This document shows, piece by piece, positions 1 through 53,723 of a DNA stretch of 53,723 nt. The stretch comes from an uncultured Candidatus Saccharibacteria bacterium (lineage in GTDB: Bacteria > Patescibacteriota > Minisyncoccia > Phycocordibacterales > UBA9973). Position numbers and translations under genes: made by a program. Numbering within the stretch: position 1 is the first letter of the stretch; every line of letters starts with the position of its first letter. The notes under the pieces are model-generated. The model made no database searches. It was not told the DNA's origin and was given only the letters and a program-made list of their open reading frames with translations. Where the stretch lies: assembly GCA_964432275.1 (NCBI GenBank), contig CAYSMH010000004.1, positions 1 to 53,723 of the forward strand. The letters are read 5' to 3'.

Positions 1-37
1 CAAAAAACAAAATTAGTTTTGGTATCCTACCATCCAA

Positions 38-66
38 TCCCTTACGATTATCGTAAGGGATTTTTT
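38..66 (+). terminator. Rho-independent terminator-like hairpin
   Basis: 10-bp perfect stem TCCCTTACGA/TCGTAAGGGA, 3-nt loop, T6 tail. It overlaps the stop of minus-strand uppP. Confidence 0.55.
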
Positions 67-811
67 ATTGTAAGAATATAAGTACGAGAATACCGATAGT
101 GATCCGATACCACCCAAACCATGCGAGTGGTTTTTTTGTGAGCAATGCGAGGAACCATTTGATCGTCAGCAGTGCAGTGACAAATGCAACAAGTGTACCG
201 ACTCCGATCAGTGCCCATTGTGCAGGGAACAATCCTTCGATGTGAGTGAACTCCACAACACTTGCACCGAGTATGGTCGGGATCGCAAGCAAGAATGAAA
301 ACGTAACGATAGTTGCACGAGGGATCCGCATGAGTGTGCCACCGATGAGAGTCGCGCCGGCACGTGAGACTCCTGGGATGAAGCTTGCGATCTGTGCGAT
401 GCCGAGCCAGATGGCTTGTTTGTATGTGAGATCTGTTGCGGCGGTTTGCTCATCGACTGGTTTGATCAAAAGAAGTCCTATACCACCAATAACAAGTGCA
501 GTCCCAATAATAGCGACATTGTCAAAGATATTCTTTATAAGTGGATAGAGTGTCAGTCCTGCAATAGCAGTGGGAATAAAACCTACAATAATTTTAGGAA
601 TGAGTGCGGTGTGCTTCCAAATAAGTTGCCAGAAGTAGTAGATGACTGCAGCGATTGCACCGCTTTGGATACAGATTGAGAGTGCTTCGAGGAACTGATC
701 CTGTGGCATACCAAGTAGGTGGCCGGTCAGTAGTAAGTGTGCAGTTGAAGATACAGGAATAAACTCCGTCAGGCCTTCGACAATACCGAGAATAATCGTA
801 TGGATGAGCAT
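65..811 (-). CDS. uppP: Undecaprenyl-diphosphate phosphatase (BacA/UppP family)
   Basis: 248-aa polytopic membrane ORF with BacA-type motifs EFIPVSSTAHLLL (N-terminal) and IPGVSRAGATL (central). Confidence 0.88.
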   Translation of the reverse strand: MLIHTIILGIVEGLTEFIPVSSTAHLLLTGHLLGMPQDQFLEALSICIQSGAIAAVIYYFWQLIWKHTALIPKIIVGFIPTAIAGLTLYPLIKNIFDNVAIIGTALVIGGIGLLLIKPVDEQTAATDLTYKQAIWLGIAQIASFIPGVSRAGATLIGGTLMRIPRATIVTFSFLLAIPTILGASVVEFTHIEGLFPAQWALIGVGTLVAFVTALLTIKWFLALLTKKPLAWFGWYRITIGILVLIFLQ

Positions 812-1497
812 TAGGACAGTATACTGTATGCGCCAACAATAGCCGCAGTCTCTGTGCGCAGTATGGTGGTCCCAAGAGTTTGGAACTGTGCACTATGGGT
901 ATGCAATAGTGTAATATCCTCAGGACTCCAGCCGCCTTCTGGGCCGATGTACATGACTACATGGTCTGTGGGTTCGACTACACTTGTACTTTCTCGAGGA
1001 TCAAATACGATGCTTTGATACGGGAATGCAGTGAGGCACGTAGCAAGTGTCATTGGTTCGTGTATGTGCACGAGTGTGTTTTGCCCAGACTGTTCTGTTG
1101 CTTCACGACTAATTGTTTTAAGCCTCTCCATATTAATCGAGAGTTTGACGGTGCGATCGGCAAGTATCGGTACGATCTCTCGTACACCGAGCTCGGTGAG
1201 CTTCTGTACTACGAGCTCAAAGAGATCTCGTTTGATGATACTGACTGCGGCAATGAGTGTACGTGCGGGAGTTGGGAGAGCGGGTATCGTGCGCTGTTTT
1301 TCTACCACAACCTCCTTTTTACTGACTGCTACCACTCGCGCGACGATATCATCTCCACCTGGTGCAACTATGATGAGTTCATCTCCCGGACTATATCGTA
1401 GTACTGTGTGTAGTTGATGGACAAGCGTGGGCTCTGTAAGAGTGATCGCGTCTGTCTGGGGTACATCTGGTACGAAAAATCTATGCAATTTCTTCAT
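811..1497 (-). CDS. rsmE: 16S rRNA (uracil1498-N3)-methyltransferase RsmE
   Basis: 228 aa with an HRFFV start, PGDELIIV, and C-terminal IGPEGGWSPED and LGTTILRTETAAI. Its stop overlaps the uppP ATG (TAATG). Confidence 0.82.
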   Translation of the reverse strand: MKKLHRFFVPDVPQTDAITLTEPTLVHQLHTVLRYSPGDELIIVAPGGDDIVARVVAVSKKEVVVEKQRTIPALPTPARTLIAAVSIIKRDLFELVVQKLTELGVREIVPILADRTVKLSINMERLKTISREATEQSGQNTLVHIHEPMTLATCLTAFPYQSIVFDPRESTSVVEPTDHVVMYIGPEGGWSPEDITLLHTHSAQFQTLGTTILRTETAAIVGAYSILS

Positions 1498-1536
1498 ACG
1501 TACGATAGTAGCATACCCTGCTATACTATGTGCTAT

Positions 1537-2136
1537 ATGGATATCGACTATGCGTCACTCTCATCAGTACTTATATATCTCATTACATTTCTTATTATAT
1601 TTGCAGAGTCGGGAGTTTTTTTCTTATTCTTTTTGCCAGGAGATAGTCTACTGTTTGCACTTGGGCTTCTCGCGCACCAAGGCGTGATCAATGTGCGGTA
1701 CGTCATACCGTTGTTGGTAGTAGCGGCTATAGCAGGGAATTTCTTTGGATACTTTTTGGGGCGCATTACACGAGGAGGTATAGATCGTGGTAGATGGTTG
1801 CCTCGAGTCAAAGCAACACATTTAGAAAACGCGCGCATCTTTTACGAACGGCATGGTGTATGGGCACTGTTTTTTGCGCGGTTTGTGCCGGTTGTCCGAA
1901 CATTTGTACCATTTTTTGCAGGAGTCGCATCAATGCATACTCGACGATTTGCTATATGGACTATCATAGGGGGTATGGCATGGATTACAGCAGTAGTACT
2001 TGTAGGGTACTTGTTTGATCAACAGTTTCGTTTAGAAAATATTGCATTTCTGGGTACAGGAGTCATATTGGTTGCTGCGGTGGCAACGCCAGTGTGTATT
2101 GCACTAATCAATCGTTTCTTTAAGCGGCGCACTTAG
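1537..2136 (+). CDS. DedA family membrane protein
   Basis: FLPGDSLLF and FFARFVPVVRTFVPFFAG motifs and several TM helices. Start moved to ATG 1537 because the upstream part of the track ORF overlaps rsmE. Confidence 0.78.
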   Translation: MDIDYASLSSVLIYLITFLIIFAESGVFFLFFLPGDSLLFALGLLAHQGVINVRYVIPLLVVAAIAGNFFGYFLGRITRGGIDRGRWLPRVKATHLENARIFYERHGVWALFFARFVPVVRTFVPFFAGVASMHTRRFAIWTIIGGMAWITAVVLVGYLFDQQFRLENIAFLGTGVILVAAVATPVCIALINRFFKRRT

Positions 2137-3020
2137 TCAAATATTGTACCGAGGTACTCATCGATCTCGCGTTGATCAACATCATAGAGATATTTTTTAT
2201 TCGTGTGGAGCTCTGTTGCAAGAGCTACTCCAACGAAGCGCCAGTGCCACGGTTCATAGATATAGTATTTGTTGTTTTTGGGGTAAGAGAGTACAAACCC
2301 GTACTCATGTGCATGAGCCGTAAGCCATGCGTACTCCTTGGTCTTATCAAAGGACGTGTTGAGAGTGCGTGTACTTGCTGTTGTGAGATCTACTGTCGTG
2401 CCGAGTTGGTGTTCTGAATAGCCTTGATCTGCAGAGAACCTGTTGGCAGCTGTGGTGCCGTACATAACTTTGTAATTTGCTTTGAGAGACGCCTGAGTAT
2501 CAAATGATCGATACGCACTTGCAACCAATAGGTTGAGACCTTCATTTTTTGCAGCTTCAAGCATTGATTCAAGATACGGTGCTACGTTGCCATGAATCTG
2601 TAGTGTGCGACCCGCAGGGGTCACATAGTCTGGATCAATATCGGTAAGTGAGTTTGGAACGTAGTGTTCATTGAGGAAGTACACTTTTGAGTATTTTTTG
2701 ATAAGTTCAGGATCAAGTGACTGGATCTTTTCGAAATCATCAACTTTGTTTTCAAGTTGTTCTGCTTGTGCAGCGAGCTGGTCTGCTTGAGTTTGAGATT
2801 CGGCAAGTGCGGTCGTGATCTTGTCACGCTCGTATTCGGTGAGTGAAAGATTGTTTTGGAGTCCCTGTATACTATTGCGCAGACTGGTGACAGTGTTGGC
2901 AAGTTGTTGGTTTTCCTGTAGTAACGTACGGTATCGATAGATACCGTACGTGCTTGTACCGAGCACTATGACAATAGCACTGATCGATACAATGAGGGGG
3001 AGACGAGAGTGGTGGCGCAT
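2133..3020 (-). CDS. D-alanyl-D-alanine carboxypeptidase, VanY / peptidase M15B family, with TM anchor and coiled coil
   Basis: SAYRSFDTQ, SEHQLGTTVDL and EPWHWRFVG motifs. Start placed at MRHHSRLPLIV (ATG at 3020), just before the TM helix. Confidence 0.75.
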   Translation of the reverse strand: MRHHSRLPLIVSISAIVIVLGTSTYGIYRYRTLLQENQQLANTVTSLRNSIQGLQNNLSLTEYERDKITTALAESQTQADQLAAQAEQLENKVDDFEKIQSLDPELIKKYSKVYFLNEHYVPNSLTDIDPDYVTPAGRTLQIHGNVAPYLESMLEAAKNEGLNLLVASAYRSFDTQASLKANYKVMYGTTAANRFSADQGYSEHQLGTTVDLTTASTRTLNTSFDKTKEYAWLTAHAHEYGFVLSYPKNNKYYIYEPWHWRFVGVALATELHTNKKYLYDVDQREIDEYLGTIFD

Positions 3021-3285
3021 GATCTGTACAGTATAGCTTGCCTGTACGGGTCGGCAAACAATGCAAAAAGCCTCCTTGCGGAGACTATACATGCAGAAGG
3101 TTACTTCCAAACTACTTTCGTAAGGGGTGAGTACTCAACTTGCCCACAGTGAACACTACCTATAAAAGTGATGTTCGGTTGTAGTATCCTTGAGACTTCC
3201 CCTACATGAGTATGAGAGGGTACGACCCTATGGTAACTATAGCACACCAGGTATTGACCCTACCGGTAGGCAAACCCTCATATGT
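3021..3285 (-). promoter_or_regulatory. Candidate structured 5' leader / cis-regulatory RNA upstream of the VanY-like gene
   Basis: 366-nt gene-free gap with nested complementary segments. On the minus strand these are TATGAGGG..CCCTCTCATA, AGGGT-CGT-ACCCT, GTAGGGG..CCCCTTAC and GAACATCACT..AGTGTTC. The strand assignment is tentative. Confidence 0.3.
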
Positions 3286-3386
3286 GTGTCATAAAACAAT
3301 TTGTCTATCTTTTTGTCAACAGAGCAGGTATACTTTCCTTTCTAATTCAAAGAATTAGGAATTATCAATAATTCGAGAATATCATC

Positions 3387-3500
3387 ATGGACTCAGAAGA
3401 AATCAAGAAAAAAGAAGAAGAAATGGCTCAAGAAGGAGCTGAAGTAGTAACAGAAGAAGTTGCTTCTGAAGAGAAATCAGAAGAAGAAGCTCAAGCGTAA
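3387..3500 (+). CDS. Small acidic protein, 37 aa (MDSEEIKKKEEEMAQEGAEVVTEEVASEEKSEEEAQA)
   Basis: ATG..TAA ORF below the track cutoff, followed directly by a strong hairpin terminator. No recognisable family. Confidence 0.35.
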   Translation: MDSEEIKKKEEEMAQEGAEVVTEEVASEEKSEEEAQA

Positions 3501-3507
3501 CTAGTTC

Positions 3508-3539
3508 AAAAACCCCTACACACTGTGTAGGGGTTTTTA
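3508..3539. terminator. Bidirectional terminator hairpin
   Basis: CCCCTACAC..GTGTAGGGG stem flanked by an A-run and a T-run. It sits between the convergent small ORF and the gene at 3541-4119. Confidence 0.7.
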
Positions 3540-3540
3540 T

Positions 3541-4119
3541 TTACAATGTTTCGTGACAACACGTCGTTGCTCGGTTACGTTTGCGGTATTCCTCAATGAT
3601 ATGGTGAATGATGTCACCAATGAACAAGAATCCTGCCATATCTGCAACTTGTTCGATCCATCCAATTTCTTGAACGTTGCTTAGTAGGGTATCACCCATA
3701 TACATACCTAGTATCCATACCCCAGTGACAGCAACCGGAGTAATCAGTAGACGTGATGGTTTATGTGATACAAACGGTGTTAGCATACCCCAGAGTACAA
3801 TATAAAGCGCAGGCTGACGCGCAGCTTCATGAGAAAGCACGGCAACTGCACTACTCATAGAACTCATGCCCCCGATCGACGCCCCATCGATCATAGAGTG
3901 AAGAATGTTAAGGGTAATAAATAGGCCGATTGTTATCCAAAATCCACCGACTTTTTTATGGAGATGACATGTCCATGTACCAAATAAATATCCTGCACCA
4001 AGTGCAACAATAGCAAAGACAATGGTTGATGGATCTTCGTAGTGAAAGTGGGTACCGACGAGAACACTCGCCGCAATGAGAGCAATAATGTTTAGTGTAA
4101 GAGGAATGTGTTGTTTCAT
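3541..4119 (-). CDS. Integral membrane protein (about 6 TM), His/Cys-rich C-terminus, possible metal transporter
   Basis: 192-aa hydrophobic ORF ending in IIHHIIEEYRKRNRATTCCHETL. Family not recognised. Confidence 0.5.
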   Translation of the reverse strand: MKQHIPLTLNIIALIAASVLVGTHFHYEDPSTIVFAIVALGAGYLFGTWTCHLHKKVGGFWITIGLFITLNILHSMIDGASIGGMSSMSSAVAVLSHEAARQPALYIVLWGMLTPFVSHKPSRLLITPVAVTGVWILGMYMGDTLLSNVQEIGWIEQVADMAGFLFIGDIIHHIIEEYRKRNRATTCCHETL

Positions 4120-4177
4120 GATGTTTAGGTTGTCACTATCGACGATGTGTTGGTGTCCGGGTGTATACTAGAAGTAT

Positions 4178-4417
4178 ATGAGAAAAATAGCAATTGTAAC
4201 AAGTATCTTTTTGGTTTTAGTGGTCGGATGGTTTATACGTATGCCACGTAGCACTTCGTCTGTTGTAGATGATATATCAATGACAGATACTGTTGCACCA
4301 CAAGCGGTACCTACTACTGGTACTGATGGTTCAGGAGAATTTAACGATCAACATGGCGGAGACCGTCGCCCTGAACAAGAACTTGCCGCATTTTATATTG
4401 GTGTATTAAAGAAATAA
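4178..4417 (+). CDS. Membrane-anchored hypothetical protein
   Basis: 79 aa with an N-terminal TM helix (IAIVTSIFLVLVVGWFI). Confidence 0.45.
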   Translation: MRKIAIVTSIFLVLVVGWFIRMPRSTSSVVDDISMTDTVAPQAVPTTGTDGSGEFNDQHGGDRRPEQELAAFYIGVLKK

Positions 4418-4422
4418 TTACT

Positions 4423-4938
4423 ATGACTTACAACATTCATCCTATTTTTGTTCATTTTCCAATTGCATTTCTTGTCTTGTATTCAGTGATCAAAATACTT
4501 CCGTTTCAGAAATGGATTCCGTCGGTTTCATGGAAACAGGTAGAGCGAGTACTACTATTCTTTGGATTACTTGGTGCCATGGCATCTCTATGGACAGGGG
4601 AGACTGCTGAGCATTTGACTCGCGCATCACGTGATATTGTTGAGGCGCATGCACTCTTTGCTACGACTGCAACATGGATGTACGGGGCATTGTTGTTCGG
4701 AGAAGCCCTTGTTGTTGCTATTGCATGGCTTGCAGCACACGCACCATCAGTGCGCGTACCTCAAGTAGTTGTATTTTTCAGAGATCTTTTGACTCACCCC
4801 ATACTTGCATCTACACTTGCGATACTAGGTCTTGTCACGTTGACTATTACAGGACTACTCGGTGGGGTGATGGTCTATGGTACGAGTGCTGATCCGTTTG
4901 CAGCTGGTATGTTACGTCTGCTTGGGATTGAGTATTAG
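4423..4938 (+). CDS. DUF2231-like membrane protein
   Basis: N-terminal HPIFVHFPIAFLVLY signature and 4-5 TM helices. Confidence 0.6.
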   Translation: MTYNIHPIFVHFPIAFLVLYSVIKILPFQKWIPSVSWKQVERVLLFFGLLGAMASLWTGETAEHLTRASRDIVEAHALFATTATWMYGALLFGEALVVAIAWLAAHAPSVRVPQVVVFFRDLLTHPILASTLAILGLVTLTITGLLGGVMVYGTSADPFAAGMLRLLGIEY

Positions 4939-4967
4939 AGTAGTTTTTCGAGTGCTATACTATAGGT

Positions 4968-5354
4968 ATGAATACTAAACAAATTCTTTCTTGCGCTATC
5001 GCACTACTTGTAGGACTTGGTATTGGGCTTGCGGTAAGTCATCGAACTACGGATCAGACTTCTCGTGGTATGCACAAAATGCCAGATGGTACTATGATGC
5101 ACGATAGTATGGACATGGCATCTATGATGGCAGATATGAATGCAGCACTTGCTGGCAAATCAGGAGATGAGTTTGACCGAGCATTTCTCACTGAGATGAT
5201 CGTCCACCACGAAGGTGCGGTAGAGATGGCAGAACTTGCACTCACCAATGCAAAGCGTCAAGAAATCAAAGACCTCTCGCAAGCAATCATCTCTGCTCAA
5301 AACACTGAGATAACCCAAATGAAAAACTGGCTTACTAAGTGGTACGCTCGGTAA
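4968..5354 (+). CDS. DUF305 family (four-helix, metal-associated) secreted protein
   Basis: Signal or TM segment, a Met/His/Asp-rich stretch, then FDRAFLTEMIVHHEGAVEMAE...ISAQNTEITQMKNWL, typical of DUF305. Confidence 0.7.
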   Translation: MNTKQILSCAIALLVGLGIGLAVSHRTTDQTSRGMHKMPDGTMMHDSMDMASMMADMNAALAGKSGDEFDRAFLTEMIVHHEGAVEMAELALTNAKRQEIKDLSQAIISAQNTEITQMKNWLTKWYAR

Positions 5355-5370
5355 GTCTATTTTTGATACT

Positions 5371-5619
5371 ATGACAGCTACTATTGCCGGAGGTCTAGTA
5401 CACAGACTACCGAAGGATCTCAGAGATGCACTTGTGGCATCTGTGCCCGCGCTCTCTGTGTGGCAAGACATCACGGTGCTTGCTCGTAATGAATGGATCT
5501 GCTGGGTTATTTCGGTGAAAAAAGAACAAACTAGAGTCGAACATATACGTCGCGCGATAGAGAACCTCGCGCAAGGGAAACGACGACCGTGTTGTTGGGC
5601 CGGGTGTCCACATCGCTGA
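5371..5619 (+). CDS. YdeI/OmpD-associated family-like small protein
   Basis: LPKDLRDAL...WQDITVLARNEWICWV...KKEQTRVEHIRRAIENLAQGKRRPCCWAGCPH resembles the YdeI C-terminal domain. Confidence 0.5.
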   Translation: MTATIAGGLVHRLPKDLRDALVASVPALSVWQDITVLARNEWICWVISVKKEQTRVEHIRRAIENLAQGKRRPCCWAGCPHR

Positions 5620-5676
5620 TACTTGTAATAGGGTCTGTAGTATACTGTCCTGGTTAAAAGCTTAACTGTAACCTAT

Positions 5677-6027
5677 ATGACTACACAAGAAATAGCACAT
5701 CGTTTAGTAGAGCTCTGTCGAGCAAGCAACTTTGAGGGAGCATGGGACGAACTCTTTGCTCCTGGATGGACAACGTACGAGCTCGAGGAATGGGGAGGTG
5801 CAGTTCGTCACGGCAAAGAAGAAGCAAAAGCTGCATCTGATGAATGGCAAGCAGATATTGCAGAAATGCACGAAATGACAATCAGTGACCCTATCGTAGC
5901 TGATGACAGCTTCGCCTGTGTGATGACTATGGATATTACAAGCAAGACTCGAGGCCGTAACAAAGAGTCCGAAATCTGTGTCTACAAAGTCAAAGATGGC
6001 AAAATAGTCATCGAACGGTTTGTTTAA
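5677..6027 (+). CDS. SnoaL/NTF2-like fold protein
   Basis: 116 aa. N-terminal TTQEIAHRLVELCRASNFEGAWDELFAP and a C-terminal KDGKIVIERF beta-strand pattern. Confidence 0.45.
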   Translation: MTTQEIAHRLVELCRASNFEGAWDELFAPGWTTYELEEWGGAVRHGKEEAKAASDEWQADIAEMHEMTISDPIVADDSFACVMTMDITSKTRGRNKESEICVYKVKDGKIVIERFV

Positions 6028-6067
6028 AAAGTAGACTGTATCTTTGAATTACTCACAATAAATAGTT

Positions 6068-6514
6068 ATGGAAAAATTACACATTTCATTTCTGATAGAC
6101 GCACCCCGGGAAAAGGTATGGAGCACAATGCTCAATGAGGATACCTATCGTCAGTGGACAACAGCATTTCATCCAGGTTCATACTACAAAGGCACCTTGG
6201 CGCAAGGAGAGAAAATACTCTTTCTTGGTCCGAGTGAGGATGGAGAAGGTGGGATGGTAAGTCGCGTGGCTGACATTCGACCGTATGAATTTATTTCATT
6301 TGAACATCTCGGGATTGTGAAAAGCGGTGTTGAAGACACCGAGAGTGACGAGGCAAAGAAGTGGTCACCAGCATTTGAAAACTACACATTCAAAGATGTA
6401 GAAGGCGGCACCGAGCTTATTATCGATCAAGACATTGGCCCTGATGAAAAAGAGCAATTTCAAGAAATGTGGCAACGCGCACTCGCACTCTTGAAAGAAC
6501 TCGCTGAGAAATAA
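6068..6514 (+). CDS. SRPBCC / AHSA1-like domain protein
   Basis: The pattern HISFLIDAPREKVWSTMLNEDTYRQWT is typical of the Aha1/SRPBCC family. Confidence 0.62.
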   Translation: MEKLHISFLIDAPREKVWSTMLNEDTYRQWTTAFHPGSYYKGTLAQGEKILFLGPSEDGEGGMVSRVADIRPYEFISFEHLGIVKSGVEDTESDEAKKWSPAFENYTFKDVEGGTELIIDQDIGPDEKEQFQEMWQRALALLKELAEK

Positions 6515-6546
6515 AAGCGATTGGTGGATTTGGATATGCTAGTTTT

Positions 6547-6575
6547 TTGACATACGCTATAAAAAAATGTAGGGT
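6547..6575 (+). promoter_or_regulatory. Sigma70-type promoter
   Basis: TTGACA-N17-TAGGGT located 14 nt upstream of ATG 6589. Confidence 0.5.
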
Positions 6576-6588
6576 AAGAAAAAAACAT

Positions 6589-6918
6589 ATGCAAAACAAT
6601 ATCGAGTTTGTAACCGATAAAAATTGGACAGACTGCTTCAGGCTACAGTTCCCACCGTTGTTTGCCGAATATTCTATACTGCTTCGTAAGTTGAAAACTA
6701 TTAAAGGTATAAAGATTCAACAAAGATACATAGATGTATACCCTCCCTGTTTTTATCTTGAGGAAGGGGTAGTACCACAACAGATGTATACACCAGTAAC
6801 ACAAGCAATTAAAGAATGTTTCGGAGATAAGTACACAGTATCTCAAACTACCATTAGTGCTGAGGGATCGTGGTCTAGGTTTCGTAAAAAAATGAGAAAA
6901 AAAGGTTATGATTTTTAA
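6589..6918 (+). CDS. Hypothetical protein (109 aa)
   Basis: ATG preceded by a promoter-like element; the track start at 6547 is the TTG inside the -35 box. AT-rich, no family recognised. Confidence 0.5.
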   Translation: MQNNIEFVTDKNWTDCFRLQFPPLFAEYSILLRKLKTIKGIKIQQRYIDVYPPCFYLEEGVVPQQMYTPVTQAIKECFGDKYTVSQTTISAEGSWSRFRKKMRKKGYDF

Positions 6919-6934
6919 TATCATAACCTTTTTT
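6901..6934. terminator. Terminator hairpin
   Basis: 12-bp perfect stem AAAGGTTATGAT/ATCATAACCTTT, 7-nt loop, T-run. It overlaps the stop codon at 6916-6918. Confidence 0.7.
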
Positions 6935-6969
6935 AGTGCACTCGAATGTTAGAGGGTGGTTGAAATAAT

Positions 6970-7158
6970 TTAATTGATGAGATCGCTCGTAATCCACCCA
7001 AAGCAAAGATTGTTAGTTTTTAAGCCAATGCATGTATTGCGCAATTGAGCTGTAGGACTTGTTTTGTCATCAATATTACGAAACTCGGTTTCTCTGTATT
7101 GTTTAGGGAACAAGAAGAGTACTATACCAATAATAAGTATTATTTTTACTATTTTCAT
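6970..7158 (-). CDS. Small secreted/membrane peptide (62 aa, 2 Cys)
   Basis: N-terminal hydrophobic segment MKIVKIILIIGIVLFLF. Confidence 0.4.
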   Translation of the reverse strand: MKIVKIILIIGIVLFLFPKQYRETEFRNIDDKTSPTAQLRNTCIGLKTNNLCFGWITSDLIN

Positions 7159-7181
7159 ATATGGTATTTTATATCAAAAAA

Positions 7182-7209
7182 TTGTTTTAAAGAAGAAAAC
7201 ATTCGGAAT
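7182..7209 (+). repeat. Possible heavily decayed copy of the island motif
   Basis: TCAAAAAATTGTTTTAAAGAAGAAAACATTCGGAAT compared with TCAAAAAATGCTCCGAACATTAGAGGATGTTCGGAAT at 13450-13483. The right arm is conserved; the left arm is AT-degraded. Confidence 0.25.
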
Positions 7210-7255
7210 ATAATAAAGGCCTAACAAACTTGTTAAGCCTTATTTAAATTTAGAA

Positions 7256-7642
7256 TCAGCCACCACTCTCAGGGGTTAGTGCTTCATTAAAACGTTCAGC
7301 CATCAATATACCTTCTTCATTTTTAATGAAGAAAAAAACATTCTCATCAATATCTAACCAGCCAACAATACACCTCCGGTTGTTTCCATTGGATATATCT
7401 TGAAGACCGTGATACTCCCCGGAACCATCATAGTTATCATACTGTATCCAGGCTTCGATTTTTTGAACGTACCCAGAAAGCTTCTGTTGATTAATTATTA
7501 AAAGAAAATCAGTTCCACATATAGATTGCTCAACTAATGGCATAGAATTTTTATGATTTGCTATGTATGCAATTGATTTTGGAATTACACCGCACTCATA
7601 GTCCGTATTTCCCATGGAGTCAAAATTGGCAATTTTGAGCAA
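7256..7642 (-). CDS. Hypothetical protein; the frame stays open upstream to 7747 (see frameshift finding)
   Basis: 128-aa track ORF starting at TTG. A further 35 in-frame codons lie upstream without a start, and a nearby ATG (7746) is out of frame across an A7 run. Confidence 0.5.
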   Translation of the reverse strand: MLKIANFDSMGNTDYECGVIPKSIAYIANHKNSMPLVEQSICGTDFLLIINQQKLSGYVQKIEAWIQYDNYDGSGEYHGLQDISNGNNRRCIVGWLDIDENVFFFIKNEEGILMAERFNEALTPESGG

Positions 7643-7786
7643 TTCAGATATTACTTCTTTTGGGTATCCTTTGAATACTGCTATTCCACTAAAAGGACCA
7701 CTACAACCCGGTGGAGGTAGTAATCGCTGAAGTTTATTTTTTTCATGTTACTTGTTTTTAAGTTTTCTTCACCTTACAACTTAGGC

Positions 7787-7814
7787 TTGACTTTGTCAAA
7801 TAATGGAGTAGAGT
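7787..7814 (+). promoter_or_regulatory. Sigma70-type promoter
   Basis: TTGACT-N16-TAGAGT followed by GTAAACAA. The same module occurs at 10468-10495. Confidence 0.55.
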
Positions 7815-7836
7815 AGGGTAAACAAAAATCTTAACA

Positions 7837-8430
7837 ATGAAAAAAAACATCGCTACGAAAATCGAGTTTCTTCACAAGGATTATGTACCTGAAGGTGTGT
7901 ACTGTATTGATCCCATCGCTCGTAAAAATAGAGTGGAATGTTTAAAGCAATACCATATTGAAAAAAATGTTTTACATAAAATTTTACCACTTATAACAGA
8001 TGAGCCAACTGAAGAAGAAATAATCCGCCAGGATGAAGTTCAGTGTGGTACGAGCTTTTGGGCACATCGTGCTGACCCTTCCAAAGGGGAATACGTGTCT
8101 TCTGTTGGGTATAGTAGTAATACAAAAAGCGATAAGGAAATAATGGAACAGCTCGCTATTTCTACAGTTACCCCCAATGTAGTTGCCGAAAGAATTTTGC
8201 AGATACTTGAACATCAACCAGATGGCATGCAAGGTATCATTAGTAATAAAAATGTAACTATTGTCGGGTATGTGGAAATAGAGGAACATGAAGAAAGAGT
8301 CATATACCCAGTGGTGATAGGGTATATGCCGCAATACAAAAAATGGGGCATAGATGCTCAGATAGGTGTTCCGTGGTGTAATGGCTTACGTATCATTAGC
8401 AAGAACCAGTCCGCCGTTGTTACTGGTTAG
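7837..8430 (+). CDS. Hypothetical protein (197 aa)
   Basis: Long AT-rich ORF with its own promoter; no family recognised. Confidence 0.6.
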   Translation: MKKNIATKIEFLHKDYVPEGVYCIDPIARKNRVECLKQYHIEKNVLHKILPLITDEPTEEEIIRQDEVQCGTSFWAHRADPSKGEYVSSVGYSSNTKSDKEIMEQLAISTVTPNVVAERILQILEHQPDGMQGIISNKNVTIVGYVEIEEHEERVIYPVVIGYMPQYKKWGIDAQIGVPWCNGLRIISKNQSAVVTG

Positions 8431-8496
8431 CTTAATTTCATTTTATTTTTTTTAAACCATTTTATTCGATAAGATAAAATGGTTTTTTATTTTTTT

Positions 8497-8524
8497 ATTC
8501 CGAACATTAAAGGATGTTCGGAAT
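8497..8524 (+). repeat. Island att-like motif, perfect palindromic copy
   Basis: ATTCCGAACAT-TAAAGG-ATGTTCGGAAT, with 11-bp perfect arms. Confidence 0.9.
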
Positions 8525-8542
8525 GCAATTAGCTTGATTCAC

Positions 8543-8559
8543 TAGGGAGGATGTTCGAA
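8543..8559 (+). repeat. Island motif, right half-site only
   Basis: TAGGGAGGATGTTCGAA. Confidence 0.6.
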
Positions 8560-8612
8560 ATTGTTTCAAATAAAAAAACCGCACATAGGCGGCTTTTTTG
8601 TACGTTGAGTGC

Positions 8613-8903
8613 TTATAACTTTTCCAGGCTTTTTACCATTTGGTTGGAATAGGACATCAATGATAAGAATACAAGGAATATACCCAGAAGAATTCCTAAC
8701 ACTATTAATGGAGCCCATTTTGATCCATTAGGCTGACTTTCCGGTGAATTAGCCAAAGACATTAGTACTGAAATTCCAGAAATAAAAGTGCACCATGCAA
8801 AAGACTTGCGTCGATTTTTCCAGAGGGAAATCCGTTTTTCTATGGACTGCCTCATTTCCTTAGAAATGGGTACAGTCGAATCTGTTGTAGTTGATCCGCT
8901 CAT
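8613..8903 (-). CDS. Small two-TM membrane protein (96 aa)
   Basis: Two hydrophobic helices (WCTFISGISVLMSL and APLIVLGILLGIFLVFLSLM). Confidence 0.5.
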   Translation of the reverse strand: MSGSTTTDSTVPISKEMRQSIEKRISLWKNRRKSFAWCTFISGISVLMSLANSPESQPNGSKWAPLIVLGILLGIFLVFLSLMSYSNQMVKSLEKL

Positions 8904-8983
8904 ATGTTAAGTTTTCAAATACATTACAACCCAAACTTGACTTTGTCAATGAAAAAATATAATGTGTTTGGAAATTTATACCA

Positions 8984-9220
8984 ATGGCAAATATTAAAAT
9001 TAAAGACATTGTGCTCAAAGCTGGTGCTGATATCAAAAAAGGTAAAAAGTATCGCATTCTTGAGAAACATGTCCAAAACAGTACTGTAACTTCATTTCTT
9101 GTTGAACAGGTTCAGCCGGGTCTTCAAACAATAGAAAATAGAGGGGAGAAGAGTTTTATAAGTTCAAATAATACTGAACTGTTGCTGATAGAACAGGAAG
9201 AAGATTTGTACTTTGTGTAA
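8984..9220 (+). CDS. Hypothetical protein (78 aa)
   Basis: ORF downstream of TTGACT (8937-8942) and TATAAT (8958-8963). Confidence 0.45.
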   Translation: MANIKIKDIVLKAGADIKKGKKYRILEKHVQNSTVTSFLVEQVQPGLQTIENRGEKSFISSNNTELLLIEQEEDLYFV

Positions 9221-9299
9221 TTTAATACGCTTAACAAAAGAATCCACATTGATGGATTCTTTTTACATAGTTTGGCTAATACATTATTTCGTACCAAAT

Positions 9300-9342
9300 C
9301 TTCACAACATTCATGTGCTTCAAACGATAAAGAATGTTCGAG
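9300..9342 (+). repeat. Island motif, degenerate copy with upstream flank
   Basis: CTTCACAACATTCATGTGCTTCAAACGATAAAGAATGTTCGAG. The first 11 nt are identical to 16391-16401, next to tRNA-Asn. Confidence 0.6.
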
Positions 9343-9370
9343 ATATAGTGGTGAATGATATAATTATTTT

Positions 9371-9970
9371 ATGATAGTTTCAGATAGAGAACGGCAAGCT
9401 CCGACAACAGTATCAGAAGCCGAACCATCTCATTTAGCGCGCTATGAGTTTGCCCGTCAGTTCCTTAAGGGTACCGATGAAGTGTTGGATGTTCCATGTG
9501 GAAGTGGGTACGGGTCATGTCTGATGTCCAAGGTAGCAAAAAAGGTCATTGGTATTGATATTCATGCAGGAGCGATTGAACATGCAAAAGAATGTTTCCA
9601 AGAACATAATATTGAATTTGCGGTTGGCAATATGGAGACGTTAGATTCCTTGACTGTGCCATTTGATGTCGTTGTCAGTTTTGAGGGTATTGAACACATA
9701 CATAATCAAGACGCATTTTTAGAAAGTATTGCAAGACTATTGAAACCCAACGGATATTTTATAATCTCAACTCCTCGAAAACCTCACGGCAGCCCATACC
9801 ACACAATCGAATTTAATCTAGATGAATTTAAAACTATCCTGTCTGAAAAGTTTGTTATAGAGAAAATGTACGGCCAAATTTACACTGACATATTTGATAT
9901 GACTGAAAGAGAAGAAGATCCTCACGCGTACCATCGTTTCAATTTTATTGCTGTTTGTAGACTTAAATAG
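9371..9970 (+). CDS. Class I SAM-dependent methyltransferase
   Basis: Motif I VLDVPCGSGYGS and a post-I acidic residue, plus LKPNGYFIISTP. Confidence 0.8.
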   Translation: MIVSDRERQAPTTVSEAEPSHLARYEFARQFLKGTDEVLDVPCGSGYGSCLMSKVAKKVIGIDIHAGAIEHAKECFQEHNIEFAVGNMETLDSLTVPFDVVVSFEGIEHIHNQDAFLESIARLLKPNGYFIISTPRKPHGSPYHTIEFNLDEFKTILSEKFVIEKMYGQIYTDIFDMTEREEDPHAYHRFNFIAVCRLK

Positions 9971-10014
9971 ACAATTTGAACCTTAAAACATATTCGAAAT
10001 GATATACTTACTCT

Positions 10015-10413
10015 ATGAAAAAGATAAGTTCAGATATTGAATCCTATAACAGAGCACTCTCAAAAGAAGATAAAGAGATAGGAACTCTGCTTGCTACTGA
10101 AATTACACAAACTATCCCTCATGCAGAGAATAAAATTTGGCATGGACATCCAGTGTGGTTTTTAGAAGGCAATCCAATTGTTGGGTACAGTAAACTTAAA
10201 GATTCAATTCAGGTCTTGTTTTGGAGTGGTCAATCTTTCGATGAACCTTTATTAGAAAATGAAGGTAAGTATAAAGCAGCTCAAATTCGATATACTTCAA
10301 CTGATCAAATTAATACTAAGGATTTGAAGCGTTTACTAACGAAAGCCGTAGAAATACAATGGGATTACAAAAATATTGTAAAAAGGAAAGGTGAACTTGT
10401 GAGACTTTCCTAG
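10015..10413 (+). CDS. DUF1801 (YdhG-like) domain protein
   Basis: 132 aa. The pattern KIWHGHPVWFLEGNPIVGYSKLKDSIQVLFWSG matches my memory of the DUF1801 family. Confidence 0.55.
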   Translation: MKKISSDIESYNRALSKEDKEIGTLLATEITQTIPHAENKIWHGHPVWFLEGNPIVGYSKLKDSIQVLFWSGQSFDEPLLENEGKYKAAQIRYTSTDQINTKDLKRLLTKAVEIQWDYKNIVKRKGELVRLS

Positions 10414-10435
10414 TACAAGGGGAATTGGTTTTATT

Positions 10436-10462
10436 TGCTCAAAATATTAGAGGATGTTCGAA
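10436..10462 (+). repeat. Island motif, left arm degenerate
   Basis: TGCTCAAAATATTAGAGGATGTTCGAA. Confidence 0.75.
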
Positions 10463-10467
10463 AGAGT

Positions 10468-10495
10468 TTGACTTTATCTATGTGTAGGATAGAGT
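10468..10495 (+). promoter_or_regulatory. Sigma70-type promoter
   Basis: TTGACT-N16-TAGAGT followed by GTAAACAA, then ATG 10511. Confidence 0.55.
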
Positions 10496-10510
10496 GATGT
10501 AAACAATAGT

Positions 10511-10705
10511 ATGGAAACAATTTTTGAACAACCGCCGACAAAAGCAGGCAGAGTACTTAAAAAGAGAATAGAGGAAGCAGGGATTGATGTAACTGTTACG
10601 TATGTAGAAGCAGATCAAGATCCTAAGCTTTTGATAAGTGATGATCTATATCCCTATACAGGGTATGAAAAGATCGAATCTTATTTAACAAAAATTACTG
10701 CCTAA
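10511..10705 (+). CDS. Hypothetical small protein (64 aa)
   Basis: ORF bracketed by a promoter and a hairpin terminator (AGCCG..CGGCT plus T-run at 10711-10735). Confidence 0.45.
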   Translation: METIFEQPPTKAGRVLKKRIEEAGIDVTVTYVEADQDPKLLISDDLYPYTGYEKIESYLTKITA

Positions 10706-10734
10706 TTTGAAGCCGTCTTAACTGGCGGCTTTTT

Positions 10735-10761
10735 TGCTCCGAACGTTAGAGAATGTTCGAA
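10735..10761 (+). repeat. Island motif
   Basis: TGCTCCGAACGTTAGAGAATGTTCGAA. The T-run of the preceding terminator runs into it. Confidence 0.85.
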
Positions 10762-10826
10762 CTTACTTGCAGTTATAATCTGGCACAATACTGTCACACT
10801 CTTTCATAGTGACGGTTTTTTATTTC

Positions 10827-10912
10827 AGGTTCGAACTTCTACTAAGGTAGGAAAAATAATCCTTACAAAATAACACTCAAAAAATTGCTCCAGTCGTTGG
10901 ATATGTTTAGAA
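10827..10912 (+). repeat. Island motif, long (about 85 nt) form
   Basis: AGGTTCGAAC..CTTACAAAATAAC..TTGCTCCAGTCGTTGGATATGTTTAGAA. It aligns with 12802-12887 and 13398-13483. Confidence 0.8.
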
Positions 10913-10992
10913 CCGTGAATTGGGCAGAGGTGAAGAGGGAATTGGAGTATTTCTCAAACTTTCTAGAGGGTGCTCGTAAGGCGTTACAATAA
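10885..10992 (+). pseudogene. Remnant of a recombinase-type gene 3' tail
   Basis: Reads LLQSLDMFRTVNWAEVKRELEYFSNFLEGARKALQ*, which is homologous to the remnant at 14251-14367. No upstream ORF. Confidence 0.55.
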
Positions 10993-11032
10993 AAAAAAGA
11001 ATACAACGTTTGTTGTATTCTTTAAAATTTTT
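10991..11032. terminator. Bidirectional terminator
   Basis: 9-bp stem GAATACAAC/GTTGTATTC extended by A/T pairs, flanked by an A-run and a T-run. Confidence 0.7.
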
Positions 11033-11036
11033 TCTG

Positions 11037-11744
11037 TTAGTAGAGCTTAACTCCTCCTTCAGGGGTGGGGAAATTAATTCCACCAATAAATGCCCAAACT
11101 GGCGCATTACTCATAATCATTCCATTTTCAGTGCCGCGAAATTGGTGGTCGCAGTTCGGAACTACTGTAAGTTGCGCCGAAGTTTTTTTGACGAGATTGG
11201 CAAAGATTTTACCCGCTTCTACCCCAACAACCTCATCATTTGCGCCGATTACAATAAACACTTCGCCCGAAAATTCGGAAAGGCCCTTTTCAACTGATTC
11301 TTGCCCAGCATCCCCAGATGGTGCCATAAGAAGAATCTTTTTAACTTCGGGATATTCATGGCAAACCGCTGCAATCGCAGAAGCTCCTGCGGAGAAACCC
11401 ATAAGATAAATTTGCGGATTTTCTGATTTACAGATTTCAGAAGCGTGCTCAATGGCATATTCTATGACTGCTCGTACATCGTCCTGAACTGATTCAGTGT
11501 AGTCGAGCTCATCATTATATTGGTTTCCCATTTGAATCACGGCTCCAACTTTTTCCTGCAGCGATTTTGCAAGGGTGAGGTATTTGTTGTTGTACCCATT
11601 GATGTCGCCGTTAAAGCCTGGATAGTTGAGGATAATAATTTCTTTTTCCTGGTTTACATGGATAGTGATGGGTATCTCAACATTGATTTTGTTGCCCGTG
11701 ACTGTTGCAGCCTTTCTTTTTACGGTAGTGATGTGTGTTGGCAT
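11037..11744 (-). CDS. Alpha/beta hydrolase fold protein
   Basis: Nucleophile elbow LMGFSAGAS (G-x-S-x-G) and C-terminal ND/H residues (GANDEVV, CDHQF). Confidence 0.72.
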   Translation of the reverse strand: MPTHITTVKRKAATVTGNKINVEIPITIHVNQEKEIIILNYPGFNGDINGYNNKYLTLAKSLQEKVGAVIQMGNQYNDELDYTESVQDDVRAVIEYAIEHASEICKSENPQIYLMGFSAGASAIAAVCHEYPEVKKILLMAPSGDAGQESVEKGLSEFSGEVFIVIGANDEVVGVEAGKIFANLVKKTSAQLTVVPNCDHQFRGTENGMIMSNAPVWAFIGGINFPTPEGGVKLY

Positions 11745-11846
11745 TGTTTGTTTTTTAAAGTTTTACAATTTTATATATAATACAACTATATATATAATAT
11801 GTCAAATAATCCGAGTTTAGAATTATTTTAGATTTTCTTTAACTAG

Positions 11847-12218
11847 GTGTACGGTTTTGGTATGGAACCAAAGAAGCCTTGGTACAAGGAAATGATGGAA
11901 ATTACCGATATTGCAGAAAAAATCAACGATGTTATGACAAACGGCACTTTTCAGTCGAAAAGACTCATACTTTCGCAGCTTGGTTCGAACCTAGTATGGA
12001 ATGATGAAAAACTTAGTATTTATAGCAAAAAATCGATAACCATTCTTGTTGAAGGTATAAAACGTATTAGATCTGAATTTCCAAAGTTCGAACCTAAAAC
12101 TTACGCTGGTATACAAAGCTTAAATGAAAAAAACGAGCCTCTCGACCCGATTTTTTCAGCACTGCTCCGAACGGTAGAGGGTGTTCGAACTTGTTTAGCG
12201 CTGAAAGAGGGGGTTTAA
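11847..12218 (+). pseudogene. 5'-truncated recombinase-like gene (C-terminal fragment; probably large serine recombinase family)
   Basis: ..SKRLILSQLGSNLVWNDEKLSIYSKK..PKFEPKTY..SALLRTVEGVRTCLALKEGV. The tail contains the island motif. No catalytic N-terminal part is present. The family assignment is from memory only. Confidence 0.4.
12084..12189 (+). repeat. Island motif, coding master-like copy inside the gene fragment
   Basis: AAGTTCGAACC...TGCTCCGAACGGTAGAGGGTGTTCGAA. GTTCGAAC octamers lie at 11983, 12086 and 12183. Confidence 0.75.
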
Positions 12219-12243
12219 GCCTTATAAATAAAGGGTTTTAATA

Positions 12244-12272
12244 TTGACATTTTTATATAAATATGTTAATAT
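12244..12272 (+). promoter_or_regulatory. Sigma70-type promoter
   Basis: TTGACA-N17-TAATAT. Confidence 0.6.
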
Positions 12273-12356
12273 AAACCTATAAGTTCCTTGAAGGGTTTTA
12301 GTGGTTTCCAAAGGTCCCAGAGTATAGGATTTGTGGTAACCACTAAAATCAGTTAA

Positions 12357-12752
12357 ATGAAATATTCAACACAATTCCCAAAAGGTGGCACCAATAAAAT
12401 GTCGGAGCCAATGCACATTACCGCAGAATTGAAATCTATAAAAAATCTTACCATTCAGGGAAGGACATACACCCGTGACGGCTACCAACTCAGATTATTG
12501 GACAAAGACGGACAGGAGATCGGTAAGTATAATTATATACGCGGGATGATGGAAGGACCACTATCTCCGAGTAAACCCGCAAAAGATGTTGTGGAGGATA
12601 TCAATTTATTACTGGAGCTTGCAGGAAAGAAAACAAGAATCTTGCCTGAACAATTCGTTCCTGTGATGAAAGAAGTAATCAGTAAATGTGAATCACGATA
12701 CGGTAACCCAATTCCTGATTCTGATTATGAAGTGTTGGTGATGTTTCAGTAA
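12357..12752 (+). CDS. Hypothetical protein (131 aa)
   Basis: ORF with a promoter, a structured leader and a downstream terminator. The start is uncertain; alternative Met codons lie at codons 15 and 19. Confidence 0.55.
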   Translation: MKYSTQFPKGGTNKMSEPMHITAELKSIKNLTIQGRTYTRDGYQLRLLDKDGQEIGKYNYIRGMMEGPLSPSKPAKDVVEDINLLLELAGKKTRILPEQFVPVMKEVISKCESRYGNPIPDSDYEVLVMFQ

Positions 12753-12763
12753 TGTTTTTTCTT

Positions 12764-12801
12764 TGAGCTCGGCGAACTACTCGTCGAGCTCATTTTCTTT
12801 T
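12764..12801 (+). terminator. Terminator hairpin
   Basis: TGAGCTCG..CGAGCTCA stem (8 bp plus inner pairs) followed by TTTTCTTTT. Confidence 0.65.
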
Positions 12802-12887
12802 AGGTTCGAACTCCAACAAAGGTCTCCCAGATAACCCTTACAAAATAAGCTTCAAAATTTTGCTCCGAACGTTAGAGGATGTTCGAA
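12802..12887 (+). repeat. Island motif, long form
   Basis: AGGTTCGAACTCC..CCCTTACAAAATAAGCTTCAAAATTTTGCTCCGAACGTTAGAGGATGTTCGAA. Confidence 0.88.
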
Positions 12888-12894
12888 AAAATAT

Positions 12895-13383
12895 CTAACT
12901 AACGTACCCCCAACTATTACCTTGGTCTAGCTTTTCTTCAGGTTTTGATTCTTTTTTGAGTTGCTCGCCTTCATCTTCTGACACACCGACTACTTTAACA
13001 GTCTCAACTAATTCTGGAGGTAGTCTAAACTCCGAACCCTCTGCGACTGCTCCTGTTTGTAGATATTTTTCTAAATCTGCATCAGGAATATCTACATATG
13101 AAAGTACACCACCATAACTTCCTAAAAATGGGAGAGCTATTCCTTCTAAAGAATTCGTATATGAGGGGTTTTTGCCGACTTCACCTTTTCTATTACCTCG
13201 CCAAAGTCTCATGAAGCCTTCTTTGACAGGAGGAAGACTAGATCGTATTTCATTAGCTTTTTTGATAAGTTCACGGATTCGAGGGCTGTCTATATATTCA
13301 TGCCCATGACTTATCAGTTTTCCTGTTTCAGGGTTTATTTCAAATTCATTAGAATCGGTAGCTGTACCCGGTTGTTTTTCCAT
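12895..13383 (-). CDS. Hypothetical protein (162 aa)
   Basis: Clean ORF occupying one module; no family recognised. Confidence 0.55.
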   Translation of the reverse strand: MEKQPGTATDSNEFEINPETGKLISHGHEYIDSPRIRELIKKANEIRSSLPPVKEGFMRLWRGNRKGEVGKNPSYTNSLEGIALPFLGSYGGVLSYVDIPDADLEKYLQTGAVAEGSEFRLPPELVETVKVVGVSEDEGEQLKKESKPEEKLDQGNSWGYVS

Positions 13384-13397
13384 ATTTTTATTATATC

Positions 13398-13483
13398 AGG
13401 TTCGAATTTCTGATAAGGTATCAAAAATGACTATTGCAAAATAAGCTTCAAAAAATGCTCCGAACATTAGAGGATGTTCGGAA
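13398..13483 (+). repeat. Island motif, long form
   Basis: AGGTTCGAATTTC..ATTGCAAAATAAGCTTCAAAAAATGCTCCGAACATTAGAGGATGTTCGGAA. Confidence 0.88.
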
Positions 13484-13545
13484 TTTGACGTACTCCGAAA
13501 AAGGAGTAAGGTAGGAGAAATTAACTAAACTTTAAAATTTGCAAC

Positions 13546-13725
13546 ATGGTAAACGTAAACGAAGAACTTCCGAAAAAACCTGAAGAGTTGGATCCAACAG
13601 AGCTCGTTCAGCTATACACAGATTGTGTCCAACATATAGCAAAAAATGGAGAAGGTGGTTATGTTGGTACTAATAGAACCTTATTAGCTTCCGAGCTAAT
13701 AGATAGGTTAGAAAATAAAAAATGA
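13546..13725 (+). CDS. Hypothetical small protein (59 aa; below the track cutoff)
   Basis: ATG..TGA reads MVNVNEELPKKPEELDPTELVQLYTDCVQHIAKNGEGGYVGTNRTLLASELIDRLENKK. A terminator follows. Confidence 0.4.
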   Translation: MVNVNEELPKKPEELDPTELVQLYTDCVQHIAKNGEGGYVGTNRTLLASELIDRLENKK

Positions 13726-13745
13726 AATTAACATTGGTTGTATTT

Positions 13746-13780
13746 AAGTCCTTGAATTTGATATTTAAGGACTTTTCTTT
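13746..13780 (+). terminator. Terminator hairpin
   Basis: AAGTCCTT..AAGGACTT stem with a T-rich tail that runs into the next motif copy. Confidence 0.6.
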
Positions 13781-13807
13781 TGCTCCGAACCTTGGACGAT
13801 GTTCGAA
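13781..13807 (+). repeat. Island motif
   Basis: TGCTCCGAACCTTGGACGATGTTCGAA. Confidence 0.8.
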
Positions 13808-13852
13808 TAGAAATAGGGAAGTAAGCGCAAAGTATTGAAAGATGTTGATATA

Positions 13853-13880
13853 TTGACAAAAAATGTATATATAGTATGAT
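13853..13880 (+). promoter_or_regulatory. Sigma70-type promoter
   Basis: TTGACA-N16-TATGAT. Confidence 0.6.
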
Positions 13881-13917
13881 TATTAAAAATATTTTATAAC
13901 TCAAAAATAAAAGAATT

Positions 13918-13953
13918 ATGAGAAGTATGAGAAGTATGAGAAGTATGAGAAAT
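13918..13953 (+). repeat. 9-bp tandem repeat at a start codon
   Basis: ATGAGAAGT x3 plus ATGAGAAAT, giving four in-frame ATGs (MRSMRSMRSMRN). Confidence 0.9.
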
Positions 13954-14199
13954 ATAAAGTTTTTCAGTGAACTCCACTCAAATATGTTTTTTTGGTTCCT
14001 TATTATGGGAACAGTTGGAATATCGGTTCTCACGACACCGATCTGGTTGTTTAATAGGATTGAAATGAAAGGTATTTCATACAAAGTACTATTTTTCATT
14101 ATCCTTGTACTAGTGCTATGCATTATTGCCTACATAATATGGGCAACTATAATTTTCATTTTAATGAAGATCTTCCATAGAACTGAAACATCTAAGTAG
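13918..14199 (+). CDS. Small membrane protein (93 aa, 2-3 TM) with MRS repeats at the N-terminus
   Basis: Hydrophobic helices FFWFLIMGTVGISVL and VLFFIILVLVLCIIAYIIWATIIFILM, with a promoter and a terminator present. Confidence 0.5.
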   Translation: MRSMRSMRSMRNIKFFSELHSNMFFWFLIMGTVGISVLTTPIWLFNRIEMKGISYKVLFFIILVLVLCIIAYIIWATIIFILMKIFHRTETSK

Positions 14200-14212
14200 C
14201 TCGAATAGAGCA

Positions 14213-14242
14213 AGTCCTGACGAAAACGTTAGGGCTTTTTTT
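14213..14242 (+). terminator. Terminator hairpin
   Basis: AGTCCTGACG-AAAA-CGTTAGGGCT (10 bp including 2 G-U pairs) plus T7. Confidence 0.65.
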
Positions 14243-14250
14243 ATTGCTTA

Positions 14251-14367
14251 AAGTGGCTCCCTCTAATGGACAAGTTCAGAACTCTCAATTGGGTTCAAAT
14301 TAAACGAGATATTGAGTTTTCCAAGATTTTTGAGATATATTCAGAGATGGTACTTCAGAACTTGTAA
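14251..14367 (+). pseudogene. Remnant of a recombinase-type gene 3' tail (motif equivalent at 14254-14282)
   Basis: Reads KWLPLMDKFRTLNWVQIKRDIEFSKIFEIYSEMVLQNL*, which is homologous to 10885-10992. Confidence 0.55.
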
Positions 14368-14370
14368 TAG

Positions 14371-14421
14371 AAAAAACCCACTGAATAGTAGATTTTTTCT
14401 ACAATTTTCGGTGGGTTTGTT
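14371..14421. terminator. Bidirectional terminator
   Basis: 12-bp stem AAACCCACTGAA/TTCGGTGGGTTT with an inner hairpin, flanked by an A-run and a T-run. Confidence 0.7.
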
Positions 14422-15069
14422 TTAGTCTTTTCCTCCTAATGCTTTGTATTTCGCATGAGCAGTAGTACTAATTTTACCACTATTATCAAGCCAAATCCTT
14501 TCAGCTTCTGAAGCGTTGGTAATACGTGCAATCTTATCCAGCATCAGTTTTTCATATCTTGCGTAAGCTATGTCACTAACTTTGCCACTGTTGTCTAACC
14601 AGATGCGCTCTACTTCTTCTGGTTTACTGATTTTTGCAATTTTGATTGACATCAGGCTTTCGTATTTTACATAGCCAGCATCACTGATTTTTCCATAGTT
14701 GTCTAACCAGATGCGTTCTGCTTCATTGGGGTCAGTGATGGAATTGATTTTAGTTAGCATCAGGCCTTCGTATTTCACATAGGCTACATCGCTAACTTTT
14801 CCATCATTATCTAACCAAATACGCTCGAGCTCTTTAATGCTAGTAGAGTATTTAATTTTATCTAACAGTTGAAGCTCTTCTTCAGGAGATAATACTTTAC
14901 GGGTAATTTTAATCTCTGAAGATTTTGCCGTACCTGTTTTAGCTGTTGCCACTGCTTCTATTTTTGCTTCCACCTTATTTTTTTCGGGACAGTCGCAATT
15001 TGATGAGCAGGATGTAAGAATGAAACTCATGCAAATTATTGCAAGAAAAAGATAGATAATTCTTTTCAT
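14422..15069 (-). CDS. Lipoprotein with 3.7 tandem 36-aa repeats
   Basis: Signal peptide plus lipobox (FILTSC). Repeat unit is ERIWLDNxGK[VI]SDxxYxKYExLMxxKIxxIxxxxE. Confidence 0.7.
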   Translation of the reverse strand: MKRIIYLFLAIICMSFILTSCSSNCDCPEKNKVEAKIEAVATAKTGTAKSSEIKITRKVLSPEEELQLLDKIKYSTSIKELERIWLDNDGKVSDVAYVKYEGLMLTKINSITDPNEAERIWLDNYGKISDAGYVKYESLMSIKIAKISKPEEVERIWLDNSGKVSDIAYARYEKLMLDKIARITNASEAERIWLDNSGKISTTAHAKYKALGGKD

Positions 15070-15187
15070 TGTTGGTTTATTTAATTGTTTGAGATTATTG
15101 AGTTGTCCCTAGTCCCAAAAGGAGTAGGGAAAACCCAACAAAATCAACAATAAATAACCAAATATCTCAAAGGACTACTATAAGTTC

Positions 15188-15216
15188 ATCATAGCATAAA
15201 ATAGTATAAAAGTCAA
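15188..15216 (-). promoter_or_regulatory. Sigma70-type promoter for the lipoprotein gene
   Basis: On the minus strand: TTGACT-N17-TATGAT. Confidence 0.55.
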
Positions 15217-15222
15217 GTATCT

Positions 15223-15249
15223 TGCTCCGAACCTTAGAGGATGTTCGAA
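15223..15249 (+). repeat. Island motif
   Basis: TGCTCCGAACCTTAGAGGATGTTCGAA. Confidence 0.88.
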
Positions 15250-15275
15250 AAGCTTTAATCTGCTAGAATCAGTCT

Positions 15276-15902
15276 ATGAAAGACAGTGCCAAGACAATCC
15301 TTTGTTACGGAGACTCAAACACCTGGGGTGCTGTGCCAAACTCTGACGATAGATACCCTCGCAGTGTACGATGGCCTGGAGCTCTCCAAGGGCTTTTAGG
15401 AGAGGAATACGAGGTAATCAGTGAAGGTCTCAACGGCAGAACGATGGTTGTTGTCGACCCTGTAAAACCATATCGCACAGGTATTACTCATCTCCAATCT
15501 ATACTCCAAAGTGCAGACCCTATAGATACTGTTATTGTTATGCTTGGAACCAATGATATTAAGAATACATACAATCTCTCACCAAAACAGATTGCAGAAC
15601 ATCTAGAGCAAACTATCTCAATGATTATAGAAAATGATGTGATTGAGTCAGTACAGCAAATTATCATTGTTTGTCCGCCATCAATCATTCATCCTGAAGT
15701 TGGAAATCTAGATGAGCGGGTAGTGCGGGGTATAGAGCTATTTAATGTGCTTCCAAGTTTGTATAAAGAAGTTGCAGAAAAACATGGATGCGAGTTTCTA
15801 AATGCGGGGGACTGTATTTCTTCGAGTAAAAAAGACGGGTATCATCTGGATGCAGATAGTCACATTGCATTGGCAAACGCAATCAAAGGGTTAATTATTT
15901 AA
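15276..15902 (+). CDS. SGNH/GDSL-family hydrolase (esterase/lipase-like)
   Basis: Block I ILCYGDSNTWG, block II GLNGRT, block III MLGTNDI, block V DGYHLD. Confidence 0.85.
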   Translation: MKDSAKTILCYGDSNTWGAVPNSDDRYPRSVRWPGALQGLLGEEYEVISEGLNGRTMVVVDPVKPYRTGITHLQSILQSADPIDTVIVMLGTNDIKNTYNLSPKQIAEHLEQTISMIIENDVIESVQQIIIVCPPSIIHPEVGNLDERVVRGIELFNVLPSLYKEVAEKHGCEFLNAGDCISSSKKDGYHLDADSHIALANAIKGLII

Positions 15903-15904
15903 AT

Positions 15905-16378
15905 ATGCAATTCTATACCCGCAAAGATATTCTCGAAATTGTAAAACCAGACCCATCGTGGATGAATTTCGACGTTCCTGTGACGTATGAGAAAAAGACT
16001 ATTCCTTTGAAAGAGGTAATTGAGACTTTGTATAGTGTTTGGGATGATATTGAAGATTTCGAACGAGTATCCTTTATGGAATACGCAAAGGCTTTTAAAG
16101 ATAATGTAATTTCAGATATACCACAAGAACGAAAACAAAAAATATTTGAAATCTATAATAATAAATTCATTGATACAGAACTTATGGTTCCATGTTTCAT
16201 CTGCAAAGATTTGAAAATCTTGTTACCTGAGGAATATCCTCAAAACATGAAAACTCCTCACAGTGTATATATTGCAGAAGATAGAAACCATCGTCTTGTT
16301 GCACTTGCCTTACGAATTCTTGATGGAGAAAATTTAGAAGAAATACCCGTTACTGTTTTCTTTGGACATATTGCTTAG
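15905..16378 (+). CDS. Hypothetical protein (157 aa)
   Basis: Tightly follows the SGNH gene. AEDRNHRLVALAL faintly recalls the ParB/Srx D-x-x-HR motif, but that is unverified. Confidence 0.5.
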   Translation: MQFYTRKDILEIVKPDPSWMNFDVPVTYEKKTIPLKEVIETLYSVWDDIEDFERVSFMEYAKAFKDNVISDIPQERKQKIFEIYNNKFIDTELMVPCFICKDLKILLPEEYPQNMKTPHSVYIAEDRNHRLVALALRILDGENLEEIPVTVFFGHIA

Positions 16379-16381
16379 CTT

Positions 16382-16437
16382 TCTCCAGACCTTCACAACA
16401 TGCACAACGTTCACTTGCTCCCCCGGTAGGATTCGAA
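16382..16437 (+). repeat. Diverged copy of the island repeat, spanning the tRNA-Asn 3' flank and 3' end
   Basis: TCTCCAGACCTTCACAACATGCACAACGTTCACTTGCTCCCCCGGTAGGATTCGAA compared with the long copy at 12823-12887. Both share the TCTCC.AGA, CTT.ACAA.AT, TTGCTCC and GGAT.TTCGAA blocks. Confidence 0.45.
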
Positions 16438-16489
16438 CCTACGACCAATCGCTTAACAGGCGACTGCGCTACCGCTGCGCCACAGGGGA
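16418..16489 (-). tRNA. tRNA-Asn (GTT)
   Basis: Cloverleaf with acceptor TCCCCTG/CGGGGGA, anticodon loop CTGTTAA and T-arm GTAGG-TTCGAAT-CCTAC. CCA is not encoded. Confidence 0.9.
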
Positions 16490-16557
16490 ATCTGTGGTCC
16501 CTCTAAGATAGAGGAATGTGGCAAGACTATACCATTTTTATCTTTTAGCTTCAACAG

Positions 16558-16794
16558 CTACAGTCTAAAATCACTTTCGTACACCGGCCGACCGTATGGT
16601 GTGGGGTTGTTCCAGAAGTCAAAGCGGAACCAGCCGTAGCCCTGTTCGGGGTAGGAGTAGTAGTCGGGTGCTTGGGCAGCCATCCAAGTGCCTGGCGGGA
16701 GTGCTGTGGGTGCGATGAATTCTCCCCGGATCAAGTGAGGATAGAGTACCCATACGATGAGGAGTGCGCCAATAGTTGCCAATACTTTGCCCAT
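16558..16794 (-). CDS. Small membrane protein (78 aa)
   Basis: N-terminal TM helix (VLATIGALLIVWVLY) and an aromatic/Pro-rich tail. Divergent from pyk. Confidence 0.35.
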   Translation of the reverse strand: MGKVLATIGALLIVWVLYPHLIRGEFIAPTALPPGTWMAAQAPDYYSYPEQGYGWFRFDFWNNPTPYGRPVYESDFRL

Positions 16795-16842
16795 GGAGCT
16801 ATACTACTGTTCCTTGAGAGGAATTCAACTCCATCTATCACT

Positions 16843-18258
16843 ATGCATCACTTCACCAAAAAGACAAAAATAGTCGCAACCATAGGTCCTGTCACCGAAT
16901 CCAAAGAAATGATCTCAATGATCCTTGCGGCGGGTGTGAACGTGGCGCGTATCAACATGAGTCATGGCTCGTATGATGAGCAGTCTCGCAAGATACAAAT
17001 GATCGATCGTGTTGCAAAAAAGGAAGGCTATACCGTGGGTATACTACTGGACCTCTGTGGTCCCAAGATCCGGATCGGGGACTTCGTCAACGGAGCTGTA
17101 GATCTGGTGACTGGACAAGAGCTCATACTGACCGGTACGCCGTGCGAGGGTGATACGTTGCGCGTGTACTTCAACTATCCACACATACAGACCGATATCA
17201 AAGCAGGCATGACACTCATGCTCGATGATGGCAAGAAAAAGCTTGAGGTGGTGAAAGTCAAAGGTACTGATGTGTACACCAAGGTGATCGTGGGCGGCAA
17301 GACCAAGAGTCGTCGCGGAGTGAACATTCCTGGTGCGTATCTATCGATCGATGCATTGACTGCAAAAGATAAAAAGGATCTGGTGTTTGGACTTGCCCAA
17401 GGGGTGGACTTTGTCGCGCTTTCGTTCGTGCGTACTGCAGATGATATTGAGGTACTGCGCAAGCTTCTCAAGAAACACAAATCACAAGCGCAGATTGTAG
17501 CAAAAATAGAAACCCAAGAAGCGATCGACAACATCGATGCAATCATTGCAAGTACCGATGCGGTGATGGTGGCACGAGGAGATCTCGCGATCGAAGTCGG
17601 ACCAGAGCGTGTACCGTCACTCCAAAAGTCAATTATTAAAAAGTGTAACGATAGCGGCAAGCCGGTCATCGTTGCAACTCAAATGCTCGAAAGTATGATC
17701 ACGACAGCAGTACCCACTCGTGCAGAGGTGTCGGACGTGGCTAACGCAATATTTGATGGAGCAGATGCGGTCATGCTCTCCGAAGAAACCACACTCGGCG
17801 CCTACCCACTCGAAGCGGTCACCATGATGACTCATATCGCTGAGCAAACAGAGCGAGAGATCGGCACACACCGACGACACAAGGTACACGCAGGAGACAT
17901 CGTCGACTCGATCTCATCTTCGGTCGTGCACAATGCCGAAGACGTCAAGGCAACTGCGATCGTTGCACTCACCGAACGTGGCTCGACTCCTCGTATGATC
18001 GCTCGGTACAAACCACAGCAGCCGATCATCGCATTTACTCCACACGTACATATCATGCGCCAGCTTGTGCTCGTGTATGGCTGCTATCCAGTCAAGATTA
18101 AGCCGTTTCAATACATTGCGCAGATTATTCCTGCGGTAACTACAACACTCAAAAAGGAGCAGGTCGCTACCAAGGGTGACCATATCGTCATATCTGCCGG
18201 CGTACCATTTGGTGTCTCGGGCACTACCAACATGCTGATGGTTGTCACGGTGGAGTAG
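16843..18258 (+). CDS. pyk: Pyruvate kinase
   Basis: KTKIVATIGP, NVARINMSHG, MVARGDLAIE and VATQMLESM motifs. Start moved to MHHFTKKTKIV. Confidence 0.92.
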   Translation: MHHFTKKTKIVATIGPVTESKEMISMILAAGVNVARINMSHGSYDEQSRKIQMIDRVAKKEGYTVGILLDLCGPKIRIGDFVNGAVDLVTGQELILTGTPCEGDTLRVYFNYPHIQTDIKAGMTLMLDDGKKKLEVVKVKGTDVYTKVIVGGKTKSRRGVNIPGAYLSIDALTAKDKKDLVFGLAQGVDFVALSFVRTADDIEVLRKLLKKHKSQAQIVAKIETQEAIDNIDAIIASTDAVMVARGDLAIEVGPERVPSLQKSIIKKCNDSGKPVIVATQMLESMITTAVPTRAEVSDVANAIFDGADAVMLSEETTLGAYPLEAVTMMTHIAEQTEREIGTHRRHKVHAGDIVDSISSSVVHNAEDVKATAIVALTERGSTPRMIARYKPQQPIIAFTPHVHIMRQLVLVYGCYPVKIKPFQYIAQIIPAVTTTLKKEQVATKGDHIVISAGVPFGVSGTTNMLMVVTVE

Positions 18259-18274
18259 GTGATATACTAGGGGT

Positions 18275-18634
18275 ATGAGTATATCAATCACCGCACAAAA
18301 CATGGACCTGACCCCAGCACTCAAAGAGTACACCGAGAAACGTCTCGGGGGACTTGCGAAGTTTAGCGCGGGAGAGCCGGTCGTTGTAGTTGAGATAGGT
18401 AAGACCACTGAGCATCATCACAAAGGTGATGTGTTTGAAGCCAAAGTACATGTGACCACACCACTTGGCAAAGAGTTTCATGCTGCGTCTGCCAAATCCG
18501 ATATGTACGAAGCAATCGATGATGTGCGATCAGAAATAGTCCGCGAGCTCACTAGTGCAAAAGATAAAAAAACTACACTCTTTCGTCGTGGTGCCCAAAA
18601 GGTGAAAAACATGTTGCGAGGATTTCGTTCTTAA
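18275..18634 (+). CDS. hpf: Ribosome hibernation promoting factor / RaiA family
   Basis: ITAQNMDLTPALKEYTEKRL start and the conserved beta-alpha-beta pattern; 119 aa. Confidence 0.85.
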   Translation: MSISITAQNMDLTPALKEYTEKRLGGLAKFSAGEPVVVVEIGKTTEHHHKGDVFEAKVHVTTPLGKEFHAASAKSDMYEAIDDVRSEIVRELTSAKDKKTTLFRRGAQKVKNMLRGFRS

Positions 18635-19452
18635 CTTTTGTACGTTGAGTACGGCATTCGTTTCCCATTCTCAGGTATCACTTCGTCGATCACAAACTGC
18701 TCACCATCAAGGTGGGCGTTTGTTATTTTCACACGGACACCATTGTCGAAAAAGTACGTGCCGATTGAGCCTACGTAGGCACGATACTTGCGGTCGTTGA
18801 TGATGCCACTATCAGCAAGGTTGAGCTCACCCATATCCTTGGTGAACTTGCCGCACGTTGTAACCAGCGACTCGTCTTGTGGGGTGTGCGTGATAGTGCC
18901 GTCAAAGATTTGTGCAATAGTGGTGGGCAAGAGTGTGAGTGCTTCGGCGTTGAGCTTTGCACGTAGAGTGGGTGTGGTGTCGGTCGGATCGATCGCAACT
19001 TCTGTCGTAGCTAGAATGTCTCCTGCATCGAGTTTGTACACCATGTGCTGGATAGTAACACCAGTGACAGTATCACCATGGAGAATAGCTGATTCGGTCG
19101 GGGTCGCACCTCGGTACTGCGGGAGGAGGGAATAGTGCACATTGATCGTCCCAAACTTCGGCAAGTTGAGCACACGTTCCGGGATTATTTTTCCATATGC
19201 GACAACAACAAAGAGATCCCATTGGGTCTGAGAAAGTTCTGCAAAAAATGCGTCATCGAGTTTTTCAGGTTGCAGCACTTTTATACTGTGTGCGGTTGCC
19301 CACACTTTGGGATCTGGCGGAGTCATGACCATCCCGCGTCCAACTTGCCGATCTGGTCCAGTAACGACAAGAGAAGGGGAATACCCAGCCGCGACAAGTA
19401 CATCGAGAAAGTCAGTCGTGAATGCCGGTGTACCAAAAAAGGCTATGTTCAT
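18631..19452 (-). CDS. fmt: Methionyl-tRNA formyltransferase (short form)
   Basis: IAFFGTPAF, VVTGPDRQVGRG, INVHYSLLPQYRGATP. Only 273 aa. Confidence 0.85.
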   Translation of the reverse strand: MNIAFFGTPAFTTDFLDVLVAAGYSPSLVVTGPDRQVGRGMVMTPPDPKVWATAHSIKVLQPEKLDDAFFAELSQTQWDLFVVVAYGKIIPERVLNLPKFGTINVHYSLLPQYRGATPTESAILHGDTVTGVTIQHMVYKLDAGDILATTEVAIDPTDTTPTLRAKLNAEALTLLPTTIAQIFDGTITHTPQDESLVTTCGKFTKDMGELNLADSGIINDRKYRAYVGSIGTYFFDNGVRVKITNAHLDGEQFVIDEVIPENGKRMPYSTYKS

Positions 19453-19518
19453 AGTAGCATTCTAACATAAGATTGACTTTTCATAAATTAATGATATTGT
19501 TTATAAAAATAATTTGTC

Positions 19519-19800
19519 ATGATGTATGAAGTTATATTTGAATATTTAAGAGTACGAAGGTGTACAAATGGAAATATACGATTTGGTATTTCTGCATTTA
19601 TTCTTGATCAATACGAGTCAGAGTACGTTGTTGATAGTACAAAAAGAAAAATTTTGGAAATTGCCAAAAAGTTTTTTCCAAATTACAACATTCATTCAAC
19701 TAAACAAAGATGTTGTAGTCCAAAGTTACCCTTCACTTCAAAATTATTTATTGATACGCTCTTTATACTTGAGCCTATCAAAAAAACCATTTCTGTTTAA
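19519..19800 (+). CDS. Hypothetical AT-rich ORF between fmt and def
   Basis: 93-aa ORF on the strand opposite the def-fmt pair. Coding status uncertain. Confidence 0.3.
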   Translation: MMYEVIFEYLRVRRCTNGNIRFGISAFILDQYESEYVVDSTKRKILEIAKKFFPNYNIHSTKQRCCSPKLPFTSKLFIDTLFILEPIKKTISV

Positions 19801-19820
19801 GGAAATGGTTTTTTATTTTT
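19781..19820. terminator. Bidirectional terminator
   Basis: AACCATTTC/GAAATGGTT stem flanked by A6 and T6, immediately downstream of the def stop. Confidence 0.7.
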
Positions 19821-20301
19821 GTGGCGGTACATCTTGCACCGCTGTTGCTTTGTCGATAAACAACACACCGTTTAAATGATCGATCTCATGTTGAAATATT
19901 TGTGCGAGCAAACCGCGACCTGACATGACGAACTCGTTACCATCGGCGTTCAATGCTTTCACGGTTGCACTTGTTGATCGTTTGACCAGACCGTACTTCC
20001 ATCGGACTGACAGGCAGCCTTCGGAGAGCTCTTCTTTCTTTTTACCAATACGGATGATTTCGGGGTTGATAAACACGGTATCTTCTTTGAGAAGTTTCGA
20101 TGCTTTTTGTGCAACGACAAAGATGCGCATACTGTGCCCGATTTGTGGAGCGGCGATGGCAACACCATCATCTTGGCCCGCAAGCGCGATCTTCATGTCG
20201 GTAAGTATGTTCTGTACACGAGTACTGGCAATCTCTGTTGTTGTAAGAGGTGCAGCGACTTGGCGAAGTACTGGTGCTGGTTCTTGGACGATATCAGGCA
20301 T
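19813..20301 (-). CDS. def: Peptide deformylase
   Basis: GVAIAAPQIG, EGCLS and HEIDHLNG motifs. Confidence 0.92.
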   Translation of the reverse strand: MPDIVQEPAPVLRQVAAPLTTTEIASTRVQNILTDMKIALAGQDDGVAIAAPQIGHSMRIFVVAQKASKLLKEDTVFINPEIIRIGKKKEELSEGCLSVRWKYGLVKRSTSATVKALNADGNEFVMSGRGLLAQIFQHEIDHLNGVLFIDKATAVQDVPPQK

Positions 20302-20304
20302 AGA

Positions 20305-21600
20305 CTATTTGAGATGTTTAATGTATGCAGCGAGCTCTGCGATCGGGACTGTTTCTTGGCTACGAGTTTCCATGTTGCGAACGATGACTGTGTCGTGCAC
20401 TGCTTCCATTTGACCAAAGATCATAACATACGGGGTACCGCTTTTTTCTGCGACAGCAAGCTGTGCACCAAGACTATCTTTAGATAGAGATTGCATGATT
20501 GGAATGTGTGCTTTGCGGAGGATTTCGACTACATTGAGACTTTTGAGCTTTGCTTCGGTACCCACTTGGATGAAATACACTTTGGGCTTTTTCATAATAC
20601 GAGGAGTAAGATCCTTGAACCATGGTTGCTCCACGATACGATCCATACCGATTGAGCCACCCATAGCGGGGACGTCTTTTTTAGCCCCGAGTTGTCGTCC
20701 GAGATAGTCATAGCGACCTCCACCAGCCACAGTCATCTTTGTACCATCTTCCATTGTTTCGATGATTTCAAATACAGTATGTGTGTAGTAGGAAAGACCG
20801 CGTACAAGGTTCTTGTCGATTTGATACGGAATATTCATTTGATCGAGACATTCGAGTACTTCTTTGAAGTGGCGTTTGCCGGAGGTGCTGAGATAGCTGA
20901 TTGAGTCTGGTGCTCCTGCGTTTATTTCGATAGTTTCTGGTTCTTTAGAATCAAGGATACGCATTGGATTGGTCTTGAGACGCTCTTGATCAATCTCTGC
21001 GAGTTTGTCGACATGTTTTTTGTAGTAGTTGGTAAGTTCGCGCAGATACGCAGGACGAGAATCTTTGTCACCAATAGAGTTGATTGTTACAAAAAGATTT
21101 TTAGCACCTGCTTCTTCGAGAATCGTGTAAATAGTCTTGATGACAAGTGCGTCAACAATACTTTTATCACTACCGAGGGCATCGACATCAAATTGGTAAA
21201 ACTGTCGATATCGACCTTTTTGTGGTTTGTCATGTCGAAATACAGGACCTGAGTGATACAGAAGTACTGGTTGAGGGAGGCTTTGCATGCCGTGTTGTAT
21301 ATATGCACGCATGAGACCCGCAGTTTGTTCTGGGCGCATCGCAAGGTGATCCCCACCCTTAGTCTTGAGTGTGTACATTTCTTTGTCGACAATGTCGGTG
21401 CCAACACCAACTGCGGTGGTAAACACTTCTTCGTGTTCAAGGATAGGAGTTTCAATCGGTTTGAAACCGTAGTACACAGCGACTTCTTGCGCTTTTTCAA
21501 AAAGGCCTTGGAACTTATAGTAGTCATCACTCACGATATCTCGCATACCTTTAGGGGTAGAGAGTTCTTGAGATGACTTTTTTGATTCTTTGTTATTCAT
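20305..21600 (-). CDS. hisS: Histidine--tRNA ligase
   Basis: Class II aaRS motifs: GMRD near the N-terminus, YHSGPVFRHDKPQKGRYRQFYQFD, GGGRYD. Confidence 0.93.
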   Translation of the reverse strand: MNNKESKKSSQELSTPKGMRDIVSDDYYKFQGLFEKAQEVAVYYGFKPIETPILEHEEVFTTAVGVGTDIVDKEMYTLKTKGGDHLAMRPEQTAGLMRAYIQHGMQSLPQPVLLYHSGPVFRHDKPQKGRYRQFYQFDVDALGSDKSIVDALVIKTIYTILEEAGAKNLFVTINSIGDKDSRPAYLRELTNYYKKHVDKLAEIDQERLKTNPMRILDSKEPETIEINAGAPDSISYLSTSGKRHFKEVLECLDQMNIPYQIDKNLVRGLSYYTHTVFEIIETMEDGTKMTVAGGGRYDYLGRQLGAKKDVPAMGGSIGMDRIVEQPWFKDLTPRIMKKPKVYFIQVGTEAKLKSLNVVEILRKAHIPIMQSLSKDSLGAQLAVAEKSGTPYVMIFGQMEAVHDTVIVRNMETRSQETVPIAELAAYIKHLK

Positions 21601-22174
21601 AGGTTACGTCTGCGGGTAGATAGTCAATACTGTTTAATGGCAAAAGGCGGACTAGTGCTCGGCCACGAATGTTGTCTTTAGGAAGACTTCCCCAAGATCG
21701 TGAATCGTAACTGCCGCTTCGGTTGTCTCCCATAACGAAGTATTTGTCTGAAGGTACAGTAAACGTAGCACTATCTTTGAGTGTATGAGAAATAAATGGT
21801 TCTTGGAGCACGAAACCTTCGGGATAAGTATCGTTGGTGATAGTAATCTGACCGTTACTTATTTTGACGGTATCACCAGGGAGGCCGATGATGCGTTTGA
21901 TATAGTATTTACTAGGTTCTGGAGGAGACTTAAATACGATCACTTCTCCACGTTCTGGTTCACGAAATCGGTAGCTTATTTCATCGATGATTAGGTATTG
22001 ACCGTGTTTGATGTTGGGGTCCATTGAGTTACCAGAGACAATAAATGGTCGCACGACAAATGCTTGGATGAGAAGCGCGAGACCGATCGCTGCAGCGATA
22101 TAGAGAACATTTTCAATGAAAACAAGAAAACGACTGCGAGTGCTCGGTACAGGTACTGGGGTGATGTCATCCAT
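21593..22174 (-). CDS. lepB: Signal peptidase I
   Basis: SGNSMDP (Ser box), IKRIIGLPGD (Lys box), VMGDNRSGSYDSR. Its 3' end overlaps the hisS start by 8 nt. Confidence 0.88.
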   Translation of the reverse strand: MDDITPVPVPSTRSRFLVFIENVLYIAAAIGLALLIQAFVVRPFIVSGNSMDPNIKHGQYLIIDEISYRFREPERGEVIVFKSPPEPSKYYIKRIIGLPGDTVKISNGQITITNDTYPEGFVLQEPFISHTLKDSATFTVPSDKYFVMGDNRSGSYDSRSWGSLPKDNIRGRALVRLLPLNSIDYLPADVTYE

Positions 22175-22257
22175 AAACTTGGGTAAGTATAGACGATTTT
22201 GTCACCACAAACAACACACGAGACAATACGACGTTTTTGTAGTTTAATGAACCTAAT

Positions 22258-22818
22258 ATGTATATCCTTATCGGGCTGGGTAACCCAGGTCAGAAATATG
22301 AAAAAAATAGGCATAATGTAGGTTTCCAAGTGCTCGATCAGATCGCGGATACACACGGACTTTCGTTCAAAGATGATAAATACACCTTCTCGCAAAAGGC
22401 TTCGTTTGGTGCAGAGTGTGAACTGGTAAAACCACAGACATTTATGAATGACTCGGGCAAGTCCGCCAAAGCATTCAAAGAAGGGGAGATAGTGGTGGTG
22501 TATGACGACATCGATATTAATATCGGCACTGTGAAGTGTTCATTTGATCGCGGAGCAGGTGGGCACAATGGTGTGCAGTCCATCATCGATCATCTCGGTA
22601 CAACTGCATTTGCGCGCATTCGTGTTGGGGTGCGACCAGTGCATGAAGAGCTTATACCGCGTATTGCACCACCGGACGGATTTGAGAAATATCTTCTTTC
22701 AGATTTTGCGCCGATGGAGTCCGAACTTCGTGAGCAGGGGGTCAAGCGAGCTATAGAGATTATTGAAGTATTAAAAAATGGCAAGAGCTTTGAGGAGGTG
22801 ATGAATATGTATAACTAA
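22258..22818 (+). CDS. pth: Peptidyl-tRNA hydrolase
   Basis: LIGLGNPG..YEKNRHNVGF and GAGGHNG motifs. Confidence 0.92.
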   Translation: MYILIGLGNPGQKYEKNRHNVGFQVLDQIADTHGLSFKDDKYTFSQKASFGAECELVKPQTFMNDSGKSAKAFKEGEIVVVYDDIDINIGTVKCSFDRGAGGHNGVQSIIDHLGTTAFARIRVGVRPVHEELIPRIAPPDGFEKYLLSDFAPMESELREQGVKRAIEIIEVLKNGKSFEEVMNMYN

Positions 22819-22863
22819 TAAAAAACCCCGATACACTGATCGAGGTTTTTTAGTATGAAGAAA

Positions 22864-23991
22864 TTATTCTTCTTTCTTTTCGTCTTTTGGATCACCGTAG
22901 ACGAGTGTCATACGTTGCTCCTTGGGTTCAAAGAGGGTCACTGTAAATGCATATGTGCGACCAAGTTGGAGTTCTGCACGAAGTTTTTCTTCAGAACCAA
23001 ATGTTGAGTGGTGAACAAGTCCTGCAACACCTTCTTTGATAGACACGAGTGCACCGTGTTTGTTGTACTTGATGACCACACCTTTAACAGTGTCACCCTT
23101 TTTGAGGCTACCTTCGAAGCTTTTCCATGGGTTTTCTTTGAGAGCTTTGATCGAAAGCGAGATTTTGCCATCCTTGATGTCGATGATCTTTGCTTTCACC
23201 TTGTCTTTGAGTTTAAACATTGAACGTGGATCTTCAACGAGCCCCCAGTCAAGTTCAGAGATATGCACGAGCCCTTCCAATCCATCTTCGATCTTCAAGA
23301 ACACACCAAAGTCAACGATACCAGTGACTTCACAGTCAAGCTCGTCTCCCACAGAGTATTTAGAGACAACCTCCTGGCGATCTTCGGTGGTACCATCTTT
23401 TTCAGAGAAAATGATTTTACCATCTTTTGGGTTCGCTGAGATCATCATTACTGCGAGTTTGGTACCTGCGAGTTTTTTGAGTTCACGCATGATTTTATCT
23501 TTGTCAGAGTCCTCTACACGTGGGTAGTGTTCTGCTTTGAGCTGACTTGCAGGTAGAAAGCCTCCCACACCTTGCCAGTCGATGATAAGGCCACCTTTGT
23601 TGGCATCCTTGATAGTGAGTTCAAAGATAGTCTTGTCTTTGATTGCAGCTTCAGCCTCACTCCATAGAAGTGCAGCTTTTGCTTCCTTGAGTGAAAGTTC
23701 GATATAACCATCTTCGTTTTCTGCATCGACTACCTTTGCCTTGATGATGTCGCCAATGTTGGTCTTCTTGATCAAGTCACGAGCGGCGATGTATTCGCGG
23801 CCGTAGATGATACCGGTACCGTATGGTGCAAGATCAATATAGATCGCTGCTTTTTCAACGCCGATCACTGGACCTTCGACGAGTTCATCGAGGCGGGGTC
23901 GGTGAGGACCTTCGTCTACTGTATCTACTGCTTCCACGACTTCTGCCTGTGGTTGCATTTGTTCGAGTTCTGTTTCTTTTTTCTTTGCCAT
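22864..23991 (-). CDS. rpsA: 30S ribosomal protein S1 (four S1 domains)
   Basis: Repeated S1-domain pattern (G.V..V...G..V.L..G..G..H.SE). Start moved to MAKKKETELEQ; the upstream part of the track ORF is non-coding leader. Confidence 0.85.
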   Translation of the reverse strand: MAKKKETELEQMQPQAEVVEAVDTVDEGPHRPRLDELVEGPVIGVEKAAIYIDLAPYGTGIIYGREYIAARDLIKKTNIGDIIKAKVVDAENEDGYIELSLKEAKAALLWSEAEAAIKDKTIFELTIKDANKGGLIIDWQGVGGFLPASQLKAEHYPRVEDSDKDKIMRELKKLAGTKLAVMMISANPKDGKIIFSEKDGTTEDRQEVVSKYSVGDELDCEVTGIVDFGVFLKIEDGLEGLVHISELDWGLVEDPRSMFKLKDKVKAKIIDIKDGKISLSIKALKENPWKSFEGSLKKGDTVKGVVIKYNKHGALVSIKEGVAGLVHHSTFGSEEKLRAELQLGRTYAFTVTLFEPKEQRMTLVYGDPKDEKKEE

Positions 23992-24172
23992 AAATATAAA
24001 TAAAATGCGCCGCAGAGGCGGCGATCCGGTGAGCCGATGTTTTGTGGCTCCCGAACTGCCTACCAAGATTTCATCTAGCATTTCGAGCCTAGGTGAGGTT
24101 ATTCCTAATAGGTTACTTATTAACTCTTGCGAGTAGGGAAATACTAGCATTTCAGAGGCATGTTGGATAGTA

Positions 24173-24201
24173 TTGACTGTACATGATTGATGTGTTAATA
24201 T
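24173..24201 (+). promoter_or_regulatory. Sigma70-type promoter
   Basis: TTGACT-N17-TAATAT upstream of ATG 24218. Confidence 0.55.
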
Positions 24202-24217
24202 AATAAAAACTAAAACA

Positions 24218-24673
24218 ATGAAAAGAACGTTAAAAATCGTCAGTTCCATAGCTGACTACACGCAATATTTGAAGGAAAAAGGAAAAGTAGCTCCCAACGA
24301 AGAATTGAAAAATATAAAAATTTCAATCAAAAATGGACAAATAATATCAACCTACGAAGGTACTGATGAGTTAGTTTCAATTGAAACAGAAACTCCTTTG
24401 AAAAAACTGCTCTCTGAAAATTTACAGCAATTTCTTAAGAGGAAGGATGCTTCAGAAAGACTTTTCAACCATCTACCCGCTGGAGTAGCCAGGGCTTTGA
24501 GGCAAGACGATAAAAATTATTCAAATGTGACTGTTGGAGACTTAATGCTTTTTAAAGTAAAAGATCTTGAAAAAGCTAATTTTAGAGGTATTGCAAATAA
24601 ATCTATATCTGAATTAATTCAGTACATAGGTGAAGAAGAACTTTTGAAAGGGTACCCGTTATATGGTGCTTAA
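24218..24673 (+). CDS. Orphan protein with an RNAP alpha-CTD-like helix-hairpin-helix C-terminus
   Basis: LPAGVARALRQ..VTVGDLMLFKVKDLEKANFRGIANKSISELIQYI resembles the alpha-CTD pattern (R..N.L...I.TVGDL...L....NFG.KS..EI). The gene is AT-rich. Confidence 0.5.
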   Translation: MKRTLKIVSSIADYTQYLKEKGKVAPNEELKNIKISIKNGQIISTYEGTDELVSIETETPLKKLLSENLQQFLKRKDASERLFNHLPAGVARALRQDDKNYSNVTVGDLMLFKVKDLEKANFRGIANKSISELIQYIGEEELLKGYPLYGA

Positions 24674-24680
24674 TTTTAGA

Positions 24681-24707
24681 AAGCCGGAAGTTGCCCGGCT
24701 TTTTTTA
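24681..24707 (+). terminator. Terminator hairpin
   Basis: AAGCCGG..CCGGCTT stem plus T7. Confidence 0.65.
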
Positions 24708-24734
24708 TTACCTTTTTTTTGCTAGTATAGCTTC

Positions 24735-25346
24735 ATGGTTATCACCTATTACGGCAAACAATACTTCAAGCTCACCCTTGGCGATCTCACGATCGCGACC
24801 AATCCACCCGCAAAAAGTCTTAAGCCCTCACGTTTCGGTGCCGATATTGCACTCATCACTACCAATACCGAGGAGGGTAATGATCCTGAAACAGTGTCTC
24901 TCGGTGACAAGGTACCGTTTGTGATCGACAGTGCGGGCAGCTATGAAGTACACGAGCTCTTTGTTGCTGGTGCATCTAGTACGGTGACAATCAACAAGGT
25001 GGAACGTATTAATACCGTTTACGGCTTTGAGCTTGACGGGATCAAGATTTGTTTTCTCGGGTCGGTATATGACGAAAAAGCACTTTCTACAGAGGCAAAA
25101 GAAATAGCTGCAGCAGCAGATATGATATTTGTAGACATAGGAGACGATCCTGCACATGCGTACAAAACAGCGCTATCGTTTGAGCCCAATGTGATTATTC
25201 CAATGGGATATGATACTGATTCACTCAAACGATTTCTCAAAGAAGCAGGCCAAGAAAAAAATGAAGTACAAGACAAGGCGACACTCAAGCGTCGTGATCT
25301 TGATGGTAAACAAGGGTTCGTTATCGTACTTCAATCACAAAGTTAG
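24735..25346 (+). CDS. MBL-fold (UPF0173-like) hydrolase homolog lacking an obvious HxHxDH motif
   Basis: The start MVITYYGKQYFKLTLGDLTIATNP and overall length fit the family. Metal-ligand histidines are not evident. Confidence 0.5.
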   Translation: MVITYYGKQYFKLTLGDLTIATNPPAKSLKPSRFGADIALITTNTEEGNDPETVSLGDKVPFVIDSAGSYEVHELFVAGASSTVTINKVERINTVYGFELDGIKICFLGSVYDEKALSTEAKEIAAAADMIFVDIGDDPAHAYKTALSFEPNVIIPMGYDTDSLKRFLKEAGQEKNEVQDKATLKRRDLDGKQGFVIVLQSQS

Positions 25347-25352
25347 TAGACT

Positions 25353-25556
25353 ATGGCGCTATTTGAACAACACCCGCACCATGTTCGCAAAAAAATAGCC
25401 CTTGGGATTACCGCTTTTGTGGCCTGTGTGCTAGTCATTCTTTTTATGTATACCTACATGCGCAAAGAGGCACAACCAAATGAATCAAGTTCAAGAATCA
25501 ACACATTTTACACCACACTACTAGAGCAAGCACAATCGATTTTTGATCGAAATTAA
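25353..25556 (+). CDS. Small membrane protein (67 aa)
   Basis: One TM helix (IALGITAFVACVLVILFMY). Confidence 0.45.
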   Translation: MALFEQHPHHVRKKIALGITAFVACVLVILFMYTYMRKEAQPNESSSRINTFYTTLLEQAQSIFDRN

Positions 25557-25588
25557 GGTATACTAACTACCTCTAATCACCTATAGGT

Positions 25589-28048
25589 ATGGCAAAAAAA
25601 GCATCTCAATCCACCCCTGAACCAATCCCTACTGAGCGGCAAAGTATTCTTCCGGTCAATATCGTTACCGAAATGCGCACGAGCTTCATTGACTACGCGA
25701 TGTCCGTGATCACTGATCGAGCACTTCCTGACGTGCGCGACGGACTCAAACCAGTACATCGTCGTATTCTCTTTGCAATGTATAAAAACGGTCTTGTTGC
25801 CAGTGCCAAGTTTCGTAAAAGCGCATTGATTGTCGGTGATGTACTTGGTAAATATCACCCTCATGGCGATCAATCAGTGTATGACGCGATGGTAAAAATG
25901 GCGCAAGATTTTGCATACCGATATCCGCTCGTGAAAGGGCAAGGAAACTTTGGCTCGATCGACGGCGACAATGCTGCAGCGATGCGTTATACAGAGGCGC
26001 GCATGAGCAAAATCGCAATGGAAATGATCCGCGATATCGAAAAAGACACGATCGATTATCGTCCCAACTACGATGCAACTCTGATGGAGCCCTCAGTGAT
26101 GCCAACCGCAGTGCCTAGTTTGCTGCTCAACGGTACGCTCGGTATTGCAGTAGGTATGGCGACCAACATTGCTCCACACAATCTTGGGGAAGTGATGGAT
26201 GCATGTCTGTATATGGTAGAGAACGATGATGTGAGCAACGAAGACCTTGCGGGGATTATTCAAGGCCCTGATTTCCCAACAGGCGGACTCGCATTTAACA
26301 AAGCTGATATTGCACATGCATTTGCAACAGGACGTGGTGGCGTAGTATGTCGCGGGGAAGCAGAAATTGCTGAGACCAAAAGTGGTGTATACACGATTAC
26401 AATCACTTCACTACCGTACCAAGTCATCAGATCAAACTTTGTTGAGTCAATCGCATCACTTGTTCAAGAAAAGAAACTTGAGGGTATTAAAGGACTTGAA
26501 GACCACTCAGCAGCTGATATGCGTGTCGTTATTACGCTCAAATCAGGCATTAATCCGCAAAAGATTCTCAACTATTTATACAAACACACTCAACTCGAAC
26601 AAACATTTCACTACAACATGGTCGCACTCGTCGATGGTACACCAGAGACACTGTCATTGAAGTCTATCCTTACATCATTTATTGGTCACCGAGAGATAGT
26701 GATTCGCCGCCGTACTGCATTTGATCTCAAAAAGGCAAAAGATCGCGAACATATTCTCCTTGGTCTCAAGAAAGCGCTTGATCACATCGATCGTATCATC
26801 ACATTGATTCGCGGATCCAAAGACGCTGCAGTTGCAAAGGTAAACTTGATGAAAGAGTTTAAGTTCTCTGATCTTCAAGCAGATGCGATCCTCGAAATGC
26901 GGCTACAGAAACTCGCAGGCCTTGAACGCAAGGCGGTTGAAACAGAGCTCAAAGAAAAGCAGGAGCTTATCGCAGAACTCGAAGCACTTCTTGCAAGTAC
27001 CAAGAAGATATTCAAAGTCATGGCAGATGAGTTTCGAGAGATCAAAGATAAGTACGCGGATGATCGTCGTACCAAGATTGTTTCAGGAGGTACTATGGCA
27101 ATCAGTGATGAAGATTTGATTCCTGAAAAAGAATCTGTGCTGGTATTGACCTCTGGTGGATACGTCAAACGTACCGATCCAAGTGAATACAAGATTCAAA
27201 AGCGTGGCGGTGTCGGTGTAATTGATCTCGAAACCAAAGAAGAAGATTTTGTGACGACGCTACTGACGACTGATACACATTCAGATCTTCTCTTCTTTAC
27301 CAACAAAGGGAAGGCATATCAAATCAAAATGTATGATATCCCAGAGGGTAAACGTGCTACAAAAGGTAAAAGTATTATGAACTTCCTTTCACTTGGTGGG
27401 GATGAACAAGTCACAAGCGTGCTTGCGGTGCCTAAAAAAGCAAAAGAAGAAAAGGCGTCACTCTTTCTCATTACCAAAAATGGTGTTGCAAAGAAAATGT
27501 CATACGACAGCTTCAAAGATGTTCGACGTAGCGGTATCATCGCGATTAGACTTGATGATAAAGATGAACTCCAGACCGCGCTGCGTGTTCAAAAAGGGCA
27601 GAGTGTTATCCTCGCATCAAGTCAGGGGCAGTCAATCCGGTTTGCAGAAAACGATGTACGTGAAATGGGTCGCACTGCTGGTGGAGTGCGTGCGATGAAG
27701 CTCGGCAAACACGATACTATCGTAGGAGCAAATGTTGTGGCAACTGAAGACGGGACATATATGCTCACGCTTGGTGCAAATGGTATTGGTAAAAAGACCA
27801 AGATTAGTGAGTACAAGATCCAAAAGCGTGGCGGTAGTGGTATCAAAACAACCAAGATCACCGCAAAGACTGGTGCACTCATGGTGGCAATGGTGGTTAC
27901 CGATGGAGAACTTGTAGCAATGAGTAAAAAAGGACAAGTGATCCGCGTAGATCTTGCGACCATCCCTTCATCAGGACGACAAACACAAGGCGTCACGATC
28001 ATGAAACTTCGCGCAGGCGATACACTTGCGTCTGTTACGTGTTTGTAA
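25589..28048 (+). CDS. gyrA: DNA gyrase subunit A
   Basis: DGLKPVHRR, the [15 protein letters not shown] region, AAMRYTE (active-site Tyr), and C-terminal beta-pinwheel repeats. Confidence 0.96.
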
Positions 28049-28074
28049 GAAAAAAGAGAATACATTTCGAAAAA

Positions 28075-28111
28075 AGCACGAAAATTTCTTGCTAGAAATT
28101 TTCGTGCTTTT
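28075..28111 (+). terminator. Strong terminator after gyrA
   Basis: 15-bp perfect stem AGCACGAAAATTTCT/AGAAATTTTCGTGCT, 4-nt loop, T-run. Confidence 0.8.
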
Positions 28112-28133
28112 ATACCACATGCAACGCTCACAC

Positions 28134-28195
28134 AGAAGAAATATTTATTCCGAAAACTCGCTTCGCTCAAACAGTTCTTCATAAATATTTCTTCT
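28134..28195. repeat. 15-bp perfect inverted repeat with a 32-nt spacer
   Basis: AGAAGAAATATTTAT (28134-28148) and ATAAATATTTCTTCT (28181-28195). Confidence 0.85.
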
Positions 28196-28223
28196 CTGCT
28201 CGCTTCATTGCTATACTATATAT

Positions 28224-28748
28224 ATGTTCATGGATCCTGTTGCCATACTTGCAAAGTGTAATCTTCAAGTCACTGATACCGTCGTTGATTTTGGTGCAGG
28301 GTCCGGTTTTGTAGCAAAAGCAGCGTTAGGCTACGTACCACAGGGTAACGTATTTGCTATAGAGATCAATCGCGACATGGTCACTCGACTAACTCGCGAA
28401 GCTACTGAAACTAATAAGAAAAATCTTCATGTACTATGGGGAGATATCGAAGTACTCGGAGGCAGTAAAATGGGAGATGGCGCTGCAGATTTCATCATAC
28501 TTTCCAACACATTGTTTAGTCTTGAAGATAAAGAAGGGTGTTTCAAAGAAATCGCACGCGTCATAAAGCCGGGTGGGCGCATACTTGTTGTTGATTGGTC
28601 AGAATCATTTGGAGGGCTCGGGCCACAACCACAGTCTGTCGTGAGCAAAGATACCGTACGGGGACTTGCGGCTCGTGTCGGGTTCACTGAGTTAACAGAT
28701 ACACTACCAGGGGGAGATCATCACTATGCTATACTTTTCAAGAGTTAA
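28224..28748 (+). CDS. Class I SAM-dependent methyltransferase
   Basis: VVDFGAGSGF (motif I) and IKPGGRILVVDW. Confidence 0.75.
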   Translation: MFMDPVAILAKCNLQVTDTVVDFGAGSGFVAKAALGYVPQGNVFAIEINRDMVTRLTREATETNKKNLHVLWGDIEVLGGSKMGDGAADFIILSNTLFSLEDKEGCFKEIARVIKPGGRILVVDWSESFGGLGPQPQSVVSKDTVRGLAARVGFTELTDTLPGGDHHYAILFKS

Positions 28749-28760
28749 TCACCTATCGGA

Positions 28761-30068
28761 ATGAAATCATCATTTCAAACAATTCTCGTCATCCTTTTTG
28801 TCGTTGTTTTTGCAGGCGCGGTTATGGTATTTTCGGGAATCATACCCATCGGCTCCAAACAAGCAGCAGCTACTCCTTCGGGTACTGTGGTGATGTGGGG
28901 TACTGCACCGCAAACACTTATGCAGCAGTATGTCGATAGTCTCGTCGCGTCTGTCAGTGGTGAGTATGCGATCAGATATATAGAGCGTGATGTTGATACA
29001 TTTGAGCAAGATATGATCGTGGCACTTGCCAATGGTGATGCGCCTGATCTAGTAATGTTTCCCTCAGAGTTGATCGAACGACTCAAAAGTAGACTCTATG
29101 TAATACCCTATGCAGCCTACAGTGAGCGACTCTATCGTGATACTCATATCGAAGGTGCACAGCTTTTCTTGCGCAAAGATGGTGTACTCGCATTACCACT
29201 TGTAGTTGATCCGCTTGTGGTGTATTACAACAAAGATATTCTTGCTGCAAAAAACTTCGTAGTTCCTCCAAAGACATGGTCAGATCTTCAGCGTGTGATA
29301 CCACTTCTGACTATTCGTGACACGAGAGGTACTATCACACAGTCGACTATTGCGCTTGGTGGAGTTACCAACGTTGCTCATGCTCGAGATATACTTTCGG
29401 CACTATTTCTACAAACGGGAAACAGTATTGTTTCGTACCAACCGTCAACTGATAGTAGTTCTGTGGTGCTAGGTATGACTCCTGCTGGGGCCGAGAGTGC
29501 ACCCACTGCACAAGCACTTGAGTTTTATACGAGTTTTGCAAACCCTACCAGTAGCAACTACTCATGGAATAGCGGATTCCCTAGTAGTTTGACACAGTTT
29601 ATTGCTGGCAAAAGTGCATTTTATATTGGACGGGCGAGTGAGTTGTTTACTATCCAAGCACAAAATCCCAACCTCAACTTCGATGTATCAGAGCTCTTTC
29701 AGACAGGGGTAGGGTCTCGACCTATTACGTTTGGATCATTTACCGCAGTCGGTGTTATGAAAAACGCACCCAACTTCACCACTGCATACGCAGCAGCAAC
29801 AGCTATGAGTAGTGCTGCAGGAATAGATGCACTCTCTAAAACTCTCTCACTTGCTCCAGCGCGACGTGACTTACTGCTTGTTCAACAGGCAAATCCATAT
29901 GTATCAACATTCTTTACCGCAGCACTGTCTGCGTTTGGGTGGGCTGATCCAAATCCAGTGACTACTACTGCCACATTCCAATCAATGGTTGCTGATGTAC
30001 AAAGCGGCAAGAGTGTTCCACAAACAGCACTTTTTGAAGCTGTGCGTAAGTTACAATCTGCATTATGA
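28761..30068 (+). CDS. Extracellular solute-binding-protein-like (ABC SBP family 1-like), membrane-anchored
   Basis: N-terminal TM helix, then VVMWGT.., GDAPDLVMFP, DPLVVYYNKDIL..PPKTWSDL, typical of SBP_bac_1-type proteins. No permease or ATPase gene is adjacent. Confidence 0.62.
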   Translation: MKSSFQTILVILFVVVFAGAVMVFSGIIPIGSKQAAATPSGTVVMWGTAPQTLMQQYVDSLVASVSGEYAIRYIERDVDTFEQDMIVALANGDAPDLVMFPSELIERLKSRLYVIPYAAYSERLYRDTHIEGAQLFLRKDGVLALPLVVDPLVVYYNKDILAAKNFVVPPKTWSDLQRVIPLLTIRDTRGTITQSTIALGGVTNVAHARDILSALFLQTGNSIVSYQPSTDSSSVVLGMTPAGAESAPTAQALEFYTSFANPTSSNYSWNSGFPSSLTQFIAGKSAFYIGRASELFTIQAQNPNLNFDVSELFQTGVGSRPITFGSFTAVGVMKNAPNFTTAYAAATAMSSAAGIDALSKTLSLAPARRDLLLVQQANPYVSTFFTAALSAFGWADPNPVTTTATFQSMVADVQSGKSVPQTALFEAVRKLQSAL

Positions 30069-30979
30069 TGAAATATATTCTCACCTGGTTATTGATCGGT
30101 ATACTCATGACTTCTACAGGACATGTAGAAGCATCAAGTTTTTCTTGTATAGAAAAGAGACCAACTGAAACAGGAGTAGGGTTGCGTGTTTCTGGTACAG
30201 GTATTGTTGCGCACGTGATCAAAGTGCTTCCTTCGACGGCTCCCAACAATTCGTACGCGATTGAGCCAATCGATAGTACATATAATGCTGACGCAACTGC
30301 TGGATATTTTGTCTACACTGATTTGCAACCAGGAACCTCGTATCGAGTACGAGCATATGATGGAGCAGGTACGTTGATCCAAGACATCGGCAACTGCTCG
30401 TTCACGACGACAGCTGCCGGTACTGGCACTCCTCCTGTCACATCAACCACACCTGTGGTATCTGGAGGTTGTAATGAAGCAGACCAGTGCTCTGATTGTA
30501 AAGACAACCAAATAGGAGATGGCAAAAATTACGGGTACGGTACCAATAACGGTGATCGCAAGGCCGATCGGTATGGCACACTCGAGTTTGAACCCGATCC
30601 TGCATGTTTTGCAAAAGGGGTAACGATAGAAAAAGGGGATGACCTCGCGTACAACACTGATGGTACTCCTGCGAGTGTGATCCCATGTACCAACAAATGC
30701 ACGCTCAACGACGTCTTTCGACTGCTCAACAACATTATTGCGTTCTTCTTCAAGGTGCTCTTGATTCCGATCTTTGTGATCATGATCATGTATGCAGGGT
30801 ATAAATATATCGCTGCACAAGGTAACTCTGGGAAAATCGCGAACCTCAAGCGGATGCTCGGATACTTTATTGGAGGTATTTTGCTGATATTGTGTGCGTG
30901 GCTTATCGTACGCACCATCATGAACACACTGCTTAACGATCAGTTCAAGCAAAGTGGAGTAGAATTACTCGGAGAGTAA
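30065..30979 (+). CDS. Pilin-like protein (TrbC/VirB2-type C-terminal 2-TM module) with FN3/Ig-like N-domain and a Cys-rich middle
   Basis: Signal peptide and a Cys-bounded segment ..LQPGTSYRVRAY..CSFTT. C-terminus is FFFKVLLIPIFVIMIMYAGYKYIAAQGNSGKIANLKRMLGYFIGGILLILCAWLIV. The ATG overlaps the SBP stop (ATGATG). Confidence 0.6.
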   Translation: MMKYILTWLLIGILMTSTGHVEASSFSCIEKRPTETGVGLRVSGTGIVAHVIKVLPSTAPNNSYAIEPIDSTYNADATAGYFVYTDLQPGTSYRVRAYDGAGTLIQDIGNCSFTTTAAGTGTPPVTSTTPVVSGGCNEADQCSDCKDNQIGDGKNYGYGTNNGDRKADRYGTLEFEPDPACFAKGVTIEKGDDLAYNTDGTPASVIPCTNKCTLNDVFRLLNNIIAFFFKVLLIPIFVIMIMYAGYKYIAAQGNSGKIANLKRMLGYFIGGILLILCAWLIVRTIMNTLLNDQFKQSGVELLGE

Positions 30980-30996
30980 CGGTATACTACTATAGT

Positions 30997-32118
30997 ATGA
31001 AATACACATTTATTGCTGCTGTCTTTGCTCTCATCTGGATACCGCAGAGCGTGTTTGCAGCAAATGACTTTATCTGTGTAGCGCCGACAATTAATGCAAC
31101 TGATATGACGCTTGTCGTTACGGGATCCGGCATCTCTATGCGTTCAGTCAAAATAGTACCAGTGAGTGATATTACTGGTAACCTTTCGCAGCAGCCACTT
31201 ACAAGAATCAATGCTCCATCTGGCGATAGGGCAGAAATGTATTTTGAAAACCTTACTCCTTCGACATCCTACAAAGGGATTGTTACGACTCAGGTCGGAG
31301 GAGCTTTTTATGAAGATATTATTAAATGTACATTTGCAACCAGAGCTTCTGGTGCCAGTACGACCCCTACAACACCAAGTACCTCTACTCCATTACCTCC
31401 TTCTACTCCTACCTCTACCAACAACGATGCTGCATTTCGTATGTCGACTACACAACAACCTGGTGGGCAGGTGACTATATATGCGACGTCTCTCATATCA
31501 GTCAATGCAACAGGGTGGATCGAGGTTCGTAAGGCGGGGCAACAACCAATAGTTGTATGTTCCAATAAAAACTTCCCTGCGCAAACACTTGCTGATCCAT
31601 GTGTAAAGCCAGGACTTGCAGCAGGTGCGTACACAGCACATGTGTTTAGTACTGGTACTGATGGGAGGCCGTACAATGCAATGACTGAGTTTAGTATCAG
31701 TGGAAATACAACTAGTACCACATCAAACACTGGCACCACAGCAACGGGTTCATCGGGTAGTGGGACCACGGGTACCACTGGTACAACATTTACACCTTCT
31801 GGTGGCGCAGCAGGCAACAGTATGCCATCAAACAACACGACGCTACTATCGGTACGCCTCGAAAACCCTCTCAAGGTCAACACGGTGCAGGATGCGATCA
31901 AGTATTTCGTCAACGCGCTCATACGCATAGCGATACCATTTATTGTCGTTTTCTTTATTTGGTCAGGGCTACAGTTCATCCTTGCGCAGGGCAACCCCGA
32001 CAAGCTTGGCAAAGCCAAAAAAACATTTCTGTATACTATTATAGGTACACTGTTGATCCTTGGCGCATGGGCGATCACCAACGCGATTATTGGCACTGTT
32101 AATACACTTGTAAAATAA
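30997..32118 (+). CDS. Pilin-like protein with two Ig/FN3-like N-domains and a T/S/P/G-rich linker
   Basis: Signal peptide MKYTFIAAVFALIWIPQSVFA, then ..LTPSTSYKGIV..CTFAT. C-terminus is IRIAIPFIVVFFIWSGLQFILAQGNPDKLGKAKKTFLYTIIGTLLILGAWAI. Confidence 0.6.
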   Translation: MKYTFIAAVFALIWIPQSVFAANDFICVAPTINATDMTLVVTGSGISMRSVKIVPVSDITGNLSQQPLTRINAPSGDRAEMYFENLTPSTSYKGIVTTQVGGAFYEDIIKCTFATRASGASTTPTTPSTSTPLPPSTPTSTNNDAAFRMSTTQQPGGQVTIYATSLISVNATGWIEVRKAGQQPIVVCSNKNFPAQTLADPCVKPGLAAGAYTAHVFSTGTDGRPYNAMTEFSISGNTTSTTSNTGTTATGSSGSGTTGTTGTTFTPSGGAAGNSMPSNNTTLLSVRLENPLKVNTVQDAIKYFVNALIRIAIPFIVVFFIWSGLQFILAQGNPDKLGKAKKTFLYTIIGTLLILGAWAITNAIIGTVNTLVK

Positions 32119-32120
32119 TT

Positions 32121-32972
32121 ATGAAATACACTTTCCTTGCTATTGTTCTCAGTCTCGTCTTTTTTTCTCCGCAAAGTGTCTCTGCTGCGACCTATGCTTG
32201 TACTGCTAAAAACGCAACGTTTGATAGTGCATCGATTACGGTGATGCCAAGTGATGGTAGTATCGAAGGTAGTTCTGTGAGCCTCTATACTACTAACGGT
32301 ACTCAGTACACGCCTAGCTCAGTGACGCGAGTAGCAGCTCCTATGCCTTCAAATATAGTAGGAGCAACGTATACATTTACTGGACTCGTTTCTGGTACCG
32401 TGTATTATCCAGTGATTACAGGTAGCGGGATAGCTTCCCAACAAGTTCCGGGTTGTACTGTTACAACAACACGTAGTCCTGCATCTAGTACACCCAACAC
32501 GGTACCTACATCTACCAACCCATTTCCTGTTGGCACCGTGGTCAGTAGTGGCACCTTTGGTACTACACCAGTAAATCCTAGTCCAAATCCAAGCACTCCT
32601 ACTACAGTCGCTGCTCCACAGGCAAACGCATCTCAGCTTCAGCAGTGTAGTGCCATCAAGTTTGACTCGATACTCGACATACTCATCTGGCTCAAGTGCG
32701 TCATTGTGATCGCGATCATTCCTCTCATCTTTTCTGCAGCACTCTTGTTCTTCCTCTGGGGTGTGATGAAGTTCATCATGGCATCAGATAGTAATAAAAA
32801 AGAAGAAGGCAAGAAGTTCATCATCAATGGTCTTATCGGACTCTTTGTGATGACGGCACTGTGGGGGATCATCTCTATCGCCGGCGGCATACTCGGTACC
32901 AACAACAGTACTGTACCGCTGTTACAAACTGAATGTCTGACGAAAAATGGTTGCCAGCCCAAGAAGCCATAG
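32121..32972 (+). CDS. Pilin-like protein with an FN3-like N-domain
   Basis: Signal peptide MKYTFLAIVLSLVFFSPQSVSA, then ..LVSGTVYYPVI..CTVTT and a T/S/P-rich linker. C-terminus is ALLFFLWGVMKFIMASDSNKKEEGKKFIINGLIGLFVMTALWGII. Confidence 0.6.
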   Translation: MKYTFLAIVLSLVFFSPQSVSAATYACTAKNATFDSASITVMPSDGSIEGSSVSLYTTNGTQYTPSSVTRVAAPMPSNIVGATYTFTGLVSGTVYYPVITGSGIASQQVPGCTVTTTRSPASSTPNTVPTSTNPFPVGTVVSSGTFGTTPVNPSPNPSTPTTVAAPQANASQLQQCSAIKFDSILDILIWLKCVIVIAIIPLIFSAALLFFLWGVMKFIMASDSNKKEEGKKFIINGLIGLFVMTALWGIISIAGGILGTNNSTVPLLQTECLTKNGCQPKKP

Positions 32973-33048
32973 ACAGTGGGGACCTAGAGTTGGTATACTG
33001 ATAGCATCCTTTTATTAGTAGGGTAATAGTTACAATTAATTTATATTT

Positions 33049-33483
33049 ATGAAAAAAATCGCTCTCACATCACGCCTCGCTGCATTTGGTATGGCACTTG
33101 CTGTCCCAGCACTCGCGCTTGCGCAAACTTGGCCAACTAGTACCACAGGTACTGCAGATACGACATATGTTGATACATGGCTCAACAAGGGTCTACAATG
33201 GCTCTCACAAGCTATCACTGTAGTGATGGTGCTCATGACACTTTGGTTCTTGATCAATGTGTTCCGGTATGTAATGGAAAAAGATGCAGGCAAGCTTGCG
33301 GAAAAGCGCAAAGTCATGTTCAACGGCTTGATCGGTCTCTTTATTGCAGTATCAGTATGGGGTATCATTCGTATTGCTGGTAATGTGTTTGGTACCAACA
33401 ATGCTGCTACTCCAAACTTGGTATGCCCTCCTGGTGCTGAGTACAACACTTACACTAAGCGTTGCGAAGTTCCACGACTATAA
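33049..33483 (+). CDS. Pilin-like protein (TrbC/VirB2-type), short form
   Basis: Signal peptide, then VVMVLMTLWFLINVFRYVMEKDAGKLAEKRKVMFNGLIGLFIAVSVWGII. Confidence 0.6.
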   Translation: MKKIALTSRLAAFGMALAVPALALAQTWPTSTTGTADTTYVDTWLNKGLQWLSQAITVVMVLMTLWFLINVFRYVMEKDAGKLAEKRKVMFNGLIGLFIAVSVWGIIRIAGNVFGTNNAATPNLVCPPGAEYNTYTKRCEVPRL

Positions 33484-33489
33484 TCTCTC

Positions 33490-33822
33490 ATGTTGATCGC
33501 ATACGCTGACTCGCTCGACGACTTCCTCTTTCGGCTGAATGCCAAGGTAGTCAACCCTGCTATTGAATTCGCATTTATTATTGCGTTCGTCGTGTTCATG
33601 TGGGGAGTACTTGAGTACATACGCGGTGCAGGAAATGAAGAAAAACGCTCCAAGGGTAGACAGCATATGCTCTGGGGGGTGATAGGGTTTGTGATTATGT
33701 TTGGAGTGTTTGGGATTATGACACTTCTAACCCGGACCTTTGGGATCAAGGGTGGTACATTCACCAACGACCAGCAAACGTTTACCCCGCCCACTATCCA
33801 AGAACTCAAAATCCCCGAATAA
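33490..33822 (+). CDS. Pilin-like protein (TrbC/VirB2-type), short form without an obvious signal peptide
   Basis: AFIIAFVVFMWGVLEYIRGAGNEEKRSKGRQHMLWGVIGFVIMFGVFGIM. Confidence 0.55.
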   Translation: MLIAYADSLDDFLFRLNAKVVNPAIEFAFIIAFVVFMWGVLEYIRGAGNEEKRSKGRQHMLWGVIGFVIMFGVFGIMTLLTRTFGIKGGTFTNDQQTFTPPTIQELKIPE

Positions 33823-33852
33823 AAAAACGCCGCTTATCACTAAGCGGCGTTA
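33821..33852. terminator. Terminator between convergent genes
   Basis: 10-bp stem ACGCCGCTTA/TAAGCGGCGT, 4-nt loop, preceded by A7. Confidence 0.65.
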
Positions 33853-33867
33853 CTCGTTTGCAAAGAA

Positions 33868-34473
33868 CTATTTCAGGTATGCAGTGTATGTTACGTTCAC
33901 CGTTTTATCACTGATTAGTTTGGCATGTATGTGCCCGTAGGGTATTGTGCCTGTATAATCGTACTGCCTATACCCAGGTACACTGTCGGCATCTCTCCAT
34001 GCTTGGTACATGTAGTGACTACTGCGATCCTTGGTGTAGATGAATACTGTAATGGTGTCGTGAATGTTCACTGGGAGCCAGTATTTCTGTAGAGGCTCAC
34101 TTTTCCATGTGTGCACGGTACCGGGTTGCCATGTGAATTCTTCGCCGAGACGGAGACTCTCTGGTCCTGTACCAGTCACAGCTGAGACATGTTGTGTTTG
34201 CAACATATCTGTTTTGATTGAGTGACTACTGTACTGTATTGGAGCAGGGGGTGATGTAGGTCGATTGTCCCGCCAGCCAAGAAAGTATACTAGGAAAAAT
34301 AAAATAATTCCTATGCCTGCTCCTACACCCAAAGCTTTTAATAACCACAAAGGTGTTTTTTTAAAGGTATCAATAGTTCCTCTCCATGAGTTTTTAAACT
34401 TGATACGTTTCTTGTTATTGATATAGTATCCTATGCCAACAACAATGAAAATCGTAATGAGTGTTACTATCAT
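33868..34473 (-). CDS. Membrane-anchored hypothetical protein (201 aa)
   Basis: Two N-terminal TM helices and a beta-rich C-domain. The start overlaps the stop of the upstream gene (ATGA). Confidence 0.55.
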   Translation of the reverse strand: MIVTLITIFIVVGIGYYINNKKRIKFKNSWRGTIDTFKKTPLWLLKALGVGAGIGIILFFLVYFLGWRDNRPTSPPAPIQYSSHSIKTDMLQTQHVSAVTGTGPESLRLGEEFTWQPGTVHTWKSEPLQKYWLPVNIHDTITVFIYTKDRSSHYMYQAWRDADSVPGYRQYDYTGTIPYGHIHAKLISDKTVNVTYTAYLK

Positions 34474-35696
34474 TTTTTATGTCCTCCTTTTTTTGATTTT
34501 TCACCCTCGTCTTTTGTTGCATCTCTGATTTCATCTGCAGCATCCAGTGCGAGAGTTGTGTTGATGATGTCATTTACGTTTACTGGCTGAACTGCACCGG
34601 GACCCTGCTGTCCCTCGATGAGTACACGAAGGTTTGGTTGAGCCGCAGCTTTTTTCACCACAGTAAGATTTTCTGTTTGCATCAGATCTTTCTGGGCTTC
34701 TTTGTTTGCATTGATAATATCGATTGCAACTCCTTTTTTAACTTGAAGTTGTTTGTCTAATGCTTGTGCATTGTTGTCAGCAGTATTGAGGTTAATTTTT
34801 GATGTTGCATTTAATTGTAATGCATCTACAAAACCACGAGATTCTTCGTTAATATCATAATCAATGAGTGTGATATTAATCAAATACACCCCTAAACGTT
34901 GAACAAAAAGTATTTCATAGTTTATACGATCAAGAAACGTGATTGTTTCTTTACGCTTTCCACTAGAATCTGCATAATAAAATACTTTTGTACCATCTTT
35001 TATGAGTGTTTGCTCAAAAGGCTCTGTGTTTACTACAGGGTAGTTGGACAGTTTTTCGCCACGAATATTTGCAAGGTCAGCGTATATCATTTTAGATATG
35101 ACTTCACCTAATGTACCAAATATCGCGGCTTGTAAACTACTGTGCCATTTTCCAGAGTTTCTGTAGCGAGCTTCGAATGGAGAATCCATTTTCACTGTTG
35201 CTTGGATGCTTGCATCAATTTTGATATTTTCTGGATTTACACCAGCTTTCAAATTTTTCTTTTCAAGCATAGCTTGTTCTGTTTCTCCTGTTTCAAGACG
35301 TTTTACTTCAAAACGATAGTTGTACTCATCTCGGTGATGGTTCGTGATTTCTTTTCTGTGAAAAGAAATTTCAGTATCCTTTTTAGGATTACCCCCGACG
35401 ATGTGTTTGTCGCCTTCAGTAACTTCACTACTTTTTCGTGGCTCTACCCACTCAAACTCGTATATGTCAACTTTTTGAAAAGGCCACCATATCCAGGTAA
35501 ATAAATTTTTATTTATTCCGTTGATTAAACGCTTGGTTTTTTTGTCGTAGATACGATCCGCGACACCACTAATGGTGCGTAGAAAGCGCCCAAACATTGT
35601 GATGTTTTTGTGGCGACCTTCTTCGTTGAGAACAAGGCACATCCAGATCCATAAAATGAATAAGCCGATAAGGGCTCCAGTTACTACTGATTCCAT
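34470..35696 (-). CDS. Membrane-anchored protein, possibly SPFH/band-7-like with insertions
   Basis: N-terminal TM helix, beta-rich core and a C-terminal Ala/Gln/Lys-rich helical region. The assignment is tentative. Confidence 0.4.
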   Translation of the reverse strand: MESVVTGALIGLFILWIWMCLVLNEEGRHKNITMFGRFLRTISGVADRIYDKKTKRLINGINKNLFTWIWWPFQKVDIYEFEWVEPRKSSEVTEGDKHIVGGNPKKDTEISFHRKEITNHHRDEYNYRFEVKRLETGETEQAMLEKKNLKAGVNPENIKIDASIQATVKMDSPFEARYRNSGKWHSSLQAAIFGTLGEVISKMIYADLANIRGEKLSNYPVVNTEPFEQTLIKDGTKVFYYADSSGKRKETITFLDRINYEILFVQRLGVYLINITLIDYDINEESRGFVDALQLNATSKINLNTADNNAQALDKQLQVKKGVAIDIINANKEAQKDLMQTENLTVVKKAAAQPNLRVLIEGQQGPGAVQPVNVNDIINTTLALDAADEIRDATKDEGEKSKKGGHKK

Positions 35697-35829
35697 ATGT
35701 TTTTTTGTTTTTATTTTTTTAAAGAATGTTGTTTAAATGTTTGATTATTTTATAACAAATATATAGATTTTGTCAATAAAAAAAACCGTCTCCATAAGGA
35801 AACGGTTGTGAGTGTGTTTCGATCGTAAT

Positions 35830-36432
35830 TTACTTAATCCATTTTTCTCCACGATTGTTTGTGTTGAACCCGATTTCACCAAGACGGTGATATCCAGGGA
35901 ACCAGATATCAAGTGTAGAGATACCTGGAGAGCTAACCCAGTATCCAGATATTGATACAAGGGTAGGGATAGTGGGACGTAATACTCCATTGACATATGT
36001 CAGCCTTGATAGCATCACATATCCTCTTCCCGAGGAAGCGGTCATACCTACTTCCTGATTGTATATTCCTGGACCTGCGGTTGTTGAACCGTCACGGTTG
36101 GTTTGGATATACGATGCCCTGCCTACAGGTACTACCATTGCGATGGTACCAGCTTTACCTTGCCCGTTAGGCAGTAGTGCCCCGGTGACGCCGTCGTATG
36201 CAGGTTCAATAACCCATTGCATACTAGCAGTAGTACCGTTTGCAAACATGATAGTACTTGTCTGGTTGCCATTATCAAGTGCAACAATAGTTGGACGAAT
36301 ATCTTGGGGTGGCAGTGTCATTCTGCGAACATCATTTAAGGTCGGTTGACCATAGGCACCCGCGTTGGGGTTGCAGCTCATGAGAGTGAATGCGGTAATT
36401 GCGATCATTACAAAGAACAGTATTTTTTTCAT
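35830..36432 (-). CDS. Lipoprotein (200 aa)
   Basis: Signal peptide plus lipobox (FTLMSC). Confidence 0.65.
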   Translation of the reverse strand: MKKILFFVMIAITAFTLMSCNPNAGAYGQPTLNDVRRMTLPPQDIRPTIVALDNGNQTSTIMFANGTTASMQWVIEPAYDGVTGALLPNGQGKAGTIAMVVPVGRASYIQTNRDGSTTAGPGIYNQEVGMTASSGRGYVMLSRLTYVNGVLRPTIPTLVSISGYWVSSPGISTLDIWFPGYHRLGEIGFNTNNRGEKWIK

Positions 36433-36463
36433 CTTAGTAGTTTTTATTGTTTATAAATAAATT

Positions 36464-36517
36464 GTTAATTGTTTCAGTCGTCCAACAGGGCTGTGCGAGA
36501 TAACTGAAACAATTAAC
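36464..36517 (-). promoter_or_regulatory. 5' UTR hairpin of the lipoprotein gene
   Basis: 14-bp perfect inverted repeat GTTAATTGTTTCAG / CTGAAACAATTAAC with a 26-nt loop, between the promoter and the start codon. Confidence 0.5.
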
Positions 36518-36540
36518 TACTACTTCATGATTCTGAGTAT

Positions 36541-36569
36541 ATTATAGCAAATATATATGTATTTGTCAA
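36541..36569 (-). promoter_or_regulatory. Consensus sigma70 promoter
   Basis: On the minus strand: TTGACA-N17-TATAAT (perfect consensus). Confidence 0.7.
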
Positions 36570-36657
36570 GCGGTTTCGATATACCCCATTTTATAGGGGA
36601 AATGGGCTTGGAAAAGGCTTATTTTTAAGGTATTATGGGCTGTGCCAGAGCGAAATC

Positions 36658-36739
36658 GCTGGAGTGGCGGAATTGGTATACGCGCTGGTCTTAGGAACCA
36701 GTGCCGCAAGGCTTAAGGGTTCAAGTCCCTTCTCCAGCA
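36658..36739 (+). tRNA. tRNA-Leu (TAG)
   Basis: Acceptor GCTGGAG/CTCCAGC, anticodon loop CTTAGGA, long variable arm, T-arm AAGGG-TTCAAGT-CCCTT. Confidence 0.9.
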
Positions 36740-36748
36740 CAGTATAAT

Positions 36749-36821
36749 GCCTCTATAGCTCAGTTGGTAGAGCAGCTCCCTCTTAAGGAGACGGTCGCAG
36801 GTTCGAGCCCTGCTAGGGGCA
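36749..36821 (+). tRNA. tRNA-Lys (CTT)
   Basis: Acceptor GCCTCTA/TAGGGGC, anticodon loop CTCTTAA, T-arm GCAGG-TTCGAGC-CCTGC. Confidence 0.9.
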
Positions 36822-36822
36822 C

Positions 36823-36860
36823 AAAACAAAAACATCCTCATGTAAGGATGTTTTTGTTTT
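36823..36860. terminator. Bidirectional terminator between convergent tRNA genes
   Basis: 16-bp perfect stem AAAACAAAAACATCCT/AGGATGTTTTTGTTTT. Confidence 0.75.
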
Positions 36861-36863
36861 GTA

Positions 36864-36949
36864 TGGTGCCCGGGGTGGGACTCGAACCCACACGACATTT
36901 CTGTCTGAGGATTTTAAGTCCTCTATGTCTACCATTCCATCACCCGGGC
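36864..36949 (-). tRNA. tRNA-Leu (TAA)
   Basis: Acceptor GCCCGGG/CCCGGGC, anticodon loop CTTAAAA, long variable arm; CCA is encoded. Confidence 0.9.
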
Positions 36950-36975
36950 ACTATATCGTTATCAAGTAGTCGGGG

Positions 36976-37047
36976 AGACCCGGGCGAGAATCGAACTCGC
37001 GTATAGTTCTTTTGCAGAGAACCGCCTTACCACTTGGCCACCGGGTC
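36976..37047 (-). tRNA. tRNA-Cys (GCA)
   Basis: Acceptor GACCCGG/CCGGGTC, anticodon loop CTGCAAA, discriminator U. Confidence 0.88.
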
Positions 37048-37365
37048 TTATTGTCGTAACAGAGCTTCTATAGTGTGGAGCGCTTTTTGTCCACTGTCAA
37101 TCTGTACATCAAGAAATGGAATTGTGCGGACATTGAGGTGTGCTTTCACTGCATCTCGCATATCGGCACGTTTGCGTTTGAGGAAGTTGAGGGCAGAATC
37201 TTCGCCGTCCTCAGGCATGACTGAGATATAGATCATAGCGCTGCGGCCACGATCGGCGAGTTCGACACGGGTCACCGTAATGAGTGCTGTTTTGTTGCTC
37301 TCGCGTTCGATGAACCGCGCAGCTGCTTCTCTGATTGCTTCTTGAATTTTCTCGTTGCGTTCCAT
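37048..37365 (-). CDS. rbfA: Ribosome-binding factor A
   Basis: 105 aa. ITVTRVELADRGRSAMIYISV and TIPFLDVQID are typical of RbfA. It lies directly downstream of infB. Confidence 0.85.
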   Translation of the reverse strand: MERNEKIQEAIREAAARFIERESNKTALITVTRVELADRGRSAMIYISVMPEDGEDSALNFLKRKRADMRDAVKAHLNVRTIPFLDVQIDSGQKALHTIEALLRQ

Positions 37366-37366
37366 A

Positions 37367-38845
37367 CTAGACTGTTTTCATAATAAATACTTCAAGCACA
37401 TCACCAGCGGCGATGTCGTGTTTGCATTCGATTTGGAGACCACACTCACCATCGGTCACGTCTTTGACTTTTTGTTTTGCTTGCTGGATTTCGATAATAC
37501 GCGCTTCGGCAAGCGGGAAGTCTCGGCGAATCACTGTTGCTTTTGCGCCGACAGTGATCGTGCCACTCGTGACACGACACCCAACAACGTGGCGATCTTT
37601 GGTACTTGAAAATGTCTTGAGGACTTTCATTGTACCAATAACTTCACGAGTTTCTACTCGTGGGCGACGACGTTCGAGTTCTTCGGCAAGCCATTCAGTG
37701 AGTTTGTAGATAATGTCGAATGTTTCGACGCGCGCGCCCACCGTTTCATTGGCACTGCGGGCGCGCGCGTCTAGTCCCACATTAAACCCTAGCACGATAG
37801 ATTCTTTGTCTGATTGTGCAAGTCGAATATCGCCTTCACTGATAACACCTACCCCTTTACCGATAATTTTGAGATGGAGTCCTTCGACTTGCATTTTTGC
37901 GATTTCACCAGCGATTGCTTCTGCGGTGCCATATACATCTGTTTTGATAATGAGAGGAACAACTTTGTGATCACCACTGATTGCCATGGATTCATTTGCG
38001 CTCTCAGTAGCCTGTTCTTCGACGAAATCTTCAGCATCACGTTTTTTATCAAAGACGTGGATCATCGTACCTACTACAGGTGCACTGTCAAAACCAACAA
38101 GATGCACAGGAGTACCGGGACCAGCACTTCGTAGTGCTTTGCCGAGGAAGTTTTCCATAATACGTGTAGTGGTGATAGCGGTACCAGCCACGACAAACTG
38201 ACCACTCGTGAGTGTACCTTGCTTGATAACGATCGTAGCACTCACTCCACGTTTAGGGTCAAGCTTGCTTTCGATGACTATACCGCGTGCGGTACCTGTA
38301 GGGTCGTTGGGGATACTTTCAAGGTCTGCAACTAGGAGTATGGTGTCGAGGAGTTCAGGTATACCGGTACCTACTTTTGCAGAGACTGCAACCCACGGAA
38401 TCGTGCCGCCGTATCCTTCGACGAGTACTTCGTGTTCAGCAAGCATTTGCTTTGTGCGTTCGATGTTTGCTTCGGGCCGATCAACTTTGTTGATAGTAAC
38501 TATATAGGGGATGTTTGCAGAACGGATAGTATTGAGCGCTTCGATGGTCTGCGCTTTGACACCGTCTTCTGCAGAGACAACAAGAATCGCAATATCTGCT
38601 GCAGTCGCACCGCGTTCACGCATACCGGTAAATGCTGCATGTCCCGGAGTATCGATAAACGTGATATGGCGATCAGTGCCTTGATATGGGATCGTGATTT
38701 CGTACGCACTCAAGTGCTGAGTGATACCGCCTGCTTCACCATCTACCACATTTGATTTGCGGATATAGTCGAGGAGTGTTGATTTACCATGGTCGATGTG
38801 ACCCATGACGGCAACTATTGGGGAGGCGAGAAGTGGTGTGTTCAT
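37367..38845 (-). CDS. infB: Translation initiation factor IF-2 (short form lacking the long N-terminal region)
   Basis: G-domain [25 protein letters not shown], followed by the IF-2 C-terminal domains. Confidence 0.92.
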
Positions 38846-38849
38846 AATG

Positions 38850-39323
38850 TTAACTCAAATGTTTTTTAGCGTCGGCGAGGGCATCAGCTTCTTCGTTGGT
38901 AAGAGATACGTCGGGGATACCACGATTTACTTTCTTGGCGTAGACGCCGACGTGGTTGCGGTTGGTGATGACTGAAAGTATGTACCCATCTTGATGTTCA
39001 TCAAGTAATCCTGATGCAAAGCTTTGTTCTCCGCCAGCACTTTCGTATGCATTGTATCGCACAAGTGAGTATCCGCGAATCGAACGTTTGACACGTGCAT
39101 CAATATGTTCGAGACCTTCTTTGTGTGCTTCGAGGGTTTCATCAGTTGCAGCAGCTTTGTGTGTGAGCCACGCGAGTGTTGACTCAAGTGATGCGCCATC
39201 TTTACCTGCCATAAATGATCGAAGTGTGGTACGGAGTTTCAGTACTACGACAAGGAGTGTTACCACGAGCACAAAGAGGAATATAGCGACCACGATGATG
39301 CTTGATGGTATACTGCCCAACAT
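38850..39323 (-). CDS. DUF4446-like membrane-anchored protein
   Basis: N-terminal TM helix, then RGYSLVRYNAYESAGGEQSFASGLLDEHQDGYILSVITNRN. Confidence 0.6.
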   Translation of the reverse strand: MLGSIPSSIIVVAIFLFVLVVTLLVVVLKLRTTLRSFMAGKDGASLESTLAWLTHKAAATDETLEAHKEGLEHIDARVKRSIRGYSLVRYNAYESAGGEQSFASGLLDEHQDGYILSVITNRNHVGVYAKKVNRGIPDVSLTNEEADALADAKKHLS

Positions 39324-39348
39324 AGAACGCTATTATACTGATTTTTCC

Positions 39349-40530
39349 ATGTTTTTCAAGCTTTTCACCAAACGCACTTATTTGGATTATGCATCAAGTA
39401 CACCACTTGATACGCATATGATGCGTTCACTGTCGCCTATAAAAAAGTCTGTTGTAGGTGCGAACCCGCACGCACTTCACAAAGAGGGAGTACTTGCACG
39501 CACAATACTGCAAGATGCTCGTACAAAAGTTGCAAAAGTACTACAAGCACACTCAGATGAAATCGTTTTTACAAGCGGTGCAACGGAGAGTGACAACCTT
39601 GCGCTTGTGGGCACGATCAATCGTTTTCTGTATGAAGGAATACCTGCACACCAGATTGCTATTGCTATCAGCGATCTCGAGCACGCTGCGGTTATGGAAA
39701 GTGTTTCTCATTTGCGTGATAGTGGCGTGTTTACAATGACGATCCCGACGGAGAACGCAGGGGTACATCCAAAACATATTACGGTGCCAGACGGATGCAA
39801 AGTACTACTTGTTTCTATTATGTATGTTCATAACGAGATTGGTACAGTGCAACCGATCAAAGACATCGCAAAGCGTGTACGATATTTGCGTAAACAACAC
39901 CCAGATATCACAATCATTTTTCATACTGATGCAACACAGGCACCGGCACACTTCTCACTCAACGTCGCACAGCTTGGAGTAGACCTCATGACACTAGGCG
40001 CGACCAAACTCTACACCCACAAAGGGGTGGGTGTCTTGTATAAAAAGAGAAATATAACACTCTCGCCAATCATGTATGGTGGTGGACAAGAATTTGGATT
40101 GCGACCAGGTACAGAACCGATCGAGCTCATTCATGCATTTGCACATGCACTCGAGTATTCACAAACTATTCAGCAAACCGAAACAGATCGTATAAAAGAG
40201 TTGCAAACATATTTTGAAGAAAAGCTTGTACAAGAAATCCCTGAAGTGCATATCACCGCACGTGATCAAGAGCGCACGCCACACATCACGCATATTGCGA
40301 TCAAAAACTTTGATTCAGAACTGCTCGTCATCGAGCTCGATGCACAAGGGATCGCAGTGTCCGCAAAAAGTGCATGCAAAAATGAAGAAACAGGGGAGTC
40401 AGCGATTGTCGAAAAAATGTATGGTACAGGGTATGGCGCTGTACGGTTTTCATTTGGAAGAATGACCACTAAGAAAGATGTCGATAGGGCAGTGACTGTT
40501 TTAAAGAAAGTCTTGAAAAAATATGAGTAA
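39349..40530 (+). CDS. Cysteine desulfurase (class V aminotransferase, NifS/IscS-like)
   Basis: FTSGATESDNLA, HTDATQA, a PLP-Lys region GATKLYTHKGVGVLY and SAKSACK (active-site Cys). Start moved to MFFKLFTKRTYLDYAS. Confidence 0.82.
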   Translation: MFFKLFTKRTYLDYASSTPLDTHMMRSLSPIKKSVVGANPHALHKEGVLARTILQDARTKVAKVLQAHSDEIVFTSGATESDNLALVGTINRFLYEGIPAHQIAIAISDLEHAAVMESVSHLRDSGVFTMTIPTENAGVHPKHITVPDGCKVLLVSIMYVHNEIGTVQPIKDIAKRVRYLRKQHPDITIIFHTDATQAPAHFSLNVAQLGVDLMTLGATKLYTHKGVGVLYKKRNITLSPIMYGGGQEFGLRPGTEPIELIHAFAHALEYSQTIQQTETDRIKELQTYFEEKLVQEIPEVHITARDQERTPHITHIAIKNFDSELLVIELDAQGIAVSAKSACKNEETGESAIVEKMYGTGYGAVRFSFGRMTTKKDVDRAVTVLKKVLKKYE

Positions 40531-40603
40531 CGATACTATTGACTTTTAGTATTTTATATAATATAAGTATAGAAATTTGATCTTTCACAATAAAAAACTA
40601 AAC

Positions 40604-41020
40604 ATGAAAAAAATAGTATTTCTTGTTTTTGCAGTAACTGTGCTTTTATGTGGAGTTGCCAGTGCACAAGGATTTGAAGGTGGACACTTGACCATTACTT
40701 TTACAAATCACTTTGATAAAGTAAAAGAGGTATCAATCATCGGTAAGGATATGTACTTTGATGATTATAGACCCAATCCAGTAATTCTCCATGTAAAACG
40801 ACGGCTTAGTGATGGAGAAGGAAAAGCATATACATTTCTCTTGCTGAAAGATCCTACCAAGCTCAATCTGAGTCGTGCTGTTCCAAACCTTATTATCACA
40901 AAGAGTGGCACCATCATGTTGTTTTACAGCGATAAGACTAGGCAGTGGGAAGTCTTTTTTGCAGATAATGAAATCAACATAGATTATCCGTTGGGGTGCA
41001 GAGTATTTACACTTTCGTAA
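40604..41020 (+). CDS. Small secreted hypothetical protein
   Basis: Signal peptide MKKIVFLVFAVTVLLCGVASA. AT-rich, with its own TTGACT-N17-TATAAG promoter at 40539-40567. Confidence 0.55.
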   Translation: MKKIVFLVFAVTVLLCGVASAQGFEGGHLTITFTNHFDKVKEVSIIGKDMYFDDYRPNPVILHVKRRLSDGEGKAYTFLLLKDPTKLNLSRAVPNLIITKSGTIMLFYSDKTRQWEVFFADNEINIDYPLGCRVFTLS

Positions 41021-41200
41021 TCCTTTTGTGTAATCTATGTACCGTAAAAGCTCAGTCTTATGACTGGCTTTTTTTATTTTTTATACAGTAGAAAACCCTT
41101 GACTTTTGTGCTATAGTGTACCCATACAGCACCACTGCCCATCCACCGCTCTGACCGGCTGTCTTTTTCCTTATTCCACCTAATTTCTTTATTCATTATT

Positions 41201-43891
41201 ATGATGCCATCACTTAACCAATTCACGACCAAGGCCAAAGAGTCGATTAAGCGGGCTCATGAACTCGCAATCGAACGTGGTCAAAACAATGTTTCTACGC
41301 TGCACCTCCTCGCGGCGCTTTTGGTGCAGGAGGAGTCCAACGTCCTGACACTACTCGAGCGACTTGATGTCGACACTATATTGCTCACTGACTCGGTACT
41401 CGAACGTATCGAAGGAGGGGAGAATGCAACCACTGTTGCGCCCTCGTACCAGATGTTCCTCACCGCCGATCTCGCACAAGTGATCGAAGTGTCGCTCAAG
41501 GTTTCGAGTGAGATGAAAGATAACTTCGTCTCCACAGAACACCTCTTCGTAGCGCTCTTTGATGTAACCAATCAAGCAAGTGAACTACTTGGTCAGTTTA
41601 AAATAGATCGCAGCGCGCTCGTGCAAGCGATCCAAGAGTACCGCACCAACAAAAATACTGATACAGGATCCAATAAAAAGATGCGTATGCTCATGAAGTT
41701 TACCCGCAACCTCACGACACTCGCGCGTGAAGATAAGCTCGACCCTGTGATCGGACGAGACACTGAGATTATGCGTATTATGCAGATTCTCTCTCGTCGC
41801 ACCAAGAACAATCCGATACTGCTCGGAGAGCCTGGTACTGGTAAAACTGCGGTGGTAGAAGGTCTTGCGAACCGCATTGCAAAAGGTGATGTGTCAGAAA
41901 GTCTCAAAGATAAAGAAATTGTTTCTCTTGATCTTGGTGCACTGCTTGCAGGTACCAAGTACCGTGGTGAGTTTGAAGAGCGACTCAAAAATATTCTCAA
42001 GGAAATAGAACGTGCAGAAGGAAAGATTATCTTGTTCGTTGATGAAATACACACTCTAGTAGGCGCAGGTGGCGCAGAGGGTACTATGGATGCTGCCAAT
42101 ATGTTGAAGCCCGCACTTGCTCGAGGAGAACTTCGTGCGATCGGTGCGACCACGCTCAAGGAGTATCAAAAATATATTGAAAAAGATCCTGCACTCGCGC
42201 GACGGTTTCAGCCGGTATATGTCGAAGAGCCATCTCCAGAAGATGCAATCGCAATACTTCGCGGACTGAAGGAAAAGTATGAGCTCTATCATGGCGTACA
42301 CATCACCGACGATGCATTGGTTGCTGCGGTAACACTTTCGACCCGCTATATCACCAACAGGTTCTTGCCAGACAAGGCGATCGATTTGCTTGACGAAGCA
42401 TCATCAGCGCTTCGTATGACGCTCGAGAACAAACCAACTGTACTCGAAGAAGCACATCGCAAGATCATGCGACTGGAAATCGAACGTGAAGCATTGCGCA
42501 AAGATGTACAAGCTGGGGCAAAAGTTGCAAAAGAGCGTATCAAAGATATTGAAATAGAAATAGCCAATATCAATGAACGCACCAAGGAGCTTGAAATGAA
42601 ATGGAAACATGAGAAATCAACACTTGCAGATATCGGTAAGATCAAAAAAGATCTCGAAACACTGCGCATAGAAGCAGAGGGAGCAGAAGCTCGAGCAGAT
42701 CTCGGGCGCGCCGCTGAGATACGGTATGGTCATATTCCAATGCTCCAAAAAGAACTTGAAACCAAGTCTGCAAAACTCAAGAAGCTTCAAAAAACTCGTC
42801 GCGTCCTTAAAGAAGAGATCACTGAAGAAGATATTGCAGAAGTTGTCGCACGATGGACAGGGGTACCACTTATGAAAATGCTCGAAGAAGAGCGTGAGAA
42901 ACTTGCACATATGGAAAAAGAGCTCCATCGACGAGTGGTGGGACAAGACGAAGCAATCGAAAAGATTGCAAACGTAATCCGTCGCAATCGCGCAGGTATC
43001 GGGGATCCCAATCGTCCGATCGGTTCATTCCTCTTTCTTGGTCCTACTGGTGTGGGCAAGACCGAGCTCACCAAGACACTTGCAGAATGTTTGTTCAATG
43101 ATGAAAAAGCACTCATCAGAGTAGATATGAGTGAGTACATGGAGCGGCATAGTGTATCGAAACTGATCGGTAGTCCACCAGGCTATGTCGGCTACGATGA
43201 AGCAGGGCAGCTCACTGAGAGTGTTCGACATCGACCATATTCAGTTGTACTGTTTGATGAAGTAGAAAAGGCACACCCAGAAGTGTTTAATGTCCTGCTC
43301 CAGGTACTTGATGAAGGGCACTTGCGTGATGCCAAGGGGCGACTTGTGAACTTCAAAAACACGGTCATCGTGATGACAAGTAACATAGGTAGTCAATTTA
43401 TCGAAAAGATGGAAACAATCGGTTTCCATAATCACGATGAAGCAGGTGAGTACACCCATATGAAAGAAAAAGTGGAAGGAGCGCTCAAGGACTACTTCCG
43501 ACCAGAGTTCCTCAACCGTATTGACGAAATCGTGGTGTTTGATATTCTGTCGCAGACAGCTATCAAAGAAATCGTCAAACTTCGTACCGACATTGTACTT
43601 GCGCGCCTTATGGCCAAGGGTATCACTGTCGAGATAGGAGATGACGTGCTTTCATATCTGGCTCGTGTCGGGTATAATCCGCACTACGGGGCACGACCCC
43701 TGAACCGTTTGATTCAGACCAAAATCTTGAATCCGGTTGCAACTCGCATCATCGCTCGTACAATCGAGGAAGGTGATCGGGTTAGTGTTTCAATGAAAGA
43801 TGCTGATGAAGTTCTCATAAGTGTCCAACATACTAAAAAGAAACGCACAAGTTCTTTTCCACGTTCTAGTAAAGAAGCACACGCTTCGTAG
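41201..43891 (+). CDS. clpB: ATP-dependent chaperone ClpB
   Basis: Clp N-domain, two AAA+ modules (GEPGTGKT and GPTGVGKT Walker A) and a long middle coiled-coil. Confidence 0.95.
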
Positions 43892-43919
43892 AACGACACC
43901 TCCCTATGTTGGGAGGCAC

Positions 43920-44002
43920 GCGTCGGTGGTAGAGTGGTCAATTACATCAGACTGTAAATCTGACGCCTTCGGGCTACGCAGGTTCAAATCCTGCCCGGCG
44001 CA
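43920..44002 (+). tRNA. tRNA-Tyr (GTA)
   Basis: Acceptor GCGTCGG/CCGGCGC, anticodon loop CTGTAAA, long variable arm, T-arm GCAGG-TTCAAAT-CCTGC. Confidence 0.88.
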
Positions 44003-44112
44003 CAAAAATATTTTACCAAAAAACATCCCACAGGATGTTTTTTGGTGTGTAGGGTATGTTGTCATTTCTTGACTTATGTGGTTATATCAGATCAAATCAA
44101 AAACATTTAACA

Positions 44113-44883
44113 ATGAAAAAACTTGGAACCTACATTGGTATCTGTGACTTTATGTCGCAACAAGAAGTATTTGCAATGCTTGATGCATTCAAAAATTACA
44201 AACACTACGGTATTAAGCTTATGATCGGTACAATGACAAGTTTCAAGGTACTAAATAAGCAGGAAACAAAATGGACTGACATATTTCCAAAGGTGGAAGC
44301 ATTGAAATACATATTCAGTGCCAAAAGTGATTACGCCATAAACTGTATTCACTATGCCGACTATGGCAAAAACCCGGGCTTAGCAGAAACACTACGGCAA
44401 GTGGTTGTATATTGTGGTCCTGGTCTGGATGCGATTCAATTAGATATGATATGGCCTGACCCAAAAGAGCTTGAAAAGTTTCAAGGGTTTCATCAAATAC
44501 CGATTGTTTTACAGGTTAGTCAAAAATCAATGGAACAGTGTGATAACAATCCTGTTGTTGTTGCAGAAAAGATTAGGCGTGAGTACGGTGGTCTTATTTC
44601 ACATGTATTGTTTGATTGTAGTATGGGTAAAGGTATACCGATTGATGTTTCAAATATTGTTCAGTATATTGAAGCCATGAAAAGTTACACATCAGGTATA
44701 GACATTGCAGTTGCTGGTGGTCTCGGGCCTGGTACAGTGTACGATGTCGAGCAATTGATCAAGCAGTATGGCGTTAGTATTGATGCTCAATCAAAATTAC
44801 GTACCAGTGGAAACAACGAAGATCCTATTGATTGGGACCTTGCCAAACAATATGTAAATGATGCGATGGCATGCTATCTGTAG
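44113..44883 (+). CDS. TIM-barrel protein resembling phosphoribosylanthranilate isomerase (TrpF-like), orphan
   Basis: GICDF.. start, LFDCSMGKGIPID, IAVAGGLGPGTV and VSIDAQSKLRT..DPIDWDLAKQYV echo PRAI-family motifs. AT-rich. Start moved to MKKLGTY. Confidence 0.45.
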   Translation: MKKLGTYIGICDFMSQQEVFAMLDAFKNYKHYGIKLMIGTMTSFKVLNKQETKWTDIFPKVEALKYIFSAKSDYAINCIHYADYGKNPGLAETLRQVVVYCGPGLDAIQLDMIWPDPKELEKFQGFHQIPIVLQVSQKSMEQCDNNPVVVAEKIRREYGGLISHVLFDCSMGKGIPIDVSNIVQYIEAMKSYTSGIDIAVAGGLGPGTVYDVEQLIKQYGVSIDAQSKLRTSGNNEDPIDWDLAKQYVNDAMACYL

Positions 44884-44953
44884 TACAAAGCTTATAAGTC
44901 CCCTTTATGGAGGGGGCTTTTTAAATACTTGATTGGTGATAGTATGTGAGTAT

Positions 44954-45691
44954 ATGAAAGAAGACAAAATATATCTCTATGGCAAGCACGCACTTCGTGA
45001 GGCGCTGGTGGCACGTCCGGCTGCGGTGTCCAAGGTATTTCTTGATGCTAATGCTGCACATGATCCTGAGATCATCGAGCTTTTGAAAAAGGTAGGGATC
45101 ACCCCAAGCGCAATGAAAGGAGGAGATGCCGCACAGAAAGTGGGAGGTGATGCTGTACACCAAGGCGTGATCGCAGTGATCAACCCCGAGAAACTCTACA
45201 TCTCGCTCGACGATATGCTCGCACGTGTCGATATGAGCACCAACCCATGCTTTGTACTACTCGACGAGCTCCATGATCCACACAATGTCGGTGCGATCAT
45301 TCGTAGTGCTGCAGCATTTGGTGCAAGTGCCGTGCTCATGCCTGAACACAACCAGTCTCCGGTCACCGGCACGGTGATCAAGACATCTGCAGGAATGGCA
45401 TTTCGTATACCGATCGTACGCATAGGCAATGTGAACCAGACGATCCGCACACTCAAAGACTCTGGTATGTGGGTCTACGGACTCGTGATGGACGGCACTA
45501 CACCACTGGCACAAGCACAGTTTGATACGCCGACACTGATCGTGGTGGGTAACGAGTCTACTGGTATTCGTGAAAAAACACTTGAGCTCTGCGACGTAAC
45601 ACTCACCATACCTATGAAGCCTGAATGCGAGTCACTGAACGCATCTGTTGCTGCATCGGTCGTGATGTACGAGTGGTGGCGGGTAAAATAA
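44954..45691 (+). CDS. rlmB: SpoU/TrmH-family RNA 2'-O-methyltransferase (RlmB-like)
   Basis: LYGKHALREAL N-domain, HDPHNVGAIIRSAAAFG, LIVVGNESTGIR, IPM..ESLNASVAASVVMYE. Confidence 0.75.
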   Translation: MKEDKIYLYGKHALREALVARPAAVSKVFLDANAAHDPEIIELLKKVGITPSAMKGGDAAQKVGGDAVHQGVIAVINPEKLYISLDDMLARVDMSTNPCFVLLDELHDPHNVGAIIRSAAAFGASAVLMPEHNQSPVTGTVIKTSAGMAFRIPIVRIGNVNQTIRTLKDSGMWVYGLVMDGTTPLAQAQFDTPTLIVVGNESTGIREKTLELCDVTLTIPMKPECESLNASVAASVVMYEWWRVK

Positions 45692-45856
45692 ATATCCGGC
45701 ATCTCTGCTGGATGTAAATTTAATGGAAATCTATCCCATCTCTTCCTGATAGATATTTTAGACTGATGATTACATACTTTTCATATGATAATTTTTCTCA
45801 ACCCTATAGTAAACACAGTCTTTGTCAACAATGTCTTTTCTTGCTAGGATAGGGCA

Positions 45857-47278
45857 ATGGAATCATCTCAAAAAGTAGTCACTCGCTTTGCACCGAGTCC
45901 GACAGGGTTTGTACATATAGGAGGTATACGTACTGCACTCTATGCGTATCTCTTGGCACGTAAACACGCAGGCACATTTATTCTTCGTATTGAAGATACG
46001 GATCAAGGACGTGTTGTAGAAGGATCGCTTGAACACATTCAAGAATCTCTCAGGTGGCTAGGACTCGAGTGGGATTTTGGTCCCGACAAACCTGGATTAT
46101 TTGGGTCATGTATTCAATCAGAACGTCTCGATACATATTTACCATTTGCGCAGAAACTTATTGAAAAAGGTCTCGCGTACCCTGATCCGTATACTCCAGA
46201 AGAAGTCGAAGCATTTCGACAAAAGGCTCAAGAAGAAAAGAGACCATTTCTATACCGTGATCACCGCCCAGAAACATTTGGTGTTTGGGATGGTAAGACA
46301 GCACTCCGATACAAGGTCCCAGAGCTCAAACGATATGAATGGTTTGATGAAGCACGAGGCAAGCTTTCTGCAGGACCGGAAGCGCTCGACGATATCATCA
46401 TCATAAAAGCCGATGGATTTCCAGTATACGCGCTTGCACACATTGCCGATGACTACAACATGGGTGTAACGCATATCCTTCGCTCAGATGAGTGGATCTC
46501 GAGCGTTCCGCGCTTTATGAGTCTCTATGAATCACTTGAGGTGGCACCTCCAATACAAGCAACACTCCCGCCAATCTTGCGCGATGATCGTACTAAAAAG
46601 CTTGGTAAACGTGACGGTGCAAAAGATGTACTTGATTATAAAAAAGAAGGGTATCTTCCAAGTGCACTGCTCAACTATCTCGCGCTCATTGGGTGGAATC
46701 CCGGCACCGAACAAGAATTGTTTACACTAGAAGAATTGATACAAGCGTTCTCTATTGATCGTATCCAAAAGGCAGGTGCAGCGTTTAATGAAGAAAAACT
46801 TCAATGGTTTAATCGTGAGCATATGAAAAAATTATCAAGTGAAGATTTTTGGACACACGCACAGTCATGGATCCCAACAGGTCTTGATGTGGCTATGTTG
46901 AAGAAAATCGAACATTTGATTCGTGATCGCAGTAGCACATTTGGTGATATCAAGGCATTATTTGATGCAGGTGAATTGGAGTATTTCTTCAAAGATCCAA
47001 TGGTAGATGAGACCATGCTCGTATGGAAGCAAGACACACCTGAGAATGCAAAAACTCATATTGCAAAAGCAAAAGAACTGCTTAGTAATATTTCTGAAAG
47101 TGATTGGAATAGTGAAAAACTAAAACAAGTACTAATGTCATATGCAGAGCAGGTCGGTAAAGGCAATGTGTTATGGCCCGTGCGCGTTGCATTGTCAGGT
47201 AAAGAGAAATCCCCCGATCCATTTGAAATCGCACAGATCATAGGAAAAGAAGAAACACTCAAACGACTATCAATGTAG
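45857..47278 (+). CDS. gltX: Glutamate--tRNA ligase
   Basis: RFAPSPTGFVHIGG (HIGH region) and KLGKRDG (KMSKS-like). Confidence 0.93.
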   Translation: MESSQKVVTRFAPSPTGFVHIGGIRTALYAYLLARKHAGTFILRIEDTDQGRVVEGSLEHIQESLRWLGLEWDFGPDKPGLFGSCIQSERLDTYLPFAQKLIEKGLAYPDPYTPEEVEAFRQKAQEEKRPFLYRDHRPETFGVWDGKTALRYKVPELKRYEWFDEARGKLSAGPEALDDIIIIKADGFPVYALAHIADDYNMGVTHILRSDEWISSVPRFMSLYESLEVAPPIQATLPPILRDDRTKKLGKRDGAKDVLDYKKEGYLPSALLNYLALIGWNPGTEQELFTLEELIQAFSIDRIQKAGAAFNEEKLQWFNREHMKKLSSEDFWTHAQSWIPTGLDVAMLKKIEHLIRDRSSTFGDIKALFDAGELEYFFKDPMVDETMLVWKQDTPENAKTHIAKAKELLSNISESDWNSEKLKQVLMSYAEQVGKGNVLWPVRVALSGKEKSPDPFEIAQIIGKEETLKRLSM

Positions 47279-47285
47279 AAGAAAC

Positions 47286-47313
47286 ACAAATTCCCTCGTG
47301 AGAGGGAATTTGT
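47286..47313 (+). terminator. Hairpin after gltX (weak T-tail)
   Basis: 12-bp perfect stem ACAAATTCCCTC/GAGGGAATTTGT. Confidence 0.5.
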
Positions 47314-47547
47314 ATCGTTGAGAGCCATGTCGATGTATCATCAGAACCTTCATCAGAATCAATGGTATGTACAAATGTACATACTGTTCTGATAGACCTA
47401 TAGTATATCAAACCTTTTTTTATTTCGTAAACCCAACTATCCACAGAGTTGACCGGACAGATATTCCTGTGGTGGTATTGAATACCAAAGAGCAAAAGTA
47501 TGAGAATACGTATATACTATACGCATTAGTAATCAATACAGATAGTT

Positions 47548-47910
47548 ATGCAGATTTTATTTTTAATCGGACGAATACTTCTTGGGGGATACTTCCTCTA
47601 CAATGGCATTGGACATTTCAAAGGATTGACTGGGATGACTGGGTACGCAAAGAGTAAGGGTGTACCACTTGCGAGAGCTGCGGTTATCGTCACCGGTGTT
47701 ATGCTCACACTCGGTGGTCTCACAATCATTGCCAACAGATATGCGATACTCGGAATGATACTTTTGGTAGTATGTTTGATTCCTACTACATTCATGATGC
47801 ACCGTTTTTGGAAAGAGTCCGATCCTATGGTTCGCATGGGCGAAAAGATCAACTTCACCAAAAACCTCGCACTCATCGGTGCACTGATCTTGCTTGTATC
47901 TATCGGATAA
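47548..47910 (+). CDS. DoxX family membrane protein
   Basis: LIGRILLGGYFLYNGIGHF start and four TM helices. Confidence 0.75.
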   Translation: MQILFLIGRILLGGYFLYNGIGHFKGLTGMTGYAKSKGVPLARAAVIVTGVMLTLGGLTIIANRYAILGMILLVVCLIPTTFMMHRFWKESDPMVRMGEKINFTKNLALIGALILLVSIG

Positions 47911-48085
47911 GTAAGTCGCTGCCGTTGACGGTAGCTGAAAAAGTGTGTATAGTGGTCCTGAAAAATATTGTATATGCTTAAATATAATAACCTTCACGAT
48001 CGTCTGACAAAGATACTCATTGTGATTTTCTTGGTGCTTGGACTCATTATTTCATGTAACTATACACGTAAGAAAATAAAACAAG

Positions 48086-48120
48086 AACGTGCCCAACTGT
48101 TGGGCACGTTTTTTATTTTT
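48086..48120. terminator. Terminator
   Basis: 11-bp stem AACGTGCCCAA/TTGGGCACGTT plus a T-run, just downstream of the minus-strand gene at 48113-48577. Confidence 0.7.
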
Positions 48121-48577
48121 TCTTCAAAGTTTCTATTTCTTGGTAGAGCTTGCTGAGTGTTTCTTGGATACTGTCGAGTGTCTGTGCTTCTTTTTTCTCG
48201 AGCTTACGATCTTCTTTGTAGTCTTTTTCATGTTCTTCTTCGATGTCCTCGATATCTTCCTGGATCTCTTCGACATCCTCAGCAATATCCTCAATTTCTT
48301 CTTGGATATCTTCCACATCCTCAGCGATGTCTTCAATGTCGGCAGTATTTTTGTTCACTGACATTTGGATAAATATAGAAAGATAAATCGCCTCGAGAGA
48401 GACGATAGTGGTGAGCACGAGCAGTACTCGTTCAAACGGGATGCCAAATGCGGGGAGGATAAATGCCGACACAAACAGTATCGTGTGCGTAATCAATGAC
48501 GGCATTGATCCTATCCATTTGGTCGCGCGAGCCGCACCTTGCTCGAGTTTCAGTTTGTTTTTAGTAGATAGTGCCAT
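48113..48577 (-). CDS. DUF1003-like two-TM protein with an acidic repeat tail
   Basis: ITHTILFVSAFILPAFGIPFERVLLVLTTIVSLEAIYLSIFIQMS core, then EDIAEDVEDIQEEIEDIAEDVEEIQEDIEDIEEE. Confidence 0.6.
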   Translation of the reverse strand: MALSTKNKLKLEQGAARATKWIGSMPSLITHTILFVSAFILPAFGIPFERVLLVLTTIVSLEAIYLSIFIQMSVNKNTADIEDIAEDVEDIQEEIEDIAEDVEEIQEDIEDIEEEHEKDYKEDRKLEKKEAQTLDSIQETLSKLYQEIETLKKK

Positions 48578-48662
48578 GATGTATATGTTGTACCATGGCA
48601 GCTATAGACAGGGCAACCGGAGGGTTGCAAAAAATACCCCCTCGTGATACAGTTTTCCCACT

Positions 48663-48824
48663 ATGGCGTCACAAGAAAATCTCGTAAAACTCGTAAACAA
48701 GGAAACCGGGGAAACATACTGGTCTACAAAGAACCGTAAGAAGCTCGCTGATGTGAAGCTCAAAATGAACAAGTACTCAAAGAAGCTCCGCAAGGTCATC
48801 GAGTTCAAGGAATCAAAGAAATAA
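48663..48824 (+). CDS. rpmG: 50S ribosomal protein L33 (Cys-less form; below the track cutoff)
   Basis: MASQENLVKLVNKETGETYWSTKNRKKLADVKLKMNKYSKKLRKVIEFKESKK matches the L33 pattern (Y.T.KN.....kl.l.KY....rk...fkE.K). Confidence 0.8.
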   Translation: MASQENLVKLVNKETGETYWSTKNRKKLADVKLKMNKYSKKLRKVIEFKESKK

Positions 48825-48884
48825 TCAAAGTAGCCCAATCAGGGCTATTTTGCTATAGTGGGGAAGTTAAAATAGGGAAATAAA

Positions 48885-48955
48885 GGGCGATTAGTTTAGT
48901 GGTAGAACGAAGGTCTCCAAAACCTTTGGTGAGGGTTCGATTCCTTCATCGCCCG
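48885..48955 (+). tRNA. tRNA-Trp (CCA)
   Basis: Acceptor GGGCGAT/ATCGCCC, anticodon loop CTCCAAA, T-loop TTCGATT. Confidence 0.88.
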
Positions 48956-48969
48956 CAACGGTATATGCA

Positions 48970-49986
48970 TTATTGGAAAGTGCAGATAAAAATCTTTGGA
49001 TAAAGATATGCACCAATAGATGTAGGTAGCTTGAGATCAATTGTTTGAGTAATATTAAATTTTGACTTGTTTAGTATTTCTTCCAGAACAGTATATTCAG
49101 AAGTATACATGATCAATACCCCGTTTGGTTCCAAGGTTTCTTCACAGTAGTGTATGAATGACTGATACAGTTTCCCTAAATCTTCACCTTTGGAAACCTG
49201 CATGCCGAATGGTAGATCAGATGTGACTACGTCAAATTTTCCAAGATCGGGCTTCTTGAATATGTCGGCAGTCTTGAGATGAATCTTTTTTATGAATCCT
49301 GCTTTCTTGATGTTGGTAACTGCGAGCGCATTAGATTTGCCATCGATATCAAAGCCAAATAGCTTGAGATCAGGATTCGAGATTGCTGCTTCAATCAAAA
49401 GCGTGGCGCTGCCCGAAAAAATATTGAGGTACGATGTTTTGGTATCTAGCTTACAAAAAGTATTCATCGCATAGGCAATAGTAGGATTGAGACCCCCTTT
49501 GATATTGGCGACTTTGTACATACGCAAAGAAAGCGGACGGGGGGTGAGGCGAACGCCGACTTCCCAGATATCCGCTACCTTACCAATAGACACTTCGAGG
49601 TCTGCATCTTCTGCGACAGTGACCTTGAATGTCTCTGCAATAAATCGCTGGATCGCTTTAACTTCTTTTGATTGAGTGCCCGCACAACTCAATTTGTATG
49701 ATTTGAACGAGGTAGTATTTACTCGTAACACTGTATCAATTATACCGCCTAGTATCGCTTTATGTTTCGATATGAAGTGAGGGTTGAGCTCTGCCTCGCG
49801 TCTAGTAATGTACACATTGGTAACACTTCGAAGATTCATGAGAGACTGCAGATCATAGATGGGGCGTAGGTAAATAGCCTCGAGGTTCTGTTCTACGACT
49901 TGTAGATCTGGGTACGACGCAAGTTCGTTCAAGACTATTTGGTTGAGTCCAGGGACAAAGGTAAGTTTTATGACGTCATAATCCAT
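48970..49986 (-). CDS. SAM-dependent RNA methyltransferase, probably THUMP-domain N2-guanine type
   Basis: N-terminal THUMP-like region, IFSGSATLLIEA (motif I-like) and VVTSDLPFG (DPPY-type motif IV). Confidence 0.55.
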   Translation of the reverse strand: MDYDVIKLTFVPGLNQIVLNELASYPDLQVVEQNLEAIYLRPIYDLQSLMNLRSVTNVYITRREAELNPHFISKHKAILGGIIDTVLRVNTTSFKSYKLSCAGTQSKEVKAIQRFIAETFKVTVAEDADLEVSIGKVADIWEVGVRLTPRPLSLRMYKVANIKGGLNPTIAYAMNTFCKLDTKTSYLNIFSGSATLLIEAAISNPDLKLFGFDIDGKSNALAVTNIKKAGFIKKIHLKTADIFKKPDLGKFDVVTSDLPFGMQVSKGEDLGKLYQSFIHYCEETLEPNGVLIMYTSEYTVLEEILNKSKFNITQTIDLKLPTSIGAYLYPKIFICTFQ

Positions 49987-50003
49987 AGTTGCCTCATACT
50001 AGC

Positions 50004-50834
50004 TTATTTTGCATATTTCTTAAACCAGGTGCGCTGCCGCTTCGCATAGTGCCATATTGCCATTTCGAGTTGCGCGAGCATGTCTTGTTTTGAAATTTTG
50101 TTTTGGAGATAGAGCGCGAGGTAGCGGTACTCGAGCCCGAGAGCTTCGAGCCGTTTCCATGACATACCTTGGTCGTGAAGCCGCTCCACTTCTGCAACCA
50201 TTCCTGTTTTCATACGTTTGAGTAGTCGGTCATGAATACGCTTTTTGAGGATATCATCAGCAAAATCCAGATAGTGCCACTCGATGTCGTACTGTTTGTT
50301 TTGTTTGAGAAGGGGAACTGCGCCGAGCTCTGTTGCGATCTCTATGGCACGAATGAGACGAACTTTGTTTTGCTTGTCGATCAGAGTGTATCGTCGAGGG
50401 TCGAGTTTCTCTAGTTGTTTCGATAGTGCTTCAATGCTTTTCTTTTCTAATGTTGCACGAAGTTTTTTATTGGGCTTCACACTTGGAAATACGGTGTCGC
50501 AAATGATCGCGTCGATATAGAACCCTGTTCCTCCACATACGATCGGCGTTTTCCCTTTTTCTAAAATGGTTTTGATAGCGTTGCGTGCGAGTTTCTGATA
50601 CTGCGTCACGGTAAATGCGCGCTTGGGATTTGCAACATCGAGGAGGTGGTGGGGAACACCTTTCATTTCTTTTTTAGTTATTTTGCCACTTCCAATATCA
50701 AGCCCTGTATACACCTGACGTGAGTCGGCAGAAATAACCTCACCGTTTATTTTCTGTGCAAGAGCTACCGCAAAGTCAGATTTGCCAGTGGCGGTGGGTC
50801 CGCAGACGACGATTATTGTTTGCGTTGTATTCAT
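50004..50834 (-). CDS. miaA: tRNA dimethylallyltransferase
   Basis: VVCGPTATGKS P-loop, SADSRQVY, PHHLLD, VCGGTGFYI. Confidence 0.9.
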   Translation of the reverse strand: MNTTQTIIVVCGPTATGKSDFAVALAQKINGEVISADSRQVYTGLDIGSGKITKKEMKGVPHHLLDVANPKRAFTVTQYQKLARNAIKTILEKGKTPIVCGGTGFYIDAIICDTVFPSVKPNKKLRATLEKKSIEALSKQLEKLDPRRYTLIDKQNKVRLIRAIEIATELGAVPLLKQNKQYDIEWHYLDFADDILKKRIHDRLLKRMKTGMVAEVERLHDQGMSWKRLEALGLEYRYLALYLQNKISKQDMLAQLEMAIWHYAKRQRTWFKKYAK

Positions 50835-50835
50835 T

Positions 50836-50920
50836 TGGTGCCCGAAGAGAGACTTGAACTCTCACACCTTGCGGCATACGCACCTGAAGCGTACGTGTCT
50901 ACCAATTCCACCATTCGGGC
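50836..50920 (-). tRNA. tRNA-Leu (CAG)
   Basis: Acceptor GCCCGAA/TTCGGGC, anticodon loop TTCAGGT, long variable arm; CCA is encoded. Confidence 0.88.
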
Positions 50921-50933
50921 ATATTTTTCTGTG

Positions 50934-51016
50934 TGCCGGAAGAGAGACTTGAACTCTCAAGGGATTGCTCCCGGTCGATTTTGAGTCGACTGCGTCTACC
51001 ATTCCGCCATTCCGGC
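50934..51016 (-). tRNA. tRNA-Leu (CAA)
   Basis: Acceptor GCCGGAA/TTCCGGC, anticodon loop CTCAAAA, long variable arm. Confidence 0.88.
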
Positions 51017-51388
51017 AATACCCCTTATCTTACAGGGTTTTTTCACCTTTACAAGAGAGAAATAGGAAAATGCTTGACAAATTTTGTAAAGGGTGTATAC
51101 TATCTTCAAGAACTTTAAAACAATATTGTAAACGCTAAAACTCATCAATGATGAAAAAGCAAAAACAAACGCATGACTCTCCGCAGACGAGAGTAAAAAA
51201 CAAACTTTCTGTGATAAATTTTATGCTCAATTCAACCGGCAACAGCACTGCCCATAACCGGCGATCCGCAGGAGATAAATAAAAAGCAGGCTGCCTGGTA
51301 TGATTGTGGCTGAGAGAGATGTCGTGCAGAATGATTTCTATAGCCGCAAAAAACCGCCCCGGCGTGATCCGGTTTCAAGAAGTAAACG

Positions 51389-51424
51389 AGCCCCGATAAA
51401 AATTAATCGGGGCTTATTTTATTT
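51389..51424 (+). terminator. Terminator hairpin in the tRNA-parB intergenic region
   Basis: 9-bp stem AGCCCCGAT/ATCGGGGCT, 8-nt loop, T-rich tail. Confidence 0.65.
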
Positions 51425-51453
51425 CTAAAAATGTTCCATGCTATTATATCCGT

Positions 51454-52410
51454 ATGTCCGAACTCTACACCAACTCAATTTTCTTTATTGATGTCGACAA
51501 GATATCGCCTAACCCATACCAGACACGCAAAGAGTTTGAAGAAGGACCACTCAAAGACCTATCAGAAAGTATTCGCCAGTACGGTGTATTGCAGCCACTT
51601 GTCGTTTCTCGAATCGAAACCCCAACACCTGATGGTGGACTCACCACAAGCTACGAACTGATCGCCGGAGAACGACGATTGCGCGCATCCAAGCTCGCAG
51701 GTCTCTCGCAAGTCCCTGCACTCATCCGTACCGGAGACGATGCACTCATGAAGCTTGAGCTTGCGATCATTGAGAATCTGCAACGAGAAGATATCAATGC
51801 AGTAGAGCGAGCGCGAGCATTTCACAGACTCATGGAAGAGTTTAAACTCACACATACACAGATTGGACACAAGGTAGGTAAGAGTCGCGAGTTCGTTGCA
51901 AACACGATCCGCATCCTTATGCTCCCAGAGCATATTCTCGATGCACTTTCAGGGGGTCGTATCAATGAGGGGCATACACGTCCGTTGATGATGCTCAAAG
52001 ATCGTCCCGAAGAGCAAGATACACTCTTTAAAGAGATCACGATCCGCAAGATCTCAGTGCGCGAAGCAGAGCGTATCGCACGACGTATTGCTGTGGACAA
52101 GGTCCGCAAGAAGGAGCTTTTGCCTGATGGTGAGCTCAAAGAGATCGAACAAAAGCTCCAAGAGTCACTCGGGACACGTGTACATATCGAGCCAAGAGAG
52201 CAGGGGGGTAAGATAACGATTGATTATTTTACGGCAGAAGATCTCGACACAATCATGAGTGTAATCAATAAAAACGAACACACAGTACCGTCGGCTGTAC
52301 CTACTGAGGACACTTCGGTTGCAGACCTTGATGACCGTGATCGTCAAGAAGTAAAGAAAGACGAAGAAGATATTGACGAGCTCTATAATATCAAAAACTT
52401 TTCGTTGTAG
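51454..52410 (+). CDS. parB: Chromosome partitioning protein ParB/Spo0J
   Basis: ISPNPYQTRKEF, GVLQPLVV, LIAGERRLRASKLAG and an HTH region THTQIGHKVGKSREFVANTIR. Confidence 0.92.
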   Translation: MSELYTNSIFFIDVDKISPNPYQTRKEFEEGPLKDLSESIRQYGVLQPLVVSRIETPTPDGGLTTSYELIAGERRLRASKLAGLSQVPALIRTGDDALMKLELAIIENLQREDINAVERARAFHRLMEEFKLTHTQIGHKVGKSREFVANTIRILMLPEHILDALSGGRINEGHTRPLMMLKDRPEEQDTLFKEITIRKISVREAERIARRIAVDKVRKKELLPDGELKEIEQKLQESLGTRVHIEPREQGGKITIDYFTAEDLDTIMSVINKNEHTVPSAVPTEDTSVADLDDRDRQEVKKDEEDIDELYNIKNFSL

Positions 52411-53723
52411 TATCGAGATAGTGACGGATCTTTTTGCGAGCAAAGCTAGTCTTGGCATACTCGAGCCATTTGGTACCAGGGTGCGCATGTTTACTCGTTT
52501 GTATCTCTACAATGTCGCCGTTGTGTAGCATATCACCGAGACCGATCATTTTACCATTTGCTTTAGCACCACTTGCGCGTTCTCCGATCTCGGAGTGTAT
52601 CGCATAGGCAACATCGATAGGGCTTGCGCCTTCGGGAAGGTCAATCACGTCGCCTTGTGGGGTAAATACGAAAATACGGTTTGTGAAAAAGTCGAGCTTG
52701 AGCTCCTCGAGAAATCGTGACGGGTCATTGACGACACTATGAAGCTCCTTGAGCTCATCAATCCAGTTGAACTTTTTGCTTTTTGTAATTGCATTTTTTG
52801 CAAACTGAGATTCTTTGTATGCAAAGTGTGACGCAACGCCCAGCTCTGCTTCTTGGTGCATTTCGTGAGTTCGGATCTGTAGTTCGACAACCCCATGCTC
52901 GGTAATAACAGTGGTGTGTATTGATTGGTAGCCATTTGGTTTAGGAAGTGCAATGTAGTCTTTGATACGTTTTGGGATTGGCTTCCAGAGCATATGGAGT
53001 AGTCCAAGTACGTGATAACAATCAGTGATGGTTGGTACAAGCACTCGCAATGCCACGATGTCATAGACAAGCTCAGTGTTCCATTTATACTTTGCAAGTT
53101 TGCGGTACGTACTGTACGTGTGTTTGATACGAGAAGAAACAGTGGCGTTGGGTATGTCGAAATCGCGCAATGTCTGCTCGATCTGAGTATGTGCTGAGGT
53201 AATCGCACTTTGCGATTCGGGTACCAAATCAGCCATGATAGCGGTCGTGCGTGTGTACTCATCTGGATAGGCGTATGGAAATGCATAATCTTCGAGCATA
53301 CCTTTTAAATGCTCCATACCTAGTCGTCCAGCGAGTGCGGCGTGTACCTCGATGGTTTCGAGTGCGATGCGGCGACGCTTGTCGGCACGGACGTGCTCAA
53401 GCGTCGAAACATTGTGTAGTCTGTCGGCAAGTTTGATGATAAGTACTCGCAAGTCTTCAGCGATCGCTACAAAGAACTTGCGGAGACTTTCGACGTGTCG
53501 GTCTACTCCTTGATACTTGAGTTTACCAAGCTTGGTCACACCTTTCACGAGAAATAGTATCGAGTCGCCAAAGAGTTCGCGGATCTCGTCCTCGGTTGCA
53601 TCGGTGTCTTCGAGTACATCATGCAACAGTGCACCGATGATAGTGTCGATATCCATACCAAGATCTGCACAGTTTTTTGCAACCGCGAGTGAATGTTCAA
53701 CGTAAGGCTCGCCACTGTTGCGT
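52391..53723 (-). CDS. rsh: RelA/SpoT homolog, bifunctional (p)ppGpp synthetase/hydrolase; 5' end lies outside the window
   Basis: HD-domain LLHDVLEDT, synthetase YQSIHTTV..ELQIRTHEMH and TGS IFVFTPQGDVIDLPEGASPIDVAYAIH. The frame stays open to the window edge. The 3' end overlaps parB by 20 nt (convergent). Confidence 0.9.
   Translation of the reverse strand, partial: RNSGEPYVEHSLAVAKNCADLGMDIDTIIGALLHDVLEDTDATEDEIRELFGDSILFLVKGVTKLGKLKYQGVDRHVESLRKFFVAIAEDLRVLIIKLADRLHNVSTLEHVRADKRRRIALETIEVHAALAGRLGMEHLKGMLEDYAFPYAYPDEYTRTTAIMADLVPESQSAITSAHTQIEQTLRDFDIPNATVSSRIKHTYSTYRKLAKYKWNTELVYDIVALRVLVPTITDCYHVLGLLHMLWKPIPKRIKDYIALPKPNGYQSIHTTVITEHGVVELQIRTHEMHQEAELGVASHFAYKESQFAKNAITKSKKFNWIDELKELHSVVNDPSRFLEELKLDFFTNRIFVFTPQGDVIDLPEGASPIDVAYAIHSEIGERASGAKANGKMIGLGDMLHNGDIVEIQTSKHAHPGTKWLEYAKTSFARKKIRHYLDTTTKSF

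Follow-up and report, generated by a model that had tools for sequence, protein, structure and literature searches.

A same-orientation array of short motifs beside tRNA-Asn in a Patescibacteria genome: probable serial accretion of large serine recombinase elements

How did roughly 15 copies of one short motif, all pointing in the same direction, come to divide a small genomic island into modules in an ultra-small (Patescibacteria) bacterium? In the initial annotation of this stretch of 53,723 nucleotides (hereafter the window), site-specific recombination was put forward as the origin of an accretion array. Our analysis supports this proposal and makes it specific as to the recombinase, a large serine recombinase (LSR) family, the target, tRNA-Asn, and the breakpoints, TGCTCC: small LSR elements, along with cassettes that lack a recombinase, were probably inserted serially beside tRNA-Asn by site-specific recombination to build the array.

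Results

The array occupies a low-GC island (6515-16416, GC 0.35-0.37 vs 0.42-0.50 in the flanks) of ~15 modules of 0.1-1.3 kb, bounded by a conserved left flank and by tRNA-Asn (Table 1). It is thus wider than the segment 8497-15249 to which it had been assigned, reaching from ~6.5 kb to the tRNA-Asn at 16417-16489. The + strand carries, between 8.5 and 15.3 kb, eight strong copies, two degenerate copies and one half copy of the motif, plus two copies of a related 110-nt variant; two to three decayed copies lie further left. A scan for CCGAACRT-N6-ATGTTCG with at most 3 mismatches gave 16 matches for 2.75 +/- 1.9 expected, a number reached in none of 100 shuffles. Every independent match is on the + strand inside 8.5-15.3 kb, the - strand matches being palindromic echoes of the + strand copies. 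A repeat search returned a nine-copy family (8492, 9312, 10432, 10731, 12159, 12857, 13452, 13777 and 15219), and a profile HMM (nhmmer) trained on 55 motif copies from other genomes found eight strong copies at 27-40 bits and weak ones at 9312 and 6943. The same-orientation + strand array is therefore confirmed by three methods, and, as first noted, the motif is missing from the other ~44 kb of the window, where no profile HMM match exceeds 7 bits. Most of the copies originally listed were recovered, including the half-site (8546-8561 by profile HMM, 12.5 bits), but those at 10886 and 14254 belong to the ~110-nt family (type B), decayed copies at 6937-6964 and 9975-9999 have to be added, and the possible decayed copy at 7182-7209 scored only ~2 bits. 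Sites nearer tRNA-Asn are closer to the consensus in the window (Spearman 0.81, p = 0.0014); L088 shows the opposite gradient, and L006, L016 and L023 show none.

Table 1. Sites, arms and associated features of the array (window coordinates)
Feature	Position	Strand	Evidence
Terminator hairpin directly before S1	6898-6934		
S1, decayed type A (TGCACTCGAATGTTAGAGGGTGGTTGAA)	6937-6964	+	sequence reading; weak nhmmer match 6943-6958; repeat family D5
Possible very decayed copy, recognisable part ...AACATTCGGAAT	7182-7209	+	nhmmer ~2 bits; weak
S3, type A, perfect 11-bp arms around 6 nt	8496-8524	+	27.4 bits
Isolated distal half-site (GGAGGATGTTCGAAAT), without TGCTCC core	8543-8561	+	12.5 bits, E = 0.005
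S4, degenerate type A, preceded by TTCACAACATTCATG arm	9316-9342	+	pattern scan
S5, decayed, core lost	9975-9999	+	repeat family D6
S6, type A	10436-10462	+	pattern scan, profile HMM
S7, type A, immediately 3' of terminator	10735-10761	+	pattern scan, profile HMM
68-nt left arm, like recombinase gene 3' end (frame ...GSN...)	10818-10885	+	repeat family D3
S8, type B, core TTGCTCC + ~105 nt	10883-10998	+	alignment A1; 71 bits
LSR pseudogene fragment	11847-12218	+	protein matches P0002-P0004; tblastn
S9, type A, left arm = recombinase 3' end	12163-12189	+	pattern scan, profile HMM, tblastn
Conserved left end of one element type	12190-12356	+	alignment A3, starting exactly at TGCTCC
68-nt recombinase-3'-like left arm	12793-12860	+	repeat family D3
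S10, type A, identical to consensus	12861-12887	+	40.5 bits
68-nt recombinase-3'-like left arm	13389-13455	+	repeat family D3
S11, type A	13456-13482	+	pattern scan, profile HMM
S12, type A, immediately 3' of terminator 13746-13774	13781-13807	+	pattern scan, profile HMM
S13, type B, open tail frame (...FRTLNWVQIKRDIEFSKIFEIYSEMVLQNL*)	14252-14365	+	alignment A1; 101 bits
S14, type A	15223-15249	+	pattern scan, profile HMM; alignment A4
tRNA-proximal junction, TTCAC-type arm (CTTCACAACATGCACAACGTTCACT) then core TGCTCC	16383-16421	+	
tRNA-Asn (GTT), 3' end facing array	16417-16489	-	ARAGORN; Rfam 69 bits

The motif does not stand alone as a dyad: it consists of TGCTCC and ~21 nt and is the terminal sequence of LSR genes of a Patescibacteria family. 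The open reading frame 11847-12218 reads in frame into S9, is homologous to the C-termini of proteins of 575-585 amino acids, and matches amino acids 465-568 of the 574-amino-acid L028 protein (60.6% identity by tblastn at 11880-12191). These homologous LSRs, L028 included, contain Resolvase and Recombinase domains, and the intact LSRs of L028 and L080 end in the motif (...MLRTWDDVRT... and ...WLRTLEDVRNSL...). S9 is an attP-like P-O-P' junction, because its left arm is the recombinase 3' end. The segment that follows it has a promoter (TTGACA-17-TAATAT) and then a 5' leader with a long hairpin, and the same type of left end is found after a site in L004, L005, L010, L023 and L080. Recombinase debris in the window amounts to one 300-nt LSR pseudogene and three 68-nt arms; no intact LSR, and no recombinase of any kind, was found among the ~45 ORFs scanned, and tblastn detected no LSR remnant in 14 other arrays.

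Read in the frame LLRTLEDVR, the motif has its low-information positions (10, 13, 16 and 25) at the third base of a codon. The left edge is ragged, as described in the initial annotation, with 84-nt repeats at 10818, 12793 and 13389 and a 300-nt extension at 11880-12191. In the information profile the right edge, said to be abrupt, is indeed sharp: the one base conserved beyond it is a T at +33, the middle base of the codon for the next conserved Leu/Ile. Type-B copies form a related but distinct ~110-nt family, which also begins with TTGCTCC and retains a 37-codon open tail with differences of the synonymous type. The ~105-nt tail of S8 holds an open frame (LLQSLDMFRTVNWAEVKRELEYFSNFLEGARKALQ*), and we read this tail as a putative recombinase coding tail beyond the crossover.

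LSR genes also connect the motif with tRNA-Asn. Among 42 LSR-family-encoding loci from representative genomes, the last codons of the LSR gene overlap tRNA-Asn antisense (...FSTLLRG*) in at least 20, with the stop codon in the T-stem and the gene-tRNA join at TGCTCC; a sub-clade of the family uses tRNA-Ser. The LSR-to-tRNA and LSR-to-motif junctions have TGCTC(C) alone in common. The window's array adjoins tRNA-Asn in the same orientation as LSR genes elsewhere, and we infer that the 3' end of this tRNA gene is the chromosomal target (B' half). At the tRNA-proximal junction TGCTCC overlaps the final bases of tRNA-Asn and the arm mirrors the right half of the motif; arms of this TTCAC type also precede sites in L013, L015, L016, L018 and L023. 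Each class of left arm (LSR gene, 68-nt arm, TTCAC arm, terminator with T-tract) also lies directly beside tRNA-Asn in some genome, the arm type of 10818-10885 doing so in L006 and L017, as expected if modules enter at the tRNA-proximal core. Locus L010 carries both an array and an intact LSR abutting the tRNA.

Sites with a TTCAC-type left arm form a ~52-bp imperfect palindrome centred on T-G-C (best example, L015). A left arm mirroring P' is present in only 3-5 of 98 sites, and the LSR-coding P arm shows only weak symmetry with P'. The end of a distal GGAT(G)TTCGAA element falls at +26 in the motif and at +21 in the tRNA; this difference agrees with what is described for serine integrases, whose attB has the zinc-ribbon-domain motif shifted inwards by 5 bp (PMC3783163). 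The motif therefore reads best as the core and P' half of a ~50-bp serine-integrase site, with the crossover dinucleotide probably within T-G-C.

At least 27 loci of other Patescibacteria contain 2-6 sites each, uniformly oriented within every locus and pointing at antisense tRNA-Asn whenever the contig includes the tRNA. The left flank genes are syntenic in L001, L013 and L022 and the right ones in L006, L010, L016, L017 and L023, and the content between them differs; relatives thus have arrays with different modules at the same locus, and the invariant locus that would have spoken against accretion was not seen in a comparison that covered the window and the exact-pattern matches in one representative genome per species. 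Between genomes, homology breaks at the TGCTCC core, within a few bases, in every comparison. Five left arms unrelated to one another precede the same P' and its 110-185-nt right flank, with homology starting from TGCTCC, and the 150-nt left arm of S14 is shared with L009, where it is followed by a type-B site instead of the type-A site of the window. The window and L098 have a block in common that extends from one core to another, 9316 (the exact start of S4) to ~10435 (S6 core), and is 90% identical vs 78-81% for the backbone; it includes S5, between the methyltransferase and DUF1801 genes, whose L098 equivalent (1103-1124) is better preserved.

Discussion

Our observations support a model of stacked LSR insertions. 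The motif would represent the crossover core TGCTCC and the P' half-site (about 21-28 bp) of a Patescibacteria LSR attachment site; the attP of these elements would overlap the LSR gene at its 3' end, and their chromosomal target would be the extreme 3' end of tRNA-Asn. Integration would join the LSR 3' end through TGCTCC to the antisense tRNA, and the far end of the element would become a junction of left arm, TGCTCC and P'. The 10-kb island would result from ~15 such events, in which small integrative elements and modules, mostly recombinase-less and each with a promoter, 1-2 genes and a terminator, were added successively at a core. The likeliest entry point would be the core beside the tRNA; cores and P' halves would all face the tRNA because additions entered there, the right end of each module becoming the left arm of the next site, and growth of the array was presumably polar. 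The sites are probably active now or were so formerly. Characterised serine integrases require both half-sites, and since the second is mostly missing here, most sites may be inert scars. The rarity of LSR remnants and the precise abutment of ~1/3 of the sites on a terminator T-tract indicate that simple in-situ decay of full elements is insufficient to explain the array.

The missing second half-sites, as well as the visible decay of the copies at 6937, 9316 and 9975, could also be accounted for by ordinary homologous recombination, duplication or deletion among prophage-like elements with similar LSR 3' ends, the repeats being inert relics and no LSR-catalysed event having shaped the modules. 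In line with this, three other contigs from the window's population either match it exactly or share its gene order. The analysis turned up neither an excised circle nor an empty site, nor any polymorphism within the population. We nevertheless consider this explanation unlikely: homologous recombination over 27-nt repeats is not expected to join many unrelated arms at one identical, precise point, with breakpoints so close to TGCTCC in every comparison, nor does it account for a single orientation relative to tRNA-Asn across so many loci or for the recurrence of all arm classes at the tRNA itself.

A tyrosine-recombinase site, either a folded integron attC (CALIN-like) or an 11-6-11 Xer/dif-like core (Acinetobacter pdif, IMEX), is suggested by the small cassettes, the single site orientation and the perfect arms of S3, but is very improbable. 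The dyad symmetry pointed out initially can be seen in the consensus, but no compensatory change preserves it: covariation is absent from the stem (79.9% paired vs 79.8% in shuffles) and one-arm G-to-A changes are uncompensated, which gives no support to a folded attC-like site. Because conservation is, in addition, asymmetric, with TGCTCC on the left side only, the 27-nt dyad cannot be taken as the functional unit, whether as an 11-6-11 core or as a hairpin. Integron attC sites exceed 55 nt, vs 27 nt here, and pdif sites alternate in orientation, whereas those of the window are constant. Furthermore, the cassettes are oriented both ways and carry promoters of their own, the window contains no tyrosine recombinase, GC skew does not switch at the locus, and the motif can be shown to form the end of a serine-recombinase gene.

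Still harder to credit is a regulatory or insulating element (for example a terminator-associated signal, or an operator lying just 5' of a -35 box) spread with the island genes. A -35 box TTGAC(A/T) often begins 5-6 nt past the motif, and terminator-like hairpins, reported from the outset, are enriched (13 vs 6.7 +/- 2.3 expected), several leading into a site; the T-tract runs straight into S3, and S13 lies immediately 3' of a terminator (14212-14237). Good TTGAC-type promoters, also reported, do follow several copies, but promoter-like matches show no overall enrichment (35 vs 33), and the motif also stands before opposite-strand genes and the gene-less module 10762-10885, keeps its orientation towards tRNA-Asn whatever the gene direction, lies within LSR coding sequence, and marks at its left edge the point where homology breaks. 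Finally, a REP/BIME- or MITE-like selfish repeat spread by transposition, to which a short, partly palindromic, intergenic and many-copy motif might point, is the least probable explanation, as copies in the window are confined to the array, exact-pattern matches in one representative genome per species fall in 1-2 loci, mostly beside the same conserved genes, instead of being scattered genome-wide, the modules are flanked by neither terminal inverted repeats nor target-site duplications, and the motif keeps a constant orientation; the evidence thus agrees with the earlier exclusion of a REP family, a CRISPR array and a classical integron.

Stacked LSR insertions would give this array a parallel in SCC composite islands or CIME tandems, with a loss of most recombinase genes as in CIME or psi-SCC elements. 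Most likely, the array represents a known route of genomic-island building, found here in an unusually miniature, integron-like form.

Results

The motif array and its boundary

The repeated plus-strand motif that the initial annotation listed between 8497 and 15249 is real. The pattern CCGAACRT-N6-ATGTTCG, with up to three mismatches, has 16 matches in the window against 2.75 expected; 0 of 100 shuffles gave as many as 16, and the independent pattern matches all lie on the + strand between 8.5 and 15.3 kb. A repeat search defined a nine-member family with three left-extended copies of 84 nt, and a profile trained on 55 copies taken from other genomes recovered eight strong copies in the window, together with a half-site and two weak copies (see table). 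By pattern and by profile the sites are co-oriented, and they lie 150–1440 nt apart with genes between them. Two of the copies first listed, at 10886 and 14254, form a separate group: they are type B, a related family of about 110 nt that also starts with TTGCTCC, as distinct from the 27-nt type A motif (the TGCTCC core and about 21 nt). In the remaining 44 kb neither profile nor pattern scan found a convincing copy, as first reported from inspection. The array island is low in GC (0.35–0.37, against 0.42–0.50 in its flanks), and its boundary is the tRNA-Asn gene, whose 3' end faces the array; this gene is intact and the core overlaps its final bases. The original interpretation, an accretion array made by site-specific recombination, is supported by the observations below, which name a recombinase, a target gene and the position of the breakpoints.

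Features of the window discussed in the text, with neighbouring observations
Position	Strand	Feature	Remarks
5675-6026		SnoaL gene	also in L098, a related genome
6937-6964	+	decayed motif copy	
6943	+	weak copy	profile search
7737-7841		promoter/5'-UTR segment	recurs in L001, L010, L013, L015
8546-8561	+	half-site	profile search
9312	+	weak copy	profile search
9316-10435		methyltransferase-DUF1801 block	also in L098
9975-9999	+	decayed motif copy	
11847-12218		ORF entering the copy at 12163	in frame LLRTLEDVR
12190-12356		conserved promoter and 5' leader directly after site S9	hairpin of ~19 bp (stem ~12298-12345); kept in L004, L005, L080, less clearly in L010, L023; compensatory changes (AGTGG...CCACT vs AGTAG...CTACT); downstream genes differ; no Rfam family
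13905-13955		four tandem 9-nt units (GAGAAGTAT)	at the 5' end of the small membrane-protein ORF 13918-14199 (MRSMRSMRSMR...); could be a slippage-prone, phase-variable start
14531-14834		three in-frame 108-nt repeats	in lipoprotein gene 14422-15069; peptide ...ERIWLDN.GK.SD..Y.KYE.LM....
15070-15222		promoter/5'-UTR segment	recurs in L009
16417-16489	-	tRNA-Asn	intron-free
30065-32972		three consecutive genes, each ending in a T4SS-pilin-like domain (PF18895)	after a solute-binding-protein gene
33868-36432		low-GC patch (0.38): three ORFs of 201, 408 and 200 aa, no Pfam matches	beside four tRNA genes (36658-37048); may be another small island

The motif and the end of a serine recombinase gene

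Translated in one frame, the motif reads LLRTLEDVR, and one ORF of the window enters a copy in this frame (table). The homologues of this ORF are the C-terminal parts of Patescibacteria proteins, and the full-length homologues are large serine recombinases (LSRs) of 575–585 amino acids with Resolvase and Recombinase domains in Pfam. By tblastn the window holds one LSR fragment, this pseudogene, matching amino acids 465–568 with 61% identity; a Pfam search of its ~45 ORFs, all housekeeping, found no other recombinase and no Phage_integrase-type match. Elsewhere a few genes of the family end in the motif, namely the intact LSRs of contigs L028 and L080, or in a long type-B tail (L053). In at least 20 of the 42 LSR-family loci retrieved from representative genomes, the last LSR codons overlap antisense tRNA-Asn (...FSTLLRG*), with the stop codon provided by the T-stem, and a sub-clade of the family overlaps tRNA-Ser in the same way. 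Sequence comparison indicates that integration replaces 7–37 C-terminal LSR codons by two or three codons and a stop from the antisense tRNA. The LSR-to-tRNA and LSR-to-motif junctions have TGCTC(C) alone in common, so that the motif stands where the 3' half of the antisense tRNA would otherwise be; on these sequences it would be the element-side remnant of a TGCTCC crossover. A coding origin plus DNA-level constraint fits the information profile: the weak motif positions 10, 13, 16 and 25 are third codon positions, the T at +33, which is the sole conserved base past the motif, occupies position two of the Leu/Ile codon that is conserved next, and the type-B copies retain a 37-codon open tail in which differences are of the synonymous type.

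LSR relatives in phage and plasmid collections are at best 30% identical. Homologues with 35–39% identity in Flavobacteriaceae and Rhodothermales (Bacteroidota, L067, L068, L072 and L073) natively encode ...LLRGLDDVRTFLL... near the C-terminus, and the phage-like RepO and HTH genes of contig L028, a Bacteroidia bin member, are also present in these Bacteroidota elements; the LSR family thus crosses phyla. A conserved ORF of 70–106 amino acids with no Pfam match lies ~300–800 nt upstream of the recombinase gene in L036, L040, L047, L049, L051, L053, L059 and L061, and is a candidate directionality factor or regulator.

Geometry of the site and other site types

Together with a left arm of the TTCACAAC...AACGTTCAC type, the motif forms an imperfect palindrome of ~52 bp centred on T-G-C. 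The best example, at locus L015, is CTCGAACATCTACAACGTTCACG TGCTCC AAACGTTAGAGGATGTTCGGA, with an alignment score of 25 against a shuffle maximum of 18, and the inverted repeat is also clear in L013, in L023 and at the tRNA junction of the window, where such an arm lies ahead of tRNA-Asn. Only 3–5 of the 98 site copies exceed the 99th percentile of shuffles for symmetry with a second half-site; most have one half. In characterised serine integrases the zinc-ribbon-domain (ZD) motif of attB is set ~5 bp further inward than that of attP (PMC3783163). Counted from the T of TGCTCC, the distal element GGAT(G)TTCGAA (TCGAA) extends to +26 in the motif and to +21 in antisense tRNA-Asn, an offset that would correspond to the 5-bp inward shift distinguishing attB from attP half-sites.

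The shared TGCTCC and GGAT..TCGAA elements could also recall a simple duplicate of the end of tRNA-Asn (3'), but they are all that the two sequences have in common, the second element is shifted and the motif is 5 nt longer, so that it is not a tRNA copy able to restore the gene. The motif was first described as dyad-symmetric, which could denote a folded hairpin, attC-like or RNA. The dyad CGAAC...GTTCG does lie in the motif, within one half-site, but among 74 distinct copies its pairing holds in 79.9% of cells, against 79.8% in shuffles, with no compensatory change; this absence of covariation leaves a folded site unsupported, and the Rfam matches in the window are tRNAs only. Integrons have an IntI gene and attI beside the array, and folded attC sites of 57–141 nt with R''/L''–L'/R' boxes and extrahelical bases; here no IntI-type tyrosine recombinase is found among the window ORFs, the conserved unit is 27 nt and pairing shows no excess. 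At Xer sites (dif, pdif, IMEX) XerC/D bind an 11-6-11 core that is symmetric; dif is located at the terminus, and pdif sites alternate in orientation. The motif is conserved asymmetrically, its copies are co-oriented, the window has no Xer gene and GC skew does not switch (cumulative skew rises monotonically). REP/BIME or MITE families consist of many copies dispersed genome-wide through intergenic regions, and such scatter was the outcome named at the start as counting against an accretion array; the motif has 0 copies in the other 44 kb, and its exact-pattern matches fall at one or two loci per representative genome. CRISPR arrays have identical repeats with a regular 25–50-nt spacing, unlike sites 150–1440 nt apart with genes between them. 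The exclusion of REP, CRISPR and classical integrons in the initial annotation therefore holds for each of these hallmarks.

Distribution, breakpoints and module exchange

By exact pattern the motif is present in 26 stretches of representative genomes, which are Patescibacteria with few exceptions, and in 18 stretches from metagenomes; viral contigs gave no match. At least 27 loci have two to six sites each, of uniform orientation per locus, and the sites face antisense tRNA-Asn wherever this gene is on the contig. The flanks are syntenic (BacA, RsmE and VanY on the left; tRNA-Asn, pyruvate kinase, hibernation factor and formyltransferase on the right) and the content between them varies, from one site in L101 to ~15 in the window, which GyrA places among Paceibacteria/Nomurabacteria-type Patescibacteria. 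A phage or defence nature of the cargo found no support: PHROGs gave 0 matches, PADLOC only a generic methyltransferase, and NCBIfam only a weak SLATT match and an SGNH esterase.

In several comparisons likeness between genomes starts or stops at the core. Segment 12163-12350 comprises the proposed half-site P', a promoter and a leader with secondary structure; it comes after a site in L004, L005, L010, L023 and L080 with a different left arm each time, and the alignment begins exactly at TGCTCC. Conversely, the 150-nt arm left of 15223 recurs in L009 with ~85% identity, next to a type-B site, and likeness is lost two bases ahead of GCTCC. The backbone of L098 is 78–81% identical to the window, and the two loci have in common the SnoaL gene and one block, from 9316 to ~10435, of 90% identity. 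The left edge of this block is the first base of site S4, and its right edge is the S6 core. At S6 the window and L098 are only 63% identical, no closer to each other than any pair of copies. These core-bounded breakpoints indicate that modules are exchanged core to core. An identity of the L098 block above that of the core genome points to transfer, not common descent, and the ~90% identity of both the SnoaL and methyltransferase-DUF1801 pieces, against 78–81% for the housekeeping backbone, suggests recent horizontal exchange. The comparison of syntenic sister loci proposed in the initial annotation shows that module content varies between relatives: L098 has in common with the window array only the 9316 to ~10435 block, and L013/L095, L100 and L101 have other content with one to four sites. 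Within the window's own population no variation was seen, L032 being 100% identical over 11.2 kb and L033 and L034 having the same gene order; these contigs break inside tRNA-Asn.

The two promoter/5'-UTR segments of the table are 75–85% identical to segments of other arrays that have unrelated coding sequences attached, so that modules look mosaic below gene level. In several relatives, tRNA-Asn is split in the anticodon loop by a group I intron of ~575 nt (Rfam RF00028, 66.9 bits, E = 1e-16) with an HNH endonuclease ORF (L010:6607-7235; also L100, L023, L037, L074 and L008). The 96.7% identical L099 (1-316) parts from the window precisely at 16456, a position within the tRNA at which a putative intron would lie. 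The identical Logan contig L032 ends within the tRNA at 16446.

Discussion

Proposed growth of the array

We propose that the array grows in three steps. An element whose attP comprises the LSR 3' end, TGCTCC and P' would integrate at the tRNA-Asn 3' end, as many loci show, so that the LSR gene would read into the tRNA and an arm-TGCTCC-P' junction would stay at the far end. The next element or cassette would then recombine with the resident core, probably on the tRNA-proximal side, and recombinase genes would finally disappear. In the published CIME-ICE/IME tandem accretion model (CIME, cis-mobilizable element) an element integrates and decays to an att-only element, and the next integrates into the att site that holds the gene end (PMC5704250); by analogy, the route proposed here would be the same, with a counterpart in the psi-SCC and composite SCC islands (SCC, staphylococcal cassette chromosome) that Ccr serine recombinases build (PMC12648241).

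Several observations fit entry at the tRNA-proximal core. Each left-arm class of the arrays is also found directly beside the tRNA in some genome (LSR gene, 68-nt LSR-like arm, TTCAC arm, terminator with T-tract), in L010 an intact LSR lies between an array and the tRNA that it adjoins, among the window sites agreement with the consensus rises towards the tRNA (rho 0.81, p = 0.0014), and the modules common to the window and L098 are the distal ones. The age gradient does not apply throughout: the window and L013 have it, L088 has the opposite one and several other arrays have none, and polarity is therefore not proven.

Three features fit this route poorly. A proper second half-site is present in only 3–5% of sites, LSR debris is almost absent from other arrays, where tblastn gave no match, which weakens in-place loss of the LSR from every module, and about one-third of sites adjoin a terminator T-tract precisely. 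A remarkably tidy deletion of recombinase genes is one possible explanation. Microhomology between terminator T-tracts and the T6 run of LSR codons might guide such a deletion, and a T-rich tract does lie at -10 to -5 in 46–63% of arms, but it is placed 2 nt differently from the one in the LSR arm, so that this route is not established. The other explanation is an integron-like platform based on a serine recombinase, in which recombinase-less cassettes (promoter, gene, terminator and a 30–100-bp att) would be moved in trans by an LSR encoded elsewhere, stockpiled at the tRNA-Asn core and exchanged core to core between lineages, with half-site needs relaxed to one well-defined half-site. We consider this platform possible, though less likely than not.

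Comparison with known systems

The class of mechanism, site-specific accretion at a gene 3' end with recombinase-less units, is already known. As in tandem accretion islands, the anchor gene is intact, att repeats are co-oriented, most units lack a recombinase and units vary between relatives; as for LSR attachment sites, the sites are linked to an LSR gene, junctions share a short core only and the predicted attB and attP differ by a shift of ~5 bp. Staphylococcal cassette chromosome (SCC) elements are inserted by Ccr LSRs at the 3' end of rlmH/orfX, in tandem with same-orientation att repeats. The locus resembles SCC/SCCmec in having LSRs at the 3' end of a conserved gene, tandem elements split by such repeats and many units without recombinase, a property also of psi-SCC and composite SCC islands with their Ccr serine recombinases (PMC12648241). 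It differs from SCC in that the recombinases have no sequence relationship to Ccr, a tRNA gene replaces rlmH as target, the lineage is Patescibacteria, modules are of 0.1–1.3 kb instead of 8–60 kb with up to ~15 per array, and the predicted attP is part of the recombinase gene itself, at its 3' end. CIME tandems at the 3' ends of tRNA or other genes (ICESt1/ICESt3, IME_Sag2603_tRNAlys) have the accretion history proposed here, with a tRNA 3' end as anchor, but they mostly use tyrosine integrases, comprise two or three large elements and involve conjugation, whereas here a serine recombinase appears to be involved, modules are many and miniature, and there are no transfer genes.

Sedentary integrons and CALINs (attC clusters without integrase) share with the locus long co-oriented arrays of short repeats, cassettes of zero to two unrelated and mostly unknown genes, and rapid turnover between relatives; the locus differs by the lack of IntI, a 27-nt site instead of a folded attC of more than 55 nt, cassettes in both orientations with their own promoters and terminators, and a tRNA anchor instead of attI. 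The attP/attB sites of A118/LI, Bxb1 and phiC31 are, like the few copies here that have both halves, of ~50 bp with an imperfect inverted repeat around a central dinucleotide, to which the +26 and +21 positions of TCGAA can be compared. Unlike them, most copies here have a single half; an inverted repeat (CGAAC...GTTCG) lies within each half-site, and the site forms part of coding sequence. Finally, SSV1-type archaeal integrases also have attP inside the int gene, and integration in a tRNA gene alters the integrase reading frame; the SSV integrase is a tyrosine recombinase whose gene is split in two, whereas here the tail alone is swapped.

Significance

Full-text searches of the literature found no description of such an array, or of tRNA-Asn-targeting LSR elements, in Patescibacteria, and the recombinase family, the tRNA-Asn 3' end as target of a serine recombinase, attP in the tail of the integrase gene, the miniature size and number of the modules and the lineage all appear new. 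Most descriptions of site-specific accretion concern SCC or large elements with a tyrosine integrase; these arrays suggest that cassettes of integron size could also be the product of a serine recombinase. The predicted position of attP, in the recombinase gene's own 3' end, implies that integration would rewrite the C-terminus of the protein. An integrase family with its predicted attP (gene end, TGCTCC and ~25 bp) and attB (tRNA-Asn 3' end) forms a set of parts that might serve as an integration tool for bacteria whose genetic manipulation is very hard. Patescibacteria genomes are tiny and streamlined, and to our knowledge few of their mobile elements have been characterised. The locus is a conserved hotspot for accessory-gene gain and loss in these small genomes, and because its modules are bounded to the base, it makes gene flux traceable in Patescibacteria.

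Follow-up and report, generated by a model that had tools for sequence, protein, structure and literature searches.

What does a 27-nt sequence do that forms the end of a recombinase-like reading frame and also recurs through the DNA around it? The sequence lies in a stretch of 53,723 nt (hereafter the window), for which a first-pass annotation had proposed a series of decay in place, from a recombinase gene to a 123-aa fragment, then to ~85-nt copies and finally to 27-nt scars.

A one-strand repeat and a truncated recombinase gene

The motif, TGCTCCGAACNTTAGAGGATGTTCGAA, was found in seven copies at ≤3 mismatches, all on the plus strand, and not once in 100 shuffles. A weight-matrix scan of the whole window gave nine sites, again all on the plus strand and all inside 8496-15249; these scored sites thus occupy 8.5-15.3 kb, to the left of a tRNA-Asn gene (16418-16489), and the sole match on the minus strand was a 6.6-bit chance hit. 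The heptamer GTTCGAA is confined in the same way, with every one of its 12 occurrences in 53.7 kb falling between 8553 and 15243. A drop in GC content at about 6500, from 0.43-0.47 to 0.33-0.38, marks the left edge of a low-GC island. Site quality increases toward the tRNA in the window; no such rise was seen in the related loci L085, L016 or L017.

ORF 11847-12218, whose product ends ..IFSALLRTVEGVRTCLALKEGV, was identified by homolog comparison as the C-terminal end of a large serine recombinase (LSR), covering its last ~105 residues, as the first-pass annotation had suspected: its homologs, P0002-P0012, connect it to full-length proteins (565-615 aa) that carry both PF00239 (Resolvase) and PF07508 (Recombinase). 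Proteins of the family combine the Resolvase and Recombinase domains with a Cys4 zinc ribbon and a coiled-coil-like stretch. Also as annotated, the fragment has no catalytic N-terminal part; the recombinase, zinc-ribbon and coiled-coil parts are missing as well, and homology (11880-12194) covers residues ~484-588 of the full-length proteins. The motif copy at 12163-12189 indeed forms the tail of this ORF, where it encodes LLRTVEGVR(T), and the octamer GTTCGAAC is present at the three annotated positions (11983, 12086 and 12183). At the 3' end of LSR genes in the family stand two extra, DNA-invariant GTTCGAACCTA elements, 108 nt apart; in the ORF this element occurs twice, at 11983 (LGSN) and 12086 (FEP).

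The window holds no intact recombinase gene, again in agreement with the annotation, since tblastn with three full-length LSRs returned just 11880-12194 and two tail remnants. No integrase-family match was obtained among the island ORFs.

The anatomy of the island was computed as listed below, where type-1 sites are those of the 27-nt motif, type-2 sites belong to a diverged second type, and P' denotes the right arm of a site.

6937..6965, plus strand: probable decayed site TGCACTCGAATGTTAGAGGGTGGTTGAAA, recognized by eye; 1-nt indel relative to the motif, <5 bits, near the left edge of the island
8496..8522, plus strand: degenerate type-1 site TATTCCGAACATTAAAGGATGTTCGGA (24.6 bits, weight matrix)
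about 8546-8560: partial repeat of the distal half, GGAGGATGTTCGAAA, after site 8496..8522
9316..9342, plus strand: weak, decayed type-1 site (16.4 bits), a member of repeat family D1
10436..10462, plus strand: type-1 site with the core-proximal part partly decayed (3 mismatches; 33.9 bits)
10735..10761, plus strand: type-1 site directly 3' of the terminator of ORF 10511-10705 (1 mismatch; 43.9 bits)
10827..10887, plus strand: X module, a ~60-nt cassette right end starting AGGTTCGAAC, a short LSR-tail derivative; homologs in L112, L061, L049, L110, L066, L024 and L064
10888..10992, plus strand: degenerate type-2 site with tail exon; LSR frame LLQSLDMFRTVNWAEVKRELEYFSNFLEGARKALQ, then stop; tblastn match 10852-10968
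11847-12218, plus strand: 5'-truncated LSR gene
12163..12189, plus strand: type-1 site, attP-like, with LSR tail on the left and P' on the right (motif search and weight matrix)
12802..12860, plus strand: X module after terminator 12764-12792 (repeat family D2, alignment)
12861..12887, plus strand: type-1 site, exact consensus (0 mismatches; 47.0 bits)
13398..13455, plus strand: X module (repeat family D2, alignment)
13456..13482, plus strand: type-1 site (1 mismatch; 43.3 bits)
13781..13807, plus strand: type-1 site after terminator 13746-13774; ~100 nt of right flank common to L067 and L112
14254..14367, plus strand: type-2 site with tail exon, after terminator 14212-14237; LSR frame WLPLMDKFRTLNWVQIKRDIEFSKIFEIYSEMVLQNL, then stop
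15223..15249, plus strand: type-1 site, exact; the -35 box of a minus-strand promoter (15216..15188) makes up its left arm
15250-16417: tRNA-proximal cassette
16418..16489, minus strand: tRNA-Asn(GTT); its 3' end (plus strand TTGCTCC, then CCCGGTAGGATTCGAAC) is the putative host-side arm B' anchoring the array

The junction with tRNA-Asn

The LSR gene meets tRNA-Asn(GTT) head-on in about 13 related genomes: the common core (T)GCTCC is followed by the tRNA, and the ORF ends ..FSTML-R-G/E, then stop, within the convergent tRNA gene (L001, L004, L006-L009, L011, L012, L015, L020 and L021). In the attP-like form, seen in L018, L022, L105, L114 and the window, the tail is followed by the motif (..LLRTWDDVRT..). 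The same core thus leads either into the tRNA or into the motif, so the 3' end of the LSR gene spans the recombination joint. Of 40 family proteins whose tail could be anchored, 20 have short tRNA-fused ends, about 10 read through the tRNA, about 8 are type-1-like and 2 are type-2. The first-pass annotation had allowed that the motif region might be conserved coding sequence never located at insertion junctions; in the full-length homologs, an insertion junction falls exactly at the motif position, where tRNA-Asn takes its place.

The acceptor 3' strand of the tRNA varies by genome and pairs with the 5' strand of its own genome, which places the changeover from element to host sequence within GCTCC or directly behind it. 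GCTCC is spaced 16 nt from TCGAAC in P' and 11 nt from it in the tRNA, a 5-bp shift that matches the zinc-ribbon-domain motif rule for attP and attB half-sites (positions 16-24 versus 11-19; PMC3783163). We infer that the crossover falls within CTCC and that TTCGAA is contacted by the zinc-ribbon domain. Judged by its sequence, the 27-nt motif combines the core with the element-side arm P' of a putative LSR attachment site and is not a decayed gene tail.

Cassette arrays and how they may have arisen

All 223 sites in about 120 related loci are co-oriented, with no opposite orientation within any locus and a median spacing of 830 bp, and wherever a locus has both a site and tRNA-Asn (11/11), the tRNA is found at the right-hand end, on the other strand. 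Information content is high at positions 2 to 27 and stays under 0.35 bit left of the motif. Across 207 unique sites this left flank is unconserved; it is whatever ended the previous cassette, be it a terminator, a promoter, an X module or an LSR tail. The 27-nt copies are consequently not the last stage of gene decay, as had been annotated, but appear to be the core and P' of the next cassette. Consistent with this, the cassettes common to L061/L066/L069, L072/L103 and L033/L077 (about 80% identity) become homologous exactly at the core, left of which identity is about 33%. L043 and L091 share a 93%-identical cassette and an identical left arm up to ..TTTGCTCC, after which P' is type-2 in L043 and type-1 in L091. 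P' also keeps the third-codon-position variation of coding sequence, even without an adjoining recombinase gene: variability by codon position was 0.14, 0.15 and 0.34 for type-1 P', and pairwise differences were 0.36, 0.26 and 0.49 for type-2 P'. The cassettes have their own promoters and terminators, lie in both orientations and carry diverse genes of mostly unknown function.

The ~85-nt copies, each starting AGGTTCGAA (repeat family D2 and alignment), had been annotated as an intermediate of decay. All three are real, but that at 10827-10912 ends in the diverged second site type (10888-10992) rather than in the 27-nt motif. Their relationship to the recombinase tail holds: the interior of the copies aligns with that of the LSR tail at a global score of 7.58 against 5.85 ± 0.24 for shuffles (z = 7.2), above what composition gives, and is ~19 nt shorter (48-51 nt versus 68 nt). 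The notion of decay in situ does not fit, because the form is fixed in length, with GTTCGAA 55-59 nt upstream in 31/208 sites, recurs across many unrelated metagenomes and can also be joined straight to the tRNA; the left-arm classes seen at motif sites, the X module among them, abut the tRNA in L050, L056, L024, L088, L102 and L075. On this alignment and distribution, the 85-nt copies are a discrete, widespread derivative of the LSR tail that forms the right ends of cassettes.

On the strength of comparative sequence, we consider it probable that the island (~6.9-16.4 kb) consists of about eleven small self-expressed cassettes, stacked at the tRNA-Asn(GTT) 3' end by an LSR clade of Patescibacteria-type genomes. 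The attP of this clade would lie across the last codons of the recombinase gene. Its left arm would be the gene's own tail (..FSxxL), its crossover core (T)GCTCC would double as the tRNA-Asn 3' end read on the opposite strand, and its right arm P' would be GAACnTGGGAGGATGTTCGAA, encoding an alternative C-terminal tail (RTWDDVRT.. or the 37-residue type-2 tail). Insertion into the tRNA would create one joint at which the recombinase gene enters the tRNA and stops at the T-stem TAG, and another at the far left end, where prior sequence is fused to the core and P'. Repeated insertion at the tRNA-side joint would leave co-oriented joints, the 27-nt copies, in which the left arm varies and P' is conserved. 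ORF 11847-12218 would then be a recombinase gene that was buried by later insertions, fused to the P' of the next cassette and stripped of its 5' 80%, and the 85-nt copies would be a mini recombinase tail propagated as the right end of some cassettes. The array may have grown at its tRNA side; the rise in site quality toward the tRNA, absent from L085, L016 and L017, does not fix the direction of growth. Arrays of this kind may be active at present; since the 53.7-kb window has no recombinase, movement here would need an LSR supplied from elsewhere.

Classical LSR sites have two recognizable half-sites. The left arm here is essentially unconserved, which speaks against the proposed mechanism unless recognition is very asymmetric or has unseen requirements. 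By the textbook rule, moreover, a product site such as attR is no partner for attP in LSR recombination, so repeated insertion at the joint between an old cassette end and the tRNA is an assumption. Nor does the mechanism account for the two extra GTTCGAACCTA elements inside the gene.

Were each motif copy instead the remnant of a separate eroded recombinase gene, the island would be a graveyard of complete elements. We regard this as unlikely. One true gene fragment is present, the X modules are related to the gene tail, the distal sites of the window are degraded, and some left arms end ..TCCTAYCT, comparable to the tail's ..TCTACnA. However, random erosion would have had to halt exactly at the core in >200 cases, and the left flank shows no conservation even next to position 1 and is often a neighboring gene's terminator or -35 box. 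Remnant lengths are bimodal (55-59 nt or none) rather than a continuum, the X modules hold to 48-51 nt across unrelated metagenomes, and the motif lies right of the crossover, which makes it part of the following unit and not of the gene to its left. A better contender, though one we advance only tentatively, is an active cassette platform analogous to an integron, in which a resident or visiting LSR would move recombinase-less cassettes, or runs of them, via P', with the window array serviced in trans. Cassettes do occur in differing contexts with breakpoints at the core, P' is near consensus and in frame where no LSR gene adjoins, the conserved right ends of X modules keep the GTTCGAAC element, and arrays in L016 and L017 adjoin intact LSR genes. 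Against this, no circular cassette junction was seen, an LSR is present in just about 8 of 100 motif-bearing contigs (which are short), and changes of context may instead come from gain or loss of neighboring cassettes. Three assemblies from one study carry the window array with 100% identity, and so give no sign of current activity in that population.

It is very improbable that the motif is a regulatory or structural DNA or RNA element (promoter, terminator hairpin or REP-like repeat) found in an ORF tail by coincidence. The motif is intergenic, forms an inverted repeat in the window (TCCGAAC-N10-GTTCGRA) that was flagged as terminator-like on the minus strand (13483-13458), and is accompanied by possible promoter parts, namely a T conserved at +34 and a right flank rich in A/T. 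Yet its orientation is uniform regardless of the direction of neighboring genes, and the inverted repeat is not kept, as CCGCGT, CCGCAC and CCGAGC occur with GTTCGAA unchanged. Restriction to a single island abutting tRNA-Asn, third-position variation in the LSR-tail frame and replacement by the tRNA in integrated copies also weigh against such an element. Even less credible are classical partial-tRNA repeats from a tyrosine integrase targeting tRNA-Asn. The island does abut the tRNA 3' end, and the repeats open with the last 6-7 nt of the tRNA and loosely resemble its acceptor and T arm. But tRNA and repeat have only (T)TGCTCC in common, the remainder being P', where TTCGAA is shifted by 5 nt; the island contains no tyrosine integrase, and the linked gene is always an LSR in about 20 related loci.

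Relation to known systems

The nearest known parallels are integrons and serial integration at tRNA genes. With phage-type large serine integrases (Listeria A118/LI, phiC31 and Bxb1), the family shares its domains, short double-stranded sites beside the integrase gene, a single crossover core, and a distal right-arm motif (here TTCGAA) placed 5 bp farther from the core in the element site than in its host counterpart, as the zinc-ribbon-domain motif rule has it. It differs in that the target is a tRNA 3' end and attP lies inside the last codons of the recombinase, so that the C-terminus of the protein changes with the recombination state. The almost unconserved left arms, the dense co-oriented site arrays and the two extra GTTCGAACCTA elements in the gene 3' end are further differences, and no relative turned up in IMG/VR viral contigs.

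Prochlorococcus tycheposons (10.1101/2020.12.28.424599) and streptococcal ICE/IME/CIME accretion resemble the island in that integration at a tRNA pushes older elements inward, fragmented integrases and repeated att scars persist, att-flanked units without an integrase occur and defence genes are among the cargo. Those systems are mainly based on tyrosine recombinases (910/937 elements in the tycheposon study, the rest having an LSR), and their repeats are partial tRNAs and their units kilobase-sized with replication modules. In the present arrays it is the element arm P', also serving as coding sequence, that is repeated, and the units are mostly single genes.

As in integrons (IntI, attI and attC), mostly single-gene cassettes of about 0.3-1.5 kb are bounded by sites of one orientation, carry very diverse genes of mostly unknown function and are common to arrays in different contexts. 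Unlike integrons, which use a tyrosine recombinase (IntI), the arrays are linked to a serine recombinase, whose gene lies inside the array at the insertion point. Their sites are conserved in sequence rather than folded hairpins and show no compensatory changes, their cassettes have their own promoters and terminators and occur in both orientations, and the platform is a tRNA gene instead of attI with its Pc promoter.

SSV-type archaeal integrases are tyrosine recombinases with attP inside the int gene, which integration splits into two inactive parts. The attachment site likewise lies in the integrase coding sequence here, and integration alters the gene, but the exchange is confined to the final 10-40 codons and leaves the catalytic protein intact.

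A recombinase fragment in an island beside tRNA-Asn

The 27-nt motif TGCTCCGAACNTTAGAGGATGTTCGAA was found seven times in the window at up to three mismatches, on the plus strand only, and never in shuffled sequence. Scanning all 53.7 kb with a weight matrix returned nine sites, again on the plus strand only and all inside 8496–15249, and each of the 12 occurrences of GTTCGAA lies between 8553 and 15243. The motif sites sit in an island of low GC content (0.33–0.38, compared with 0.43–0.50 outside), which is bounded on the right by a tRNA gene:

start near 6.5 kb, end at tRNA-Asn(GTT): low-GC island
16418–16489, minus strand: tRNA-Asn(GTT), right end of the island

The island has the features of a tRNA island, in that it adjoins the 3' end of a tRNA, carries co-oriented att repeats, and holds integrase remnants. 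The repeats are not copies of the 3' part of the tRNA, with which they share only a 6–7-nt core; sequence comparison indicates that the remainder of the motif is derived from the element, as its right arm P'. Three assemblies from a single study agree over the array at 100% identity, and this comparison gave no sign of present activity in the window population. We noted that L124–L126, from independent Logan assemblies (SRR12762275, SRR12762274, and SRR12762323), match the window at 100% identity over 5243–16446, and that two of their contig ends, at window positions 10830 and 16444–16446, coincide with TTCGAAC elements. These ends could reflect an assembly break at a repeat or hint at alternative joints.

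The motif, the ORF tail, the three ~85-nt copies, and the three GTTCGAAC octamers described in the first-pass annotation were all recovered where it had placed them. The motif copy at 12163–12189 is in frame with the 123-aa ORF 11847–12218, whose end reads ..IFSALLRTVEGVRTCLALKEGV, and which had been proposed to encode the C-terminal tail of a large serine recombinase (LSR). Pfam and NCBIfam gave no match for this ORF. The proposal was borne out by homology: a protein search returned homologs P0002–P0004 from Patescibacteria metagenome data at 61–66% identity, and tblastn aligned the fragment with the ends of full-length LSRs at 48–61% identity (E 1e-23 to 1e-36). Longer homologs have a Cys4 zinc ribbon, and in the related locus L003 one of them directly follows a Resolvase-domain ORF. 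A scan of species-representative genomes yielded 18 loci in bins assigned to Saccharibacteria, Nomurabacteria, Yonathbacteria, Paceibacterota, and Parcubacteria. The full-length ORFs of these loci (565–615 aa) carry both the PF00239 Resolvase and the PF07508 Recombinase domain, hence the family of the window ORF is a clade of LSRs. PF00239 and a YxRxSS..Q motif are present in the full-length relatives, and CxC..CPxC is present in P0005, P0011, and the proteins of L009, L018, and L010. A profile search with the family matched 808 clusters (50% identity) at E ≤ 1e-3. A viral origin of the recombinase was set aside, as IMG/VR contigs held no relative.

By Pfam and tblastn, a resolvase-type N-terminal catalytic domain with its serine nucleophile is absent from the window ORF, and the PF07508 domain, the zinc ribbon, and the coiled coil are absent from the window. 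What the window holds of an LSR is, by tblastn, residues ~484–588 and two short tail remnants. Given this restricted match and the lack of a catalytic region, the window copy is a dead fragment of a family member. Three distant LSRs (L066 2057–3622, L059 10920–12251, and L094 26–445; 24–30% identity to the main clade) likewise have the motif at their end or lie next to tRNA-Asn, so that diverged recombinase lineages share both site and target.

The joint at the end of the recombinase gene

In L001/L002, L004/L020, L006–L009, L011, L012, L015, and L021, the end of the LSR ORF lies inside a tRNA-Asn(GTT) of convergent orientation. A junction of the same kind was seen in L014, where the contig stops before the tRNA is complete, and in L003, also a cut contig, where TAG is absent and the frame reads on to ..PRQDSNLRPID. 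The tRNA-fused LSRs end in a conserved ..FS(T)(M/L)L and two further residues, and their stop codon is a TAG in the tRNA T stem. On the plus strand, the junction reads ..TTTTTTCTACnA TGCTCC, followed by the acceptor and the T arm. The acceptor 3' strand varies among genomes (TCCGCGA, TCCCCCG, TCCTCCG, TCCTTGG, and others), and each version complements the 5' strand of the tRNA of its own genome. The acceptor stretch therefore belongs to the host, and element sequence gives way to it in or just after GCTCC. The same host-specific pairing in integrated copies ruled out a crossover at the dyad centre of the motif.

The same tail and core lead into the motif rather than a tRNA in L018/L105, L022, L114, and the window, where the frame reads ..FSTML RTWDDVRT... 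Since one tail and core can continue into either the tRNA or the motif, the recombination joint falls within the last codons of the LSR gene. Among 40 family proteins with an anchorable tail, 20 have the short tRNA-fused end, approximately 10 read through a tRNA (..QDSNLRP..), approximately eight are of the motif type, and two carry a longer second tail, ..PLVDxFRTLNW... Both forms expected of an attP/attB pair, tail-core-P' and tail-core-tRNA, were thus found, and hybrid joints composed of a foreign left arm, the core, and P' lie 7.5–10 kb upstream in L003, L011, and L012. The comparison of junctions brackets the switch point to (T)GCTCC, from which the 27-nt motif is most simply read as the crossover core plus the element-side right arm.

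The A118-family "LI" integrase of a Listeria phage reads a distal motif through its zinc-ribbon domain, at half-site positions 16–24 in attP and 11–19 in attB, a shift of 5 bp (PMC3783163). With a spacing from GCTCC to TCGAAC of 16 nt for P' and 11 nt for tRNA-Asn, the right arms, and the right arms only, show the same 5-bp shift. Counting back from TCGAAC places the site centre at approximately CTCC, consistent with the comparison of junctions, and we infer that TTCGAA is the contact of the zinc-ribbon domain. Two recognizable half-sites, with an imperfect dyad and a central dinucleotide, were not found: the left flank of 207 unique sites holds less than 0.35 bit per position, and conservation jumps at motif positions 1–2. 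A mirror of P' was not found in the LSR tail arm either.

P' as coding sequence and the X module

P' comes in two forms, the type-1 motif and a longer type-2 arm of ~115 nt, which occurs twice in the window:

14254–14367: type-2 arm
10888–10992: type-2 arm

Type-2 copies remain open even when the upstream frame is stopped, and read (L/W)LPLVD(K/E)FRTLNWxxIKxx(L/I)EFSxI.E...LQN*; their pairwise differences at codon positions 1–3 are 0.36, 0.26, and 0.49. For type 1, only copies outside the selection made by the search pattern were analyzed. Their variability at the three positions is 0.14, 0.15, and 0.34, and the most variable sites are a fourfold-degenerate Thr position and a D/E wobble position. 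Together, the open frames and the codon-position variability suggest that P' is under selection as an alternative C-terminus of the recombinase. Such selection would be expected if any P' in an array could join an LSR gene by adjacent insertion or excision.

Two further elements of the gene are invariant at the level of DNA. In all 17 distinct LSR genes compared (L001–L021), LGSNL is encoded as GGT-TCG-AAC-CTA and FEPK as TTC-GAA-CCT-AAx, with no synonymous change and exactly 108 nt apart, and their window counterparts are:

11983–11994: GGTTCGAACCTA (LGSNL)
12086–12097: GTTCGAACCTAA (FEPK)

In the same genes TCG makes up just 8% of Ser codons, and is thus rare, and AAC makes up 32% of Asn codons. 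The 10-mer common to both elements, TTCGAACCTA, is that of the tRNA-Asn T loop and T stem. These observations point to a constraint on the DNA itself, perhaps because the elements are accessory binding sites.

One such element is retained in the X module, which forms the left part of the ~85-nt copies. At 31 of 208 sites, GTTCGAA precedes the site by 55–59 nt; in true LSR tails it does so by 70–79 nt, and other distances are almost never seen. The X module consists of AGGTTCGAAC and ~49 nt, followed by the core. The length of its interior is fixed at 48–51 nt; the interior also has a conserved hairpin and resembles the 68-nt interior of the LSR tail beyond what composition explains (z = 7.2). 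On the basis of the fixed length, the GTTCGAA spacing, and this likeness, the X module derives from the gene tail, is a discrete unit that has been propagated, and acts as the right end of cassettes. The ~85-nt copies had been described as stages in the decay of the gene tail; their relation to the tail held up, but their fixed length does not fit erosion in situ. The copy at 10827 continues into a degenerate type-2 arm instead of the 27-nt motif. We also considered the X module as a degenerate tRNA-Asn, given the shared TTCGAAC..CTAC and a similar length from T loop to 5' end, and rejected this for lack of Rfam support: at E ≤ 10 over window 6500–16600, Rfam gave no tRNA-like match beyond the real tRNA, and none of any kind to the X module.

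Arrays, cassettes, and a proposed stacking mechanism

Metagenome contigs scanned for the exact pattern yielded 101 stretches, and the weight matrix found 223 sites in ~120 loci, none of which mixes orientations. The largest arrays hold seven sites (L053 and L103), with a median spacing of 830 bp overall (interquartile range 600–1430). In 11 of 11 loci that hold both a site and tRNA-Asn, the tRNA occupies the right end and is encoded on the strand opposite to the sites, which is also the arrangement of the window. Just 5 of the 223 sites are preceded on the left by an intact LSR tail. Four classes of left arm were distinguished, namely the hairpin and T run of a terminator, the -35 box of a promoter that points leftwards, an LSR tail, and the X module; the second is found in the window at:

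15216–15188, minus strand: promoter whose -35 box forms the left arm

Left-arm classes are joined straight to the tRNA in arrays without a recombinase gene (L050, L056, L024, L088, L102, L075, and the window). "Hybrid" sites, TGCTCCGAACCTTAGAGGA+TGCTCCCG.. in L080, L085, and L050, were dismissed as a clue to the crossover, as those of L080 and L085 are type-1 motifs with an insertion. These interrupted motifs lie at L080 2797–2880 and L085 4636–4720. The insertion is ~52 nt long, hairpin-rich (CTCCCGTTTTCTTAGACCTAAGGTCTGCTGAAAACGCAGTCCCTTTAGGGG), and placed between GGATG and TCGAAC, and may be a tiny mobile insertion. In L050, at 3584, the motif is broken at the same point and followed by a different sequence.

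Cassettes are common to L061/L066/L069, to L072/L103, and to L033/L077 at ~80% identity. Homology between shared cassettes starts exactly at the core, with ~33% identity over the 110 nt to its left versus 78–84% over the 120 nt to its right. A cassette common to L043 and L091 (93% identity) has an identical left arm up to ..TTTGCTCC, after which L043 has a type-2 and L091 a type-1 arm. Only three of the 18 window cassette ORFs (o7837, o9371, and o14422) have relatives in other loci. Besides small unknown proteins, the products of the window cassettes are a SAM methyltransferase, an alpha/beta hydrolase, a GDSL lipase, and a DUF1801 protein. Every cassette is equipped with promoter-like and terminator-like signals of its own, and both orientations occur. 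PADLOC gave one match in the window, of the methyltransferase at 9371–9970 to mad2 (3.7e-26). Larger LSR-bearing units of 7.5–10 kb, in L003, L011, and L012, carry defence-like cargo, including:

L012 1284–6266 (-): NACHT/STAND NTPase, 1661 aa
L011 5375–7348 (-): AAA_15/AAA_21 ATPase, 658 aa

We propose that a circular unit of the form (right end)-core-P' would insert at the tRNA and create two joints, a far one composed of the previous left flank, the core, and P', and a near one composed of the right end, the core, and the tRNA. Were any left arm acceptable to the enzyme, this near joint could be used again and joints would accumulate. The window LSR gene would have arrived by the same route. 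The six cassettes that now separate it from the tRNA would then have buried it, and it would have been joined to the P' that follows and have lost its 5' part. Stacking is the weak step here: textbook LSRs require both half-sites, and a product site is not a partner for attP in their reactions. Nor is it established in which direction the array grows. Site quality climbs towards the tRNA in the window but not in L085, L016, or L017, and a decay gradient was therefore rejected as evidence of growth on the tRNA side.

The closest concept is that of islands anchored at a tRNA and built up through serial integration. An example is the tycheposon islands of Prochlorococcus, where newcomers push older elements inwards and leave fragmented integrases and partial tRNAs, with a tyrosine recombinase in 910 of 937 elements and an LSR in the rest (10.1101/2020.12.28.424599). 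Unusual here are the attP in the last codons of the recombinase, P' as a swappable tail exon, the one-sided conservation of the site, and the density of single-gene cassettes. The anatomy of the array, co-oriented small cassettes each with a terminal site, resembles that of an integron, whereas the enzyme class, the nature of the site, and the mode of cassette expression differ. A tyrosine recombinase, of the IntI type or any other, is absent from the island, and the linked enzyme of related loci is an LSR. Unlike attC, the sites are conserved in sequence and not folded: the inverted repeat seen in the window is broken in many variants without compensation, and an attC-like folded site was discarded on the loss of this repeat in relatives. 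It is a rather doubtful possibility that the arrays are a working serine-recombinase cassette-capture system in which each P' is both a half-site and an interchangeable last exon. Such a system would be a functional parallel of integrons, mechanistically unrelated to them. Under cassette capture, the enzyme would end in two residues (RG) at the tRNA, ~15 at a type-1 cassette, and 37 at a type-2 cassette; this tail would signal the state of recombination and might contribute to setting directionality, and the DNA-invariant GTTCGAACCTA elements at the 3' end of the gene would be accessory binding sites.

Patescibacteria (CPR) have tiny genomes and few recognized mobile elements, hence the origin of their strain-level gene variation is poorly understood. 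The literature covered, limited in extent, on serine recombinases, cassettes, or genomic islands in this group held no description of the system. The window and its ~120 relatives indicate one hot spot, the 3' end of tRNA-Asn, where a clade of LSRs stacks small self-expressed genes, with defence genes in larger units. Because the last codons of the recombinase contain its attachment site, the C-terminus of the enzyme is rewritten upon integration and excision, and site recognition appears to be carried almost wholly by one arm. Should the LSRs be active and tolerant of arbitrary left arms, they would be tools for iterative one-sided stacking of DNA at one site.

Several smaller features of the cassettes were noted. 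A conserved promoter and ~150-nt leader abuts a type-1 site in the window (15070–15222, minus strand), and recurs in L003 642–834, L043 8029–8199, L017 298–449, L061 8–147, and L119 9523–9706. The leader precedes unrelated minus-strand cassette genes, and RNAalifold predicted from six copies a 19-bp hairpin with compensatory changes in five pairs; it may be a shared cis-regulatory leader. The palindrome CTTGACTTTGTCAA lies in the promoter-like region upstream of two cassette genes (window 7787–7800 and 8935–8950), and ~90 nt around the first copy (7730–7843) are conserved in L112 (twice), L080, L024, L100, L055, L037, and L052. Approximately 3.5 tandem copies of the 9-nt unit ATGAGAAGT (window 13919–13954) form the very start of ORF 13918–14199 (MRSMRSMRSMR..), which encodes a small membrane protein, and could be a slippage-prone start region. 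Lastly, the lipoprotein-like cassette protein encoded at 14422–15069 (minus strand) has approximately four internal repeats, ..ERIWLDNxGK(V/I)SDxAYxKYExLM.., and a partial relative in L050.
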